The position numbers were made by a program, and so were the translations under genes. A DNA stretch of 62,211 nt, filler included, from Actinomycetota bacterium (GTDB lineage Bacteria; Actinomycetota; Actinomycetes; JAKEEW01): assembly GCA_046725875.1 (NCBI GenBank). It is 5 parts of 5 records of this genome, joined end to end, with 100 filler letters (N's around TTAATTAATTAA, not from the genome) between each part and the next. Parts side by side here need not be neighbours in the genome. Positions count along the whole stretch, not along the records: positions 24,751 to 35,582 come from JBKOZJ010000117.1; 4 more parts are not named here. One strand, written 5' to 3'. How positions within the stretch are numbered: position 1 is the first letter of the stretch; each line of letters starts with the position of its first letter. The notes beneath the pieces were generated by a model, which saw only the letters and a list, made by a program, of their open reading frames with translations, had not been told where the DNA came from and searched no databases. Of the stretch, positions 1 to 62,211 are shown piece after piece.

Positions 1-270
1 TTGACCGACGGCCGCGAGGCGCTGTGGGACACCGACGGCACCGCGGGCCTCGAGGCGCAGGTGATGCGGGACGGCATGCTCGTTGGCTACGTGCCGGTGA
101 TCGACGGTTCCGAAGACTTCGATGAGCCTCAGGTGATCGACACGATCGCCCGCACCGACTACGACCAGCCGATCGCGCGGCAGCGGTCGACCGCCCCGCC
201 GCCCAAACCGGCGCTGCCCCGCGAGGGCGGGCTCTTCCGCCGCTTCCTCGGCGGCTTCCGCGAGCGCTGA
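1..270 (+). CDS. Hypothetical protein, probably the C-terminal part (5' end at window edge)
   Basis: ORF with GC3-rich codon usage ending TGA at 270; no recognisable motif. Confidence 0.65.
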   Translation: MTDGREALWDTDGTAGLEAQVMRDGMLVGYVPVIDGSEDFDEPQVIDTIARTDYDQPIARQRSTAPPPKPALPREGGLFRRFLGGFRER

Positions 271-420
271 CGCGGCACCCGTATCCTTCGGCGACACTTC
301 GCGAGCGACCTCACCCGGTCCCGGTAGGTTTCAAACGCGCGGATTAACGGACTGGCGGGCGACGCTTGCCGTCAAGCCTGCCATACGTGCGGGACGCGAA
401 AGGGGAGCGCAGCGGGCGCG

Positions 421-1209
421 ATGGGTGGCGTCATCGAGATGGCCGACGTGACGGTCGTGCGCGGCGGCAAGCGGCTGCTGGACGCGGTCAGCTGGTCGGT
501 CGGGGAAAAGGACCGGTGGATCGTCCTCGGCCCGAACGGCGCCGGCAAGACGACCCTGCTGCTTGTGGCCTCCGCCCAGCTCCACCCCACCTCCGGCGTC
601 GCGGGCATCCTCGGCGAGGTGCTCGGGACAACGGACGTCTTCGTGCTGCGGCCGCGCATCGGCTTCGCCAGCGCCGCATTCGCCGAGCGGGTCCCGCCCG
701 GCGAGCACGTTCTTGATGTTGTCCGGACGGCGTCATACGCGGTGGTCGGACGGTGGCGGGAGGCGTACGACCGGATGGACGACAGCCGGGCGCTCAACCT
801 GTTGCATCAGCTCGGCATGAACGGATTCACGGACCGGACCTTCGGCACGCTGTCCGAAGGTGAACGCAAGCGGGTCCAGATCGCCCGTGCTCTGATGACC
901 GACCCGGAGCTCCTCCTGCTCGACGAGCCGGCCGCCGGCCTCGACCTGGGCGGCCGGGAGGAGCTGGTCAGGAGGCTGGGCGGCCTAGCGGCCGACCCGT
1001 ACTCGCCGGCGCTTGTCCTGGTTACCCATCATGTCGAGGAGATCCCCACAGGGTTCACGCATGTGCTGATGCTGCGCGATGCGCTCGTGGTGGCCGCCGG
1101 CCCGCTCGACACGACGCTCACGGCGCCGAACCTATCGGCAACGTTCGGGCTGCCGCTGGTTCTCGACCGCAACGCTGACCGGTGGACAGCCCGCGCGGCG
1201 CCCGCCTGA
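421..1209 (+). CDS. ABC transporter ATP-binding protein (stand-alone, YlmA/ModF-like)
   Basis: Walker A GPNGAGKT, signature LSEGE, Walker B LLLLDE, H-loop VTHH. Confidence 0.92.
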   Translation: MGGVIEMADVTVVRGGKRLLDAVSWSVGEKDRWIVLGPNGAGKTTLLLVASAQLHPTSGVAGILGEVLGTTDVFVLRPRIGFASAAFAERVPPGEHVLDVVRTASYAVVGRWREAYDRMDDSRALNLLHQLGMNGFTDRTFGTLSEGERKRVQIARALMTDPELLLLDEPAAGLDLGGREELVRRLGGLAADPYSPALVLVTHHVEEIPTGFTHVLMLRDALVVAAGPLDTTLTAPNLSATFGLPLVLDRNADRWTARAAPA

Positions 1210-1297
1210 GGCGGGCCGGTGAAGGGCCGGACAACCCGCCGCTGGCGTGCTCGTACAAACTCGTCGGCAAGGTCACTTAAACCGTACGATCTAAAGC

Positions 1298-1720
1298 GTG
1301 GACGACTGGATCTGGTGGGCGATCGCTGCGGTTGTCCTGGTAGTCGCCGAGATGCTCACCCTCACGCTTATCCTCATCATGCTTGCCGCCGGCGCGGCGG
1401 GCGCCGCCGTCGCGGGGGCGTTCGGCGTGAATCTCGCCGGACAGGTTCTGATCTTCGCCGTCGTGTCATTGGCCGGGCTGCTTGTGGTACGGCCAGTCGC
1501 GAAGCGGCACCTCTACCCCCATCCGACTATCAGGACCGGCGTCGATGCGCTCGTCGGCTCGAAGGCCCTCGTGCTGGAGCAGGTCGACGCGCACCATGGG
1601 CGGATCAAGCTGGCCGGCGAGGTGTGGTCGGCTCGGACCTACGACGGCGAGTCGATCATCGAACCGGGCCAAACCGTAGACGTGGTGAAGATTGACGGCG
1701 CGACTGCTCTCGTCCTCTGA
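1298..1720 (+). CDS. NfeD family membrane protein (short form)
   Basis: Hydrophobic N-terminus, C-terminal OB-fold-like GRIKLAGEVWSAR; directly upstream of an SPFH gene. Confidence 0.9.
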   Translation: MDDWIWWAIAAVVLVVAEMLTLTLILIMLAAGAAGAAVAGAFGVNLAGQVLIFAVVSLAGLLVVRPVAKRHLYPHPTIRTGVDALVGSKALVLEQVDAHHGRIKLAGEVWSARTYDGESIIEPGQTVDVVKIDGATALVL

Positions 1721-1768
1721 GGCCGGCATGGCCTCCCATGGTGGTTAACCTTCGAACAGGGAGTCCTG

Positions 1769-2683
1769 GTGATAGCAACAATTGTCCTCGTCGTCATCGG
1801 ACTGTTCGTGCTGGTGACGCTCGTCCGGGCCGTCCGGATCGTGCCGCAGGCGCACGCCGGGATCGTCGAGCGGCTGGGGCGCTACCAGCGGACCTTGAAC
1901 GCCGGGCTGAGTCTCCTCGTGCCGTTCATCGATCGCCTGCGACCGCTGATCGACCTGAGGGAGCAGGTCGTGTCCTTCCCGCCGCAGCCGGTCATCACCC
2001 AGGACAACCTGGTCGTGTCGATCGACACTGTCATCTACTTCCAGGTGACCGACCCGAAGGCCGCGACGTACGAGATCGCCAACTACATCCAGGGTGTCGA
2101 ACAGCTCACGGTAACCACGCTCCGGAACGTCGTCGGCGGCATGGATCTGGAGAAGACGCTCACCTCGCGCGAGGAGATCAACGCGGCGCTGCGCGGGGTC
2201 CTCGACGAGGCGACCGGCAAGTGGGGCATTCGGGTCAACCGGGTCGAGCTGAAGGCCATCGATCCGCCGATGACCATCAAGGACGCGATGGAGAAGCAGA
2301 TGCGCGCCGACCGGGACAAGCGCGCCGCGATCCTGACGGCCGAGGGTGTCAAGCAGTCGCAGATCCTGACCGCCGAGGGTGACCGGCAGGCCGCGATCCT
2401 GCGGGCCGAGGGTGACGCGCGGGCGCAGATTCTGCGGGCCGAAGGTGAGTCGAAGGCCATCCGCCAGGTCTTCGAGGCCATCCACACCGGCGACCCGGAC
2501 CAGAAGCTACTCGCTTATCAGTACTTGCAGATGCTGCCGGAGATAGCCAAGGGCGACGCAAACAAGGTGTGGATCGTGCCGAGCGAGCTCGGCGAGGCGC
2601 TGAAGGGGCTCGGCAGTGTAATCCCGAAGGTGACCGCTCAGCCTGACGGTCAGCGTCCCGACTCCGCCCCGCCGGCCTCCTAA
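1769..2683 (+). CDS. SPFH/Band 7/stomatin family protein
   Basis: N-terminal TM, VERLGRY, VITQDN, AMEKQMRADRDKRAAILTAEG repeats. Confidence 0.95.
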   Translation: MIATIVLVVIGLFVLVTLVRAVRIVPQAHAGIVERLGRYQRTLNAGLSLLVPFIDRLRPLIDLREQVVSFPPQPVITQDNLVVSIDTVIYFQVTDPKAATYEIANYIQGVEQLTVTTLRNVVGGMDLEKTLTSREEINAALRGVLDEATGKWGIRVNRVELKAIDPPMTIKDAMEKQMRADRDKRAAILTAEGVKQSQILTAEGDRQAAILRAEGDARAQILRAEGESKAIRQVFEAIHTGDPDQKLLAYQYLQMLPEIAKGDANKVWIVPSELGEALKGLGSVIPKVTAQPDGQRPDSAPPAS

Positions 2684-2700
2684 GCGACCCTTCCGACCGC

Positions 2701-2810
2701 ATGAACGGCACATTCACTCCATCCCGAAGGGAATGAACGGCACGTTCAGGCGATAGGTTCGCGTCAACGGCACATTCATGGCATCTGGGATCGAATGAAG
2801 GTGCCGTTGA
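2701..2810. repeat. Array of four 16-nt imperfect palindromic repeats (REP-like), the last one inverted
   Basis: ATGAACGGCACATTCA 2701, ATGAACGGCACGTTCA 2733, GTCAACGGCACATTCA 2763, ATGAAGGTGCCGTTGA 2795 (reverse complement TCAACGGCACCTTCAT); period 30-32 nt. Confidence 0.85.
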
Positions 2811-2907
2811 TGCGAATGGGCCCCGGCGTTGGTCGTCGTTTCGATCCTCTACGGGCAGGATGGGACGCAGCCGTAATTGTCACTTCGACCGACGAGAGGG
2901 ATATCGC

Positions 2908-3333
2908 ATGGCCGCGACTCGTACTGCCAACGCCCATTGGGAGGGCTCGCTCATCGAGGGGGGCGGCAAGGTCTCCCTCGATTCGTCCGGTCTGGCCACC
3001 TTCGAGGTCACCTGGGCCTCTCGGACGGAAGGGCCGGACGGCCGCACCAGCCCCGAGGAGCTGATCGCTGCCGCGCATTCCACGTGCTACTCGATGGCGT
3101 TGTCGCATGCGCTTGCGCAGGCTGGGACGCCACCGACGTCGATCGACACCCGGGCGGACGTCACCTTCCAGCCGGGTGAGGGGATCACCGGCAGCCATCT
3201 GACCGTGCGCGCCTCAGTGCCCGGGATCTCCGCGGGGGACTTCGCGACCGCCGCCGAGGAGGCCAAAGCGAGCTGTCCAGTCAGCAAGGCGCTGGCCGGT
3301 ACGCCAATCACCCTCGACGCAGCGCTCGTCTAG
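2908..3333 (+). CDS. osmC: OsmC family peroxiredoxin
   Basis: SPEELIAAAHSTC and CPVS two-Cys motifs; ATG 2908 after GAGAGGGA. Confidence 0.92.
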   Translation: MAATRTANAHWEGSLIEGGGKVSLDSSGLATFEVTWASRTEGPDGRTSPEELIAAAHSTCYSMALSHALAQAGTPPTSIDTRADVTFQPGEGITGSHLTVRASVPGISAGDFATAAEEAKASCPVSKALAGTPITLDAALV

Positions 3334-3529
3334 CTCAGGGAAACCTTTCTCGCGGGTAGCGCCAAACGCCTCCCAGCCGCCTCTTTACGTTCAGTAGCGC
3401 CGCTTTGCATCTCCAAAAGTGATCCACTGCCCCGTTCGACCCGATTCTCGAACCCGTACTGGTCGTAAAGCGGCGCACACGAGTCGGTACGGTAGGGGGC
3501 CGACTTGACGCACGGGGAGGTCCGCCGCC

Positions 3530-4630
3530 ATGACCCGGCCCGGCAACGGAGGTTCTCGGTCGACTCGGAGGGTTCTTGACAAGACGATCGCCGCGATCCA
3601 GCCGCTCGATCGAAAGGCGCAGGCGGCCGCGGGCCAACGGCAGGCACGCCTGACCAAGCCTCCGGGCTCACTCGGCGTGCTCGAGGATCTCGGCGTCCAG
3701 CTTGCGGGTCTGGGCGGCATCTGCCCGCCGCCGATCCCGGAGCCGGTAGTCGTGGCGGTCTTCGCCGCCGACCACGGTGTGCACGCCCAAGGGGTTACGC
3801 CATGGTCGCAGGAGGTGACCGCGCAGATGGTCGCCAACTTCGTGGCCGGCGGGGCGGTCATCAACGCGTTCGCCCGGCAGATCGGGGCGACCGTCCGGGT
3901 GGTCGATGTCGGAGTCGCTGGGATGCTCCCGGTCGACGCGGGCAAGGGTCTGCTGATCCGGAAGATCCGCCCGGGCACGGTCGACATGACTGTCGGGTCC
4001 GCGATGACCAGGACCGAGGCGGAACAGGCGATCGAGGCCGGCATCGAGGTCGCCAATGAGCTGGTAACCGAGGGCTTTCGCGGCCTGATCACCGGCGACA
4101 TGGGGATCGCGAACACGACCGCCTCGGCGGCGCTGATTGCAGCGTTCGCGGGCCGCGAGCCGGCGACCGTCACCGGCCGGGGCTCCGGGGTGGACGACAC
4201 AATCTACGAACACAAGATCGCTGTGGTCCGTCGCGCACTCGCGCTGCACATGCCCGACCCGGCCGATCCGATCGGTGCCCTCGCCGCGGTCGGCGGTCTG
4301 GAGCATGCGGCCCTCGCCGGCTTCATCCTCGGTGCCGCCGCCGCACGGATCCCGGTTATCCTCGACGGCGTGGTCTCCGGCTCCGCGGCCCTCGTCGCGG
4401 CGCGCCTGTCCCCGGATGCGCTCGGCGCGTGCATCGCAGGCCACCGCTCTACCGAGCCGGGGCATGCCGCCGCGCTGGCGCATCTCGGGCTGCGCCCGCT
4501 GATCGATCTCGAGCTTCGTCTCGGCGAGGGAACCGGCGGAGTCCTGGCGCTGCCGATCGTGCAGAGCGCGGCACGCGTACTCCATGATGTTTCGACCTTC
4601 GACGCGGCCGGCGTGACCGAGAAGGCGTGA
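3530..4630 (+). CDS. cobT: Nicotinate-nucleotide--dimethylbenzimidazole phosphoribosyltransferase
   Basis: LTKPPGSLG, FAADHG, GDMGIANTT, RLGEGTG motifs; GGGGAGG RBS. Confidence 0.95.
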   Translation: MTRPGNGGSRSTRRVLDKTIAAIQPLDRKAQAAAGQRQARLTKPPGSLGVLEDLGVQLAGLGGICPPPIPEPVVVAVFAADHGVHAQGVTPWSQEVTAQMVANFVAGGAVINAFARQIGATVRVVDVGVAGMLPVDAGKGLLIRKIRPGTVDMTVGSAMTRTEAEQAIEAGIEVANELVTEGFRGLITGDMGIANTTASAALIAAFAGREPATVTGRGSGVDDTIYEHKIAVVRRALALHMPDPADPIGALAAVGGLEHAALAGFILGAAAARIPVILDGVVSGSAALVAARLSPDALGACIAGHRSTEPGHAAALAHLGLRPLIDLELRLGEGTGGVLALPIVQSAARVLHDVSTFDAAGVTEKA

Positions 4631-4835
4631 CCCCCCGGATTGCGCCGGATGCCGGGCCCCAACCCATCCGGCCGGCGCCATTGCATCAACGGACTTCTCG
4701 TCAGCCGCGCGCTAGTCGGTCAGGTCGTGAAGCAAGGATCTGGCCGCCGACGCTTGTCGTCGTCGGCGACGTGGTCGCCGTGGCCCGTCCGTGGTGAGGC
4801 AGACAGCGAGGCCCCGGGCGTGGGAAGGGCGGCCA

Positions 4836-6392
4836 TCAGCTCGCGATCGGGGCGGGTGGGTGTGGCCGGCCGGAGCCCGGATGCGAGTCGGAACGCGTGC
4901 GTGGGACGGGCGGTGCGCCGGCGATCCTTAACCGGTCGAGCTTTGCGCGATACATCGCCCTGTCGGCCTCGCGCAGCAGCTGGTCCACGGTGGAGGCTGG
5001 GGCCGAGGTACCGAGACCAATGCTTGCGCTCACCGTGATCATGTGGCCGTCGTAGTAAATCGGTCGGCTGACCGCACCGGCGAGCCGTTCGATAAGGTCC
5101 CGGGATCCCTGCGGGTCGAGATCGCGGAGCACTATCACGAACTCGTCGCCACCAAGTCTTGCGACCGTGTCGTGCTCACGAACATGCTTGCGCAGCCGGC
5201 GCCCGATCTCGACCAGGACGGCATCACCGGCCTCGTGCCCGTAGGTGTCATTGACCTCCTTGAAGTCGTCCAGGTCGCAGAACATGACGACGACCGGCAC
5301 GCTGCTCCCGAGCATTGCGAACAAGCGGGTGCGCAGCTCTGTTCGGTTGGGCAATCCGGTCAACGGGTCGTGGGCCGCGTCGTGGGCCAGCTTGAGCTCG
5401 CGGGCGCGGCGTTCGCTCATGTCATGCAGGTGTACGAGCTGAAAGTCGGGCTGGCCGTCGGCGTCGTAAACGATCGAGCTGTTCACGGACACCCAGAGCG
5501 TCATACCGCCCCGCCGCAGCATGCGCACGTCGGTCCGGAGCGCGTCGCCGTCGGGACCGAACACCATCCGGTCACCCGGGTGGATCAGCCCACGGAGGCC
5601 GAGCTGGGTCAGCTGCTCCTCCGGATAGGCGAGCATCTGCGAGAGGGCGGCGTTCACCCTGATGAGCCGGCCGTGGCTGTGCGGTCGAAGCGAGATCATG
5701 GCCATGCCGCTCGGCGCGTTTTCGAACGCCAGCCGGAAGCTCTCCTCGCTTGCCTTGAGCGCCTGCTGCTCGTGGCGAAGCTCGTCCAGGGATTGGACAA
5801 GCGCATCGTTGAGCCGCGCGTTATCGATGGCGATCGCCGCCTGTGCGGCATACGCCTCGAGCAGCTCGCATTGGAACCGGCCGGGCTTGCGGCCGTCGGC
5901 GGGCAGGTCGACCGACAGGACGCCCACGAGCTCGCCGTCAGCGGCGTACAACGGGGCCACCAGACAGTCCTCGGGATGCCAGGCGTCCGGGCTGTCCGCG
6001 GCTCCAGCAACCGGCGGCGTCCACGCCGGCACGTCCCCGAGATCCGCCTGGTGCAGCGAGAAATAGCGGAGGGTGCCCCACTCCTCGGCCGATGTGAGAA
6101 GCTCCTCCCACGCGTCACGGCTGCCGACCTGGCCCTCGAGCTCCCTCCGCACGTCGTCGGGGCCGGCGATTGCGACGATCTCGAGATAGCCCTCGACGGC
6201 CAGGTTGACGACCGCCACCTGGAAGCCGATCGTCTCCACGACGCCGTCTACTACGGCCTGCAGCGTCGCGGCGAGATCTCTGGTGGTGTTGGTGTTGAGT
6301 TCTCGGATGGTGCGATGCAGTGTCCGATAGGCGGCGAGTTGTTGATCTAGATCGTTCGCTTCGTCCACCTCGCCTCCTAAGCTTCGCTGCAC
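4836..6392 (-). CDS. GAF-PAS-GGDEF diguanylate cyclase (CdgB-like)
   Basis: GAF, PAS (FRLAFENAPSGM), HDPLTGLPNR, DLDDFKEVNDTYGH, RxxD I-site REHD, RLGGDEF; start uncertain. Confidence 0.92.
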   Translation of the reverse strand: MQRSLGGEVDEANDLDQQLAAYRTLHRTIRELNTNTTRDLAATLQAVVDGVVETIGFQVAVVNLAVEGYLEIVAIAGPDDVRRELEGQVGSRDAWEELLTSAEEWGTLRYFSLHQADLGDVPAWTPPVAGAADSPDAWHPEDCLVAPLYAADGELVGVLSVDLPADGRKPGRFQCELLEAYAAQAAIAIDNARLNDALVQSLDELRHEQQALKASEESFRLAFENAPSGMAMISLRPHSHGRLIRVNAALSQMLAYPEEQLTQLGLRGLIHPGDRMVFGPDGDALRTDVRMLRRGGMTLWVSVNSSIVYDADGQPDFQLVHLHDMSERRARELKLAHDAAHDPLTGLPNRTELRTRLFAMLGSSVPVVVMFCDLDDFKEVNDTYGHEAGDAVLVEIGRRLRKHVREHDTVARLGGDEFVIVLRDLDPQGSRDLIERLAGAVSRPIYYDGHMITVSASIGLGTSAPASTVDQLLREADRAMYRAKLDRLRIAGAPPVPRTRSDSHPGSGRPHPPAPIAS

Positions 6393-6730
6393 CCCGAGTA
6401 CCGTTTGGCCGAAAATCGTCGCCCATCCGGCATGTTGTCCGACTCGGCCGAAAGGGTGAACGGCGACGATTCGATCGCTACGGAAGCGTCTGGTGGGCTT
6501 CCGTCACATCGGACAATAGCGTGAAAGCCTGTGATCGCGATTCTCCGGAGTTAGCCAAATACGTTAAGTAGTCAAGAATTTTATGACGAACAGCGCGTGA
6601 TTCGTTGCAGAAATCAGCAAGACGGCACGGTTTCCGCTACATCCACAGTCCGGATGGCGGAAACCGTGCCGCTTATGCTCTGGCCTGTGACCCCTCGCCG
6701 CGAAGCTGCGGGCTTGCCCAGAACTTGACG

Positions 6731-7153
6731 CTAGTCGTTCGGCGGGGCCGCGCTGATGTCGGCGAGCGCGGAGCGCTCGTCCTTCTCGACGGCGAGGTCG
6801 CCGAGAGAGATCACGCCCAGCGGCTGGCCGTTGTCGACGACCGGAAGCCGGCGGATCGCCCGCTCGCGCATGATTCTTACCGCGGTGTTCGCGTCCTCGT
6901 CCGGCCTAACCGTAGCCACGTCCTCGGAGCTGCAGCACTCGCCGATCGTGGTCATCCCCGGATCACGGGCTTCGGCAATGCACCGCACCACGATGTCCCG
7001 GTCGGTAAGGACGCCCACGAGTCGTCCGCCATCAGTCACCAGCACGTCACCGATTGCGGCGTCGCGCATCATTCGCGCGGCGTCGACGAGCGATTGATTG
7101 CGCTCCAGGGTGACCGGCGCGCCCGTCATGATGTCACGCACCTTCTGACCCAT
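6731..7153 (-). CDS. CBS domain-pair protein
   Basis: VRDIMT, GVLTDRDIV, IRRLPVV, GVISLGDL; RBS GAGGAGG. Confidence 0.92.
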   Translation of the reverse strand: MGQKVRDIMTGAPVTLERNQSLVDAARMMRDAAIGDVLVTDGGRLVGVLTDRDIVVRCIAEARDPGMTTIGECCSSEDVATVRPDEDANTAVRIMRERAIRRLPVVDNGQPLGVISLGDLAVEKDERSALADISAAPPND

Positions 7154-7383
7154 CGGTGTTCCTCCTCTCGTCCCTCGAAGGGTGGTACGTACCCACCTGG
7201 CGGGTCCTAAGCGTCTTCACATGCGCGGGCGCACGGGTGCGTCGGCCGAGCGACCCTACGGCGGGCCTTCCGGCCCGCTCAAGGTACTTTGGGATCGCTC
7301 CCACGCCTGTGGCGGCCGGCCCACTGACGCCCGTACGGCGGGTCGGTTGCCGGGGTCTAGGGTTCCTGCTGGACTAATTCGCC

Positions 7384-8364
7384 GTGCTTCCGGCTCGGGT
7401 CCGCCTCGTCACCGCCGGTGTGCTCCTCGTGGGTCTGGGGCAGGCCGGCTGTTCTGGTGCAGACGCACCCGATCCGCCGGCCAACCAGCGAGCAATGCCG
7501 CCGGCGTCGGCCGCTCCGATAACCCCAACGCCGTCGCTCAGCTCAGTGGCCCCGACGCCGCCAGATCCGCCCGCCGAGCTGCCCGGCGGCGGGCGCACGC
7601 TCTTCCCGCGTTACCGGCTGGTCGGCTATGCGGGCAGGGAGGGCTCAGAATCGCTGGGCCGACTAGGCATCGGCAGTATCGACGCGCGCGGCGCAGAACT
7701 GATCAGGCGGGCCAGGGCCTACGCGGAACGCCGGCAGATCCTGCCCGTATTCGAGCTCGTCGCCACCGTCGCGACTAGCTTCCCTGCCGACGGCGGCTAC
7801 CGGGTGCGGGCGGATCCGGGCCTGGTCGACCGCTACCTCGCGGCCGCCCGCCGGCACCGCGCGTTGCTGCTCCTGAACATCCAGCCGGGCCAGGCGGACT
7901 TCCTACCCGAGGTGAAGGCGTACGAGCGGTGGCTGCGCGAGCCAGACGTCGGCGTCGCGCTTGATCCGGAGTGGGCCGTCGGCGCCGGCCAGGTACCCGG
8001 CGAGGTGTACGGGACCACGACCGGGCGGGAGCTCGACGGCGTCGCGCGCTATCTCTCCAAACTCGTGGCCGCGAACGATCTGCCGGAGAAGGTTCTCGTC
8101 TTCCACCAGGTCGCATCGTCAGTCGTGCAGCAGCAAGGCGGCTTGCGGCCGCATCCAGGCGTAGTTGTCATCAAGTCTGTCGACGGAATCGGTTCGCGTG
8201 GTGCCAAGGAGACGACGTGGCGCCGGCTCACCACAGGCATGCCGCACCATTTCCGGACCGGCTTCAAGCTCTTCTTTGCGGAGGATCGCCAGCAGGGCGC
8301 ACTGATGACGCCGACGCAGGTGCTCGCCCTGCGTCCCAAACCCGACTACATCATGCACGAATAA
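7384..8364 (+). CDS. Putative lipoprotein of unknown function
   Basis: Signal peptide with lipobox-like QAGC, Pro-rich linker, globular domain with LLLNIQPG and VALDPEW. Confidence 0.75.
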   Translation: MLPARVRLVTAGVLLVGLGQAGCSGADAPDPPANQRAMPPASAAPITPTPSLSSVAPTPPDPPAELPGGGRTLFPRYRLVGYAGREGSESLGRLGIGSIDARGAELIRRARAYAERRQILPVFELVATVATSFPADGGYRVRADPGLVDRYLAAARRHRALLLLNIQPGQADFLPEVKAYERWLREPDVGVALDPEWAVGAGQVPGEVYGTTTGRELDGVARYLSKLVAANDLPEKVLVFHQVASSVVQQQGGLRPHPGVVVIKSVDGIGSRGAKETTWRRLTTGMPHHFRTGFKLFFAEDRQQGALMTPTQVLALRPKPDYIMHE

Positions 8365-8721
8365 CTTCACCCTCGGCTGCGCCGTTACGGCCACCGGCCC
8401 GTGATCACGGGGCAGCTGCCGCGGTTGCGGCGACCGGACTATGATCACCGGCACCCGATCGGTTTCGAAGCCCCTTTCCCGTCGTCGCCGGCAGGACGGG
8501 TCGGATTCGGATCCCGTCCCACCGCTGATCACGTAGATTGCCTTCGTTGGCCGAGCGACCGGCCGGTGATCAAGGCTGGGCAGCGCTCCAGGCCTCGGTC
8601 TGATCGCGGACGGCCGAACCACGGGTCGGGGCTTCGTGACTGCCTTCTTGGTTACCGGACTGGAATGATGCAATAGCCAAGGGAAGTCCGTGGGACGTTC
8701 GGAATCGGCGATGGGGCGAGC

Positions 8722-9246
8722 ATGCACATGCGCTCAGAAGGAGTCTCCCTCGGCAAGGGGACGGCTGGTGTGGAAACGACGCTTGAGCAGATCGAACGCG
8801 AGCTGACGACGCTGATCCGCAGGGCCCTGCGCTTCCGGGTTGACGACGTTCGTGGGCACCATCTGGAGCGTCCCGCCTATTCCATCCTCGCAAAGCTTTA
8901 CGACGACGGACCGCAACGCTCTGGCGTCCTCGCCGACGCCTTCGGGCTCGACCCTTCCACGATCACCAGACAGGTGCAGGGACTGGAGCAGGACGGGCTC
9001 ATCGGCAGGACTACCGATCCGGCCGACCGCCGCGCCTTCCTCCTCGAACTCACCGCCGAAGGCCGCACCATTCTCGAGCTGGTGCGCGCGGAGCGCCGCC
9101 GCAGCCTCCGCTCGCTGCTCAAGACATGGCCGCAGGACGACCTCGCAGCTTTCGCCACGCTCCTCGAGCGCTTCAACATCGGTATGACCGAGCGCACCGC
9201 CCCCGGAGGCATCACCCTCAGGGAACCCGTTACGAAGAGCGGTTGA
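8722..9246 (+). CDS. MarR family transcriptional regulator
   Basis: wHTH LDPSTITRQVQGLEQDGLI...DPADRRA..LELTAEG; start uncertain. Confidence 0.9.
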   Translation: MHMRSEGVSLGKGTAGVETTLEQIERELTTLIRRALRFRVDDVRGHHLERPAYSILAKLYDDGPQRSGVLADAFGLDPSTITRQVQGLEQDGLIGRTTDPADRRAFLLELTAEGRTILELVRAERRRSLRSLLKTWPQDDLAAFATLLERFNIGMTERTAPGGITLREPVTKSG

Positions 9247-9350
9247 TCAGGCGTTGCTCGCGGTCGACCGCAGCCGACCATGGGTACGCCAAGTTGCTGT
9301 TTGATACGCCAATCGAGCAGAACCTGAGCTCAGCGAGCCGTATTTAAGAC

Positions 9351-9434
9351 GCATCGAGCCGATTTCATGAGCTTGGCGGATCGAACAGCACCGCATCGGG
9401 CAGGTTTCGCGCGCTTGGCGGATCAAGCAGCACC
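9351..9434. repeat. 42-nt tandem duplication (intergenic)
   Basis: GCATCGAGCCGATTTCATGAGCTTGGCGGATCGAACAGCACC followed by GCATCGGGCAGGTTTCGCGCGCTTGGCGGATCAAGCAGCACC. Confidence 0.75.
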
Positions 9435-9593
9435 ACCTCGAAGGATCCGCCGACCGCCGGACGTTGTCCGCGTCCTGAATCCCCGACTTGTCTGCCACGT
9501 TTCCTACGTTCGTTCCCGCCAAGTATTGGCGAGGCATCACGTCGTACCTGCTGCCTTTACCCGACCCTAAGGGTTCGAGGAGACCATGGCGCG

Positions 9594-9809
9594 ATGGAGA
9601 CCTTCGTCGTGCGGGTCCTGTTCGGCGCCCAGCCTGGCCCGGAGCGGCTGCGTGGAGTCGCATCCCATGTTGCCAGCGGCCAGGAGCTGACCTTCGCCGA
9701 CGCGCACGAGCTCCTAGCGTTCCTCGCCGATCCCCACGGCGGCGGGGAGGGGATCGGCGAGGAACGCGATCCGACCGATGCGGTTGCGAAGGAGCGCAGA
9801 CCCAGCTAG
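9594..9809 (+). CDS. Small hypothetical protein (71 aa) upstream of BTAD/STAND regulator
   Basis: Protein-like METFVVRV..LRGVASHVASGQELTF...ELLAFL; GAGGAG upstream. Confidence 0.65.
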   Translation: METFVVRVLFGAQPGPERLRGVASHVASGQELTFADAHELLAFLADPHGGGEGIGEERDPTDAVAKERRPS

Positions 9810-10219
9810 GACGCTGGGCCACGGGTGGGCATTCCCCTCGCAATCGCAGGCTCACCCGGGCCGTTTGTGGTCCGCTACCGCGTCGTCACCGGCATCGGGT
9901 CGGACTCCAGCTGCCTATCGGTGATCCCGGATCCGTCCGGGCTCCGGTCTGCAAGGCAGGTAGTGATCACGTTCAGAGAAGCAGGGCAGCGTGATCACGA
10001 GTCGCTCGAGGGCGAGTGCGAACACTCTAGCGATCACCCTGTCGATCTAGGCACCGATCATGCATTTGTCGCCGAAATCACACCCGCTTGACGGGTCCTA
10101 CAGCGGTCGATGCGGTGAAACAATCACGCTTGTCCACCCGGGGTGACGCCGCGAGCGTGCGCTGCCCGCGAGCAGGTGAGCTGTGCGCTCAACCATGGCG
10201 CCCACCAGAGGGAGGCGAC

Positions 10220-13200
10220 ATGGGCATGTCCCTGCCTGAGGTCACCCGTGGCCTGCGCAGGCCCAGGCTGGAGGCACGCCTCGACGCGACTACCGAGCAC
10301 CGGCTGACGTTGGTCATAGCGGCCGCCGGCTACGGCAAGACGATGCTGCTCAGGTCGTGGGCGCAACGAGCGCCGGTGGTCTGGCATACCGTCTCGGACG
10401 CAGACCGAGCGCCTGGTGCTCTCGCTCGGCGTGTCGTCGACGCCCTGCAGTTGCGGGTACCGAACCTTTCGGCAGATCTGCTGGTCGCGGCCACCCGGCT
10501 GCGCGGGCTGGGAACCGACGATGAGACTCGAGCCGAGGCTTATGCCGCCGCACTAGCTGAGGCGCTGGACGGCGCCCTGGCGCGCGGCTTGGTGCTTGTT
10601 CTGGATGACGTACAAGAAATCGGTGCGATCGGTGAAGCGTCGCGGTTCGTGGCCGCCCTCGCGCGGCAGGCCCCGCCGCGGTTCCGGTTGGTCGTCGCCG
10701 GCCGCGATGCGCCGCCGTTGGGCACGGCGCGGCTACTCGCCCACGGCGACGCGGTGGAATTCGGTGCGGCAGATCTTGCCTTCACCGTCGACGAGACCGC
10801 CGAGCTACTGGCCGAGGCCCGGGTGCCCCAGCCGGATGGCACGGCCGAGAAGCTGCATGCCGCGACGGGAGGCTGGCCGGTCGCGACGCGCTTGGCGCTG
10901 GAGGCCGTCGCCGGCGGCGACAGCGTCGCGGAGCTGCCCGGACTGCTAGGAAAGCCGGGCGGCCTGCTGCTCGACTACATGGCCGAGGAGGTCGTCGGAC
11001 GGGAGCCGCACGCAGTGCTCGACCTCCTAGCCCGCGCCGAACCTCTGTTCACGCTCGATGGCGACCTTGCCGCCGCCGTGGGCGTCAAGGATGCCCGCGC
11101 CGTCCTCGCGAGCGCGCTCCGCCGCGGGATCTACTTCGAACCGGTGCCCGTGCTCCCGGGCACGGTCCGCCTCACCCCGCTCTTCCGGTCCTTCATCCAG
11201 GCCCGCCACATGCTGCCCGAGCGCGAGCGGCGGGCGGTGATGGAGGCGGCCGCGAGGTGGCATGAGCGAGCCGGCCAGCCGTCCGAGGCGCTCGGTTACT
11301 GGACCCTCTTGGGTGACTCCGTTGCATTGATCCGGCTGCTCCGCAAGCGTGGCAGCGACCTGGTGAGCAGCGGTCAGGTGCGCCCGGTCGTCGACGCGGT
11401 CGCCGGAATCCCCGAGCGGCGCCCCCCGGACGTCGAGTCCCTGGCCGGAGAAGCTTGGCTGCTGCTCGGCGACTGGGACCAGGCGATGGCGTGCTACCGG
11501 CGGGCGCTACCCGCCCGGCGCAAGGTTCCAGCCACACTCGCCTGGCGAATCGGTCTGCTCCACCACCTCCGGGGCGAGCTTGACGCGGCGGTGACGGCAT
11601 ATGACGGCGGCGATGCCGCCGATCCGGACCTCGCAGCGCGCGCGCTGCTGCTGAGTTGGTCGGCGGGCGCGCAATGGCTGCGCGGCGAGCTGGAACGCTG
11701 CCGGGAGCTCGCCGCGAAGGCCCTTGCCGCCGCTCGCGCCTGCGGCGACCATCGAGCGCTGGCGAACGCGCATACCGTCTCCGCGATGGTTGCTGCGGTC
11801 GACGGTGACCGGGCCGCCAACGACGCTCACTACCTCCGGGCACTCGACCACGCCACCGCAGCCGGAGATCTCCTGCAGCTCGTCCGCATCCACACCAACC
11901 GGGCCAGCCTCCATCTTGAAGAAGGTGACGCCGCGGAGTCGCTCGCCGAGGCCGACCTCGCCCTGCGCCTTGCTGACCTGGCCGGCTTCGCCCTGCTTCG
12001 GGCGCTGGCGCTCTCCAACCGGGCACAGGCGCTTCTCTCGCTTGGCCGGGTCGACGAGGCGTACGCGGAGTTGCAGGCATCGCGTGTGCTCTACGAGCGG
12101 CTCGAGTCGCCGATGGCCGCCTACGCCTACCAGTCCCTGGCAGACATCCACCGGCTGCGCGGGGACCGTGCGGCCGCGCGGGCGGCGTACTCCCGGGCCA
12201 TCTCGCTCGCCGAGGCGGTCGACGACGTTCAGGGGACCGTGCCCGCACTGTCCGGCCTCGCGGCCCTGCTTGCCACAGACGAGCCAGGCGTCGCCAGCAA
12301 GCTCGTGCTTCGAGCGCTCGACGCCGGTCCTTCTCTCGGCCGGACTCAGGCGCTGATCGCGGCGGCGACCGTGAGCCTCGCTGCCGGCGACCCGTCTGCT
12401 GCCGCGAGCCAAGCGAGGGAGGCTCTGCGCGAGGCTCAGGCGCGCCGCGACCGGCCCGGACTGGCCGAGGCCAGAGAGATCATCGCGACGGTCACCGGTG
12501 ACCCAGCCGCCGCCCGGCAGGCCGTCGATATGTGGGAGGAACTCGGCAACCCGATCGGCAAGGCGCGAGCGTTGATCGTCCTCGCCGAGCTCGAACCGTC
12601 GGCCGACTCGGTTGCCCAAGCCAACGCCGCAGCCGACCACGCGGCGACGCTCGGTGCGCGGGAGCTCGCCGCTCGCGCCACCACTCTGCTCGGCGACCTG
12701 CACCGCCGCGAAGTACCCGAGGTCGCGGTCGCCTGCCTCGGCGGACTCCGGGTGGAGCGCAGTGGCGAGCCGGTGCCGGCCGGAGCGTGGCAATCCCGGA
12801 AGGCGCGCGACCTGCTCAAGCTTCTCGTTGCCCGACGGGGCCGCGCAGTCCACCGCGAGCAGATCGCGGAGATCTTGTGGCCGGACGAGGATCCGGTTCG
12901 AACCGGCAATCGCCTCTCGGTTGCGCTGTCGACACTGCGGTCCGTGCTCGATCCAGATCACAGACAGCCTGCCGACCACTACATAGCGGCAGACGCTGAA
13001 GCCGTCCGCCTCGATCGGGAACACGTAGATGTGGACGTCGAGCGGTTCCTCGCCGACGCCACCCGCGGCCTTCGCCTCGCTGGGGACGGCGACGATCCGG
13101 AGCGCGCGCGAGCGGCACGCAGCGTGCTCGAACGCGCCGAGCTGGCCTATACAGGTGAGCTGTTCGAAGACGACCCGTATCCGGATTGGGCGGTAGACCT

Positions 13201-13468
13201 GCGCGAGGAGGCTCGGCTGCGCTACCTGGAGGTGGTCCGGGCGTTGGCCGCGTTGGCGGCGGCTGCCGGTGACCCCGGCGCCCAGGCCCGCTACCTGCTC
13301 CGGCTGCTCGAACGTGACCCGTATGACGAGGGTGCCCATCTGGCTCTCGTACGACTGCTCGCAGCTGCAGGCCGCCACGGCGAGGCAAGGCGGCGTTATC
13401 GGCTCTACAGCCGTCGCATGGAGGAGATCGAGGTCGAGGCCGCTCCCTATCCAGGCGGGCCGGGCTGA
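10220..13468 (+). CDS. MalT-like STAND ATPase/TPR regulator with C-terminal SARP-type (wHTH + BTAD) domain
   Basis: Walker A AAAGYGKT, Walker B LVLDD, TGGWP, helical repeats, then WQSRKARDLLKLL, LWP, DVDVERF, DPYDEGAH; ATG 10220 after GGGAGG. Confidence 0.9.
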   Translation: MGMSLPEVTRGLRRPRLEARLDATTEHRLTLVIAAAGYGKTMLLRSWAQRAPVVWHTVSDADRAPGALARRVVDALQLRVPNLSADLLVAATRLRGLGTDDETRAEAYAAALAEALDGALARGLVLVLDDVQEIGAIGEASRFVAALARQAPPRFRLVVAGRDAPPLGTARLLAHGDAVEFGAADLAFTVDETAELLAEARVPQPDGTAEKLHAATGGWPVATRLALEAVAGGDSVAELPGLLGKPGGLLLDYMAEEVVGREPHAVLDLLARAEPLFTLDGDLAAAVGVKDARAVLASALRRGIYFEPVPVLPGTVRLTPLFRSFIQARHMLPERERRAVMEAAARWHERAGQPSEALGYWTLLGDSVALIRLLRKRGSDLVSSGQVRPVVDAVAGIPERRPPDVESLAGEAWLLLGDWDQAMACYRRALPARRKVPATLAWRIGLLHHLRGELDAAVTAYDGGDAADPDLAARALLLSWSAGAQWLRGELERCRELAAKALAAARACGDHRALANAHTVSAMVAAVDGDRAANDAHYLRALDHATAAGDLLQLVRIHTNRASLHLEEGDAAESLAEADLALRLADLAGFALLRALALSNRAQALLSLGRVDEAYAELQASRVLYERLESPMAAYAYQSLADIHRLRGDRAAARAAYSRAISLAEAVDDVQGTVPALSGLAALLATDEPGVASKLVLRALDAGPSLGRTQALIAAATVSLAAGDPSAAASQAREALREAQARRDRPGLAEAREIIATVTGDPAAARQAVDMWEELGNPIGKARALIVLAELEPSADSVAQANAAADHAATLGARELAARATTLLGDLHRREVPEVAVACLGGLRVERSGEPVPAGAWQSRKARDLLKLLVARRGRAVHREQIAEILWPDEDPVRTGNRLSVALSTLRSVLDPDHRQPADHYIAADAEAVRLDREHVDVDVERFLADATRGLRLAGDGDDPERARAARSVLERAELAYTGELFEDDPYPDWAVDLREEARLRYLEVVRALAALAAAAGDPGAQARYLLRLLERDPYDEGAHLALVRLLAAAGRHGEARRRYRLYSRRMEEIEVEAAPYPGGPG

Positions 13469-13482
13469 TAGACAGTCACGCC

Positions 13483-15687
13483 ATGGGTCGGATCAGGATC
13501 GGCATTGACACCGGCGGCACCTTCACCGATGTCGTCGCACTGGACGAGGAAAGCGGACGGCTGGCCACAACGAAGGTGCCGTCCACGCCCGCTGACCCGG
13601 CCGACGGATTCCTTGCCGCGATCGACAAGATCATCGAGACTCTGGGGCAGGAGGCCGGCGCGAGTGATCGCGCCGATGGCAGCAGCTCGGGAACGATCGA
13701 CGTAGCCGCGATCTCACATGGCACGACCGTGGCCACAAACCAGCTTCTCCAGGACGATCTCGGGGACCTGGGTTTCATTACCACTGAGGGCTTCGAGTTC
13801 GTACTCGAGATCGCCCGGCAGTCCGTGCCGGACGGCTACGGCAACTCGTACTTCTGGGTGAAGCCGCCACGGATCGTCCCAGCGCATCGGGTGAAGACCG
13901 TCACAGGGCGGCTGGATCCAGAGGGCATGGAAGTGCGGCCGTTCGACGAGACGGCAGCCGCCGGCGTGGCCCGCTGGTTCAGGGCCAACGGCGTCAATAC
14001 TCTCGGCATCTGCTTCTTGCACTCGTACGCCAATCCTGCTCACGAGCGGGCAATGCGCGAGATCCTGCGCCGCGAACATCCAGCCGCGGTGGTCTCGATC
14101 TCCTCCGACGTGCTGCGGGAGTATCGGGAGTACGAGCGATCGGTTACGACTCTCGTCGACGCGGCCGTCAAGCCGCGCGTCGCGGCGTACATCCAAGGCA
14201 TTCAGGGCCGGCTCGCCGCGCGCACGGGCGCGGCCCGGGACCACAGTGGCGACGCCCGGCGCCCCGACGTGTCGCGGCGCAGCATGCCGTTCTACGTGAT
14301 GAAGTCGAACGGGGGAGTGCTTTCCGCGGACGAGGTCGTCCACCAGCCGATCACGACGATCCTCTCCGGCCCGGCGGCCGGTGCCCTGGGGGCGGCGCTG
14401 GTCGCCCGCACTGCCGGCCACGGCTCGGTGCTGACCCTCGACGGCGGAGGCACGTCAACCGACGTCTCCGTGATAATCGATGGCCAGCCGTCCGTCACTA
14501 CCGAGGGCCAGGTGGGACGTCATCCGGTCAAGATCCCGATGGTCGAGGTGATCACCGTGGGTGCCGGCGGTGGTTCGATCGCCTGGGTGTCCGCCGAGGG
14601 GACCCTGAAGGTCGGTCCGCGCTCGGCCGGCGCGGACCCGGGTCCAATCTGCTACGGCCTGGGCGGCACTGAGCCGACCGTCACCGACGCGGTCGCATAT
14701 CTCGGCCGCATTCCACCGCACCTGCTCGGCGGGGAGATACCGCTCGACGTGCCCTCAGCCGGGGAAGGTCTCGCCAAACTGGCCGAGCGGCTCGGCATGG
14801 AGACCGAGGATGTCGCCGCCGGCATCCTCGAGATATCAGCCTGGAACCAGGCGAACGCGATCCGGCAAGTCACGGTCAAACGCGGGCTCGACGTACGCGA
14901 CTTCGTCCTTGCGACCTTCGGTGGTTCCGGGTCGCTGCTCGCCTGTCGGCTGGTCGACGTCCTCGGCCTGCAAGGCGTGCTCGTGCCGCGCGATCCGGGT
15001 AGCCTCTCGGCGTTCGGGCTGCTGACGGTAGACGTCAAGAACGACTATGTGCAGACCCATGTCCGCCGGCACGACGTACTCGACCTTCCCGAGGTCGATC
15101 GGGTATACGCGGACCTCGAGGCGCATGCTGCCGCTGCCCTCGATCGCGAGGGATTCGATCACGACTCGCACGCCTACCTGCGCTCAGCCGACCTGCGCTA
15201 CTTCGGGCAGGCGTTCGAGGTGCGCGTCGGCGCGCCGGCGGGACCGGTCGACGCAAACTTCGCGGGGCGGGTCGTGGCCGCATTCCACGACGCGCATGAG
15301 CGGCTCTATGGCTACTGCTACCGCGATGACTCTTCAGGAAGCCACACCGTCGAGTGGGTCAATCTGCGGGTTTCCGGCGTCGGCCCGATCACCCGCCCGG
15401 CACTGCCACGCCTGCCGACGAGGGATGGCGACGCGTCCGGAGCGCGTACGGGGACCAGGCGGGTGCGGTTCGACGAATGGATCGACACGCCAACTTACGC
15501 GCGGGATCGACTGCTGCCCGGAGACGTGATCGATGGACCGGCTGTCATCGAGGAGTTCGGCTCGACCATCCCCGTGCACCCCCGGTACACCGTCATCGTC
15601 GACCCGATTGCCAACCTCACCTTGGCCCGTTCCTCCCCCCTTGACGCGCCACCCCGGTGCCCCGGCCCGGCGGACCGCATCCGCTGA
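13483..15687 (+). CDS. hyuA: Hydantoinase/oxoprolinase subunit A (ATP-dependent)
   Basis: IDTGGTFTD, HGTTVATN, SGPAAG, DGGGTSTD, GAGGGSIA, SAGADPGP. Confidence 0.93.
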   Translation: MGRIRIGIDTGGTFTDVVALDEESGRLATTKVPSTPADPADGFLAAIDKIIETLGQEAGASDRADGSSSGTIDVAAISHGTTVATNQLLQDDLGDLGFITTEGFEFVLEIARQSVPDGYGNSYFWVKPPRIVPAHRVKTVTGRLDPEGMEVRPFDETAAAGVARWFRANGVNTLGICFLHSYANPAHERAMREILRREHPAAVVSISSDVLREYREYERSVTTLVDAAVKPRVAAYIQGIQGRLAARTGAARDHSGDARRPDVSRRSMPFYVMKSNGGVLSADEVVHQPITTILSGPAAGALGAALVARTAGHGSVLTLDGGGTSTDVSVIIDGQPSVTTEGQVGRHPVKIPMVEVITVGAGGGSIAWVSAEGTLKVGPRSAGADPGPICYGLGGTEPTVTDAVAYLGRIPPHLLGGEIPLDVPSAGEGLAKLAERLGMETEDVAAGILEISAWNQANAIRQVTVKRGLDVRDFVLATFGGSGSLLACRLVDVLGLQGVLVPRDPGSLSAFGLLTVDVKNDYVQTHVRRHDVLDLPEVDRVYADLEAHAAAALDREGFDHDSHAYLRSADLRYFGQAFEVRVGAPAGPVDANFAGRVVAAFHDAHERLYGYCYRDDSSGSHTVEWVNLRVSGVGPITRPALPRLPTRDGDASGARTGTRRVRFDEWIDTPTYARDRLLPGDVIDGPAVIEEFGSTIPVHPRYTVIVDPIANLTLARSSPLDAPPRCPGPADRIR

Positions 15688-15728
15688 TCGGAGGAGCGCG
15701 GCCACGTCTGCGCCGGATGTTCGGGACT

Positions 15729-16610
15729 TCACTCTGCCAGGCTGGCCAGGAAGTCGTTGAGTACCCTGTCCGCAATCCGCTCCGGGTCCGGTGACGGACC
15801 GAACTCCTCGCGAAGCTCCCGGTTGAACTGATCGACCTCGGTGGGGAGCCGGTCGAGGAACGCATCGAGCCCGCGCTGGGCGTACCGCCGGAGGAGCGGG
15901 GCGAGGATCGCGACAATCGGCCGGGCCACGCCCCGACCCCGCGCCCGGATGGCCACCTCGACGGTCCAGAACCCGGTGCCTGCCTCTCTGATCGCCACCT
16001 CCGCCCAGCCGTATGCCCGCCCATGTTTCGCCTCCGCGACGAGCTGTGGGCCGCTGCTTTGCACCGGCGGCATCTGGTCGAGCGCACTGCCAGCCTTGAC
16101 CGTGAAGGGTCCTCCCGCGGGCCAGCCGCCCGGGACCGTTCCGGCTACCTCAACGGCAATGCGCTCGGGTCGGTCCGGGCGCCGGAGCTCCGCTTCGACG
16201 AAATCTGGACCGCCGACCCGTTGAACTCGGATACGGAGGCGGTGGATGTCGTCCGCGAGGAGTTCCACCAACGTCTTGGACGGCCGCGGCTCATCGCCGA
16301 CTCCTTCATCTGGAGGGTTCGGGACGTGTGCCGAGGCCAACAACACGAGGTAGCGCGTGCCGGGGTGGGGATGAGATCCCTGCTCGACCCGCAAGCCTTC
16401 GCGCCGGGGGCCGGCTGCGGGGGCGTACACGCCCTGCTCGAAAGGCAGCCCGCGCCAGCGCTGCGCCAGAGCGGGGAGCACCGCCGCGAGCGTACGCACG
16501 TCGATTGCGCTCAGGGTCGTCTGCGCCCCGACACGGATCACGGGCAATGTTATCCAGCCAGCGATCGTGCAACTGGTAGATGACAAAGCCGGATCATTGT
16601 CGACATCCAA
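15729..16610 (-). CDS. Hypothetical protein on the opposite strand between hyuA and hyuB
   Basis: Only long ORF filling the ~1 kb gap; protein-like composition; start uncertain. Confidence 0.65.
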   Translation of the reverse strand: MDVDNDPALSSTSCTIAGWITLPVIRVGAQTTLSAIDVRTLAAVLPALAQRWRGLPFEQGVYAPAAGPRREGLRVEQGSHPHPGTRYLVLLASAHVPNPPDEGVGDEPRPSKTLVELLADDIHRLRIRVQRVGGPDFVEAELRRPDRPERIAVEVAGTVPGGWPAGGPFTVKAGSALDQMPPVQSSGPQLVAEAKHGRAYGWAEVAIREAGTGFWTVEVAIRARGRGVARPIVAILAPLLRRYAQRGLDAFLDRLPTEVDQFNRELREEFGPSPDPERIADRVLNDFLASLAE

Positions 16611-16728
16611 ACCCGCGGGCAGCGGTGATCCGGCGACCGGGATGCCGCATTTTGCGTGCCGCTCCTAAAAGGCGGGTTGGCGGGTCTTGCCAGCGCCACA
16701 TGCGCGCCCGACCGGTTAACTGCATGTC

Positions 16729-18606
16729 ATGAATGCGGATTCGGCGTGGGTAGACCCGGTGCTGGTGGAGATTGTCGAGGGGACGCTGGCGTCGGTCGAG
16801 CGGGAGGTGGAGACGGCGATCGGCCGAACGGCACGCTCGCCGATGATCCGCGATGCGCACGACTTCCGGGCAGGCATTCATGACCGACGGCTGCGAAAGC
16901 TCACCGGCCGCTCGTACTCGGCGCTGGTCCACCCGATCGTCCGGGACTTCCCAATAGAGACGATGAATCCGGGCGATGTGTACTTCCACAACGACGTTTA
17001 CCTGTCCGAGGGCGGCATCGGCCACCTGCCGGACCTTTGCGTGACGGTTCCGGTCTTCCACGACGCGGGCCACGGCGCCGAGGTTGTCGCCTTCGTCCAA
17101 GCCTTTGGCCACCACGACGACATCGGCGGCGCTGTGCCAGGCTCGATGCCCTCGACCGCGACCAGCGTCTACGAAGAGGGCCTCATGGTCCCTCCGATCA
17201 AGCTATGGGACGAGGGCATCCCAAGCGCAGCCGCGCTGCGCATCATGACGCGCAACTCGCGCATGCCCGAGTCGCTCGCCGGCGACCTGGACGCGGAATG
17301 CTCGGCCTGCCTCATGGGCGCTCGGCGCCTCGCCGAACTCTTCGACCGCTACGGCCGCGATCGGGTGGAGGCATGCTTCGACGCCATCGTGTCGAAGACC
17401 ACCGACACGTTTCGGCGGGAGATCCTCGCCAAGATCCCCGACGGGACATATGCCTGGGAGGACTATGCGGAGCACGACGGGATCGACCCGCCAAAGCTGC
17501 ACGCCCAGCGAATCACTCTGACCAAGACCGATGACCGGATGATCCTCGACTTCGCCGGGACCTCGCCGCAGGCGCGGGGGCCGATCAACCATGCCGGCGA
17601 TTATGCGGACGGCAACTTCCTGGCCAAGTGGCTCGCACCGATCCTGCGCAACCTCGCCGACACGCCTGCGCGCGCGGCCGAGCTTGACGTCAACGAGGGC
17701 GTCGTGCCCCTCCTCGAGCTGCGCTTCCCGTCGAAGGGGACGCTGCTCACGCCGGTCTTCCCGGCGCCGACCAACGCCCGCACCTTCGTCATCCTCCGGT
17801 TGCTCGGCGTCTTCGGGGGCGTACTCGCCAAGGCAGTGGACGGCCGGATGCCGGCCGACCAGGAGACCATCCGCTATACCGGGGTCTACGGGACCGACGG
17901 CGTCGGCCGCTCATACCTCATGCGCGAGGTGCTCGGCGGCGGCTCCGGGGGCCGGTGGTACGCCGACGGCGAGGACACCATCCACGTCGTCCCCGACTCG
18001 CGGAATCTGCCCGCGGAGTTCACCGAGTCGCGCTTCCCGCTGCGGGTCGAGCGCCTCGGCCTGGCCGTGGACAGCGGCGGACCCGGCCAGTTCCGGGGTG
18101 GGCTTGGCTACGAGAAGCACATCCGGGTCCTGCGTGACTGCTTCTTCATGTCGATCGCGGACCGCTCGATCCTCGCCTGCTGGGGAGTGCGCGGCGGCTT
18201 GGCCGGGCGCCCGTTCCAGGTGACGATCGATCCCGACGGCCCAGACGAGCGCGAGGCCGACGCGCTCGCCGACGCCGAGCCGGTTGGTGCCGGCGAGGTC
18301 ATCCGGATCCGGACCACGGGCGGTGGCGGGTGGGGCGATCCGCTCGACCGGGAGGTGGAGCGGGTGCTCGGCGACGTGCGTGACGGCAAGGTCTCCATCG
18401 CCGGCGCCCGCGACGACTATGGGGTCGTCGCGGAACCCGATTACGACTCCGTCCGCGTGGACATGGCCACCACGGCCGAGCTGCGAGAGGCGATGCGGCG
18501 GTCCCGCGCGGCTCAGTGGCCCGGCGACCGGCTTCCTTTCTTCGACCGGGGGCCCGGCTACTCCCGGCTGTCCGGCCGTTCCCACTCCGATCTTGACTTC
18601 GCCTGA
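16729..18606 (+). CDS. hyuB: Hydantoinase B/oxoprolinase family subunit
   Basis: RTARSPMIRDAHD, GHLPD, HHDDIGGAVPGS, EEG, DSGGPGQFRGG, TTGGGGWGDP. Confidence 0.93.
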   Translation: MNADSAWVDPVLVEIVEGTLASVEREVETAIGRTARSPMIRDAHDFRAGIHDRRLRKLTGRSYSALVHPIVRDFPIETMNPGDVYFHNDVYLSEGGIGHLPDLCVTVPVFHDAGHGAEVVAFVQAFGHHDDIGGAVPGSMPSTATSVYEEGLMVPPIKLWDEGIPSAAALRIMTRNSRMPESLAGDLDAECSACLMGARRLAELFDRYGRDRVEACFDAIVSKTTDTFRREILAKIPDGTYAWEDYAEHDGIDPPKLHAQRITLTKTDDRMILDFAGTSPQARGPINHAGDYADGNFLAKWLAPILRNLADTPARAAELDVNEGVVPLLELRFPSKGTLLTPVFPAPTNARTFVILRLLGVFGGVLAKAVDGRMPADQETIRYTGVYGTDGVGRSYLMREVLGGGSGGRWYADGEDTIHVVPDSRNLPAEFTESRFPLRVERLGLAVDSGGPGQFRGGLGYEKHIRVLRDCFFMSIADRSILACWGVRGGLAGRPFQVTIDPDGPDEREADALADAEPVGAGEVIRIRTTGGGGWGDPLDREVERVLGDVRDGKVSIAGARDDYGVVAEPDYDSVRVDMATTAELREAMRRSRAAQWPGDRLPFFDRGPGYSRLSGRSHSDLDFA

Positions 18607-18813
18607 TCCGCCACCGCTCAGTGCCGGTGGCGTGACCGGCACCCCTCACTGGATCGGCCCGAGTCGGTGATCCCCAACCACTGCAAGATCCACTGAGGGT
18701 GCCTCGCGGAAAGGGTGTCGCCTGCGAGGTAGTACCCCTGCTTCTCGTGGGTATGGAGATCAGTTAGACAATCCGAGGGGGGCTGCTTCTGGACGGACCA
18801 GGAGGCGGCCAGA

Positions 18814-20232
18814 ATGACCGAAGAGCGGCTTTGGACACCGCACAGCAGGCGCTACTTCCTCCGGACGATGGGGCTGACCGCTCTTGGCGTAACCGCCGCG
18901 GCCGCCTGCGCCAGCGAAGAGGAACCCGCCGGCCAAACACCGAGCAGTCCCGCACCTTCCGAGACCTTCAGCGAGCCGGCCTCGAAGCTGTCCGGGAATC
19001 TGAAGATCCTCATGTGGAGCCACTTCGTGCCGGCGGCGGACAAGTGGTTCGACCCATTCGCCAAGGAGTGGGGCCAGAAGGTCGGCGTCAATGTCACGGT
19101 CGACCACATCAACGTCACCGAGATCCCGGCCAGGATCGCGGCTGAGATCCAGGCCGGGCAGGGCCATGACTTGATCCAGTTCATCGCGACGCTCTCGCAG
19201 TTCGAGCCGAGCGTCCTCGCGCTCAACGACGTCACCGAGGAGGCCAACCAGCGCTGGGGTAACCAGCTGGAGTTGTGCCGGAAGTCGAGCTTCAACCCGA
19301 CGACCGGCAACTTCTACGCCTACGCCCCGGGCTGGGTGCCCGACCCGGGCGACTACCGGAGGTCGTTGTGGAGCGCGGCCGGCATGCCCGACGGCCCAAA
19401 GACCTGGGATGACCTCGTCCGCGGCGGCGGCGAGATCAAGAAGAGCAAGGGCGTGCAAATGGGCGTCGGCATGTCCCAGGAGATTGACTCGAACATGGCG
19501 GCGAGCGCGCTGCTGTGGTCGTTCGGCGCGTCGGTGCAGAACGAGAACGAGGAAGTCGTCATCAACTCGCCCGAGACCGTCGCCGCCGTCGAGCTGATGA
19601 CCAAGCTCTACAAAGAGGCAATGACCGACGAGGTCTTCTCGTGGAACCCTGCCTCTAACAACCAGGGACTGATCGCCGGCAAGCTCTCGTACATCCTCAA
19701 CTCGATCTCGGCCTGGCGTACCGCACAAGAGCAGAACCCTGATGTCGCCGACGACATCTTCTTCACGCCCGCGCTGGCCGGGCCGAGCACCGCGATGGCC
19801 GCGCAGCACGTGATGTACAACTGGATCGTCCCGAAGCACGCGGCCAACCCGGACGCGGCGAAGGAGTTTCTGCTCCACTACACCGGCAACCACGCGGCGG
19901 TGACCTACAACTCGAAGCTCTACGATTTCCCCGCCTGGTCGAAGCTCGTACCTCAGCTCAAGGGCTGGCTGCAGAGCGACCCGTTCGGCGCGAAGCCCCC
20001 GTCCAAGCTCGCGTTCCTCGCCGACGCGCTCGATTGGAGCACCAACATCGGTCATCCGGGACCAGCAAACACCGCTTCTGGCGAGATCTTCAACACGTTC
20101 GTGCTGTCGAACATGCTTGCTCGGGCCGCGCGCGGGCAGCAGACCCCCGATCAGGCCGTGGCAACAGCCGAGCGCGAGTGCAACGCCATATTCAAGAAGT
20201 GGCGGGAGCGTGGCCTGGTCGGTGGTGGATAG
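18814..20232 (+). CDS. ABC transporter substrate-binding lipoprotein (CUT1 type, Tat signal)
   Basis: Twin-arginine SRRYFLR, lipobox AAAC; first gene of an ABC operon; AGGAGG RBS. Confidence 0.9.
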   Translation: MTEERLWTPHSRRYFLRTMGLTALGVTAAAACASEEEPAGQTPSSPAPSETFSEPASKLSGNLKILMWSHFVPAADKWFDPFAKEWGQKVGVNVTVDHINVTEIPARIAAEIQAGQGHDLIQFIATLSQFEPSVLALNDVTEEANQRWGNQLELCRKSSFNPTTGNFYAYAPGWVPDPGDYRRSLWSAAGMPDGPKTWDDLVRGGGEIKKSKGVQMGVGMSQEIDSNMAASALLWSFGASVQNENEEVVINSPETVAAVELMTKLYKEAMTDEVFSWNPASNNQGLIAGKLSYILNSISAWRTAQEQNPDVADDIFFTPALAGPSTAMAAQHVMYNWIVPKHAANPDAAKEFLLHYTGNHAAVTYNSKLYDFPAWSKLVPQLKGWLQSDPFGAKPPSKLAFLADALDWSTNIGHPGPANTASGEIFNTFVLSNMLARAARGQQTPDQAVATAERECNAIFKKWRERGLVGGG

Positions 20233-20256
20233 GTCGCGAGGTCGGGTGATCCTGTC

Positions 20257-21369
20257 GTGGCGCACGTCGTTGAGGTACGTGACCTCGTCAAGGAGTTCGA
20301 TGGCGGCCGGGTTCGCGCGATCGACGACGTGAACCTCGCCACCGAGGAGGGCGAGTATCTCGTCCTCCTCGGGCCGTCCGGTTGTGGGAAAACGACGCTG
20401 CTGCGCACCGTCGCAGGCCTGGAGCAGCCCACCAACGGCGACGTGCTAATCGGTGGGCACGTGGTCACCGGGCTGCCGCCGCGGGCCCGCAAGATTGCCA
20501 TGGTGTTTCAGAGCTACGCGCTCTATCCGCACAAGACGGTCCGCGCAAACATCCTCTTCCCGCTGCGTGCGGAAGGGATGGACAAGGCTGAGCGGGCCCG
20601 CAAGGTCCAATGGGCCGCCGAGCTGCTCAGCATCGGCGACCTTCTCGACCGCCGCCCCCGCCAGTTGTCCGGCGGCGAGCGGCAGCGGGTCGCGCTGGCT
20701 CGAGCTCTGGTGCGCGAGCCGCAAGTCTTCCTGCTGGACGAACCGCTGTCGAACCTGGACGCGAAACTGCGCGCCGCCGCCCGGGACGAGCTCAAGCGCT
20801 TCCAGCAGCGGGTCGGCACCACGACGATCTATGTCACCCACGACCAAGCCGAGGCGATGGGCCTCGGTGACCGGATCGCCGTACTCGATTCGGGCCGGGT
20901 CCGGCAGGTCGGCCCGCCGACCGAGGTGTACGACGACCCTGCGGACACCTTCGTCGCGACGTTCATCGGGTCGCCGCCGATGAACCTCGTCCCGCGCGAC
21001 GGCACCCTGATCGGCTTCCGCCCGGAGCACCTGCTGCCGATCGAGGACATCGCGAGTGGTCTCGGTTGGCAGCCGGGCGCGGATCGGCCGGGCAGAACGC
21101 AGTCCGGCGATACCGACCCCGGTCCTGGGCGAGTCACGATGCCGCTCAAGGTAGACCGGGTGGAATACCTCTCCGGCGACCGGCACGTCTACGGGATGGT
21201 CAGCGAGATAGGCGCGGAGACCCGAGTCATTGCCCGGCTGCCGTCCACCGTTTCCACCCCGATCGAGGCGGGCGAGACCCACGAGTTCGCCGTCGCCGAG
21301 CAGCGGCTGCGGTTCTTCGACGCCGACGCCGGCGAGCGGACCGAGCCAGTCCGGCTGGGGAGTGCCTGA
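20257..21369 (+). CDS. ABC transporter ATP-binding protein (MalK-like)
   Basis: GPSGCGKT, VFQSYALYPH, LSGGERQR, LLDEPLSNLD, YVTHDQ. Confidence 0.95.
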   Translation: MAHVVEVRDLVKEFDGGRVRAIDDVNLATEEGEYLVLLGPSGCGKTTLLRTVAGLEQPTNGDVLIGGHVVTGLPPRARKIAMVFQSYALYPHKTVRANILFPLRAEGMDKAERARKVQWAAELLSIGDLLDRRPRQLSGGERQRVALARALVREPQVFLLDEPLSNLDAKLRAAARDELKRFQQRVGTTTIYVTHDQAEAMGLGDRIAVLDSGRVRQVGPPTEVYDDPADTFVATFIGSPPMNLVPRDGTLIGFRPEHLLPIEDIASGLGWQPGADRPGRTQSGDTDPGPGRVTMPLKVDRVEYLSGDRHVYGMVSEIGAETRVIARLPSTVSTPIEAGETHEFAVAEQRLRFFDADAGERTEPVRLGSA

Positions 21370-22271
21370 TGGCGGCCGTGGCCGGCCGGCGGCGGCTCGC
21401 CGACCGCGACGGCCTGCTCGCCTGGCTCTTCCTCATGCCGTCGGTGATCTACATCGTCGCCCTGGTCGCCGTGCCCTTCGGCTTGGCGATCGCGTTCGCC
21501 TTGTCCGACGTGACCGCCGGCGACCCGTCCTACGACTGGGTAGGGCTCCGGAACTTCCGCAGGATCTTCGACGACCCGGTCTTCTGGACCTCTCTACGCA
21601 ACACGTTCGTCTTCACCGCGATCTCGATGGCGCTCATCGTCGTGCTCGGGAAGATCCTGGCCAACATCTTGATCGCCGACATTCGAGGCAAGTGGCTGCT
21701 GCGTTTCCTCGTACTCCTGCCGTGGGTCACTCCGGTGGCGCTGTCCGCGATCGCCTGGCTGTGGATGCTGGACTCCATCTACTCACCGATCGACTGGGTG
21801 CTGCGGCAGCTCGGGCTTCTCGACGACAACATGTACTGGCTCGGCCGGCCACACCTCGCCATGGCCTCGGTTATAGCCGTCCACGTGTGGCGGCTCACCC
21901 CGTTGGCCGCCGTCATCGTGATGGCGGGGCTGGTCGCGATCCCGCGAGACATCGAGGAGGCGGCGCGGGTGGACGGCGCCGGTTTCTGGCGGCGCATGTT
22001 CGAAGTCACCATCCCGCTCACTCTGCCGATCATCGCCGTGGCGGCGCTGTTCGGTGCCATCCTCACCTTCACCGACATGACCGTCGTGTACGTACTGACC
22101 CGGGGCGGTCCCACCAACGCCACTCAGGTACTGACGAGCTGGGCGTTCATCCGTGGCATCGAAGGCGGTGACGTCGGTCAGGGTGCAGCGCTCGCGCTCT
22201 TCCTCTTCCCGTTGCTACTCGCCGCCGCGATCGCGATCCTGCGCGCGGTCCGCCGGATGGACGTGCAGTGA
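21369..22271 (+). CDS. ABC transporter permease (MalF-like)
   Basis: TM helices, EAA motif EEAARVDGA; ATG overlaps upstream stop (TGATG). Confidence 0.93.
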   Translation: MAAVAGRRRLADRDGLLAWLFLMPSVIYIVALVAVPFGLAIAFALSDVTAGDPSYDWVGLRNFRRIFDDPVFWTSLRNTFVFTAISMALIVVLGKILANILIADIRGKWLLRFLVLLPWVTPVALSAIAWLWMLDSIYSPIDWVLRQLGLLDDNMYWLGRPHLAMASVIAVHVWRLTPLAAVIVMAGLVAIPRDIEEAARVDGAGFWRRMFEVTIPLTLPIIAVAALFGAILTFTDMTVVYVLTRGGPTNATQVLTSWAFIRGIEGGDVGQGAALALFLFPLLLAAAIAILRAVRRMDVQ

Positions 22272-22325
22272 GGCACCCCACGATGGCACCCCGGCGGCCG
22301 AGCGCAGCGGATTGGAGCTAGCGCG

Positions 22326-23219
22326 GTGACGACAGGTGTATTGACCGATGCTCAGGCCGCGCGCCTGCGCGGGCGCTACGCCCGGCGGCACGTCCTAGCG
22401 CGCATCGGCGTTTACCTCGCCGCGATCGTGGCCGCACTGGTGTGCGCAGCACCGTTCCTGTGGAGCCTGATCACCGCGTTTAAGCAGAATCGGGACCTCT
22501 ACAACGTGGAGAACAACCCGTTCGTCTTCAACCGCCCCGCCGTCTCCGACCACGTGCTCTTCCTGCTGCGTGATACACCGTTCCTCACCTTCGTCTGGAA
22601 CACCGTATGGGTCGGTCTATGGGTGGTCGCGATCACCCTGGCGCTCGGCCTCCCGGCTGCGTACGCGCTGGCCCGTCTCGACCGGCCGTGGTCGGCGCCG
22701 ATGGCGATCGGGATCTTCCTCGTCTATCTCGTGCCGCCGTCGCTGCTCTTTTTGTCGCTGTCCCGGATCGTCGTCGCGCTCGGCCTGCAGGACAACAGCT
22801 GGTCGCTCGTGTTGGTCTACCCAACGATCACGATCCCGGTGTCGGTCTGGCTGCTCTTCGGCTTCCTCAAGGGCATCCCCAAGGACATTGAGGAGCAAGC
22901 GATGGTCGACGGCTACAGCCGGCTCGGTGCATTCATCCGTACGGTCGTGCCGCTCGCGTTCCCCGGCATCATCGCGGTGGTGGTTTTCGCCTTTACACTG
23001 ACGGCGAGCGAGTTCATCTACGCGCTTGCATTCATCTCGCCGAGCTCGGAAAAGGTCGTCAGCACGGGCGTGCCGACCGAGCTGGTGCGCGGCGACGTGT
23101 TTTTCTGGCAGTCCCTCCAGGCGGCCACGGTCCTGGTGGCCGTGCCGGTGGCGGCGGTGTTCACCCTCTTCCTCGACCGTTTCGTCTCCGGCTTCACGAT
23201 GGGCGCCGTCAAGGGCTGA
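22326..23219 (+). CDS. ABC transporter permease (MalG-like)
   Basis: TM helices, IPKDIEEQAMVDG, C-terminal GAVKG. Confidence 0.93.
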   Translation: MTTGVLTDAQAARLRGRYARRHVLARIGVYLAAIVAALVCAAPFLWSLITAFKQNRDLYNVENNPFVFNRPAVSDHVLFLLRDTPFLTFVWNTVWVGLWVVAITLALGLPAAYALARLDRPWSAPMAIGIFLVYLVPPSLLFLSLSRIVVALGLQDNSWSLVLVYPTITIPVSVWLLFGFLKGIPKDIEEQAMVDGYSRLGAFIRTVVPLAFPGIIAVVVFAFTLTASEFIYALAFISPSSEKVVSTGVPTELVRGDVFFWQSLQAATVLVAVPVAAVFTLFLDRFVSGFTMGAVKG

Positions 23220-23322
23220 TCCGGCGAGCCGGGTCTCCGCGGTAGCACGGGGTCCTTCCAGCAAAGATCGCTCAGCACGTGTTCGGCGGGAGCGTCGCGG
23301 TCTGTCGGCGTGGCGCGCCAGT

Positions 23323-23721
23323 ATGGATGTCGTGCTGATGCCACCGCAGCTGACCATCTCGCTGCTGCCGGACCAGTTCGTCATCTGCCGGCTGCCGGGT
23401 GATGCGGCACCGCCCCCGATCGTCGCCGGCGGTCCGTTCTACTCGGTTACTGCTAACGCCGACGAGATCTCCATCGTCTGCCGGGCGTCCGATGCTCCGA
23501 CGGGCGCGACGGTGGAGCCGGGGTGGCGGGCGTTCGTCATCGAGGGACCGCTGGACTTCAGCCTGGTTGGCGTACTGAACTCGATGCTCACACCGTTGGT
23601 GAGCGCGAAGGTGCCGGTCTTCGCCATGTCCACGTACACGACGGATTACGTGCTTGTCCGCGAGCACGACGTTCGGCCCGCCACCACCGCGCTCAAGATC
23701 GCGGGCCACACCGTTCGCTAG
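23323..23721 (+). CDS. ACT domain-containing protein (CASTOR/ACT_7 type)
   Basis: DEISIVC, GPLDFSLVGVL, FAMSTYTTDYVLV; start 23323 or 23338. Confidence 0.85.
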   Translation: MDVVLMPPQLTISLLPDQFVICRLPGDAAPPPIVAGGPFYSVTANADEISIVCRASDAPTGATVEPGWRAFVIEGPLDFSLVGVLNSMLTPLVSAKVPVFAMSTYTTDYVLVREHDVRPATTALKIAGHTVR

Positions 23722-23738
23722 GCCCGCGCCGCCAGAAC

Positions 23739-24377
23739 TCATTTGGCATCAGGCGTCCGGACATACTCGCGCTCCGGGTCGTACGCGATCGTCGGATTCC
23801 CGTCCACGAGCAGTTTGGCGCGCTCCCAGGTGCGCTGGTCTGTGATAAAGCTCGCTTCGGCTCGGACCCAGTCGTTCCAGAGACGCACCAAGTCGTGTCG
23901 CATCTCGCCACCGTTCTCCGCGATGTCACGTTCCAGCCCACGGGTAAGCCCGGCGCGAACACTGACCTCGAGCCAGATCGTGTAAGCCAGGAACGACGCC
24001 AGCTCGCGCCGTCCGGCACCGACTCCCTCGAGGATCAGTACGTCAGCGGGCTGGACGAGGACCAACTTCGCGGCCGACCGGGTGCGCCAGTCGTAGACGC
24101 TGTGCTCGCCGGATTCTCCGCGGCCCAACGGCTCGAGCACCCCGCGGGTCAGCGCGGGCGTCCAGCCGAAGAAATCCTCGTGCGACGCCAGGTCGTCGGT
24201 ATGCAGTCCCTCGACCGAGGCGCCGCCGGCTTTGACCGCGCCGGCCAGTCGTCTCGCGAAGGTCGTCTTTCCCGATCCGGCGCGCCCGTCGACAGCGACG
24301 ACGCGGGTCCGGCCGGCGGAGGGCGGCAGCCCGAGCACCCGTGCCGCGAGCACGCCGTAGGCCTCCACGACCAACAT
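23739..24377 (-). CDS. Uridine kinase-like P-loop kinase
   Basis: VAVDGRAGSGKTT, HTDD, YDW, LILEGVGA. Confidence 0.85.
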   Translation of the reverse strand: MLVVEAYGVLAARVLGLPPSAGRTRVVAVDGRAGSGKTTFARRLAGAVKAGGASVEGLHTDDLASHEDFFGWTPALTRGVLEPLGRGESGEHSVYDWRTRSAAKLVLVQPADVLILEGVGAGRRELASFLAYTIWLEVSVRAGLTRGLERDIAENGGEMRHDLVRLWNDWVRAEASFITDQRTWERAKLLVDGNPTIAYDPEREYVRTPDAK

Positions 24378-24461
24378 GGCATGGACGCTATCCGACGACG
24401 ACCGGACGCCAGGCCTGACCGGTTAGCCTGACCGGACGTTCGTCCACGATAAGGAATACCT

Positions 24462-24650
24462 GTGACCGGACTGCTTGACGGGATCGTCGTACTGGACCTC
24501 TCCCGAGCCCTTGCGGGCCCGCACGCCGCGATGATGCTCGGCGACCTCGGTGCCCGAGTGATCAAAGTCGAGTCGCCGGATGGCGACGACTCGCGACATT
24601 GGGGCCCGCCGTTCGTTGGACAGCCGGACGCTCGGGAGTCGACGTATTTC
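24462..24650 (+). CDS. CaiB/BaiF (class III) CoA transferase, 5' part; continues on reversed contig 2
   Basis: [35 protein letters not shown]; 24510-24650 equals reverse complement of 35442-35582. Confidence 0.92.
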
Positions 24651-24750
24651 NNNNNNNNNNNNNNNNNNNNNNNNNNNNNNNNNNNNNNNNNNNNTTAATT
24701 AATTAANNNNNNNNNNNNNNNNNNNNNNNNNNNNNNNNNNNNNNNNNNNN
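24651..24750. other. Artificial contig spacer
   Basis: 44 N + TTAATTAATTAA (six-frame stops) + 44 N. Confidence 0.99.
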
Positions 24751-25752
24751 ACGGCCGCCCGCGGGGCTGGATGCCATGTGGACGTGGGGTTCTGGGGCGG
24801 CGCCGTCCCCGGCAACCTAGGTCGGCTCGGTGAGCTGGTCGACGCCGGCGTATTCGGAATAAAGTGCTTCCTGGCGGACTCCGGCATCGCCGAATTTCCG
24901 CCGCTCGCGGAGACCGAGCTGGCCGCCGCGCTCCACGAGGTTGCCGGGCTCGATGCGCCGCTGTTGATCCACGCCGAGGACGCCCCAGCGCTCGCCGCGG
25001 CGCCACCGCCGCATGGGCGTTCTTACCAGACCTTCCTGGCCTCGCGGCCCCCGGAGGCTGAGGACCGCGCCGTCCAGCGTGTGGCCGCACTCGCGGCCAT
25101 CACCGGCGCGCGGGTGCACATCGTCCACCTATCGAGCGCCACTTCCCTGCCGGTGTTGGCCGACGCTCGCCGAGATGAAGTACGGATCAGCGCGGAAACG
25201 TGCCCGCATTACCTGACACTGGCGGCCGACGAGATCCCGGCCGGCGCCACCGAGTACAAGTGCTGTCCGCCGATCCGGGACGCGGCGAACCGCGATGTGC
25301 TGTGGAAGGGGCTTGCGGACGGGCTGGTCGACCTGGTCGTCTCCGACCACTCGCCGTGCCCGCCGGAGCTGAAGTCGCGCGATACGGGGGATTTCGGCGC
25401 CGCCTGGGGCGGGATTTCGTCGCTCCAGCTCGGATTGCCGGTGGTTTGGACGGCGGCCAGCCAGCGCGGGCACAGGCTGGGTGACATCGTCCACTGGATG
25501 TCGGCCGGACCGGGCGCCCTCGCCGGGCTGAGCGGCAAGGGCCGGATCGCTCCGGGCGCGGACGCGGACTTCTGCGTCTTCGCCCCGGACGAGGTGTGGC
25601 AGGTGGAAGCGGCCGCGTTGCACCACCGGCATCCGGTGACACCGTACGCAGGCCGGCAGTTGACCGGCCGGGTCCGCTCGACCTGGCTGCGCGGCGTCCC
25701 GGTTGATTTCGAGACACCGCGCGGCCGCCTCCTCGCCCGAGGACGCCCATGA
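24751..25752 (+). CDS. allB: Allantoinase, 5'-truncated by contig edge
   Basis: VDVGFWGGAVPGN, GIKCFL, HAED, HIVHLS, ETCPHYL, KCCPPIR, SDHSP; adjacent to allantoicase. Confidence 0.92.
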   Translation, partial: TAARGAGCHVDVGFWGGAVPGNLGRLGELVDAGVFGIKCFLADSGIAEFPPLAETELAAALHEVAGLDAPLLIHAEDAPALAAAPPPHGRSYQTFLASRPPEAEDRAVQRVAALAAITGARVHIVHLSSATSLPVLADARRDEVRISAETCPHYLTLAADEIPAGATEYKCCPPIRDAANRDVLWKGLADGLVDLVVSDHSPCPPELKSRDTGDFGAAWGGISSLQLGLPVVWTAASQRGHRLGDIVHWMSAGPGALAGLSGKGRIAPGADADFCVFAPDEVWQVEAAALHHRHPVTPYAGRQLTGRVRSTWLRGVPVDFETPRGRLLARGRP

Positions 25753-25780
25753 GCGGCGTGGTGGGGGGAGGACAAAGACG

Positions 25781-26839
25781 GTGAGCACCTTCGCCTGGCT
25801 TCCGGATCTCGCCTCGCGGCGGCTCGGTGGGAGCGTCGTCTACGCGACCGACGAGTTCTTTGGAGCGAAGGAGAACCTCATCAAGCCGGAGCCACCCGCC
25901 TTCACCCCGGACACGTTCGGCCCGAAGGGCCAGGTCTACGACGGCTGGGAGACGCGCCGGCACGCGCCCGACCATGACTACGCGATCGTCCGGCTCGGAA
26001 TGCCGGGCATCGTCCGCGGCATCGTTGTGGACACGGCCTACTTCACCGGCAACTATCCACCTGAGGTATCCGTCGAGGGGCTCGACGTCGGTGACCCATC
26101 GGGCCCGACTGAATCGGCGGCGGCAATACCTGCCGGATCCTCCGTCGTCAGTGTCTTGGACGGTATCTCGGCGTGGGCCCTGCGCCAGCGATCTGACTGG
26201 TTCGCGCTTGTTCCGCGGTCTTCGATGTCGGGTGATGCACGGGCCGAGTTCGAGGTAGCCGGCAAGCAGCGGGTTACGCACGTGCGGCTGTCGATCTACC
26301 CCGATGGCGGCGTGGCCAGGCTGCGCGTGCACGGCGAGGTAGTGCGGAGTCCGCTCGCCTTCGCGCTTGGGATCGGAGACCTCGCGGCGCTGGAGAACGG
26401 CGGCCTCGTGGTCGATGCCAGCGACGGGTTCTACGGTTCGCCGCAGAACCTCCTCGCTCCCGGGCCGGCGCGCACGATGGGCGAGGGTTGGGAGACTCGA
26501 CGCCGTCGAGACCGTGGGCACGACTGGGTTGTCGTACGGCTGGCTACGCGCGGAGCGATCCGCCTCGTCGAACTCGATACGACAAACTTCGTCGGGAACG
26601 CCCCAGAGTCCGCCGCCCTCCACGGCGCGGACCTGTCCACTGACAACGAGGACACCGAGCGAAATCCGGCCGGCGACGCTGCGTGGTGGATCCCGCTGCT
26701 GGCAAGCACCGCGTTGCAGCCCGACACCCGCCACCGCTTCCTCATGCCGGACGCTTCACCGGCGACCCACGTTCGGCTCGACATATTCCCCGACGGCGGT
26801 GCCTCGCGCCTCCGCCTGTGGGGTGCGCCAACGCCTTGA
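25781..26839 (+). CDS. alc: Allantoicase
   Basis: Two repeats with DGWETRR/GEGWETRRRR and IYPDGGVARLR/IFPDGGASRLR; GTG after GGAGG. Confidence 0.93.
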   Translation: MSTFAWLPDLASRRLGGSVVYATDEFFGAKENLIKPEPPAFTPDTFGPKGQVYDGWETRRHAPDHDYAIVRLGMPGIVRGIVVDTAYFTGNYPPEVSVEGLDVGDPSGPTESAAAIPAGSSVVSVLDGISAWALRQRSDWFALVPRSSMSGDARAEFEVAGKQRVTHVRLSIYPDGGVARLRVHGEVVRSPLAFALGIGDLAALENGGLVVDASDGFYGSPQNLLAPGPARTMGEGWETRRRRDRGHDWVVVRLATRGAIRLVELDTTNFVGNAPESAALHGADLSTDNEDTERNPAGDAAWWIPLLASTALQPDTRHRFLMPDASPATHVRLDIFPDGGASRLRLWGAPTP

Positions 26840-27277
26840 CCGGTGTTGCCGTCGCGCCGCGTGACAAGGCCGATTAGCGGGAGCTCGATCGGTCATCCGG
26901 GCGCGGCGATGGCGCCGGGATGACCGCCCAATTCGGCACGCCGAGACCGCTTGCGGCGTCGTATCCGGCGGACGCCTAGGCCGGCCGAGGTTGGCCACGG
27001 CTCAACCCTGCGCCGCCGGCCGCAGCGGAGCCGTACACCAAGTCGTTCCACACGACCTCGGAGGTCCGGGGATTTCCGCCGCCGAGGGTGAGCCGCGTGC
27101 CGCCGACGGGGGCCGGTCGCCCGCCCTTCGCACCGGGGCGACTATGGCGAGATAAGCGCCCTCGGGCCGGTCAGCCTGCCCGTGACGGCACCCGCGGCGG
27201 CCTGAAACGGCAGCCGCAGCAACTCGGCGAGCGCCACATCGACGGTGTCTTGGGCTAAAGAGCTCACCGCGCGACCT

Positions 27278-28315
27278 CTAGATGAAGTCGGGTTTGCCGG
27301 CCGGGAGAGTGAAGCGGAAGGCGGCGCCTCCCGACCGGGAGGAGCCGACGGTCACCGAACCGCCGTGAGCTTCGACGAGGCCCTTGACGATGTAGAGGCC
27401 GAGCCCGGTACCGCCCGCGTGGCGTCTGCTTCCCCGCCAGAATTTGCTGAAGACCCGTTCGGACAGTTCCTGCGGGATACCGACGCCTTCGTCGCTGATG
27501 GTGACCGCGACGCCGTCGTGCCAGGGCTCCAGCCCGATGTCGATGACGCCGGCGCCGTGGCGGACGGCGTTCTCCAAGAGGTTCCCGATTACCTGGTCGA
27601 TCTTGTCGGGGTCGAGCCAGGTCTCGGGGAGCTCGCCCGTCACGTCGATCGCGAACTGGTCCGCTGGGTGCCCGCCGGCGACCAGGCTTGCGAGCTGGCG
27701 CTGGACCGCCGCCGGAAGGTCGACCACCTGGCGGTGGAGCTGGAGCCGGCCGGAGTCGATGCGGGCGATGTCGAGCAGCTCGGTGATCAGCCGGGTGAGC
27801 CGGTTGGCGTCGGCGTCGACCGTCTCCAGCATGAGGCGCCGCTGGGCGTCGGTGAACCGTGACCACTTGCCGAGCAGGGTCGCCGTGAACCCCTTCACGC
27901 TGGTGAGCGGCGAGCGCAGTTCGTGCGCCACGGTGGCGATGAGCTCCGCACTGTCGCGGTCCAGCCGCTCTCTCGCGCTGTTGGAGCGCAGCGACACAAC
28001 GAGCCGGACGACCCGCCCAAGCGGCCGAGGTCGTACATATCGTGCGGCCACGAGCAGCACCCGCCCGCCTGGCATCGCCAGGGCGCGTTCGGGCTGGCTC
28101 GTCCGGGTCGGCAGCCCGGAGTACGGCCTGGTGCACCTCCACCACGACCGGCCATGGTCGTCGAAGAGCGGGAGTACCTCCTCGATGTGCCGACCGATCG
28201 CGTCGGGAACGGCACACCCGACAAGCCGCGCCGCCGGGCGGTTCATCATGATGATTCGGCCGTCCTCGTCGGCGACGACCACACCGTCAGGGAGTTCCTC
28301 CAGGCCGACCTGCAC
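27278..28315 (-). CDS. PAS-domain sensor histidine kinase (no adjacent response regulator)
   Basis: AHELRSPLT H-box, NLLENAVRH, DEGVG, GGTGLGL; GTG 28315 after GGGAGG. Confidence 0.92.
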   Translation of the reverse strand: MQVGLEELPDGVVVADEDGRIIMMNRPAARLVGCAVPDAIGRHIEEVLPLFDDHGRSWWRCTRPYSGLPTRTSQPERALAMPGGRVLLVAARYVRPRPLGRVVRLVVSLRSNSARERLDRDSAELIATVAHELRSPLTSVKGFTATLLGKWSRFTDAQRRLMLETVDADANRLTRLITELLDIARIDSGRLQLHRQVVDLPAAVQRQLASLVAGGHPADQFAIDVTGELPETWLDPDKIDQVIGNLLENAVRHGAGVIDIGLEPWHDGVAVTISDEGVGIPQELSERVFSKFWRGSRRHAGGTGLGLYIVKGLVEAHGGSVTVGSSRSGGAAFRFTLPAGKPDFI

Positions 28316-28392
28316 GCGGCACCTCCCGCGGGGGCGGCGGCACAGGCGTGGACGGCCCGGCCGACTCCCCCGTACACGGACGGCGACCCAGA

Positions 28393-29301
28393 CTAGTGCC
28401 CTCCACGGGGCGACGTCTGCTGGTGAGCTGCTCGCTGTGATCGAGCCGATGCATAGAGACAGACCGCGGCGGCGGCGGCAAGGTTGAGGCTTTCGGCCCG
28501 GCCGTGGATCGGGATGCGCACCACCGCATCGGCGAGGGCAAGCGTCTCCGCCGGCAAGCCCCAGGCCTCGTTGCCGAGCACCCATGCGGTCGGCGCTGCC
28601 AGGTCGCCGGCGTCGAGGACGGCGTCCAGGTCACGCTCCCCGCGCCCGTCCGCTGCGAGAACCTGGATCCCGGCTCGCCGAAGCGTGGCCACCGCGCTCG
28701 TCGGCGGGACGCCCACAACGACCGGGAGGTGAAAGATGCTTCCCGCCGTCGCGCGCACGCATTTGGGGTTGTACGGGTCCACCGATCCTTCGGTGAAGAC
28801 GACTGCGTCGGCGCCGGCGGCGTCCGCAGCCCGGATGATGGTCCCGGCATTGCCGGGGTCGCGCACCTTTGCGAGTACGGCAACCAGCCGGGTGGCCGGC
28901 CCGATGACAGCATCGAGCGGCCGATCGACGAAACGGCAGACCGCAACGATTCCCTGCGGCGTAACGGTGCTCGTAACCGAGGCGAGGACGTCGCCGCTGG
29001 TCGGATGTACAACGGCGCCGGCCTTGCGGACCGTCTCGACGAGATCGTGGTGGCGACTGGCCCCTTCGGCAGTGACGAAGATTTTCTCGATCACGCCGGG
29101 CTCCGCCGCCGCCTCCCGGACAGCTTGCGGGCCCTCGGCGAGGAACCGGCGCGCACGGTCTCGGAACGCCCGCTTGAGCAGCCGACGGGCGGCCAGCACG
29201 CGTGGCGAGCGCGCCGAGGTGAGCTCGGCGCCCGGGAAACCGAACGCCCCGGTGCGGCGGCGGGCCGCCTTGTCTCGCGGGGCTGGTGGCAGGTCTGTCA
29301 C
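28393..29301 (-). CDS. TrmH/SpoU family RNA methyltransferase
   Basis: RDPGNAGTIIRAADA, LGNEAWG, ESLNLA; follows rplT. Confidence 0.93.
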   Translation of the reverse strand: MTDLPPAPRDKAARRRTGAFGFPGAELTSARSPRVLAARRLLKRAFRDRARRFLAEGPQAVREAAAEPGVIEKIFVTAEGASRHHDLVETVRKAGAVVHPTSGDVLASVTSTVTPQGIVAVCRFVDRPLDAVIGPATRLVAVLAKVRDPGNAGTIIRAADAAGADAVVFTEGSVDPYNPKCVRATAGSIFHLPVVVGVPPTSAVATLRRAGIQVLAADGRGERDLDAVLDAGDLAAPTAWVLGNEAWGLPAETLALADAVVRIPIHGRAESLNLAAAAAVCLYASARSQRAAHQQTSPRGGH

Positions 29302-29329
29302 CGGCGATGGAACCTTGCTCAGAGCGTTA

Positions 29330-29710
29330 TCAGGCTGCCGGTGCGTTGCGATCGGCGGGCAGCGCGCCTTTGGCGAGCTCGGTGAGCGCGGTGAACGCGG
29401 CCGCGTCGGTGACAGCGAGGTCGGCGAGCATCCGACGGTCGACCTCGACTCGGGCGGCCTTGAGGCCCTGGATGAATCGGTTGTAGGTCATGCCGTTTTG
29501 CCGGGCCGCCGCGTTGATGCGCTGGATCCACAGTTGACGGAAGTCGCCTTTGCGGTCCTTACGATCGCGGTAGGCATAGACGAGCGAGTGAGTGACCTGT
29601 TCCTTCGCCTTCCGGTAGAGGCGGGACCGCTGCCCGCGATAGCCGCTGGCCCGCTCGAGGGTGTCCCGGCGTTTCTTGTGGGCGTTGACCGCCCGCTTCA
29701 CGCGTGCCAC
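29330..29710 (-). CDS. rplT: 50S ribosomal protein L20
   Basis: [15 protein letters not shown]...[16 protein letters not shown]. Confidence 0.99.
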
Positions 29711-29751
29711 GAAAACTCCTTCGTACGGGTGTCTTGTCTCAGCAGGTACGG

Positions 29752-29946
29752 TCAGCGGCCGAGCAGCCGCCGCGCCGTCTTGCGGTCGGCGGCCGACATC
29801 TCGACCTCATTCCAGAGGCGCCGGGTACGTCTCGACGGCTTGTGCTCGAAGTTGTGCCGGCGGTTGGCGCGGGCGCGCAGGATCTTCCCGGCTCCGGTGA
29901 TCTTGAACCGCTTGCTAGCACCGCTGTGCGTCTTGTTCTTCGGCAT
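29752..29946 (-). CDS. rpmI: 50S ribosomal protein L35
   Basis: [18 protein letters not shown]; 64 aa. Confidence 0.98.
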
Positions 29947-30092
29947 GGCGCCGTCGTACTCCTCATGGTCGGGCACTCCGCCCCCGGTGAGGCGGCGTGT
30001 CGTCTGCACCGCCGGTCACCGGAGGAACCGTGGCGGTCTCCGGCGTCTCCGGGCGGTTTGGCGTGGGCACCCAGTCGGGTTCCCACGAAGTC

Positions 30093-30689
30093 TCAGGTAG
30101 CGGACTTCTCCGCAACGTCTCTCGGTGCGGCCTGGCCGCGGCTGCGGCGAGCCCTGGCCTCGGCCATTGCCTCGGTCTTCTTCTTGTGTGGGCCAATGAC
30201 CATGATCATGTTACGGCCGTCCTGCTTGGGTGCCGACTCGACGTAGCCGAGCTCCTGGACGTCCTCGGCGAGGCGCTGCAGCAGCCGGAAGCCGAGCTCG
30301 GGCCGGGACTGCTCGCGGCCACGGAACATGATAGTGATCTTGACCTTGTCGCCCTGCTTCAGAAACCGCTCGACGTGACCCTTCTTGGTCTCGTAATCGT
30401 GCGGGTCGATCTTCGGCCGGAGCTTCATCTCCTTGATGACGGTCTGCGCCTGGTTCTTGCGCGCCTCCCGGGCCTTGACCGCGGACTCGTACTTGAACTT
30501 TCCGAAGTCCATGAGCTTGGCCACGGGCGGGCGGGCCATCGGCGCCACCTCGACCAGGTCGAGGTCCGCCTCCTGGGCGAGCCGCAGGGCGTCCTCGATC
30601 CGGACGATGCCAACCTGCTCGCCGTTGGGACCAACGAGCCGTACCTCGGGGACGCGGATCCGGTCGTTGACACGGGGCTCGATGCTGAT
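30093..30689 (-). CDS. infC: Translation initiation factor IF-3 (probable ATC start)
   Basis: [52 protein letters not shown] at 30689. Confidence 0.97.
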
Positions 30690-30769
30690 GGGGCCTCCTC
30701 GGGAAGTAATAGGTCTTGGGGCGCTCTTGGATGAGCGCACGGTGGAGTCTAGATGTGACCTCGGCAACG

Positions 30770-30803
30770 AAAAAGGCTTCCGTGCCGACGCATCACGGAA
30801 GCC
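30770..30803 (-). terminator. Intrinsic terminator/attenuator in the infC leader
   Basis: 10-bp perfect stem GGCTTCCGTG/CACGGAAGCC, 9-nt loop, then TTTTT on minus strand, ~80 nt before infC. Confidence 0.8.
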
Positions 30804-31089
30804 ACCAACGCACCCGCCGAACCGGGAATTCCCCCAACGGCCCTCGTCGCCCGCCGTCCGGCGGACTTCGATCTCGTGACCCGACGACCGTTCTTGGCCG
30901 ATGCGGGTGGGAGGTGGTCCTCCACTTTGCGAGCCCGGCGAACCGGGCTAGCCGGTACCAAGAATAGCAGTCGAGCATCGCTCCAACCCAATCGTCGGGT
31001 CGAAGATCGGTTTGCTCGTAGCTCGACGAGCACCATGAGCCTACGACCCTCGCCCGCGGTCGGATTTCTGCATGGAAGAGAGTTGACGG

Positions 31090-31890
31090 TCAGCCGGTGG
31101 TGGATGGGAGTCCGCTCGGCCAGGCCCGGATGCCGCCGCCAGGTGGCGTCGGAACCACGGCGATCTGGACGCCGTGATCGACACGGGATCGCATGATCGG
31201 ATCGGCCGCCAGTACAGAGGCGATCTCCTCGGCCGATTTGCGCAGCTCGTCCCGACCGCTGCCGTCTCGGGCCACGAGGCTGATCACGAGGTCGGTATCC
31301 TGCGGCTGCCCTGGATGTATGTACACGTCGGCAAATGCGTCAGCCTTCCCTGCGGTCGCCTTCCGTACAGCGTCGACCACCTGGGGATCGGCGGCGGGCG
31401 AAACCAGAGAACGGCCGTCGGCCAGCGCCCAGAGCACCGAACCGGCAAGCTCCACGGTGATCGGGCCGGACGGATCGACCACGACGAGATCGGCGCCCTC
31501 GGCAAGAGCACCCGCGCACACCCGTTGCGCCTCGGCCGGGACGGGGCGGGCATCGGCCTTCCAGCGGGCCAGGGCCTCGACCGATGTGAAGGCCGGCAAC
31601 GCTGTCCTGCCGTCAGGCGCCTTGATAAGGATCAGGGAGATCTCGGCTTCCTTCTCCCGGTGCGAGTCGCGTGCTTTCGCACGTGTCGCGTCGGACGGCG
31701 ATGCGGGCGGCTCGTCCTGGAGCGTCGTCACCACCGGGACGATCAACCGGCAGCCGCCCAGCGCGGCGACGAGCTCTGATGTGCCGATGCCGCCGAGCTG
31801 GAACGCGGCAAGCGCGCGACCGACGCCCGGATCCGCCGAACCGTCGTCATTCGAGAACCCCTGGCTGGGAATCGCGTTGCCGTGCATCAC
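31090..31890 (-). CDS. SseB family protein
   Basis: DDGSADP, RLIVPV, DGRTALPAFTS..ALARW; typical actinomycete neighbour of infC. Confidence 0.85.
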   Translation of the reverse strand: MMHGNAIPSQGFSNDDGSADPGVGRALAAFQLGGIGTSELVAALGGCRLIVPVVTTLQDEPPASPSDATRAKARDSHREKEAEISLILIKAPDGRTALPAFTSVEALARWKADARPVPAEAQRVCAGALAEGADLVVVDPSGPITVELAGSVLWALADGRSLVSPAADPQVVDAVRKATAGKADAFADVYIHPGQPQDTDLVISLVARDGSGRDELRKSAEEIASVLAADPIMRSRVDHGVQIAVVPTPPGGGIRAWPSGLPSTTG

Positions 31891-32033
31891 CGGAACCCTA
31901 CGCGCGAGTCGGTTCGATCAGGACCGCCAACTGCTGCTGATCACCGGTTTGACTGCTAGGCTCCCGCACCTCCGCGATTTCGGCCTTCATGGCAGGGTAG
32001 ACCGAGGTCGACCCCGCAGGAGGGGTGATTGTC

Positions 32034-32174
32034 ATGACCGAACCGTTCCCGCCACCACAGCCACCGGTACCCGACCCGATCCCGCCGAATCCGGAACCAG
32101 AGCCCGCGCCGCACCCAGGCGAGCCGGAGCCAACCCCACCGCGACCGCCTGTTCCCGATCCCGACTTGATCTAG
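32034..32174 (+). CDS. Proline-rich micro-protein (46 aa, 23 Pro)
   Basis: MTEPFPPPQPPVPDPIPPNPEPEPAPHPGEPEPTPPRPPVPDPDLI; RBS AGGAGGGG; sits in otherwise intergenic gap. Confidence 0.6.
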   Translation: MTEPFPPPQPPVPDPIPPNPEPEPAPHPGEPEPTPPRPPVPDPDLI

Positions 32175-32216
32175 AAGTCCCTCGCGACCGCGCTTGGGCC
32201 GGTTGCCCGGCGCGCA

Positions 32217-33320
32217 CTAGCCGAGGTCGACGATCGCCGCCACCGGGCCGCCGCCGGACGGGCCTTGATGCACGGCGGCCACCGAGACGAAGACGGCCGG
32301 ATCGCCGGTAACCGACGCGGCGACGCCGCCCACACAGCCCTTGATCTGCCGGTGCCAATGCACATCCGAGTCGTCGAGCATGATGTTGCGGCGGCCGCGG
32401 ACCCGGCCGGTTGGGTCCGCCTCGCACTTGAGGAAGACGTTCACCAAGCGACCCCCCAAGTCCGACGGGTGCGGTCGCTCGGGCAGGTCGAGCCCGGCCA
32501 CCCGGATAGCGGCCCAAATGCCATCCGCATCGATGGCGTCGCGCATCACCGAGTGCCCGACCCGGAAGCGCCCGCCAAGGCCGCGTGCGTTGCCGACCAC
32601 CACGATCTGGGCCCGATCGAGCTCCACTCCGGACGAGCAGGACGCGACGGACGAGTAGAGCGAAAGGTCGCGGTGAATCTGTTCGGCCGACGGCATCGGG
32701 ATTTCCCCAAGGGCCACCCCGATGCCGAGCGCGGTCGTCGAATTGGACACGTCCATGGACTTGAGGGTGTCAGTTGTCCAAACGTCCTGACCGCGGCAGC
32801 GCGCGTCGGCGATGGTCTCCATCGTGAGCAACGGTGTCTTGGTCTGTACATAATGGACGTCGGCGGGGTCGTCGATCCCGGCGACCTTCATTGCATCGCG
32901 GACACCGAGGGCAACCTTCTCCACCATCGCGGGGCGGCCAATGTCCTCGGGCAGGATCGGCGCGCTCATCGCGACCCCCACCGACAGTCGTGGCTCCTCG
33001 GTCGGTTTGTACCGACCCTCGGGCGCATGCGCGAACACCGTTGCATGTGGAGAGAGCACGCCGTCCGTGCCGCCCGACCACACCAGCGGCACCTGCTTGA
33101 CCTCGGCGGCCGACCGGCTTCCCCGTTCGACCAGGACCTCGCGGAACGCGCGGTCCGCGAGGATCCGCGTGTAGTCGTTCACGCCGCCGTTGCCCTCGGT
33201 CTTCCCGACCACCGCGAGGACGTCGTCAGCCGTGAAAATACCGTCGTCGAGGCATTGGGCAAGCCCGGACGCGTCGGTGACGCTCTCGATGGCGACCTTG
33301 CGCACCTCGATCGGCATCAT
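32217..33320 (-). CDS. Ring-opening amidohydrolase, barbiturase/cyanuric acid hydrolase (AtzD, Toblerone fold) family
   Basis: [56 protein letters not shown]. Confidence 0.95.
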
Positions 33321-33353
33321 CCTCGCTCGCTCTCCTCGGCCGCCCGAGCTTTG

Positions 33354-34313
33354 CTAGTTCGCAGCAGGCCTAGCGGCCGGTTCCGCAGTCACCACCGTGC
33401 CGTAGCGGCCGGTGACCGCCTCGGCGATGTGGTCGAGCGACGTGACCACGGCGAACCGGCCGCCCGCCTCGACGAACCGCAAAGCGGCTTCCACTTTGGG
33501 TCCCATGCTTCCGCTCGCAAAGTGTTCCCCCGCGGCGAGCTCGCGCAATGCAGCCGGGTCGATCCGACCAATCGGCCGGGCATGGTCGGTGCCGAAGCCG
33601 CGCTGAACGTGGTCAACGTCGGTCGCGATCACCAGTGCGTCCGCGGCGAGTGTACGGGCAAGCAAGGCCGCGGCGAGGTCCTTGTCGATGACGGCTTCGA
33701 CGCCCTGAAGGGCGCCGCCGGCCCCTCGCACGACCGGGATACCGCCCCCTCCGGCCGCCACGACGATATAGCGGGCGCTGATGAGCGCCCGGGCGGCCGG
33801 TGCATCGAGGATCTCCAACGGCTCCGGAGACGGCACAACCCGCCGCCACCCGCGGCTTCCGCGGTCGTTCCAGTGCTGTCCGCGCTCGATCATGGGCCGC
33901 GCTTCGGTCTCCGGCAGGAACCGCCCGATGGGCTTCGTCGGTGCAGCGAAAGCCGGGTCGCTCGGATCAACCCGGGTGCGCGTGACGAGTACGGCCACGC
34001 GCCGGCGAAGATCGCGGTCGGCGAGCTGCTTCTCGAGCGCGTTGAGGATGAGAAGGCCGATCGTGCCTTGGGTCTGAGCGCCGCACCAGTCCAGTGTCAC
34101 CGGCGGGACGACATGCGCGGCCAGCTCATTCTTCACAAGAAGGTTGCCGACCTGCGGCCCATTGCCGTGGGTCAGCACCACCTCGACACCTTGCGCGACG
34201 AGATCGGCGACCCGCTTCATGGCCACCTCGACCGCTGCCTTCTGCGCGGCCTGAGTAGCGCTGCCGTCTGGGCCGGTCATCGCATTTCCACCGAGCGCGA
34301 TCAGGACCCGCAC
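33354..34313 (-). CDS. arcC: Carbamate kinase
   Basis: ALGGNA, THGNGPQVG, PTKPIG, RRVVPSPEP, GGGGIPV, AVIDKD, GSMGPKV. Confidence 0.95.
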   Translation of the reverse strand: MRVLIALGGNAMTGPDGSATQAAQKAAVEVAMKRVADLVAQGVEVVLTHGNGPQVGNLLVKNELAAHVVPPVTLDWCGAQTQGTIGLLILNALEKQLADRDLRRRVAVLVTRTRVDPSDPAFAAPTKPIGRFLPETEARPMIERGQHWNDRGSRGWRRVVPSPEPLEILDAPAARALISARYIVVAAGGGGIPVVRGAGGALQGVEAVIDKDLAAALLARTLAADALVIATDVDHVQRGFGTDHARPIGRIDPAALRELAAGEHFASGSMGPKVEAALRFVEAGGRFAVVTSLDHIAEAVTGRYGTVVTAEPAARPAAN

Positions 34314-34460
34314 GGCGCCGACTCTAAGCGGCATCACCCGAGCCGAGTATGGGCACACACTGCCCAGCCCGGCCGGTCTCTTTGGCATCGCCTGCCCAGG
34401 CACCCGCTCTAAGTGGCCGGTCGCCACGGCTGTTCGGGGGCTCCTGGCGCTAACCGGCGC

Positions 34461-35582
34461 CTACTGATCGACGGCGTCGAGCCAGGCGCGAATGGCAGGG
34501 CCGTCCTCGTCCAGGACGGGCGGCGCGTCGTGAGCGAGATCGATCTCGGCTCCGTCGGTGGCGAAGAACCGCAGCGGTGGTCCCGGCAGAGTCACCGTGC
34601 CAAGCGTGGAATGCGATACGTCGACGAGCAGGCGTTGCGCGCGGGTCTGCTCCCACTCGTACACCCGGTCGAGGGTGCGCACCTCGCCGGCCGGCACGCC
34701 GATCTCGGCCAGTCGAGGCAGCCACCACGCGAGTGGATGCTTGCCGAACGAGGCATCGAGCCGGGCGACCAGCTCCTCGCGGTGGTGCACGCGATCGGGG
34801 TTGCGGGCGAAGCGCGGGTCGTCCGGGTCGAGCCCGGCGAGCGGCGCGAACCGTCGCCACAGTGCTTCGCTGCCAACCGAGATCTGAATGATGCCGTCGG
34901 CGCAGGTGAACGAGCCGTACGGGCAGATCGACGGGTGATGGTTGCCCTGAGCCACGGGGACCTCGCCGGCCACGGTGTAGCGGGTGCCTTGGAAGGCGTG
35001 GACACCGACGATCGCCGCGAGCAGGGACGTCCGCACGACGCGGCCGTGGCCGGTACGATCCCGCTCGCGCAAGGCGGCGAGGACACCGTAGGCGCCGTAC
35101 ATGCCGGCAAGAAGGTCGCCCACCGGCACGCCCACTCGCATCGGCTGGTTCGGCGCTGGGCCGGTCAGGCTCATCAGCCCGGCCTCACCCTGCGCGATCT
35201 GGTCGTAGCCGGCTCGGCCACCCTCCGGCCCGTCGTGCCCGAAACCCGTGATGGACAGAATGACCAACCGCGGATTCAGCTCGTGCAAGCGAGCCGGCGG
35301 GAAGCCGAGACGGTCCAGCACACCGGTGCGGAAGTTCTCCACCAACACATCGGCGTGCCGGACCAGACGGGCGAGCAGGGCGGCGCCGTCGGCCGACTTC
35401 AGATCGAGCGCGATGGACTCCTTGTTCCGATTGCAGGACAGGAAATACGTCGACTCCCGAGCGTCCGGCTGTCCAACGAACGGCGGGCCCCAATGTCGCG
35501 AGTCGTCGCCATCCGGCGACTCGACTTTGATCACTCGGGCACCGAGGTCGCCGAGCATCATCGCGGCGTGCGGGCCCGCAAG
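34461..35582 (-). CDS. CaiB/BaiF (class III) CoA transferase, 3' part; 5' end is on contig 1
   Basis: NRNKESIALDLK, VENFR, SITGFG, GYDQIAQ; joined gene is 389 aa. Confidence 0.93.
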   Translation of the reverse strand, partial: LAGPHAAMMLGDLGARVIKVESPDGDDSRHWGPPFVGQPDARESTYFLSCNRNKESIALDLKSADGAALLARLVRHADVLVENFRTGVLDRLGFPPARLHELNPRLVILSITGFGHDGPEGGRAGYDQIAQGEAGLMSLTGPAPNQPMRVGVPVGDLLAGMYGAYGVLAALRERDRTGHGRVVRTSLLAAIVGVHAFQGTRYTVAGEVPVAQGNHHPSICPYGSFTCADGIIQISVGSEALWRRFAPLAGLDPDDPRFARNPDRVHHREELVARLDASFGKHPLAWWLPRLAEIGVPAGEVRTLDRVYEWEQTRAQRLLVDVSHSTLGTVTLPGPPLRFFATDGAEIDLAHDAPPVLDEDGPAIRAWLDAVDQ

Positions 35583-35682
35583 NNNNNNNNNNNNNNNNNN
35601 NNNNNNNNNNNNNNNNNNNNNNNNNNTTAATTAATTAANNNNNNNNNNNNNNNNNNNNNNNNNNNNNNNNNNNNNNNNNNNN
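35583..35682. other. Artificial contig spacer
   Basis: N44-TTAATTAATTAA-N44. Confidence 0.99.
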
Positions 35683-36463
35683 GCACGTCCCAGCGGACCT
35701 CCTGCCGCGAGCCGTCCAGGTCGACCAGGGCGAGCGAGACGACCGCGTTCGGCGTGCCCGCAGCGGGATAGGCGACCTCGGCCGGCTTGCTCGCCGGGTT
35801 CGCCGGGTCGGCGATGTGCCAGCGCTGTACGGGCGCGTCGTCGGATCGCTCGGCGAGCAGCCGCTGGCCGTCCGGAGACCACCAGAAGCCGCGGGTCCGG
35901 TCCATCTCCTCCTGCGCGACGAATTCGGCCAGCCCCCAGGTAACCGTGGCCGCGTCGGGCTCGGCCAGGGCTCGGTCACCAGATCCGTCGACTCGGATGA
36001 TCCGCAGCGTCCCGCTCGATACATAGGCGACGTACGTGCCGGTCGGATCGAGCCGTGGATCGATGACCGGAGCCACCGCGGCCAACTCGCGGGTCGGCCC
36101 GGCGAGCAGGTCCGCCACGAAGAGTCGGCCGGACAGGGCGAACGCCGCTTTCGTGACCGCCTTGTCGGTCGCGTATTGGACGATTCCCGCCGCGCCGGTC
36201 CTGGTCCGCTCCCGCCGCGCGCGCTCCTCGGCTGACAGCTCCTCGCCGGCGCCGGCGAGCAGCGCCTGAGGGTCGGCGACCAGCCGCTCACTCGTCTTCT
36301 CGCCGGCCACGTCGAGGATCCACAGGCACGTGCCGCGGTCCTCACCGTGCCGCGACCTGAGGAAGGCCACGCGCGTGCCGTCCGCGGCGATCGTGTAGGA
36401 CCTGGGAGCGCCGAGGGTGAAGTTCTGAGTGCGCGCGGACAGCCGGGGGAAGGAGTCGGTCAT
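35683..36463 (-). CDS. S9 family (DPP IV-like) peptidase, N-terminal part, truncated by contig edge
   Basis: SFPRLSARTQNFTLGAPR, GLAEFVAQEEM, FWWSPDG, YPAAGTPNA; divergent from mshB. Confidence 0.88.
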
Positions 36464-36529
36464 ACCCGCCATCCTGTCAGGCCCCTGACGCGCGGCCGCC
36501 GCGCGGAGTAGGGAACTACTGTCGTCGTC

Positions 36530-37423
36530 GTGGGTGAACCGAACCGGCGGCTGCTCCTCGTACACGCGCACCCGGACGACGAGACGATCAACAACGGCGC
36601 GACGATGGCGAAATATGTGGCCGATGGCGCGCGCGTAACGCTCCTCACCTGCACTTTGGGGGAGGAGGGCGAGGTGCTCGTGCCAGAGCTGGAGTATCTG
36701 GCGGCCGATAAGGAGGACCGCCTCGGCGAGCACCGGATTGGAGAGCTTGCCGCCGCGATGGCCGCGCTGGGCGTAACCGACCATCGGTTTCTCGGTGGTC
36801 CAGGGCGTTATCGCGACTCGGGCATGATGGGCACTCCCGCGAATGACCGACCCGGTTGCTTCTGGCAGACGCCGGTCGACGAGGCGGCGGCCTTTGCGGT
36901 CGAGGTGATCCGCGAAGTACAGCCGCAAGTTCTGGTGACTGACGACGAGCACGGCGGCTACGGCCATCCAGACCACATCCAAGCCCATCGGGTCGCGATG
37001 CGGGCAGCGGAGCTGGCGGCCGACCCGGGTTTTCGGGCCGACCTCGGTGAGCCGTGGTGGATCGCCAAGATCTACTGGAACGCGATGCCCAAGTCCCGAA
37101 TCCGGGCGGCGATCCGAGCCCTCCGCGATGCGGGGGACTCGTCCAACTTCAGCAGCCTCGACCCGGACGGCGACATCCCGTTTGCGGTCCCGGATGAGCT
37201 TGTGACCACCGAGATCGACGGCAGCGAGTACGCCGATGCGAAGCTGGCGGCACTCCGCGCGCACGCCACACAGATCGCCGTGGAGGGGCCGTTCTTCGCG
37301 CTCTCCAACAACCTTGGGAGCCAGGTGCTTGCGCAGGAGCATTACCGGCTGGTGCGGAGTGAGATCGGACCGACCGGTGACGGCGGCTGGGAGACCGATC
37401 TCTTCGCCGGCTTGGACCTATAA
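36530..37423 (+). CDS. mshB: GlcNAc-Ins deacetylase (mycothiol biosynthesis)
   Basis: [40 protein letters not shown]. Confidence 0.93.
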
Positions 37424-37480
37424 CGCCCGCGTCATTTACCAGGCAGTACCGGACGGGCGAGCCTGCGGCGGGCCGATAGG

Positions 37481-37870
37481 GTGACCGCCGTGCGCAGCCG
37501 GGTCGGATCGATCGCGGTATACATCGGCCTCGCGCTGGGCGGGCTTGCCTCCGGCCTCGTCGGAGCCTTCGTACAAGCCCTGAGCCTGCGGGTCGGCTCG
37601 CTGCCGGTGCGCTATGGCGTCGCGGTCGCCGGGGGCGGGGCCATCGGTCTCTTCGTACTTGGACGTTTGATTACGTCCGCCCGCGCGGGCGCGATCGTAC
37701 CCGCTGCGGGCTGGCTGTTGGCGATCCTGCCGTTCACAGTGTCGCGCCCAGAGGGCGACACGATCCTTGCCGGGAACGGCCCCGGCGTCTACATCTTCCT
37801 CGTCCTGCCAATGCTCGGGGCGGCGACGCTCGCTACCCTCCCCACCGAGCCACCTCGGCGAAGCCGCTAG
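37481..37870 (+). CDS. Small membrane protein (DUF6113-like)
   Basis: About four hydrophobic helices, RPEGD motif; usual position after mshB. Confidence 0.75.
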   Translation: MTAVRSRVGSIAVYIGLALGGLASGLVGAFVQALSLRVGSLPVRYGVAVAGGGAIGLFVLGRLITSARAGAIVPAAGWLLAILPFTVSRPEGDTILAGNGPGVYIFLVLPMLGAATLATLPTEPPRRSR

Positions 37871-37942
37871 TGGGCAGGCGTCCTTGCGATGCCGGTTCGG
37901 ACGGCGAGGCAGGGTTCTGGCCGCGAGGTAAGGTGAGCCTAA

Positions 37943-38515
37943 GTGACTGACGATCCTCGCAACTCGGTGCAATCGGACGCTGTGACCCTTGGCTCGGCCG
38001 GGTCGGCGGCGAGCCGCCGCGTTGACTTGGACTCGTTCCGGGATGCTCTTGGGCGGTTCGCCACCGGCATCACGGTGGTCACCACCCGCACCCCGGACGG
38101 CATCGACCACGCGATGACCGCGAACGCGTTCACGTCCGTCTCCATCGATCCGTTCCTGGTCCTCGTGTGCGTGGAGAAGATCGCACGTTTCCACGATGCG
38201 GTGGCGGAGACGCGCGGGTGGGGGGTCTCGGTCCTGGGCGAGCGAGCCTTGGAGGCGTCCAACTGGTTCGCGACCCGCGGCCGTCCACTCGCCAACCAGC
38301 TCGCCGGCTTCCCCTACACGAGGGGACCGATGACCGGCGCTGCCCTCTTCTCGGATGCGCTAGCCACGGTCGAATGCCGGACGACTGGAACCTACGACGG
38401 CGGGGACCACGACATCGTCGTCGGCGAGGTGCTCGGCCTGGCGGTCCCGCGCCCCGATGACCGTCCCCTGCTTTATTTCCAGGGGAAGTATCACATTCTG
38501 GGCGACGCAACCTAA
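37943..38515 (+). CDS. Flavin reductase family protein
   Basis: FRDALGRFATGITVVT, TANAFTSVS, GGDH, PLLYF. Confidence 0.92.
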   Translation: MTDDPRNSVQSDAVTLGSAGSAASRRVDLDSFRDALGRFATGITVVTTRTPDGIDHAMTANAFTSVSIDPFLVLVCVEKIARFHDAVAETRGWGVSVLGERALEASNWFATRGRPLANQLAGFPYTRGPMTGAALFSDALATVECRTTGTYDGGDHDIVVGEVLGLAVPRPDDRPLLYFQGKYHILGDAT

Positions 38516-38700
38516 CACCCGGTCGCCACGTCCCATTACTATGTCGGATCGGCGCAGGTCCCTGTGGGCACTGCGCCGATTTGGACGTTCCAACCAGATC
38601 ATCGAGCGCACCGGGCGGCAGGGCGGCATACGTTCGGAGCACGCCGGTACGTCGATCATGTGGCTGGACTGCGATTTCCGTACGTCTTAGTGAGCTGACA

Positions 38701-40455
38701 ATGGCCCAGGCCGACACGTCGATCATCCCCGCGCTCGGGGACGAGCCGCAGGAGCCGCCCGCCGGCGCGCCCCCACCCACCCGCCGCCGGTGGCTGGTGT
38801 GGTGGATCCCGCTCGTCGCCGGCATGGGGATCCTCCTGCTCACCTACATCATCGCCGCCATCGCGGCCGGCTCAGGCGTGCCGCGCGGGACGACGGTCCT
38901 CGGGGTCAACATCGGCGGCATGTCCAAGGCGGACGCCACCGAGACGCTACGCAGCGAGCTCCCCGCCCGGCTGCCCGGGCAGATTCAGGTGACCACGGCG
39001 GACGAAAAGGTAGACGTCGACACTGCCGAGGCCGGGCTCGCCGTGGACTCCGCGGCGACTGTGGACGCAGCCGGTGCCGCCAGCCTCAATCCCGTCACGT
39101 TGATCAGGAGCCTAATGACGGACAGCTCCGTCGAGCCGGTGGTCACGACGAGCGGCGACGGCATGGAGAAGACGATCGACAAGATCGCCAAGGTGGTCGG
39201 GCAGCGACCAGCCGAGGGGGCCATCGACTTCAGCGACGGCGACGCCAAGCCGGTCCAGCCCAAGGCTGGCTGGACGCTAGACGAGGCGGGGATGCGCGAA
39301 GTCCTTACCTCCACGTATGCCGGAGCTCTCGGAGTGGCGGAGGCGCCGGTCACCGTTACCCAACCGTCAATCGGCGCCCTCGAGGTCCAACGGGCGATGA
39401 ACGAGTTCGGCGAGCCCGCCGTGTCGTCCTCGGTGACACTCAAGGTGGGTGGCTCCTCGCTCGACGTGCCGGTGCGGACGTTCGCCAAGTACCTGTCGAC
39501 CAAACCCGTCGACGGCAAGCTTCGGCTCGTAGTGAACGGCGCGGGTCTGCGGAAGGCGCTGGACTCCCGGCTTGAGCCCTACGAGGACGAGGCAAAGGAC
39601 GCGTCATTCCGGGTCGTCGGCGGCCGGCCGCAGTTGGTGCCGGCGGTCGAGGGCACGGAGATCGCACCGAACGACCTCGCAGCCGCGATGGTCAGGGTCC
39701 TACCGAAGACCGACGGCCGGATCGCCGAGGTCAAGCTGGTCCGGGCCAAGCCTGAGCTCACCACCGCGGAGGCCGAGGCACTCGGCGTCACCGAGCGGAT
39801 CTCGTCCTGGACAACGAACTTCCCATACGCGGCCTACCGCGCACACAACATCGGCCAGGCCGCCGAGTACCTCAACGGGACGCTGGTGCTGCCGAACGAG
39901 GAGTTCAGCTTCAACCAGGCCGTCGGCGAGCGGACTGAGGCGCGCGGCTTCGTCAAGGGCATCATCATCGGCGGCAGCGGCAGCTTCGATGCCGACGTCG
40001 GCGGCGGCGTCTCCGCGGTGGCCACGACGACCTTCAACGCCATCTTCTATGCAGGGCTCAAGGACGTGGAGCACCATCCGCACAGCTTCTGGATCTCGCG
40101 CTATCCGAAGGGGACCGAGGCCACCGTCTTCTGGGGGTCAAAGGACCTACGCTTTTTCAACGACTCAGGGCACGGCGTCTTCATCACCGCCTCGGCAACG
40201 AACACGTCGGTGACCGTCACGTTCTGGGGGACGAAGAAGTACGACATCAGCCGTATCGAGGGTCCCGAGCGCAACGTCAAGCCGTACGACACGATCGAGC
40301 GGGATCGCTGCGTGCCGCAGGAGGGCATGCGGGGCTTCGACATCACGACATGGCGGGTCTTCAACCAGAATGGGCAAGAGATCGGGCGCGAGTCGTTCAA
40401 CACGCACTACGTTCCGGCTGACGAGATCATCTGCAAGGAAGAGATCCACCCCTAA
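38701..40455 (+). CDS. VanW family protein with peptidoglycan-binding (PG_binding_4-like) region
   Basis: N-terminal TM; C-terminal FSFNQAVG, GGGVSAVATT, HPHSFWISRYP, DLRFFND. Confidence 0.88.
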   Translation: MAQADTSIIPALGDEPQEPPAGAPPPTRRRWLVWWIPLVAGMGILLLTYIIAAIAAGSGVPRGTTVLGVNIGGMSKADATETLRSELPARLPGQIQVTTADEKVDVDTAEAGLAVDSAATVDAAGAASLNPVTLIRSLMTDSSVEPVVTTSGDGMEKTIDKIAKVVGQRPAEGAIDFSDGDAKPVQPKAGWTLDEAGMREVLTSTYAGALGVAEAPVTVTQPSIGALEVQRAMNEFGEPAVSSSVTLKVGGSSLDVPVRTFAKYLSTKPVDGKLRLVVNGAGLRKALDSRLEPYEDEAKDASFRVVGGRPQLVPAVEGTEIAPNDLAAAMVRVLPKTDGRIAEVKLVRAKPELTTAEAEALGVTERISSWTTNFPYAAYRAHNIGQAAEYLNGTLVLPNEEFSFNQAVGERTEARGFVKGIIIGGSGSFDADVGGGVSAVATTTFNAIFYAGLKDVEHHPHSFWISRYPKGTEATVFWGSKDLRFFNDSGHGVFITASATNTSVTVTFWGTKKYDISRIEGPERNVKPYDTIERDRCVPQEGMRGFDITTWRVFNQNGQEIGRESFNTHYVPADEIICKEEIHP

Positions 40456-40466
40456 TTGCTCCGGCT

Positions 40467-41864
40467 TCACTCGACACGCTGGCCCTCGGGGGTGTCGATG
40501 ACCTTGACACCGTGGGTGGCGAGCTCGTCCCGCAGTCGGTCGGACTCGGTCCAGTTCTTGGTGGCTCGGGCGGCCGCCCGGGCGTCGAGCAGCTCGGTCA
40601 CCTCGGCGGGAAGCACAGCGGTCTCTTTCGGCTTGCCGACGTCCCGGGCGAGATCCAGACCGAGCAAGCGGTCGAGATGGGCAAACGCCTCGAACTTCGC
40701 GCCCGCGGGAATCTCAGTGTCCTTCTCGAGACGGCGCAGGGCCTGCAGCGCGGCGGGCGTGTCGAGATCATCGGCGAACGCCTCGTACACCTCCGCAAGG
40801 TAGGCCGACGGCATCGGCTGGCTCGCTGCCTCGGCCCACTCCGCCACCCGCTCCCGCCAGCGCGCCAGGGTGCGGTCGGCGGCGCCGATCGCGGCCCAGG
40901 TGAGATTCATCTGCTGCCGGTAGCGGTGCTCCAGGAAGGCCAGCCGCAGCGCCAGCGGGTCGTGGCCGCGACTCATGACGTCGGACAGGAGCACCACGTT
41001 GCCGGTTGACTTGGCCATCTTGCGGCCTTCGAAGAGCAAGTGCTCGCCGTGCACCCAGTGCCGGACCACGTCGTGCCCGACGGCCGCGTTCGACTGCGCC
41101 CGCTCGTCCTCGTGGTGCGGGAACCGGAGGTCGATCCCGCCGACGTGGACGTCCACGTCCTCGCCCAGATGCTGCAGCAGCAGCGCCGAGCACTCGACGT
41201 GCCATCCCGGGAAGCCGTACCCCCACGGCGAGTCCCACACCAGCTCGCGGCGCGCGGGCTCGGCCGCCTTCCACAGCGCCCAGTCGGCATGGAAACGCTT
41301 GTTCTCGTCTATCGTGCCCTCGAAGCGGTGTCCGGGCCGCAGTTGCTCCAGCCGGTTGCCGGAAATCTCGCCGTACGACTCGAAGGACGCAGCATCGAAG
41401 AACACCGATCCGTTGTCCGCGACGTACGCGTTGCCCTTGTCGACCAGCCGTCGAACGAGGCCGAGCATGAGCGGCATCGACTCGGACGCGCGCGGATAAA
41501 GATCGACCGGCCTTACATTCAGGGCCGCCAAGTCGGCATGGAACCGGTCTTCGTAGTGCCGAGCGATCTCCAGCGGGTCGCGCCCGGTCCGCCGCGCCTC
41601 GGCGAGCAGCTTGTCCTCGCCGAGCGCGTCCAGCGCCGTATCGTCCTCGAGGTGCCCGACATCGGTGATGTTTTGTACAGCCCGCACTCGCCAGCCCTGC
41701 GCCTCCGCTACCCGGCGGATCAGGTCGCCCAGGAGGAAGGTGCGGAGGTTGCCGACATGTGCATCGCGGTAGACGGTCGGACCGCAGCAATACATGCGCA
41801 GCATGCCCCGCGTGGCCGGGATGATCTCTTCGACCGCGCGCGTCCGCGTGTCATATAACCGCAC
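40467..41864 (-). CDS. cysS: Cysteine--tRNA ligase (CysS-like)
   Basis: CGPTVY, HVGN (HIGH), PGWHVECS, GGIDLRFPHHE, KMAKS, DDLDTP, anticodon-domain-like C-terminus. Confidence 0.9.
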   Translation of the reverse strand: MRLYDTRTRAVEEIIPATRGMLRMYCCGPTVYRDAHVGNLRTFLLGDLIRRVAEAQGWRVRAVQNITDVGHLEDDTALDALGEDKLLAEARRTGRDPLEIARHYEDRFHADLAALNVRPVDLYPRASESMPLMLGLVRRLVDKGNAYVADNGSVFFDAASFESYGEISGNRLEQLRPGHRFEGTIDENKRFHADWALWKAAEPARRELVWDSPWGYGFPGWHVECSALLLQHLGEDVDVHVGGIDLRFPHHEDERAQSNAAVGHDVVRHWVHGEHLLFEGRKMAKSTGNVVLLSDVMSRGHDPLALRLAFLEHRYRQQMNLTWAAIGAADRTLARWRERVAEWAEAASQPMPSAYLAEVYEAFADDLDTPAALQALRRLEKDTEIPAGAKFEAFAHLDRLLGLDLARDVGKPKETAVLPAEVTELLDARAAARATKNWTESDRLRDELATHGVKVIDTPEGQRVE

Positions 41865-41914
41865 GCCTCAACCCTAGGACCCGGCCCGCGAGCGGCCACC
41901 GGCGGCGTTCGGGG

Positions 41915-42928
41915 TCAGCGTGACCCAGCTGGAGCGAGGCGGTAGTGGTACTTGTGGTGTCGGTGGAAGCCGAGCCGGTCGTAGAACCGGACGGCTGTCT
42001 CGTTGGCCGTGTCGACCTGAAGGTAGATCGAGTGCGCGCCGCGGTCACCGGCCCAGGTGGCCAGGCCCCGCATCACGTGCGAGCCCACACCACGCCGCCG
42101 GACTCCGGCCGCTACCTCTAGCGCGGTCACGCCTAGCCAGCCCGCGGCAAGCGCGCCACGGACGATAGCGATCACTTCGCCGGCGTCACGCACGGAGGCG
42201 AACACCGGATGGTCGGCCGAAGCGAGCACCGTCGGCGCGATGGCGGGCAGTTGGCGCCCGCGGTAGTGATAGAGCGAGAGCCACTCGTCGGTCACGGAGT
42301 CGGCGAATTCGACCGGCGGAAGGTCGTCTCGCCTCCTGGTGGCATCAAGCAGCGCCGTGACGGAGCCGGTCATGACGTGGGTAAGGTCGTACGCGGTCCA
42401 GCCGCGGGCGGACAGCGCCTCGTCCAGTCCGTACATAACTGGTAGAGGCACCTGGAAACGACCGGGCAGGCCGCGTTGTGCGTACCACGCAGCGACCTCG
42501 GCCAGCGCTTCGTCGAGCGGCCGGCCGGGGTCGCCGAGCGGGAGAACCGAGTTGCCGCGGCCCGTGAAGCCGTCGCTCGCCCGTAGCAGCCAGCGGCCCG
42601 TCCAGCGGGACTCCAGGCCGAGCCAGCCCCGAGAGGCGATCTCTTCGAGCTCGATCTGGCCGATCACGACGTGCGCGGGAACCCGGCCGCCCGGGCCAGC
42701 GGCGCGGGTCGGTGGCGGCGGGACAACCTTGCCGGCGACGAGCCGATCCTCGGCGACCTCCGCGATAGAGCCGTCCCGGCGTTTGATCCGCAACGCACCG
42801 CCGGTCCACCGGATCAAGTCGCCGACCACGTCGGTAAGCATCTCGTCGTCGGTGCGCAGGCGTACCGAGACCCGACGGCCGACGTCAGCCGCGCTGATTG
42901 AAACGACATAAGCGGGTACAAAGCTCAT
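41915..42928 (-). CDS. GNAT acetyltransferase with N-terminal SH3-like domain
   Basis: GRRVSVR..TDVVG, GFTGRGNS, RRRGVG, YLQV, FYDRLGF; divergent from fdxA. Confidence 0.88.
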   Translation of the reverse strand: MSFVPAYVVSISAADVGRRVSVRLRTDDEMLTDVVGDLIRWTGGALRIKRRDGSIAEVAEDRLVAGKVVPPPPTRAAGPGGRVPAHVVIGQIELEEIASRGWLGLESRWTGRWLLRASDGFTGRGNSVLPLGDPGRPLDEALAEVAAWYAQRGLPGRFQVPLPVMYGLDEALSARGWTAYDLTHVMTGSVTALLDATRRRDDLPPVEFADSVTDEWLSLYHYRGRQLPAIAPTVLASADHPVFASVRDAGEVIAIVRGALAAGWLGVTALEVAAGVRRRGVGSHVMRGLATWAGDRGAHSIYLQVDTANETAVRFYDRLGFHRHHKYHYRLAPAGSR

Positions 42929-43098
42929 CGATCACGAGTCCTGTCTGCCACCAGTTGCACGGACCACCTGGACGACAGCGATACTAGGGTTGCCTAACCA
43001 GGGATACTCGGCTCCTGCCTGGCTGGACACCGTGTCCGATGGGAAGATAGCCGGGTTGGCCCCAGGCCGCGGTGGGACGCGCAAGGAGGAATCAGGAC

Positions 43099-43425
43099 GT
43101 GACCTACGTCATCGCGCAGCCCTGCGTCGACCTCAAGGACAAGGCCTGCATCGACGAGTGCCCCGTCGACTGCATTTACGAGGGCGAGCGGATGCTCTAC
43201 ATCCATCCTGACGAGTGCGTCGACTGTGGAGCGTGTGAGCCCGTGTGCCCGGTGGAGGCGATCTTCTACGAGGACGACGTACCGGAGCAGTGGAAGGACT
43301 ACTACAAGGCGAACGTCGAGTTCTTTGATGACCTCGGTTCGCCCGGGGGTGCTTCGAAGCTCGGTCTCATCGAGAAGGACCACCCGCTCATCGCGGCGTT
43401 GCCACCCCAGGAGACCGAAGCCTGA
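43099..43425 (+). CDS. fdxA: 7Fe ferredoxin
   Basis: TYVIAQPCVD..CIDECPVDC..ECVDCGACEPVCPVEAI; AAGGAGG RBS. Confidence 0.97.
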   Translation: MTYVIAQPCVDLKDKACIDECPVDCIYEGERMLYIHPDECVDCGACEPVCPVEAIFYEDDVPEQWKDYYKANVEFFDDLGSPGGASKLGLIEKDHPLIAALPPQETEA

Positions 43426-44582
43426 GCGATCGCAAGAAACGCCCATTCCACGTCCTTCCAGACTTCCCGTGGGACGTGCTCGAGCCGTACGGGATGACCG
43501 CAGCGGCACACCCGGACGGGATCGTCGACCTGTCGATCGGAACGCCGGTCGACGCCACTCCGGCGATCGTGCGCGAGGCGTTGGCCGGCGCCGCAGATGC
43601 GCCCGGCTATCCGAAGACCGAGGGCACGGTCCAGCTTCGCGTCGCGGCCACCGGTTGGCTCGCGCGACGGCTCGGTATCGCGGTCGATCGGGCGGCGGTG
43701 CTGCCGCTGATCGGCACGAAGGAGTTCGTCGCCGCGCTTCCTTCGTTGCTGGGCCTCGGCCCGGGCGACCAGGTGGTCTTCCCGGAACTCGGGTATCCGA
43801 CCTACGACGTCGGCGCCCGGTTGGCGGCTGCGACACCGATTGCCGCACCGCTTCCGAACGTTGGCGATGGCGCCGGGCCGGCCGGAAGCGGCGGCCTCGA
43901 CCGGGTCCCGGAGCTCGATCCGGCCCGAGTTCGGCTGGTCTGGCTGAATTCACCATCCAACCCGACCGGACGGGTCCTGTCGGCGGCGGAGCTGCGTGAT
44001 GTCGTCGAGTGGGCGCGCGACCTCGGTGCTGTGGTGGCGAGCGACGAGTGCTATGTCGAACTCGGCTGGGAGGCCAAGCCCGTCTCGGTACTTCATCCTG
44101 ACGTCTGCGCCGGCAGTCATGACGGCCTGCTCGCCGTCCACTCGCTGTCCAAGCGGTCCAACCTTGCCGGCTACCGGGCCGGGTTCGTCACGGGGGACCC
44201 GCAACTGGTCAGCGAGTTTCTCGAGGTGCGAAAGCACGCGGGGCTCATGATGCCCAGGCCGGTGCAGGCGGCTATGGTGGCCGCGCTCGGCGACGACGCG
44301 CACGTGACCGAGCAGCGAGAGGTGTACCGGACACGCCGGGGGGCGCTGCGGACTGCCTTCCGCGCGGCCGGCTTCAGTGTCGAGCACAGCGCGGGTGGCC
44401 TCTATCTGTGGGCCACCCGCGGTGAGCCATGCTGGGATACGGTTGGGGCGCTTGCGAAGACGGGGATCCTCGTCGCACCAGGCGAGTTCTACGGTCCGGC
44501 CGGCGCCCGCCACGTCCGGATCGCCATCACCGCCACGGACGAGCGGGTCGCCGCGGCTGTCGCCCGCCTTACGACCACATGA
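43422..44582 (+). CDS. dapC: N-succinyldiaminopimelate aminotransferase (probable CTG start; first canonical start 43476)
   Basis: LPDFPWD, DLSIGTP, NSPSNPTG, SDECY, SLSKRSNLAGYRAG; follows fdxA. Confidence 0.92.
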   Translation: MSDRKKRPFHVLPDFPWDVLEPYGMTAAAHPDGIVDLSIGTPVDATPAIVREALAGAADAPGYPKTEGTVQLRVAATGWLARRLGIAVDRAAVLPLIGTKEFVAALPSLLGLGPGDQVVFPELGYPTYDVGARLAAATPIAAPLPNVGDGAGPAGSGGLDRVPELDPARVRLVWLNSPSNPTGRVLSAAELRDVVEWARDLGAVVASDECYVELGWEAKPVSVLHPDVCAGSHDGLLAVHSLSKRSNLAGYRAGFVTGDPQLVSEFLEVRKHAGLMMPRPVQAAMVAALGDDAHVTEQREVYRTRRGALRTAFRAAGFSVEHSAGGLYLWATRGEPCWDTVGALAKTGILVAPGEFYGPAGARHVRIAITATDERVAAAVARLTTT

Positions 44583-44674
44583 TCGCCGCCCGCGCCGCCC
44601 AACCGCGAGTCTGAGCCGGAGCCACGGTGATCGCAGACGATGAAGGTCGGCCGCCGCGCATAGGATCGTCCGCC

Positions 44675-45505
44675 ATGGTGCACACCAGCCCGATCGACCC
44701 GGCCGTGGAGGAGCTCTGGGAGCTTAGAGCCGAGCTCACGCCCGCGGACCAAGACGCGCGCAAGATCGTCACCAGTGCCGTCGACCTGCTCGACGCCGGC
44801 CACGCGCGGGTCGCGTACGTGGATGAGACGAGCGACAAAGTGGTCGTGGACGAGCGGGCAAAGCAGGCGATCCTGCTGTCCTTCCGCGTGCTCGATCTCA
44901 CCGACGTGCAGGTCGGCGACTTCCGCTATCAGGACCGCGTGCCGCTGAAGCGGCGGCTTGACGGGGTACGAGTCGTGCCAGGTGCGATCGCCCGGTGGGG
45001 CTCGTACATCGCGCCGGGCGTTGTCCTGATGCCGTCCTTCACCAACATCGGCAGCTACGTCGACGCGGGGACCATGGTCGACACCTGGGCGACGGTCGGT
45101 TCTTGTGCCCAAATCGGCAAGCGCGTACACCTCTCCGGCGGTGTGGGCATCGGAGGTGTACTCGAACCGCCGCAGGCCGAGCCGGTGATGATCGAGGACG
45201 ACGCACTGATCGGTAGCCGGTCGATGGTTGTCGAAGGAGCCCGGGTCGGCCGCGGGGCCGTTCTCGGCGCCGGGACGATCCTGTCGAGATCGATGCCGGT
45301 GATCGACGCCGAAACCGGCCGGGAGCTCTCCCGCGGCTATGTGCCATCGTGGTCGGTCGCGGTGACCGGCACGAGGGCGCGGGAATTCCCAGGCGGGACG
45401 TTCGGGCTCCCGTGTGTCCTCGTCATCAAGCGCCTCGCCGAGGGGGAGCGGCACGACAAGGCACAGCTGAATGAGTTGCTCCGCGCCCACGGCCTGACCG
45501 GATAG
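44675..45505 (+). CDS. dapD: Tetrahydrodipicolinate N-succinyltransferase
   Basis: KQAILLSFR, MVDTWATVGSCAQIG, HLSGGVGIGGVLEP hexapeptide region. Confidence 0.93.
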   Translation: MVHTSPIDPAVEELWELRAELTPADQDARKIVTSAVDLLDAGHARVAYVDETSDKVVVDERAKQAILLSFRVLDLTDVQVGDFRYQDRVPLKRRLDGVRVVPGAIARWGSYIAPGVVLMPSFTNIGSYVDAGTMVDTWATVGSCAQIGKRVHLSGGVGIGGVLEPPQAEPVMIEDDALIGSRSMVVEGARVGRGAVLGAGTILSRSMPVIDAETGRELSRGYVPSWSVAVTGTRAREFPGGTFGLPCVLVIKRLAEGERHDKAQLNELLRAHGLTG

Positions 45506-45594
45506 GGAACGCCCCGAAGTTTTGATCGCTTCACTGCAGAACTTCGCGGAGACCCCGCCGCGGTGGCTGAGCGCCGAAGGTCAGGCGATCGACC

Positions 45595-45918
45595 TCAAGC
45601 TGTTCCAGCGGGCTCGGGCTCGCTTCTGGAGCTCGCATGGTGAGCGACCCAGCGCTCGGCGACAAAAGACATGAACGGAATGGTCCCGGCGAGCATGACA
45701 AGAAGCATCCGGCCTAGTGGCCACTTCAGCCGGAACGCGAGGTCGATCGTGAAGATCAGGTAGACGACATAGAGGAAGCCGTGGATCGGCCCGACCACTT
45801 GTACAAGGCTGGGGTTGTCGCCGATGTACTTCACCGGCATCGCCACGAAGACCAGTACGAGCAGCATCACTCCGACCACGTATGCCATGACGCGATAGCG
45901 AATCAACGCGCCCTTCAC
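45595..45918 (-). CDS. DUF3817 family membrane protein
   Basis: RYRVMAYVVG, HGFLYVVY, AGTIPF..FVAER. Confidence 0.85.
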   Translation of the reverse strand: MKGALIRYRVMAYVVGVMLLVLVFVAMPVKYIGDNPSLVQVVGPIHGFLYVVYLIFTIDLAFRLKWPLGRMLLVMLAGTIPFMSFVAERWVAHHASSRSEPEPAGTA

Positions 45919-46781
45919 GATCCGCGAACCTCCTTTGCCCGGTCGACATCGGCCGTCTCGACCGTCCCGGCGGCGACTCTATCTCCCGCTGGATCCGGAT
46001 CGGTCGGCTGGCCCGCGGGATGAACGCTCGGTGGTTCACCACTGGGACGGGGCGCCGCCACGCCGTTTGTCGTTGCGTGCACCGCGTCGCGCGCCAGTCG
46101 CCACCACAGAGCGACGGCGAACACCGCGAACAGCCACCACTGAATCGCATACGCCGTGTTCTGCAGTGGGAAGCTACCCCGGGGGGCCGCACGCAACGGC
46201 GCGTCCACCGGCTCGGGGCCAAGATCGGCGGGAGGCGTCTGCTGGGTCAGCACGATGTACCCGTCGTAGATGTCATACGGGAGGCGCTGGATCAGCTCGG
46301 TGGTGGTGATCGAGGTGATCTCGCCGCCAAGGCCGGTCGTTGGCTCACCCAGTGGCTCGGATGGCTGGAGCCGGCCGGTCACCGTGACCCGACCCGTTGC
46401 CGGCTCCCCCGCCGGGTCGGCCGGCTCCGCGACCCAGCCGCGGACGACCATCACCGCCGGACCGGTGGTCGTCCGCAGCGGCGTGAGCAGCCAGTAGCCC
46501 GGCCGGCCGTGCTGCACACGATCGGCGACCAGCAGCTGATGTGCCCCGTCGTACTCTCCGGATGCGGTCATCCGGCGGCCCACCTCGTCGCCTGGCACCC
46601 CGGCGGTCGGGCCCATCAAGTCGGCCAGGGCGATCGGCGGCTTGTCCACGTCCGACTTCGGCTTGGCCTCGGCCCGCGCCCGATCGAGCTGCCAATTTCC
46701 CAGGCCGCAGAACGCTACGACGACGGCGACGAGCAGCACGTGCAGCGCCAGCCACCGTGGCGTTAGTACGGCCCTGACCAC
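45915..46781 (-). CDS. SURF1 family protein
   Basis: LGNWQLDR, GYWLLTPL, VVRGWV, YAIQWWLFA. Confidence 0.9.
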   Translation of the reverse strand: MVRAVLTPRWLALHVLLVAVVVAFCGLGNWQLDRARAEAKPKSDVDKPPIALADLMGPTAGVPGDEVGRRMTASGEYDGAHQLLVADRVQHGRPGYWLLTPLRTTTGPAVMVVRGWVAEPADPAGEPATGRVTVTGRLQPSEPLGEPTTGLGGEITSITTTELIQRLPYDIYDGYIVLTQQTPPADLGPEPVDAPLRAAPRGSFPLQNTAYAIQWWLFAVFAVALWWRLARDAVHATTNGVAAPRPSGEPPSVHPAGQPTDPDPAGDRVAAGTVETADVDRAKEVRGS

Positions 46782-46819
46782 CCCACCAAGTTAGTGCGCC
46801 TGATCTAGTGTTCATCCCC

Positions 46820-47878
46820 ATGGGGCTTGACTTGGAGATGGACGCGGTCGAGCTGACCGCCGCCCTGGTCGACATCCCGTCCGTGAGCGGTGGCGAGAAG
46901 CGGATCGCGGACGAGATTGATGCCGCGCTGCGGCCGCTTTCGCATTTGCGGCTGACCCGGATGGGCAACAACCTGGTCGCCCGAACGGAGCTGGGACGGT
47001 CGGAGCGGGTCGTGATCGCCGGTCATCTCGACACGGTCCCGATCGCCGGGAACCTGCCCTCTCGGCGGGTAGGCGATCTGCTCTACGGCTGCGGATCATG
47101 TGACATGAAAAGCGGCGTGGCGGTCGCGCTGCGCCTCGCGGCGACCATTCCGGCGCCAGGCCGCGACGTCACCTTCGCGTTCTACGAGTGCGAGGAGGTC
47201 GAGTCCGAGCGAAACGGTCTTGGGTTGGTCGCGAAGGAGCGGACCGACCTGCTCGACGGCGACTTCGCGGTGCTCATGGAACCCAGCGGTGCGACCGTAG
47301 AGGCGGGATGCCAGGGAACCCTCTTGATTGACGTGATCACCCACGGGCATCGTGCCCACAGTGCCAGGTCCTGGATGGGGCGCAACGCGATCCATGAGGC
47401 CGGCGCGATCCTGGACCGGCTTCGGCGGTACGACCCACGGCGAGTGGTTGTGGACGGCCTCGAGTATCGCGAAGGGCTCAACGCGGTGGGTGTCAGCGGC
47501 GGGGTGGCCGGCAACGTGATCCCCGACAAATGCGTCGCATCTGTGAACTACCGCTTCGCCCCGAATCGGTCGGTGGACGAGGCGATCGCGCACGTACGCG
47601 ATGTCTTCGCCGGCTTCGAGGTCGCGGTGACGGACGCGATCCAGGGAGCACTTCCGGGCCTGGAACGGCCCGCCGCAGCAGCGTTTGTTGCCGCCGTGGG
47701 CAATGCACCTCGGCCGAAGTTCGGGTGGACGGATGTGTCCCGGTTTGCGGCGCTCGGCGTTCCGGCCGTCAACTACGGTCCGGGCGATCCCAGCCTCGCG
47801 CACAGCCCGGAGGAGCACGTCCGGGTCGCCGAGATCAGAGAATGCGAGGCCCGGATGCGGGCCTGGCTCGCTCGTTGA
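46820..47878 (+). CDS. dapE: Succinyl-diaminopimelate desuccinylase
   Basis: GHLDTVP, GSCDMKSG, ECEEV, AHSARSW, GWTDV, GPGDPSLAH. Confidence 0.94.
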   Translation: MGLDLEMDAVELTAALVDIPSVSGGEKRIADEIDAALRPLSHLRLTRMGNNLVARTELGRSERVVIAGHLDTVPIAGNLPSRRVGDLLYGCGSCDMKSGVAVALRLAATIPAPGRDVTFAFYECEEVESERNGLGLVAKERTDLLDGDFAVLMEPSGATVEAGCQGTLLIDVITHGHRAHSARSWMGRNAIHEAGAILDRLRRYDPRRVVVDGLEYREGLNAVGVSGGVAGNVIPDKCVASVNYRFAPNRSVDEAIAHVRDVFAGFEVAVTDAIQGALPGLERPAAAAFVAAVGNAPRPKFGWTDVSRFAALGVPAVNYGPGDPSLAHSPEEHVRVAEIRECEARMRAWLAR

Positions 47879-47969
47879 CGTCAACGGGCCGAAACCACCG
47901 GCGATGTTAAACCGTCCGCCCACTGGGGAGGCGGTCGGGCGCAGTGAAACTGACGTAGCCTCCGATCTC

Positions 47970-48827
47970 ATGGGTACAGAGTTTGTCCCTCCCGAGGACA
48001 TGTCGATCCATCCCGACCGCCCGCTGGAGAAGCACCGCGGGCCGGTGCTGCTGCGGCGTCGCCAGGTTCCGGAGAGGAGTACTACCGACCAGCGGTTGCT
48101 CGATGGGCGCGGGCCGGTCGACTGGGTCCACACGGACCCGTGGCGGGTGCTGCGGATCCAGTCCGAGTTCGTCGAAGGCTTCGGCATGCTCGCCGAACTG
48201 GGGCCCGCCGTGAGCGTGTTCGGGTCGGCGCGGACGCCCAGGGACCACCCGGAATACGCTCTCACGGAGCGGATTGGCCGGCTGCTCGCCGAGGCCGGCT
48301 ACGCCGTGATCACCGGCGGCGGTCCCGGGACGATGGAGGCCGCCAACAAGGGCTGCTCGCAGGCAGGCGGGGTCTCGGTGGGTCTCGGCATCGAGCTTCC
48401 GTTCGAGCAGGGCTTGAACGAATGGGTTGATATTGGCATCAACTTCCGCTACTTCTTCGCCCGGAAGATGATGTTCGTCAAGTACGCGCAGGCATTCGTC
48501 GTTGTTCCCGGCGGCTTCGGAACGATGGACGAGCTGTTCGAGTCGTTGGTTCTCGTACAAACGCAGAAGGTCACGCAGTTCCCGGTGCTGCTCGTTGGGA
48601 CCGAGTTCTGGCGCGGTCTGGTGGACTGGATGACCGACACGCTGGTCTCGACGAAGAAGATCTCCATGCCCGACCTCGATCTCTTCCAGGTCACGGACGA
48701 CCCGGCGGAGGTCGTGTCGATCATCAAAGACTCGGAGGTCGTCCGGCGGGAGCAAGAGGAGGAGGCGCTACGCGACCTGGCGGAGTCGACCGCCAGCGCG
48801 GCCGAGTCGGACGGTGCCGACGACTAG
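47970..48827 (+). CDS. LOG family protein (TIGR00730, Rossmann fold)
   Basis: VFGSAR, ITGGGPG.MEAANKG, PGGFGTMDE. Confidence 0.93.
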   Translation: MGTEFVPPEDMSIHPDRPLEKHRGPVLLRRRQVPERSTTDQRLLDGRGPVDWVHTDPWRVLRIQSEFVEGFGMLAELGPAVSVFGSARTPRDHPEYALTERIGRLLAEAGYAVITGGGPGTMEAANKGCSQAGGVSVGLGIELPFEQGLNEWVDIGINFRYFFARKMMFVKYAQAFVVVPGGFGTMDELFESLVLVQTQKVTQFPVLLVGTEFWRGLVDWMTDTLVSTKKISMPDLDLFQVTDDPAEVVSIIKDSEVVRREQEEEALRDLAESTASAAESDGADD

Positions 48828-48982
48828 CGTGCCGGCCGCTGAACAACCCTGCCCCCTGTGGTTGACCGTCCGGCGCCGTCCTCGACCCCACCTCACCATC
48901 ACCGTGCAGCGGGCCTGCCGCCTTCCGCTGGAATGTGCGCCGCAAGCCGCGGCCTGTCGGTTGGTCGTGGCACGATCGGGGC

Positions 48983-49471
48983 GTGTACTGGTTCTTCACG
49001 GCGCTGATCGTTGTCATGCTGATCGCGATTGCGCTGATCGCGGCGGGCCGCGGCGACTCGATGGCACAGGCGTGGCCGGATCGCCGCTATCTCTCGCTAC
49101 CCGAGGACCGGTCGCTCACAGCGGACGACGTCGAGTCGCTGCGGCTGGCAGTCGCCTTCCGCGGTTATCGAATGGAGGAGGTCGACGACCTCCTGGACCG
49201 GATCAGTGTCGAGCTGGCGGCCAGGGACACCTACATCGAGCGTCTGCGACAGGAGCTCGCCGGTGCGGCCGGCGAGGCGGGGCATGGCCACGGCGGCCCG
49301 GCCGCGCCGCCCGCGGAGACCACGGAAGCATCAGCCGAGCCAGGAGCCACTGCCCGCGATCCATGGGCACCCCCACGGCGGCGTGGCGAGCCGCCCGATG
49401 ATCATCGGGATGCGAAACAGTCCGCGAGCGGGCTGGAGGCCCGCAGCGACCAGGCGCGTAGCGGGCAATGA
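48983..49471 (+). CDS. DivIVA domain-containing membrane protein
   Basis: N-terminal TM then FRGYRMEEVDDLLDR. Confidence 0.85.
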   Translation: MYWFFTALIVVMLIAIALIAAGRGDSMAQAWPDRRYLSLPEDRSLTADDVESLRLAVAFRGYRMEEVDDLLDRISVELAARDTYIERLRQELAGAAGEAGHGHGGPAAPPAETTEASAEPGATARDPWAPPRRRGEPPDDHRDAKQSASGLEARSDQARSGQ

Positions 49472-49610
49472 GCAGCGGGCCAGTTCCCGGCGACGACGGC
49501 CGGCTCCGCTGCCCCTGGGCCTTGTCGGCGCCCGAATATCTCGCTTATCACGACGGCGAGTGGGGCCGGCCGGTCCACGGTGACGACCTGTTGTTCGAGC
49601 GGCTGACGCT
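49468..49610 (+). CDS. tag: DNA-3-methyladenine glycosylase I, truncated by contig edge
   Basis: RCPW..YHDGEWGRPV.GD..LFERL; ATGA overlap with upstream gene. Confidence 0.9.
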
Positions 49611-49710
49611 NNNNNNNNNNNNNNNNNNNNNNNNNNNNNNNNNNNNNNNNNNNNTTAATTAATTAANNNNNNNNNNNNNNNNNNNNNNNNNNNNNNNNNN
49701 NNNNNNNNNN
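49611..49710. other. Artificial contig spacer
   Basis: N44-TTAATTAATTAA-N44. Confidence 0.99.
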
Positions 49711-50477
49711 GGAACTTCGAGGCCTTCGTCGGCGATGAGGATCTCACCACCGAAGGCCTCTGCCGCCTCGACGCATGACCGTTCCCGGTCGTTGCCCGGC
49801 CAGAAGTGGGTGAGCAGCAGCCGCTGGGCGCTGGCCGCCGCCGCCACCGCACCGGCCTCGCGCGCGGTAAGGTGCATTCCTGGTCTGGCCGATCCCGGCT
49901 GGGCTGGGCCTTGCTGATCGCGGCTGGTGGCCTCGACAAGATAGATGTCGGCTGCCCGGCCGAGCTCGGTCAGGGCGGCATCCGGTCCGGTGTCACCGGT
50001 ATAGGAGATGGTCAGACCGGGTGCGGTGAGCCGTACCCCGGCGTTGGGCACGTAGTGCGGCAGCGGCCGGCTGTCCAGCCGGAACGGCCCGACCTCGTAG
50101 GGTCCGGCGGGTAGCGGGTGCCAGTCGAAGACCTGCCGCACCGCCGGGACATCATCATCCTCCAACCCGGCCACCTGGGCGACGACCCCTTCGGGTGCAT
50201 ACAGCGGGATGGCCGGTGCCTCGGGTCGGCCAAACCATCGGGCTCGAAATAGGCCGTGCAGGTCGATCATGTGGTCGGGGTGCTGGTGTGTCACGATCAC
50301 TGCGTCGACCCCGTTCGCGACCGTGGAGTCGAGCAGTCCAAGCAGACGCGGCAGGGTTCCATAACCGAGGTCCAGAACCACCCGCGCGCCGCGATGTTCC
50401 ACAACGAACCCGCTGCATGCGCGGCCGGCCTCCGGCCAGGCGCCGCAGCCGCCGAGAACGACCAGTCGGCTACTCAC
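49711..50477 (-). CDS. MBL-fold metallo-hydrolase (RNase Z-like), 3' end at contig edge
   Basis: LDLGYG, THQHPDH, YTGDTG, HLTA, LTHFWP. Confidence 0.9.
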
Positions 50478-50498
50478 CGGACCAGCCTCGCACCGTCG

Positions 50499-50699
50499 TA
50501 ACGCGCTGCCGATCTGGGGCAAATGCCACGCTCACCACGGTGATGTCGAGGATGGCCATGAACCCTGCCAGGGAGAGCAGGATGACGATCAGCCATCCTG
50601 GGCTATCCCCACCACAGCCAACGGCACCAGCAGCACCCGACCGGCACCGAGCCCAACGAGCATGAGGAACCGCGTCCGTCGACCCACCGTGGCCGTCAT
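50499..50699 (-). pseudogene. Mosaic relic: 36-aa hydrophobic ORF coupled to blaI, then a frameshifted DHA2 (EmrB/QacA) MFS N-terminal fragment
   Basis: ATG 50699 overlaps blaI stop, TGA at 50589; shifted frame LSLAGFMAILDITVVSVA / LPQIGSAL. Confidence 0.6.
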
Positions 50700-51094
50700 G
50701 GCCCCCCAGCCCCCGTGGCCGGGTCGTCCCCGGCTAGTAAGAGTTCCAGGCGCGCGCGAAGCCTCGGGTCGGCGCGGGCCTCACGCAGGAAGTGGGTGAC
50801 GGCCGCCTCCCCGTGCTGGCGGATCACGTCACGGACCGCCAGCGCTGCCACATCGCCGACCGCCGGCTCGTACACGTAACCGCGTCCGGCTGGCGTCCGC
50901 CGCAGCACATCTCGCTCTGTGAGCCGTGCCATTACCGTGGTGACGGTCGTGTACGCCAGGGGAACCCGGCCACGCGAGTTCAAGGCATCCTGCACGGCCC
51001 GCGGAGTGAGCGGCTCCCCGGCCTCCCACAGCGTCTGCATCACCTCAACCGCCAGCGGCCCCAGCAGGCGAGACGGGACCTTTCGGCCGTTCAC
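50696..51094 (-). CDS. BlaI/MecI/CopY family repressor
   Basis: LGPLAVEVMQTLW, LAYTTVTTVMARL, GRGYVY; start inferred (GTG 51094). Confidence 0.9.
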   Translation of the reverse strand: MNGRKVPSRLLGPLAVEVMQTLWEAGEPLTPRAVQDALNSRGRVPLAYTTVTTVMARLTERDVLRRTPAGRGYVYEPAVGDVAALAVRDVIRQHGEAAVTHFLREARADPRLRARLELLLAGDDPATGAGGP

Positions 51095-51106
51095 GACATC
51101 ATCATC

Positions 51107-51172
51107 TACTACAGCGCCGTAGCAGGCAAGCTCGCACCGCGCTCCGGCATGCTGTACTACGATACCGTAGTA
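51107..51172. promoter_or_regulatory. Two palindromic BlaI-type operator candidates
   Basis: TACTAC-N6-GTAGCA (51107-51124) and TACTAC-N6-GTAGTA (51155-51172) just upstream of blaI. Confidence 0.75.
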
Positions 51173-51240
51173 GCGCAGGTGGGTAGTCAAAGCTATCCCG
51201 ACGGTGCACCGGAAACGTGTCACGAAAGGAAACTTGGTGA

Positions 51241-51738
51241 ATGTCGACGCTGCGGATTAGAGCCGCATCGCCCGAGGACTGGCCAGGGATCTGGCAATTC
51301 ATGCGCCGAATCGTCGCCGCGGGCGAGACCTTTTCCTGGGACCGCGACATCGCCGAGGACGATGCACGCGCGAGGTGGTGCCACCAGCCGCCTGGCCGCA
51401 CCTTCGTCGCTGTTGACGAGGATGGCGTAATCATCGGCACCGCTGAAAGCGAGCCCAACCATGGCGGTCCAGCCGCACACGTGGCCACAGCGAGTTTCAT
51501 GGTCGACCCCGACCGGCAAGGCCGCGGCGTCGGACGAGCGCTGTGCGCACACGTCCTCGAGACAGCACGCGCCGACGGCTACCGGGCGATGACGTTCAAC
51601 GCTGTCGTCGAAACCAACACCACGGCGGTGAAGCTCTGGCGCTCGTTCGGCTTCGAGATCCTCGCCACGGTGCCCGAGGCATTCCACCACCCGTTCGCCG
51701 GCTACGTCGGGCTCCATGTTATGCATCGCCGCCTATGA
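51241..51738 (+). CDS. GNAT family N-acetyltransferase
   Basis: HVATASFMV, QGRGVG, FNAVVETN, LWRSFGF, VPEAF. Confidence 0.92.
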   Translation: MSTLRIRAASPEDWPGIWQFMRRIVAAGETFSWDRDIAEDDARARWCHQPPGRTFVAVDEDGVIIGTAESEPNHGGPAAHVATASFMVDPDRQGRGVGRALCAHVLETARADGYRAMTFNAVVETNTTAVKLWRSFGFEILATVPEAFHHPFAGYVGLHVMHRRL

Positions 51739-51779
51739 CTCAAGTCGAATGCCTCCCTTCGCTTGCCTTTGGAGACGTC

Positions 51780-51896
51780 ATGCTGGAACTAGGTGCACTC
51801 CTCGACTCCGTCCCGCACTACCTGGCAGAGCCGCGCCGTGCGGCGCTGTCCACGATCGGGCCGAAAGGCGCGCCTTACTCGGCTGTCGTCCACTAA
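51780..51896 (+). pseudogene. Possible truncated PPOX-class (pyridoxamine oxidase-like) gene
   Basis: YLAEPRRAALSTIGPKGAPYSAVV then stop; GGAG RBS. Confidence 0.4.
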
Positions 51897-51945
51897 AGAC
51901 ACCGCTTCGGACCTCAGCGACGAGTTGGCCTTCTGGGATTGACAG

Positions 51946-52134
51946 GTGACCACCGTGTGGGCAGTACGGCTCTTCGGCTGGGGAGTGATGGGCATGGGAA
52001 CGGCGTCGTTCCTACTCATTCCGTGGTTGATCGCGAAGGGTAGGAGTAACGAGTTGCCTTCCGCGATCGGGGTCGGCCTGGTCTGTCTCGCGATCGGCGT
52101 CATCCTGGTGAAGGTGACGAAGCCGGACCAGTGA
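51946..52134 (+). CDS. Small two-TM membrane protein
   Basis: 62 aa with two hydrophobic segments. Confidence 0.5.
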   Translation: MTTVWAVRLFGWGVMGMGTASFLLIPWLIAKGRSNELPSAIGVGLVCLAIGVILVKVTKPDQ

Positions 52135-52209
52135 CCCGCGCCGCTCAGCGAAGGGAGTGGGCCGAACATGGACGCCCGACCGGAGGACTGGCCGCGGTGA
52201 GGGGAGGTC

Positions 52210-52395
52210 CGCGCCGTGCGCTGGGGCTGGTCTCAGCCTGGTGGAAACCGGGCGTTGACCCGAAAACCGGCAAAGAAAGATCATGCCGACCTGCACCACG
52301 CCCGGGCCGACAGGGTGGCCACCGCGGTCGTGGCGGGGCCGGTTCGCCAAGCGCCGGGGCGGTCATCCCGCCGCCGGCTACTGCGGGCCACGGTA
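52210..52395 (+). pseudogene. Degraded SOS-response-associated peptidase (SRAP/YedK) remnant
   Basis: Collinear motifs across shifting frames: RWG/LVSAWWK, HARADRVAT, FAKRR, AVIP/AGY. Confidence 0.45.
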
Positions 52396-52478
52396 GGAAG
52401 CCTCATCAGCCGGCCGTGAGGCGCCCGGGAGAGGCTTTCGCCCGCAAGATCTCCGGTCAAGATCGTCTCCGATCGCCG

Positions 52479-52492
52479 AATGCAACAGAGCC
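52479..52492. mobile_element. Solo IS6-family terminal inverted repeat
   Basis: AATGCAACAGAGCC (reverse complement GGCTCTGTTGCATT). Confidence 0.6.
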
Positions 52493-52606
52493 GTTGAAAC
52501 GGCCCCCGTACATCGTGCCGCGCGATACCATCGGCACATTCTGCAATGGGCGGTCGGGGGGACCGTGAAGCGCGCCCCTCCGGCCGGCAAGAGGGGGGAG
52601 CCGGTC

Positions 52607-53116
52607 ATGAGCCCGAAGAAAGCAGCCGCGCTGGTGGCGGCGTCGATCGCTGTCCTGCTGACCAGCGCCAATGTCCCGCAATCCGCAGCGCAAGAGCAAC
52701 CACCGCCAATCGCCACTGAGTTCTTGACACCACGCGCGGTGTTCACCGACGACATCGACCTGAAGGTCAAGAGAAGCCTGGGCCAGCGGACGGAGGTTGC
52801 GAACGCGAAAGATCCCTCGCGCACCGTGGTGGCACGGTTCACCGTGCAGCCCGGAGCACAGTTCCCCTGGCATAGCCACGCCGGCTCCGTGATCGTCAAC
52901 GTCGTCGAGGGCGCGCTGGTGTACGTGGGCGCCGACGACTGCGTCGAGCATGAATACCCGGCAGGGACTGCCTTTGTCGACCTCGGTCACGGCGACGTCC
53001 ACACGGCTTTCAACGCAACCGGCGATGTGACGGTGCTCGTGGCCACGTTCTTCGAGGCACCCGCCGCTGGTCCGCTGCTAATCCCGGCGGAGACGCCCGA
53101 GAACTGCGCCATCTAG
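52607..53116 (+). CDS. Secreted cupin domain protein
   Basis: Signal peptide; PGAQFPWHSHAG..VVEG and VHTAFN cupin motifs. Confidence 0.88.
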   Translation: MSPKKAAALVAASIAVLLTSANVPQSAAQEQPPPIATEFLTPRAVFTDDIDLKVKRSLGQRTEVANAKDPSRTVVARFTVQPGAQFPWHSHAGSVIVNVVEGALVYVGADDCVEHEYPAGTAFVDLGHGDVHTAFNATGDVTVLVATFFEAPAAGPLLIPAETPENCAI

Positions 53117-53179
53117 AGAGCTCCACGCGCCCCCGCAGGCCGCGCGGCCACCCAACCGAATGACTGGCTGGCGTATGTA

Positions 53180-53670
53180 GGGTCGGTGACGACCTCCACC
53201 GGCACGGCACCGGTGCTGGTTCTCGCCTGCTGGAAGAACCGGCGGGCCGCCTCGCTGTCCCGGCGGGTTGACGCGTACACGTCGATGACCTGCCCGAACT
53301 GGCCGACCGCCCGGTCCAGGTAGATTCACCGACCGGCGACCTTCACCTGCGTCTCGTCCACGTGCCAGCGGTTGCCGACCCGGTGCCGGCCGAACCGGGC
53401 CGCGTCGGCCAGCAGGGGGCTAAACCGCTGCACGCACCGGTGCACGGTGACGTGGTCGACCTCGATGCCGCGCTCGGCGAGTAGCTCCTCGATGTCGCGA
53501 GAGGACAGTCCGAAGCGCAGATACCATCGCACCGCCAGCACGATCACATCCGGCGGGAGCCGGAAGCCGGCGAACGCCGAGCGAGCAGGAACCGTCAGGT
53601 CGGTACGCCGAGTCAGCCGCATGGGCCGAAGCATGCCGAGGCGTCCGGGCTCAGTCAACGCAACAAACCC
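53180..53670 (-). mobile_element. IS6 family element, truncated, transposase pseudogene
   Basis: IR GGGTTTGTTGCGTTGAC ending 53670; FAGFR..AVRWYLRFGLS..WHVDET; in-frame TGA at 53326 then YLDRAVGQFGQVIDV..VVTD; 3' half missing. Confidence 0.88.
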
Positions 53671-53681
53671 CGGTCGGACAC

Positions 53682-55061
53682 CTACGACATTTCAGCGAGT
53701 TCGGCCATCCTGGCCATCCCCGCCCCGACGTGCTTGCGAAAGCGCTCCACGGCGGCAGTCAGTTCGGCGGAGCCTGCCATGTCCGGGGGGATGCGACCCG
53801 GGTTCAGCGAGACCCGGTTGGCCCACGCCTGGATGCCGGGGTGGGACCCAAACGACATCGATGCCCGATTGCCCAGCACCTGCATCCGCGCCCAATCGGC
53901 GGGCGTATTGGAGTACGGCGATGGCGGGCACAGCCTGTTCTTCTGGTCGTCGTCGTCGAGCGTGGCCTCCACATACCCGGCTAGCGCCGCGCCGAAGCAG
54001 GGAAATCCGGTCCGGATCGGCTGCAGCGTGATCGTCTCGCTACCCCAGATCGGAAGCAACGGCGGGTACTGCAGCCCCGATGCGGCGCAGTGCACGATCA
54101 CAGCGTCCTTCGCGATAGCAACCTCACCCGCGCCGAACACCAACCGGGCCGGCGCCACGTGTCGAAGGTGTCCGAACTGGACGACGTGTTCGATCGTGCG
54201 CAATCGGTCGAGTTCCCACCGGGCGAGCGTCGGGGTCTTCGCCATCGTGGGGGTCACCGACCGGTCGATGCGCAGCATCACGCCCGCCTCCTCCAACCGG
54301 CAGAACAAGTCGTCCGGCGATGCTGCCTTGGCCGCTGCTGCCACGGTGTCCGCCGCCATCCCAATGAAGACAGCAGGGTTTGGCTGGACCACCGCGCGGT
54401 TGAGCATCCACGGGTCGCGGGGCCGCACCCAACAGATCTCGCCTGGATCGACCCCGTTCTCGAGCAGCCAGATGCATGCATCGGTAGCGGTCTTTCCCGA
54501 ACCGACGATCACGTACTGCGACGGCGCACCACCAAGCTTGACCAGGTCGTTGACGGCAACAACGCGCACCTCATCAGCGATGCCGAACGGTGCTGCGGTT
54601 CCTGCCGGTATCTGAGGGGACAGGTAGCGGGCGTCAACAACGCGCCGCCTGGCGCGAACCTCGAAACGCCTACCGGATAGGCGCGACACGAACCGACCCT
54701 CGCCGAGGTAGTCACAGTTCGGATAGAAGGACACCTTCCCGGACGCAAGCATGCGCTCGCGCAGCACCCGCACGTAGTACGCGCAAACCTCCGGCGCCGT
54801 CGCTCGCTCATGCAAGCCGGCTTCGGGCCCGTCCTGCTGGATGCGCCCATCGCCGAGCAACGTCGATGCCACGCCGTAGAACGCGGATGCCTGGTGCAGG
54901 CGGACAAACGGGTACGCGTCCAGCCAATGTCCACCGACACCATGCCGACGGTCGACCATGACCACTCTGACGTCCGCATGGTCGATCAGCGCGTCCGTGA
55001 AAGCCATCCCCGCCGCGCCCGCGCCGACCACCAGATAGTCGGCTTCCAACACCCCTACCAC
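53682..55061 (-). CDS. FAD/NAD(P)-binding oxidoreductase
   Basis: VVGAGAAG, GGHWLDAYPFVRLHQ, VIVGSGKTA; start uncertain. Confidence 0.88.
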   Translation of the reverse strand: MVGVLEADYLVVGAGAAGMAFTDALIDHADVRVVMVDRRHGVGGHWLDAYPFVRLHQASAFYGVASTLLGDGRIQQDGPEAGLHERATAPEVCAYYVRVLRERMLASGKVSFYPNCDYLGEGRFVSRLSGRRFEVRARRRVVDARYLSPQIPAGTAAPFGIADEVRVVAVNDLVKLGGAPSQYVIVGSGKTATDACIWLLENGVDPGEICWVRPRDPWMLNRAVVQPNPAVFIGMAADTVAAAAKAASPDDLFCRLEEAGVMLRIDRSVTPTMAKTPTLARWELDRLRTIEHVVQFGHLRHVAPARLVFGAGEVAIAKDAVIVHCAASGLQYPPLLPIWGSETITLQPIRTGFPCFGAALAGYVEATLDDDDQKNRLCPPSPYSNTPADWARMQVLGNRASMSFGSHPGIQAWANRVSLNPGRIPPDMAGSAELTAAVERFRKHVGAGMARMAELAEMS

Positions 55062-55240
55062 GGGCTCATGCTGTCCTCCGCCGACGGAGCGGGTCAACAG
55101 CCTCACGGGTCAGGAACTCCATTTCGATCGCCTCGGTTCAGAACGGCATGGCGGATACAAGAGGCCCGGCATTCCACGGCTTGTGACGTGAAGCCAGGAC
55201 CGTTCATCAAAGATCCTCAATGCTCGACATGTCGCCGATC

Positions 55241-55413
55241 GGGTTTGTTGCATTGACGGACAAGCTGTCGGTTGGGCAAGATCCGGCCGCGTCCAGCCCG
55301 CAATCTTCGACTTGCCATCGCGTTCGGCCCAACTAGCGTCGGCCGTTTGAGTGCGGCGTCGGGGGCGAGACACCAGCTGCGCGTGCGCAACGACCGGCCA
55401 ACGCAACCCAGCC
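55241..55413 (+). mobile_element. Internally deleted IS6 derivative (MITE-like, 173 bp)
   Basis: Left IR GGGTTTGTTGCATTGAC, remnant resembling transposase C-terminus (LRLAIAF/QLASAV*), right IR-like CAACGCAACCCAGCC. Confidence 0.65.
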
Positions 55414-55722
55414 ATCACGCGCCGCAGAGATACGCCGGTGAGGTGTCCTTAGTCCCGGAGAGAGGGGACGTTCGTGCCTCATTCGGCGCTCACTTTGTTA
55501 ATACCGTACGGGGTATGAGTACGCCTCGTTGTCGCCTGCTGGGGGACGGGCGGCGACGAGGTCGGGGGTGGCCCCAGCTGCGCCTTGAGGGGGACTCGGG
55601 CGGATAGCTGGGGCCGCCTCTAGTGGGCGGTTGCTCGCGGTAGGCGGTCCTGCTTGGAAGCTGGGTCGGGGGGCAGGCGGGTGGCCGCAGCCACCGCTCT
55701 TTCGGCACGGAGAGCCCAAAGG

Positions 55723-55822
55723 NNNNNNNNNNNNNNNNNNNNNNNNNNNNNNNNNNNNNNNNNNNNTTAATTAATTAANNNNNNNNNNNNNNNNNNNNNN
55801 NNNNNNNNNNNNNNNNNNNNNN
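55723..55822. other. Artificial contig spacer
   Basis: N44-TTAATTAATTAA-N44. Confidence 0.99.
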
Positions 55823-55920
55823 GAACATCAGACCCAGAGGCCGGCCGGAACGGGTCCGGGAAGGGGCCCGCCCGTATGGGCGAGGCGAGTCCAGGAGTAT
55901 GGCGCTAGCGTGCACCCGAG

Positions 55921-56268
55921 TTGGCCGCCCTGTCGCACGCTTGGAGTGAGTCATGCGGGTGCTGGAGAGATCTCTACGCCTCGTTGCGTCGCCTGACCAG
56001 GCGTCGTCTCCCGGCCGTACCGACGCCTGGTTTTTTGGCGCAGGCGAGCGGGAGAGCGATGGATGGCCTTCAGCGTCTGATCCGGCGACGGCTCCCGTTG
56101 GGCTACCAGGCACCCTGGATCGTTACACACTTCCGAGGAACCGACAGTTCGAGGGCCGGTAAGGAGCTCGGCGTGGAGCCACCCCCGCTCGACGAGACGC
56201 TGGCCGACGCGATCCGGTGGATGGTGGAGGCGGGGCACCTGCCGGCGAGATTCGCTGGAAGGCTTTGA
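55921..56268 (+). pseudogene. C-terminal fragment resembling an NAD-dependent epimerase/dehydratase
   Basis: DSSRAGKELG...LDETLADAIRWMVEAGHL tail; no N-terminal domain in frame. Confidence 0.55.
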
Positions 56269-56351
56269 GCGAGCCGACTAATCGCCCTGGCGGCACCATG
56301 ACCACTCAACCTCCGGTCGGCGGCACGCTCCGCTCGCCAGTCGTGGCGCAG

Positions 56352-56534
56352 TCATGCGGCAAGTGCCGGCAGTGACCGTCGGGCGTGGTTGCGGCCGGTG
56401 CCACCGCTTACGCGGGTGCCGCAGTAGCACTCGACGTCGAGGACGATTCCACGCTCGGTGTTGATCAGCGACCGGATCCGCCGCGTTCCTACCAGAACCT
56501 TTGACCCGTGTGTCGGGCAGTCGATGGTGAACAT
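56352..56534 (-). CDS. Small putative zinc-ribbon protein (60 aa)
   Basis: CPTH...CYCG; GGAGG RBS before ATG 56534. Confidence 0.72.
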   Translation of the reverse strand: MFTIDCPTHGSKVLVGTRRIRSLINTERGIVLDVECYCGTRVSGGTGRNHARRSLPALAA

Positions 56535-56671
56535 TGGTGTGGCCTCCATCTTTCGTCGCTCTGTCTGTCGTCAACGGTAGGAAGGAATTGGGTCGCTGAT
56601 CAGATCCAGTTTCCCGACAGTTGAGTGGTCCGGCTGGGGTGCGTGCGCTGCACCGGCCGGTTCCGCTGGGT

Positions 56672-56779
56672 CTAGCTGGCCTTACGGATCTGCTCGGCGA
56701 CTCGGTCTGCTTCCGCCTCATCCAGGAAGCGACGCTGCCGGTAGTCCACCTCGGCTCGGAGAACGGCCTCGTGGTTCAT
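56672..56779 (-). CDS. Micro-protein (35 aa)
   Basis: MNHEAVLRAEVDYRQRRFLDEAEADRVAEQIRKAS; GAGGAG RBS. Confidence 0.55.
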   Translation of the reverse strand: MNHEAVLRAEVDYRQRRFLDEAEADRVAEQIRKAS

Positions 56780-57120
56780 GATCTACATCTCCTCGTGTCG
56801 TCGCCGCTGATCGGCTTGACATCGAGGTTCGCGCTGAGGCGGCGCCCGGCACATCGGAACATCAGGTCGACGCTCGCCTCGAGCCCCTTAGTCCGTCGCT
56901 TTTGGGCCGCCTTATGTGCCGTCCGCGGCCTTACGCGGGTGCTTGCCCATGGACGGACAGGTCGTATCCCGAGTGGGATTGTTGGAGACGGTGCTCGGGT
57001 CCGAGCGGCCGCAAGAAGTCGAGGTACGTGCCCGTGCTGTCCCGCCAGCGGCCGATGCTCGACACTTTGGTCGTTTGATTGTTTATGCCTATCGTGGCGA
57101 CTGCCGAGGACTGATCACGG

Positions 57121-57651
57121 ATGAGCGGGATGCAAGTGCGGTCGGCACGCCCGGGGGACGGACCCGGATGTGCGCAGGCATGGATCGATGCCGGCCGGTA
57201 CTACACCGAGATCGACCCTGAGCAGTTCCAACTTCCTGCCGAGGACGGTTTGGCGGACTGGTTCGAACGTCTGCACGCGAACCCGGCACCCGACCGCCTG
57301 GTGCTCGTGGCGGGTGTGCCGGAGAATGTGGCCGGGTTTGTTTCGGCCGTGCTGCAGTCACCGGAGCCCGACGCGCACTGGGAGTTGGTGCGTCATCTCG
57401 GCCAGCCGCGAGTGTTTGTGGAAGCCCTGGTTGTCGCGGAACGCTATCGCCGCCAAGGCGTTGGTACGGCTCTCATGACGGCGGTGGAGCGCTGGGCCCG
57501 GCAACATCGCGCGACCAGCTTGTACTTGCGCACCAACCTGCGCAGTCCGCTGTCTGTGTCCTTCTACGAGCACCGGATGGGGTACACGCGTGACGGCGTG
57601 GTGTTTCGGAAGAGGCTTCCGGCGTTGACGGCCGGCGCCGGCTGCACATAG
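57121..57651 (+). CDS. GNAT family N-acetyltransferase
   Basis: [17 protein letters not shown]. Confidence 0.9.
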
Positions 57652-57728
57652 AGACACGATCGGCACCGGTCAAACTGACGGCGTCCCGCGGTGATAGCGT
57701 GGCCACATCGCGGTACATCCGCGGTCGG

Positions 57729-57798
57729 CCGCCGAGAGGCGCTGCAACGGACCTGATCCGCCACGCTCGGCAGCCGACCTCTGACCCAAGGGCGCCTC
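57729..57798 (+). promoter_or_regulatory. SAH riboswitch
   Basis: GCCGAG-AGGCGCTGCAACGG...CCGCCACG-CTCGGC stem plus downstream GCGCCTC complementary to GAGGCGC (pseudoknot); directly upstream of ahcY. Confidence 0.85.
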
Positions 57799-57869
57799 CG
57801 GTCACTCGGGAGGCGGGACTTGGCTCAGGCACGACCCTCTCCTCCCGGTGGGAAGTGGAGGGAATCGCT

Positions 57870-59324
57870 ATGTCCGACAAGCAGCGCACCGTTGACGGCT
57901 TGCAGTTCGCGGTCGCCGACCTGGGCCTGGCCGAGTACGGCCGGACCCAGATCCGCCTGGCCGAGCACGAGATGCCTGGCCTGATGGCGGTGCGCCGGGA
58001 GTACGCCGCGGCGCTGCCGTTGCGGGGCGCGCGGATCGCCGGCTCGCTGCACATGACTGTGCAGACGGCCGTGCTCATCGAGACGCTCGTCGAACTCGGC
58101 GCCGAGGTCCGCTGGGTGTCCTGCAACATCTTCTCTACACAGGACGAGGCGGCGGCCGCGGTGGTCGTCGGGCCGGACGGTACTCCGGACGCGCCGCGCG
58201 GCGTACCGGTGTTCGCCTGGAAGGGCGAGAGCGTCGAGGACTACTGGTGGTGCACCGACCAGGTCTTCCGCTTCGCGGACGGCCAGGGGCCGAACTCAAT
58301 GGTGGACGACGGCGGCGACGCCACGCTCCTGGTGCACCTCGGCGCCCGGTTCGAGGCGAAGGGCGAGGTACCGACACCAGTCGCGGGGGATTCGCCCGAT
58401 TACCGCTGCGCGCTGCGGCTGCTCGCGGCAAGCCTGGCCGAGGACGGGCAGCGGTTCACCCGGATCGCGGCCGGCATGCGCGGCGTCTCCGAGGAGACCT
58501 CGGCCGGCGTCGCCCGCCTCTACCAGCTGGAACGCGACGGCGAGTTGCTGTTCCCCGCGGTCAACGTGAACGACTCGGTGACCAAGAGCAAGTTCGACAA
58601 CAAGTACGGCATCCGTCACTCGCTGATCGACGGCCTCAACCGCGCGACCGACGTGATGCTCGCCGGTAAGCTCGCCGTCGTCTGCGGGTACGGCGACGTG
58701 GGCAAGGGCGCGGTCGAGGCGCTGCGTGGGCAGGGCGCCCGGGTCGTAGTGACCGAGGTCGACCCGATCTGCGCGCTACAGGCCGCGATGGCCGGCCTGA
58801 CCGTGGTACGGCTGGAGGACGTCGTCGAGGACGCGGACCTGGTCGTCACCACCACCGGCAACACCGGCGTGGTCTTGGTCGACCACATGGCCCGGATGAA
58901 GCACCAGGCGATCGTCGGCAACATCGGCCACTTCGACGACGAGATCGACATGGCCGGCCTTGCTACAGTGCCCGGCATCGTGAAGTCGCCGGTCAAGCCG
59001 CAGGTGGACGAGTGGCGGTTCCCGGACGGCCACTCGATCATCGTGCTGTCCGAGGGCCGCTTGCTGAATCTGGGCAACGCGACCGGCCACCCGAGCTTCG
59101 TGATGTCCGCCTCGTTCGCGAACCAGACGCTGGCGCAGATCGAGCTGTTCACAACGGCGCTGGACGTGCGCGTGCACCGGCTGCCGAAGGCCCTCGACGA
59201 GAAGGTGGCCCGGCTGCACCTCGACGCGCTCGGCGCCCGGCTCACGACGATGCGCCCGGAGCAGGCCGCGTACATCGGCGTGCCCGTGAAGGGTCCGTAC
59301 AAGCAAGACCACTACCGGTATTGA
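57870..59324 (+). CDS. ahcY: Adenosylhomocysteinase
   Basis: [47 protein letters not shown]-terminal HYRY. Confidence 0.98.
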
Positions 59325-59473
59325 ACCGCGCGGTGCCCGGCCGAGAGGTACGGCGAGCGGGCCCGTACCCGTCCGAGTGCCACCGCGCTGTATCGGCAGC
59401 AGGGGACAGCAATAGGACCGGCACTGCGACGTCGCGCGCGATGCCACCGAGGGCGTGCCGCTCGCCGCCGGGC

Positions 59474-61261
59474 TCAGCTCATGAAGGGCATGAGCTGCGC
59501 GGGCATGATGACGATGGGGCGCATCATGTCGCGGTCCTCGTGTTCGAGGATGTGGCAGTGGTACATGTAGCGGCCGCTGTAGGCCTCGAAGCGGATCGCA
59601 AGCTCGACGATCTCGTTGGGGTTGACGCGGACGGTGTCTTTGAGCCCTCGTTCGTTGGCGTCGATGACGTGGTCGAGTTCGTCGCCAGGGTCGCGGGCCA
59701 AGCGTACGGTCGCGGTCGTGCCGCGGTCACGGATCCCGTTGTCTGGGACGGTGACCGTGATCGGGCGGCGCGCGAGGACGTGAAACGGGTCAAGGTGGAT
59801 GTGGATCGGGTGGGTGTCTCTGGTGAGGTTCATCAGCTGCCACACCTCCCATCCGCCGAGCATCGGGAAGAACGTCGCGGCGTCCTCGAAGTGGACTGCG
59901 ACCGTGCGCAGGCGCGTAACGGCCTGGCCGCTGTTGTCGACGACGGTGATCAGGGGCGCATTGGGGCCGTCGCCGTCGGACGCAACGGCGAGCTCCCGCA
60001 TCGTGACCATGTTGGGCATGTCTTCGAGCTCCTGCTCGGCGAGCGCGACGGCACGCCGGACCGCGCCACTGAGGTCTGCCCGGGTGGGAGCGATGATGTC
60101 GGTGGCGAGACGCTCGGGCGGCGGCCGGCGCGACGGGTGGCCGGCGACCACGCGGAAGCGCATGACGTCCGGGTAGGCCAGGAGCTGGCCGGGGTCGGCG
60201 GCCTGAACGGCGCGCGCAGCCGGGAACGGCTGGCCGTCGAAGGGGGCGCCTGCGGTGTTGACAAGGGTGAGCTGGTTGCCTGCCTGGAGGTCGGAGAAGT
60301 CCACGAGCAGGTCGGCCCGCTCAGCGGAGGCGAGCACGAGCCCACCGGCGGGGACGGCAACCGGCGCCGGCAGCAGGCCGCTATCCGTTCCGATCTGGGT
60401 GATCCGGTCGAGTTCCGGTCTGCCATGGCGCAGGAGCACGAGCCGGAAGGTGCGGGCGTTGGATCCATTGATCACACGCAGCCGGTAGGTCGCGGGCTGT
60501 ACATCCAGGGCCGGCCACACCTTGCCATTGACGACCGTGAACGGCGCGAAGGCCTCCATCGTCGCCGGGTCGGTCTTGTGTACCAGCTCACCGGTGAGCC
60601 GCCCGTCGGCGGCCTGGCCGAAGTTGCGGTCCTGGAACAGCAGCGGCACCTCAAACGGAGGCCCCTCGGGAAGGCCGAGGTCACGCTCTCGCTGGTCCCG
60701 GATGATCCACAGGCCGGCCAGTCCCGCGTACACCGTCAGCTGGGTTACCCCCATGGCGTGGTCGTGGTACCACAGCAGCGCTGCTCGCTGGTCCATCGGG
60801 TAGTCGCTGACGGCGTGCTGGCCGGGCGCGAAGATGTTCTCCGTCCAGCCGTCGTAAGGAGCGGGAGTCAGGGCACCGTGCAGATGGACGACGGTGTAGC
60901 CGCTCAACGCGGCGGCCTTCGGGTCGGGCGTGCCGCCGCTCAGACCGGGCAGGCATTGGACCGGGACGCCGTCACCGTCGGTCTCGGTGGGGGCGAGCGT
61001 GCTAACGACCGGATACGGCCGCTCGATCTCGTTGCGCCAGTAGACCCTCACCGGCCGGCCGCGCTCGGCCTCGATCGTTGGCCCCGGAACCTGGCCGTCG
61101 TACGCCCATACCTGCGACTCGGGCAGGTCGCGGTGGAACCGGTGCGCCGCCGCGCGGATGCGCACGGTCAGATCACCGCCGTGCTTGCTGGCCAGGATGC
61201 GCCGCGGCAGCGGCAGCGCGTCGACGAAGGGCGTCAGTGCCGGCTGAAGCGGCGGCGTCAT
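59474..61261 (-). CDS. Three-domain multicopper oxidase (phenoxazinone synthase/CotA-like)
   Basis: HLHG, WYHDH, HPIHIH, HCHILEHED..MM copper ligands; no signal peptide seen. Confidence 0.93.
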   Translation of the reverse strand: MTPPLQPALTPFVDALPLPRRILASKHGGDLTVRIRAAAHRFHRDLPESQVWAYDGQVPGPTIEAERGRPVRVYWRNEIERPYPVVSTLAPTETDGDGVPVQCLPGLSGGTPDPKAAALSGYTVVHLHGALTPAPYDGWTENIFAPGQHAVSDYPMDQRAALLWYHDHAMGVTQLTVYAGLAGLWIIRDQRERDLGLPEGPPFEVPLLFQDRNFGQAADGRLTGELVHKTDPATMEAFAPFTVVNGKVWPALDVQPATYRLRVINGSNARTFRLVLLRHGRPELDRITQIGTDSGLLPAPVAVPAGGLVLASAERADLLVDFSDLQAGNQLTLVNTAGAPFDGQPFPAARAVQAADPGQLLAYPDVMRFRVVAGHPSRRPPPERLATDIIAPTRADLSGAVRRAVALAEQELEDMPNMVTMRELAVASDGDGPNAPLITVVDNSGQAVTRLRTVAVHFEDAATFFPMLGGWEVWQLMNLTRDTHPIHIHLDPFHVLARRPITVTVPDNGIRDRGTTATVRLARDPGDELDHVIDANERGLKDTVRVNPNEIVELAIRFEAYSGRYMYHCHILEHEDRDMMRPIVIMPAQLMPFMS

Positions 61262-61437
61262 GGTCCCTCGCCACCTCCTCGGGACGGGCCGATCCGTCAA
61301 ACCCCTCGAGCAGGCCTGCGCTCGTGATGGGCGCTGACGGATTGGCTCAAGGTAACAGGATCATCCTGCGGGGCACGATCGAGTGGGGGATCCCAAAGCT
61401 GCCCAGCAGGTAGCTGCTCCCCAGGAGAAGCCAACCG

Positions 61438-62211
61438 ATGACAGGCACCGAGATACCGCTGGACGGCGGCAACATGAGCGGCGGGGTCGTTCGCGTCGGC
61501 GACACCGTGCGCCGGCCGGCCGGACCGTGGACGCCCGCGGTGCATGCCCTGCTTGACCACCTCCACGGCGTTGGCTTCCACGGCGCCCCCCGCCCTCTAG
61601 GTATCGACGACCGCGGACGCGAGGTACTCACCTTCATCCCCGGCATCGTCGCTTGGCCTGACCACTTCCATCTGCTGCACCCAGACGACCGGCTACGCCA
61701 ACTGGCGCGTCTCATCCGTGACTTCCACGATGCTGTCGCGGGGTTCAGGCCACCAGCAGAGGCGCAATGGCAGACGCCCATCCCCGCCGACAAGGCCGAA
61801 CTCATCGCCCACCACGACCTGGCGCCGTGGAATCTCGTCATCAACGAAGACCAGTGGGCGTTCATCGACTGGGACCTCGCGGCTCCCGGCAGTCGGCTGT
61901 GGGACCTGGCATACGCCGTTCACGGATTCGTACCGTTGACCGCAAACAGCACCTACCAACGCAGCGACGCCAGCCACCGGTTACGCCTCATCGCAGACAG
62001 CTACGGACTCAGGGAACCACAGCGCCGGCAGATCATCCCGATGCTTGCCCGCCGTACCCGGGCGATGCATACCTTCCTCGACGACCAGGCCGCTCACGGC
62101 GGACAGCCTTGGGCACGGCTATGGCAGGAGGGCCACGGCGAGGCGTGGCAGGCCGACACCGACTACATCGCCCAGCGCGAACGCCAATGGCACGACGCAC
62201 TTCTCAAATGA
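61438..62211 (+). CDS. APH/choline-kinase-like phosphotransferase
   Basis: VVRVGDTVRR, HHDLAPWN (catalytic HxD..N), FIDWD; AGGAG RBS. Confidence 0.88.
   Translation: MTGTEIPLDGGNMSGGVVRVGDTVRRPAGPWTPAVHALLDHLHGVGFHGAPRPLGIDDRGREVLTFIPGIVAWPDHFHLLHPDDRLRQLARLIRDFHDAVAGFRPPAEAQWQTPIPADKAELIAHHDLAPWNLVINEDQWAFIDWDLAAPGSRLWDLAYAVHGFVPLTANSTYQRSDASHRLRLIADSYGLREPQRRQIIPMLARRTRAMHTFLDDQAAHGGQPWARLWQEGHGEAWQADTDYIAQRERQWHDALLK

Follow-up and report, generated by a model that had tools for sequence, protein, structure and literature searches.

The window, by which we mean the whole 62,211-nt stretch of DNA analysed here, chains five contigs by linkers (N44-TTAATTAATTAA-N44, without strand, at 24651-24750, 35583-35682, 49611-49710 and 55723-55822) that are not biological sequence, and the three genes of interest are physically linked to positions 24751-35582 alone. 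On the minus strand of that contig, three co-oriented open reading frames encode, from 5' to 3', the 3' part of a family III CoA-transferase (34461-35582; CoA_transf_3, PF02515, E 5e-109, 365 bits, profile positions 20-364), a carbamate kinase (33354-34313; 319 aa from a GTG at 34313) and a barbiturase-type ring-opening amidohydrolase (32217-33320; 367 aa; Amido_AtzD_TrzD, PF09663). The initial annotation had placed the frames at these coordinates with gaps of 147 and 33 nt, and these gaps hold with the GTG at 34313 as the start codon of the kinase; with an upstream in-frame GTG at 34427 as the alternative start, both gaps would become 33 nt.

The contig end truncates the CoA-transferase, about 20 N-terminal residues being absent by the PF02515 profile. 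Its 5' part lies at 24462-24650 on the plus strand, where the piece spanning 1-24650 ends: the last 141 nt are exactly the reverse complement of 35442-35582, tblastn with CoA-transferase orthologues gives matches at both contig ends, and the frame read across the overlap has 392 open codons, with 71% identity to residues 5-387 of the 390-residue orthologue at locus L023. Because the 5' end of the CoA-transferase sits behind this exact overlap, the real operon extends from HyuA to barbiturase, in the order HyuA-HyuB-ABC importer-CoA-transferase-carbamate kinase-barbiturase.

The upstream genes of this operon are read from the plus strand of the window. HyuA (hydantoinase/oxoprolinase family ATP-binding subunit; 13483-15687; PF01968, PF05378 and PF19278) and HyuB (hydantoinase B/oxoprolinase subunit; 16729-18606; PF02538, 457 bits) are preceded, immediately 5' of HyuA, by a large AfsR/SARP-type regulator (10088-13468; AAA, TPR, Trans_reg_C and BTAD by Pfam) and followed by the ABC importer (18814-23219), for which Pfam gives an SBP_bac_1 binding protein (18814-20232), an ATPase (20257-21369) and two permeases (about 21400-22271 and 22326-23219). 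A set of 80 HyuB-centred loci yielded no relative of this binding protein, so the importer looks like a lineage-specific insertion. Two small plus-strand genes, together spanning 23026-24431, come next: one for an ACT_7/A9CJY8-like protein (Pfam; within 23026-23721) and one without a Pfam family (from 23523 or 23742 to 24431). They have no NCBIfam match, an Atlas search returned nothing above 0.80, and a 33% identical relative lies directly 3' of barbiturase in another genome (G097).

Gene identities

The hydrolase scores 585 bits against the barbiturase of Rhodococcus erythropolis (PDB 5hwe), with 267 of 364 aligned positions identical by hand count (about 73%), as against 185-317 bits for six solved cyanuric acid hydrolase (CAH/TrzD) sequences, the best cyanuric acid hydrolase reaching 317; its initial description as barbiturase-like is borne out. 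The PF09663 match (496 bits) spans residues 5-365, and the cut-offs of both TIGR02714 (536 bits; cut-off 153) and the cyanuric acid amidohydrolase equivalog NF052395 (479 bits; cut-off 360) are exceeded; public records name close homologues either barbiturase or cyanuric acid hydrolase. Alignments with 5hwe and the CAHs show the Ser-Lys dyad to be kept, as Lys within VQTKTPLLT and Ser within SCSSGVE (Ser226/Lys156 in the Azorhizobium numbering of PMC4051656). At the second substrate-binding Arg of CAH ('SRG'), our HMMER alignment has Asn in both the hydrolase and 5hwe, where PMC4051656 calls the barbiturase residue glutamine, and this Asn is invariant among barbiturase-type matches (197/197). 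Local differences from barbiturase had been thought to leave the substrate open, a view not supported by comparison with these homologues: SVAAVHQGP is their commonest variant (150 of the 197 matches) and xDTLKSMD is likewise common, both being ordinary variation within the clade. Judged by its sequence, the hydrolase is of the barbiturase type, with a predicted specificity for barbiturate versus cyanurate.

The kinase, an AA_kinase family member in Pfam, passes NF009007 (305 bits; cut-off 266), falls just below the cut-off of the equivalog TIGR00746 (339 bits; cut-off 358) and aligns with the solved carbamate kinase 1b7b over residues 2-309 (248 bits). The CoA-transferase is far below the cut-offs of all seven NCBIfam models compared (best NF052585, 275 bits; cut-off 750), the nearest being those for succinate--glutarate, mesaconate and oxalate CoA-transferases, and it classes as a PF02515 family member that matches none of the named specificities, formyl-CoA transferase included. 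Among NCBIfam models, HyuA is nearest to caprolactamase CapA, and caprolactamase models are the best for both HyuA and HyuB (485 and 198 bits; cut-off 1000), with carboxylase-type models lower.

Conservation and genomic context

Carbamate kinase lies immediately 5' of the hydrolase in 57 of 80 hydrolase-centred loci, the 23 loci without an adjacent kinase being mostly from Nonomuraea, and of the 31 loci in the HyuB-centred set of 80 that bear the hydrolase, 26 have the kinase directly 5' of it. The exact order of the three genes recurs in 8 of these 80 HyuB-centred loci, with 6 more in which a single carboxyltransferase gene is inserted. Because the kinase adjoins the hydrolase so consistently in both sets, the arrangement exceeds chance by far. 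The HyuB-centred loci have the consensus order PucR, CoxMSLG, C-N hydrolase, HyuAB, [NmrA], [CoA-transferase, [carboxyltransferase]], kinase, barbiturase, brackets marking optional genes. The three genes form the end of a more extensive gene set that is conserved widely. Full-text literature searches found no paper describing this set, in keeping with its original billing as a candidate undescribed module.

The gene order varies among carriers. In a genome of another class of the phylum (G067, loci L092 and L105), one co-directional cluster with a divergent PucR upstream holds barbiturase, Xan_ur_permease, carbamate kinase, AllH, AllF, AllG, Mo hydroxylase, HyuA, HyuB, CoA-transferase and nucleoside phosphorylase, and in Actinomadura macra AllF, AllG, C-N hydrolase, CoA-transferase, carboxyltransferase, kinase and barbiturase stand in a row. 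AllG was present in 10 of 10 actinomycete genomes reached from hydrolase loci; 12 AllG regions were retrieved from those genomes, and 10 of them have AllG and AllF beside PucR, with CoxMS(L) beyond PucR in 8 of these 10 and a Hyu or barbiturase operon nearby in the remaining 2.

The genome itself, 89% complete, keeps its AllHFG genes at a second locus. Contig C114 carries, in order, CoxE, XdhC, MobA, AllG, AllF and AllH (all three All genes reversed and consecutive), then, in the forward direction, PucR, CoxM, CoxS, CoxL, CoxG and a C-N hydrolase. All three subunit families are represented: AllG by PF06545 (312 bits), AllH by PF11392 (81 bits) and AllF by the FdrA-like NF004760 (377 bits, short of the 433-bit cut-off). 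The initial annotation had reported no carbamoyltransferase, which holds within the window but fails for the genome as a whole, where this set adjoins PucR, the Mo hydroxylase and the C-N hydrolase. A second, divergent AllF/AllG/kinase set lies on contig C13 and is 42-47% identical to the first (42-44% between the barbiturase-linked AllG and the second AllG); two such sets in one genome fit two specificities. The genome also has two OTC/ATC-type genes, both on contigs other than the cluster's, and none is in the cluster. The AllHFG-type set adjoins the kinase in relatives, and we infer that the kinase is coupled to this type of carbamoyltransferase.

In a sample of 400 genomes of the phylum, in which related genomes make the counts non-independent, the barbiturase type is present in 16, and AllG of at least 59% identity is found in all 16 (15/15 when the unpublished G268 is excluded) and as one partial match among the other 384. 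In 13 of these 16 genomes, barbiturase has the best kinase match no more than 13 kb away. HyuB orthologues of at least 74% identity were present in every one of 15 barbiturase genomes; of 35 other genomes picked by hand, 6 have one, and these are exactly those with AllG of 55-58% identity. HyuB thus tracks AllG in 21 of 21 genomes versus none of 29 hand-picked controls, and the HyuAB pair, of the ATP-dependent lactamase type, is part of the gene set.

Orthologues of the CoA-transferase (E 1e-90 or better) are also found in 18 of the sampled genomes that lack barbiturase, and the two closest (66-68% identity), in two genomes, sit in operons of GntR, MatC (a malonate carrier), CoA-transferase and carboxyltransferase, the last an AccD-AccA fusion weakly like malonate decarboxylase subunits. 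Because its closest barbiturase-free orthologues keep this company, the CoA-transferase most likely acts on malonate rather than on a ureido acid.

A proposed route and its alternatives

Taking as observed which families the genes belong to, how the two contigs join, and that the set is conserved and its members co-occur, and taking the substrate of every step as inferred, we propose that the three genes are the downstream end of an oxidative pyrimidine set kept at two loci in this genome. The CoxMSL-type molybdenum hydroxylase on C114 would oxidise uracil, and perhaps thymine, to barbiturate, and the barbiturase would open the barbiturate ring to give ureidomalonate. The paralogous AllH-AllF-AllG set on C114 would then phosphorolyse this N-acylurea to malonamate and carbamoyl phosphate, from which the carbamate kinase would make ATP, NH3 and CO2. 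The C-N hydrolase (an amidase in some relatives) would convert malonamate to malonate, and the CoA-transferase (24462-24650 joined to 35582-34461) would convert malonate to malonyl-CoA, which in many relatives the fused AccD-AccA carboxyltransferase would decarboxylate to acetyl-CoA. That the C114 AllHFG would act on ureidomalonate, an N-acylurea other than oxalurate, is suggested by gene context and chemical analogy: the E. coli AllFGH acts on oxalurate, the one-carbon-shorter homologue of ureidomalonate, according to PMC11326118. We think it somewhat more probable than not that, in outline, uracil is oxidised to barbiturate, ureidomalonate is phosphorolysed and carbamoyl phosphate yields ATP with no urea released. 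The suggestion made from the window alone, that carbamoyl phosphate conserves the carbamoyl group for use by the kinase, gains strong contextual support from the AllHFG paralogue, found in 16 of 16 sampled barbiturase genomes and beside kinase and barbiturase in another class. Several findings count against the urea-free reading: 23 of the 80 hydrolase-centred loci have no kinase next to the hydrolase; carbamate kinases are common, 167 of the 400 genomes in the sample having one; a search of this 89%-complete genome did not find the carboxyltransferase; and the reading assigns HyuAB no step despite the tracking of HyuB with AllG. A fuller version, in which AllHFG would be a 'malonamate carbamoyltransferase' of new specificity with the kinase making ATP, HyuAB an obligate ATP-dependent step repaid by the kinase, and the CoA-transferase and carboxyltransferase a CoA-based malonate decarboxylase cycle, we put forward tentatively, as rather a possibility than an expectation.

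Alternatively, the ureido group could leave as urea. In R. erythropolis, a ureidomalonase is said, in work by Soong et al. from 2001/2002, to split ureidomalonate into urea and malonate, so a hydrolytic route exists in at least one organism, and in the present gene set the ureidomalonase might be the C-N hydrolase or amidase, which is conserved. The CoA-transferase and carboxyltransferase would then use the malonate, and the kinase and AllHFG would serve another substrate of the PucR regulon, such as oxalurate from purines, and be merely co-regulated. This would match the reported R. erythropolis products and the conservation of the C-N hydrolase or amidase in the clusters; PucR belongs to a regulator family of purine catabolism, allantoinase and allantoicase are encoded on the contig of the three genes, and oxalurate is the E. 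coli AllFGH substrate in PMC11326118. We nevertheless regard it as unlikely. AllG of at least 59% identity is restricted to barbiturase genomes apart from the one partial match, a second, divergent AllF/AllG/kinase set is present in the same genome, and two classes show the kinase next to barbiturase, in two distinct gene arrangements. Urea handling also speaks against it: neither this 89%-complete genome nor any of five closed barbiturase genomes yielded a urease alpha subunit (absent from 6/6), and no urea carboxylase (urea amidolyase), allophanate hydrolase or biuret hydrolase scored above cut-off in this genome. Yet the allantoicase on the same contig releases urea in a genome with no detected urea-degrading enzyme, so the absence of urease is weak evidence.

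The association of HyuAB with the set raises another reading, in which HyuAB spends ATP on opening or cleaving a stable cyclic ureide (for example, 5-methylbarbiturate from thymine, or barbiturate), in partnership with AllFGH, and the kinase uses carbamoyl phosphate to restore the ATP spent, with no net energy gain. Known members of the HyuA/B family, N-methylhydantoinase among them, hydrolyse cyclic amides or ureides with ATP, and the nearest model here is caprolactamase. Beyond the co-occurrence of HyuB with barbiturase (15/15) and with AllG of 55-58% (six more genomes; 0/29 further controls), the kinase is immediately 3' of HyuB in many loci, a barbiturase-free family has the order CoxMSL, HyuA, HyuB, AllF, AllG, and all five genomes with a 'stand-alone' HyuAB carry barbiturase elsewhere. 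On the other side, the HyuAB substrate is putative, the 29 controls were picked by hand, and a PF04199 cyclase-family hydrolase in the barbiturase-free clusters could open the ring, so that HyuAB is not a simple substitute for barbiturase. We judge this reading quite improbable as the main explanation; it is compatible with the urea-free one, and the two are not mutually exclusive.

The original proposal that the CoA-transferase activates the ureido acid, as ureidomalonyl-CoA, before the carbamoyl group moves to phosphate draws on the position of the transferase directly 5' of kinase and barbiturase, here and in the 8 HyuB-centred loci, and on the dicarboxylate-like acids that family III enzymes use, but it now seems very unlikely, given the orthologues in 18 barbiturase-free genomes, the two closest of them beside MatC, GntR and the same carboxyltransferase, a barbiturase cluster in G097 without the transferase (its transferase-carboxyltransferase pair lies about 1.4 Mb away) and a thioester on the sole carboxylate that would be of no evident use for carbamoyl transfer.

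Under the urea-free reading, the locus and its relatives offer a full, testable candidate gene set for the oxidative pyrimidine pathway, and they suggest that most carriers conserve the ureido group in carbamoyl phosphate and ATP and release no urea, which would suit urease-free bacteria. If so, genes would be assigned to the unassigned steps of the pathway, its textbook end (urea and malonate) would be replaced in most carriers, the recently identified AllFGH type of carbamoyltransferase would gain a wider substrate range and a malonate CoA-transferase/decarboxylase pair would be defined. Database names would also be corrected, since many close homologues are labelled cyanuric acid amidohydrolase, as the NCBI equivalog would name this hydrolase.

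Comparison with known systems

Biochemical knowledge of the oxidative pyrimidine pathway, which runs from uracil through barbiturate to ureidomalonate, goes back to the 1950s. In R. erythropolis JCM 3132 it comprises uracil/thymine dehydrogenase, barbiturase (EC 3.5.2.1) and ureidomalonase (EC 3.5.1.95); to our knowledge only barbiturase has a gene, those for the dehydrogenase and ureidomalonase being unassigned, and full-text literature searches found no assignment for either. The hydrolase is alike in the two systems, and in relatives of our locus it is likewise accompanied by a Mo hydroxylase fit for barbiturate formation and by a nucleobase permease. Unlike that pathway, which ends in urea and malonate, the conserved partners here comprise carbamate kinase, a carbamoyltransferase of the AllHFG type, HyuAB and a CoA-transferase of the malonate type, which the described pathway lacks.

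Cyanuric acid hydrolases AtzD/TrzD, which lead into the biuret/allophanate pathway, belong to the same family (PF09663), and our hydrolase passes their model NF052395; it differs in having Asn for the CAH Arg, in a genome where no biuret or allophanate hydrolase exceeds its cut-off. The anaerobic allantoin branch of E. coli combines the oxamic transcarbamylase AllFGH with the catabolic carbamate kinase AllK (PMC11326118 and PMC9843812), and the same FdrA-like, PF06545 (AllG) and PF11392 (AllH) families occur with a kinase here. Ureidomalonate, the proposed substrate, has one CH2 more than its homologue oxalurate, both being N-acylureas, and the barbiturase hosts checked lack urease, as E. coli does in the argument of PMC11326118. 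Unlike in E. coli, the predicted AllHFG genes here are tied to barbiturase and the Mo hydroxylase rather than to allantoin genes.

For the malonate half of the proposed route, the nearest parallel is the rhizobial operon matABC, which encodes malonyl-CoA decarboxylase, malonyl-CoA synthetase and the carrier MatC. Its logic of import, CoA activation and decarboxylation resembles that of the two genomes in which orthologues of the CoA-transferase and carboxyltransferase follow GntR and MatC, except that a family III CoA-transferase stands in place of a synthetase and a fused AccD-AccA carboxyltransferase would replace MatA.

Gene order and contig structure of the locus

The window consists of five contigs separated by four N44-TTAATTAATTAA-N44 linkers (24651-24750, 35583-35682, 49611-49710 and 55723-55822); genes flanking a linker are not neighbours, so reading across one is unsafe. 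The three co-oriented minus-strand genes singled out by the initial annotation are present as described: a family III CoA-transferase (34461-35582), a carbamate kinase (33354-34313), and an AtzD/TrzD-family ring-opening amidohydrolase (32217-33320), with gaps of 147 and 33 nt that hold given a GTG start for the kinase at 34313. The trio sits at the end of a 10.8-kb piece (24751-35582, contig C117) of a genome that is 89% complete in 197 contigs, and the first residues of the CoA-transferase are lost at the contig end. The ends of C117 and of contig C115 (the piece at 1-24650) are both matched by orthologous CoA-transferases and share an exact overlap of 141 nt, a typical leftover of de Bruijn assemblers. 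The joined CoA-transferase frame has 392 open codons from a GTG at 24462 and is 71% identical to residues 5-387 of a 390-residue orthologue. The shared overlap, with the frame open across it, indicates that the physical order runs from C115 into C117.

The joined order begins with an AfsR/SARP-like regulator (10088-13468), followed by HyuA (13483-15687), roughly 1 kb lacking any coding signal (15688-16728), HyuB (16729-18606; HyuA and HyuB form a hydantoinase/oxoprolinase-family pair), a four-gene ABC importer (18814-23219), two small genes of unassigned role, the CoA-transferase, whose 5' start thus falls on C115, the kinase, and the hydrolase, beyond which lie SseB, infC, and other housekeeping genes. 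The stretch between HyuA and HyuB is interrupted by stop codons in each of its six frames and is without relatives, and we treated it as non-coding; in related loci the two genes abut or overlap. An open reading frame at 23742-24431 has no match in Pfam, NCBIfam, or Atlas. The importer, inserted between HyuB and the CoA-transferase, is of the SBP_bac_1 type, its binding protein has no relative in 80 HyuB-centred loci, and a search of the genome for a Xan_ur_permease of the kind seen in related clusters found none. Scanning the trio for promoters and terminators returned nothing, which is uninformative since the DNA is high in GC.

The hydrolase is of the barbiturase type

We called the hydrolase type by scores against solved structures: 585 bits against the Rhodococcus erythropolis barbiturase (5hwe), with identity at 267 of 364 positions by hand count of the printed alignment, versus 185-317 bits against six cyanuric acid hydrolase (CAH) or TrzD sequences. 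The Ser-Lys dyad, the only invariant one according to PMC4051656, is retained. The second substrate-binding arginine of CAH is replaced by Asn, likewise in barbiturase, and this Asn is invariant across 197 barbiturase-type matches from our own loci, some genomes being counted twice. Two local differences that had been taken to leave the substrate open prove ordinary, SVAAVHQGP being the commonest variant (150/197) and xDTLKSMD common. The protein nonetheless passes the NCBI equivalog for cyanuric acid amidohydrolase (479 bits vs 360), and among the matches listed, at identities of at least 79%, the public names of close homologues are divided between barbiturase and cyanuric acid amidohydrolase. 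Rhodococcus is absent from the best 80 loci of a contig search with a Mycobacteriales homologue as query.

Conservation of the trio and the role of the CoA-transferase

Two surveys of gene neighbourhoods bear on whether the trio is conserved. The first covers 80 loci retrieved with the hydrolase as query (74-87% identity), most of them from Streptosporangiales, and 57 of these have the kinase immediately upstream of the hydrolase. Fewer have the other partners within 10 kb: 27 have a C-N hydrolase, 24 a CoA-transferase, 22 a fused AccD-AccA carboxyltransferase, and 12 HyuB. A taxonomically broader set of 80 loci found with HyuB has the consensus PucR, CoxM, CoxS, CoxL, CoxG, C-N hydrolase, HyuA, HyuB, [NmrA], [CoA-transferase, [carboxyltransferase]], kinase, hydrolase; here the hydrolase is present in 31 loci, with the kinase directly upstream in 26 of them. 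The exact trio recurs in eight of these 80 loci and, with the carboxyltransferase in between, in six more. The carboxyltransferase was not found in our 89% complete genome. In Streptosporangiales a class I/II aminotransferase precedes the kinase; we discarded it as a pathway member because it matches a housekeeping equivalog and has a conserved aro-gene neighbourhood.

The initial annotation had the CoA-transferase activating the ring-opened ureido acid; the context of its orthologues favours malonate instead. The two orthologues nearest to it in genomes that lack barbiturase (L130 in genome G009 and L131 in G139, at 66-68% identity) stand in operons of the order GntR<, MatC>, family III CoA-transferase>, fused AccD-AccA carboxyltransferase>, MatC being the malonate carrier family. 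The arrangement appears to be a previously undescribed operon for malonate utilisation, replacing the MatB synthetase and MatA decarboxylase. In a further genome, G097, the barbiturase cluster is without the transferase, and a transferase-carboxyltransferase pair lies about 1.4 Mb off, alongside genes for a GntP permease and an amidase. Together, the MatC/GntR operons and the G097 arrangement point to a CoA-transferase that acts on the carbon end product, malonate, rather than on the ureido acid.

A carbamoyltransferase-type gene set outside the window

The initial annotation reported no carbamoyltransferase, which is correct for the window but not for the genome. Homologues of AllH, AllF, and AllG, oxamate carbamoyltransferase-type subunits, lie on contig C114 in the order CoxE, XdhC, MobA, AllG<, AllF<, AllH<, PucR>, CoxM>, CoxS>, CoxL>, CoxG>, C-N hydrolase>. 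Another class of the phylum has the same partners in a different order: divergent PucR, barbiturase, Xan_ur_permease, carbamate kinase, AllH, AllF (FdrA-like), AllG, Mo hydroxylase, HyuA, HyuB, CoA-transferase, nucleoside phosphorylase. Each of the ten actinomycete genomes to which hydrolase loci led has AllG; in 10 of the 12 AllG regions retrieved from them it stands with AllF beside PucR. Eight of those ten regions have CoxMS(L) genes on the far side of PucR, the other two having a Hyu or barbiturase operon near. Actinomadura macra has AllF, AllG, C-N hydrolase, CoA-transferase, carboxyltransferase, kinase, and barbiturase in one row.

We also sampled 400 genomes of the phylum; because related genomes are non-independent, the figures should be read as counts rather than tests. 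Sixteen genomes have a barbiturase-type gene (69-75% identity) and four a CAH-like gene (42-44%). AllG with at least 59% identity to the C114 protein occurs in exactly those 16 barbiturase genomes (15/15 without the unpublished G268), plus one partial hit in G136. The best kinase lies at most 13 kb from the barbiturase in 13 of the 16; carbamate kinases as such are common (167/400). Orthologues of the CoA-transferase (E 1e-90 or better) occur in 15 of the 16, and also in 18 genomes without barbiturase. One genome, G254 (loci L144, L301, and L302), has a kinase (67% identity), a HyuB (82%), and an AllG (58%), with no barbiturase found. Its assembly comprises 780 contigs at 88% completeness and 7% contamination; either it has missed the barbiturase gene or G254 relies on a different ring opener. 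Contig C13 of our own genome carries a further, divergent AllF/AllG/kinase set (L103, G000:C13:12000-31000, and G000:C13:32947-34314), 42-47% identical to the barbiturase-linked set; this second carbamate kinase shares an operon with an FdrA-like gene, and the second AllG lies 11 kb off.

HyuB orthologues of at least 74% identity occur in 15 of 15 barbiturase genomes tested and in six of 35 hand-picked other genomes, exactly those whose AllG is at 55-58% identity; in the other 29, no HyuB match exceeds 37%. Since HyuAB tracks both barbiturase genomes and AllG, we conclude that it belongs to the pathway and tracks AllFGH. HyuAB and the kinase as a substitute for a carbamoyltransferase were dropped as the main reading because AllHFG homologues are present in the same genomes. 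All five genomes with a 'stand-alone' HyuAB carry a barbiturase elsewhere, and the neighbours of such pairs (GGDEF proteins, a beta-lactamase-family protein, and, in Embleya, gamma-glutamyltranspeptidase) offer no consistent substrate clue; the named enzymes that come nearest, ATP-dependent lactamases, score far below cut-off. A barbiturase-free family (L297, L299, and L300, in G291, G358, and G265) has the order CoxG, amidase, PF04199 cyclase-family hydrolase, CoxMSL, HyuA, HyuB, AllF, AllG. In L299, a Xan_ur_permease and an AMP-binding ligase occupy the place expected for the CoA-transferase.

A proposed carbamoyl-phosphate route and its relation to known systems

The initial interpretation was half right: CoA activation of the ureido acid is not supported, and conservation of its carbamoyl group as carbamoyl phosphate for ATP is well supported by context. 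We infer each substrate in the route, in which uracil would be converted to barbiturate, barbiturate to ureidomalonate, and ureidomalonate to malonamate and carbamoyl phosphate, from which the kinase would form ATP. Urease alpha subunit was found neither in this genome (89% complete) nor in five closed barbiturase genomes, and neither urea carboxylase nor allophanate hydrolase exceeded the cut-off in this genome. A route without urea release fits these results, but the argument is weak, given the allantoicase encoded on the trio's own contig. Allantoicase releases urea, and the gene lies with a partial allantoinase-like amidohydrolase at the far end of that contig (24751-26839). In the full-text literature outside subscription journals, we found no paper tying barbiturase to carbamate kinase, AllFGH, or HyuAB, and none giving genes to uracil dehydrogenase or ureidomalonase. 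A CAH-like homologue (44% identity) stands beside PucR-like, AllF, and AllG genes in locus L145 (G086:C6:100000-119999), and AllFGH-type enzymes may therefore also serve triazine-type ring products. In E. coli, according to PMC11326118, AllFGH is a three-gene oxamic transcarbamylase that forms oxamate and carbamoyl phosphate from oxalurate and phosphate, a step followed by the carbamate kinase AllK.
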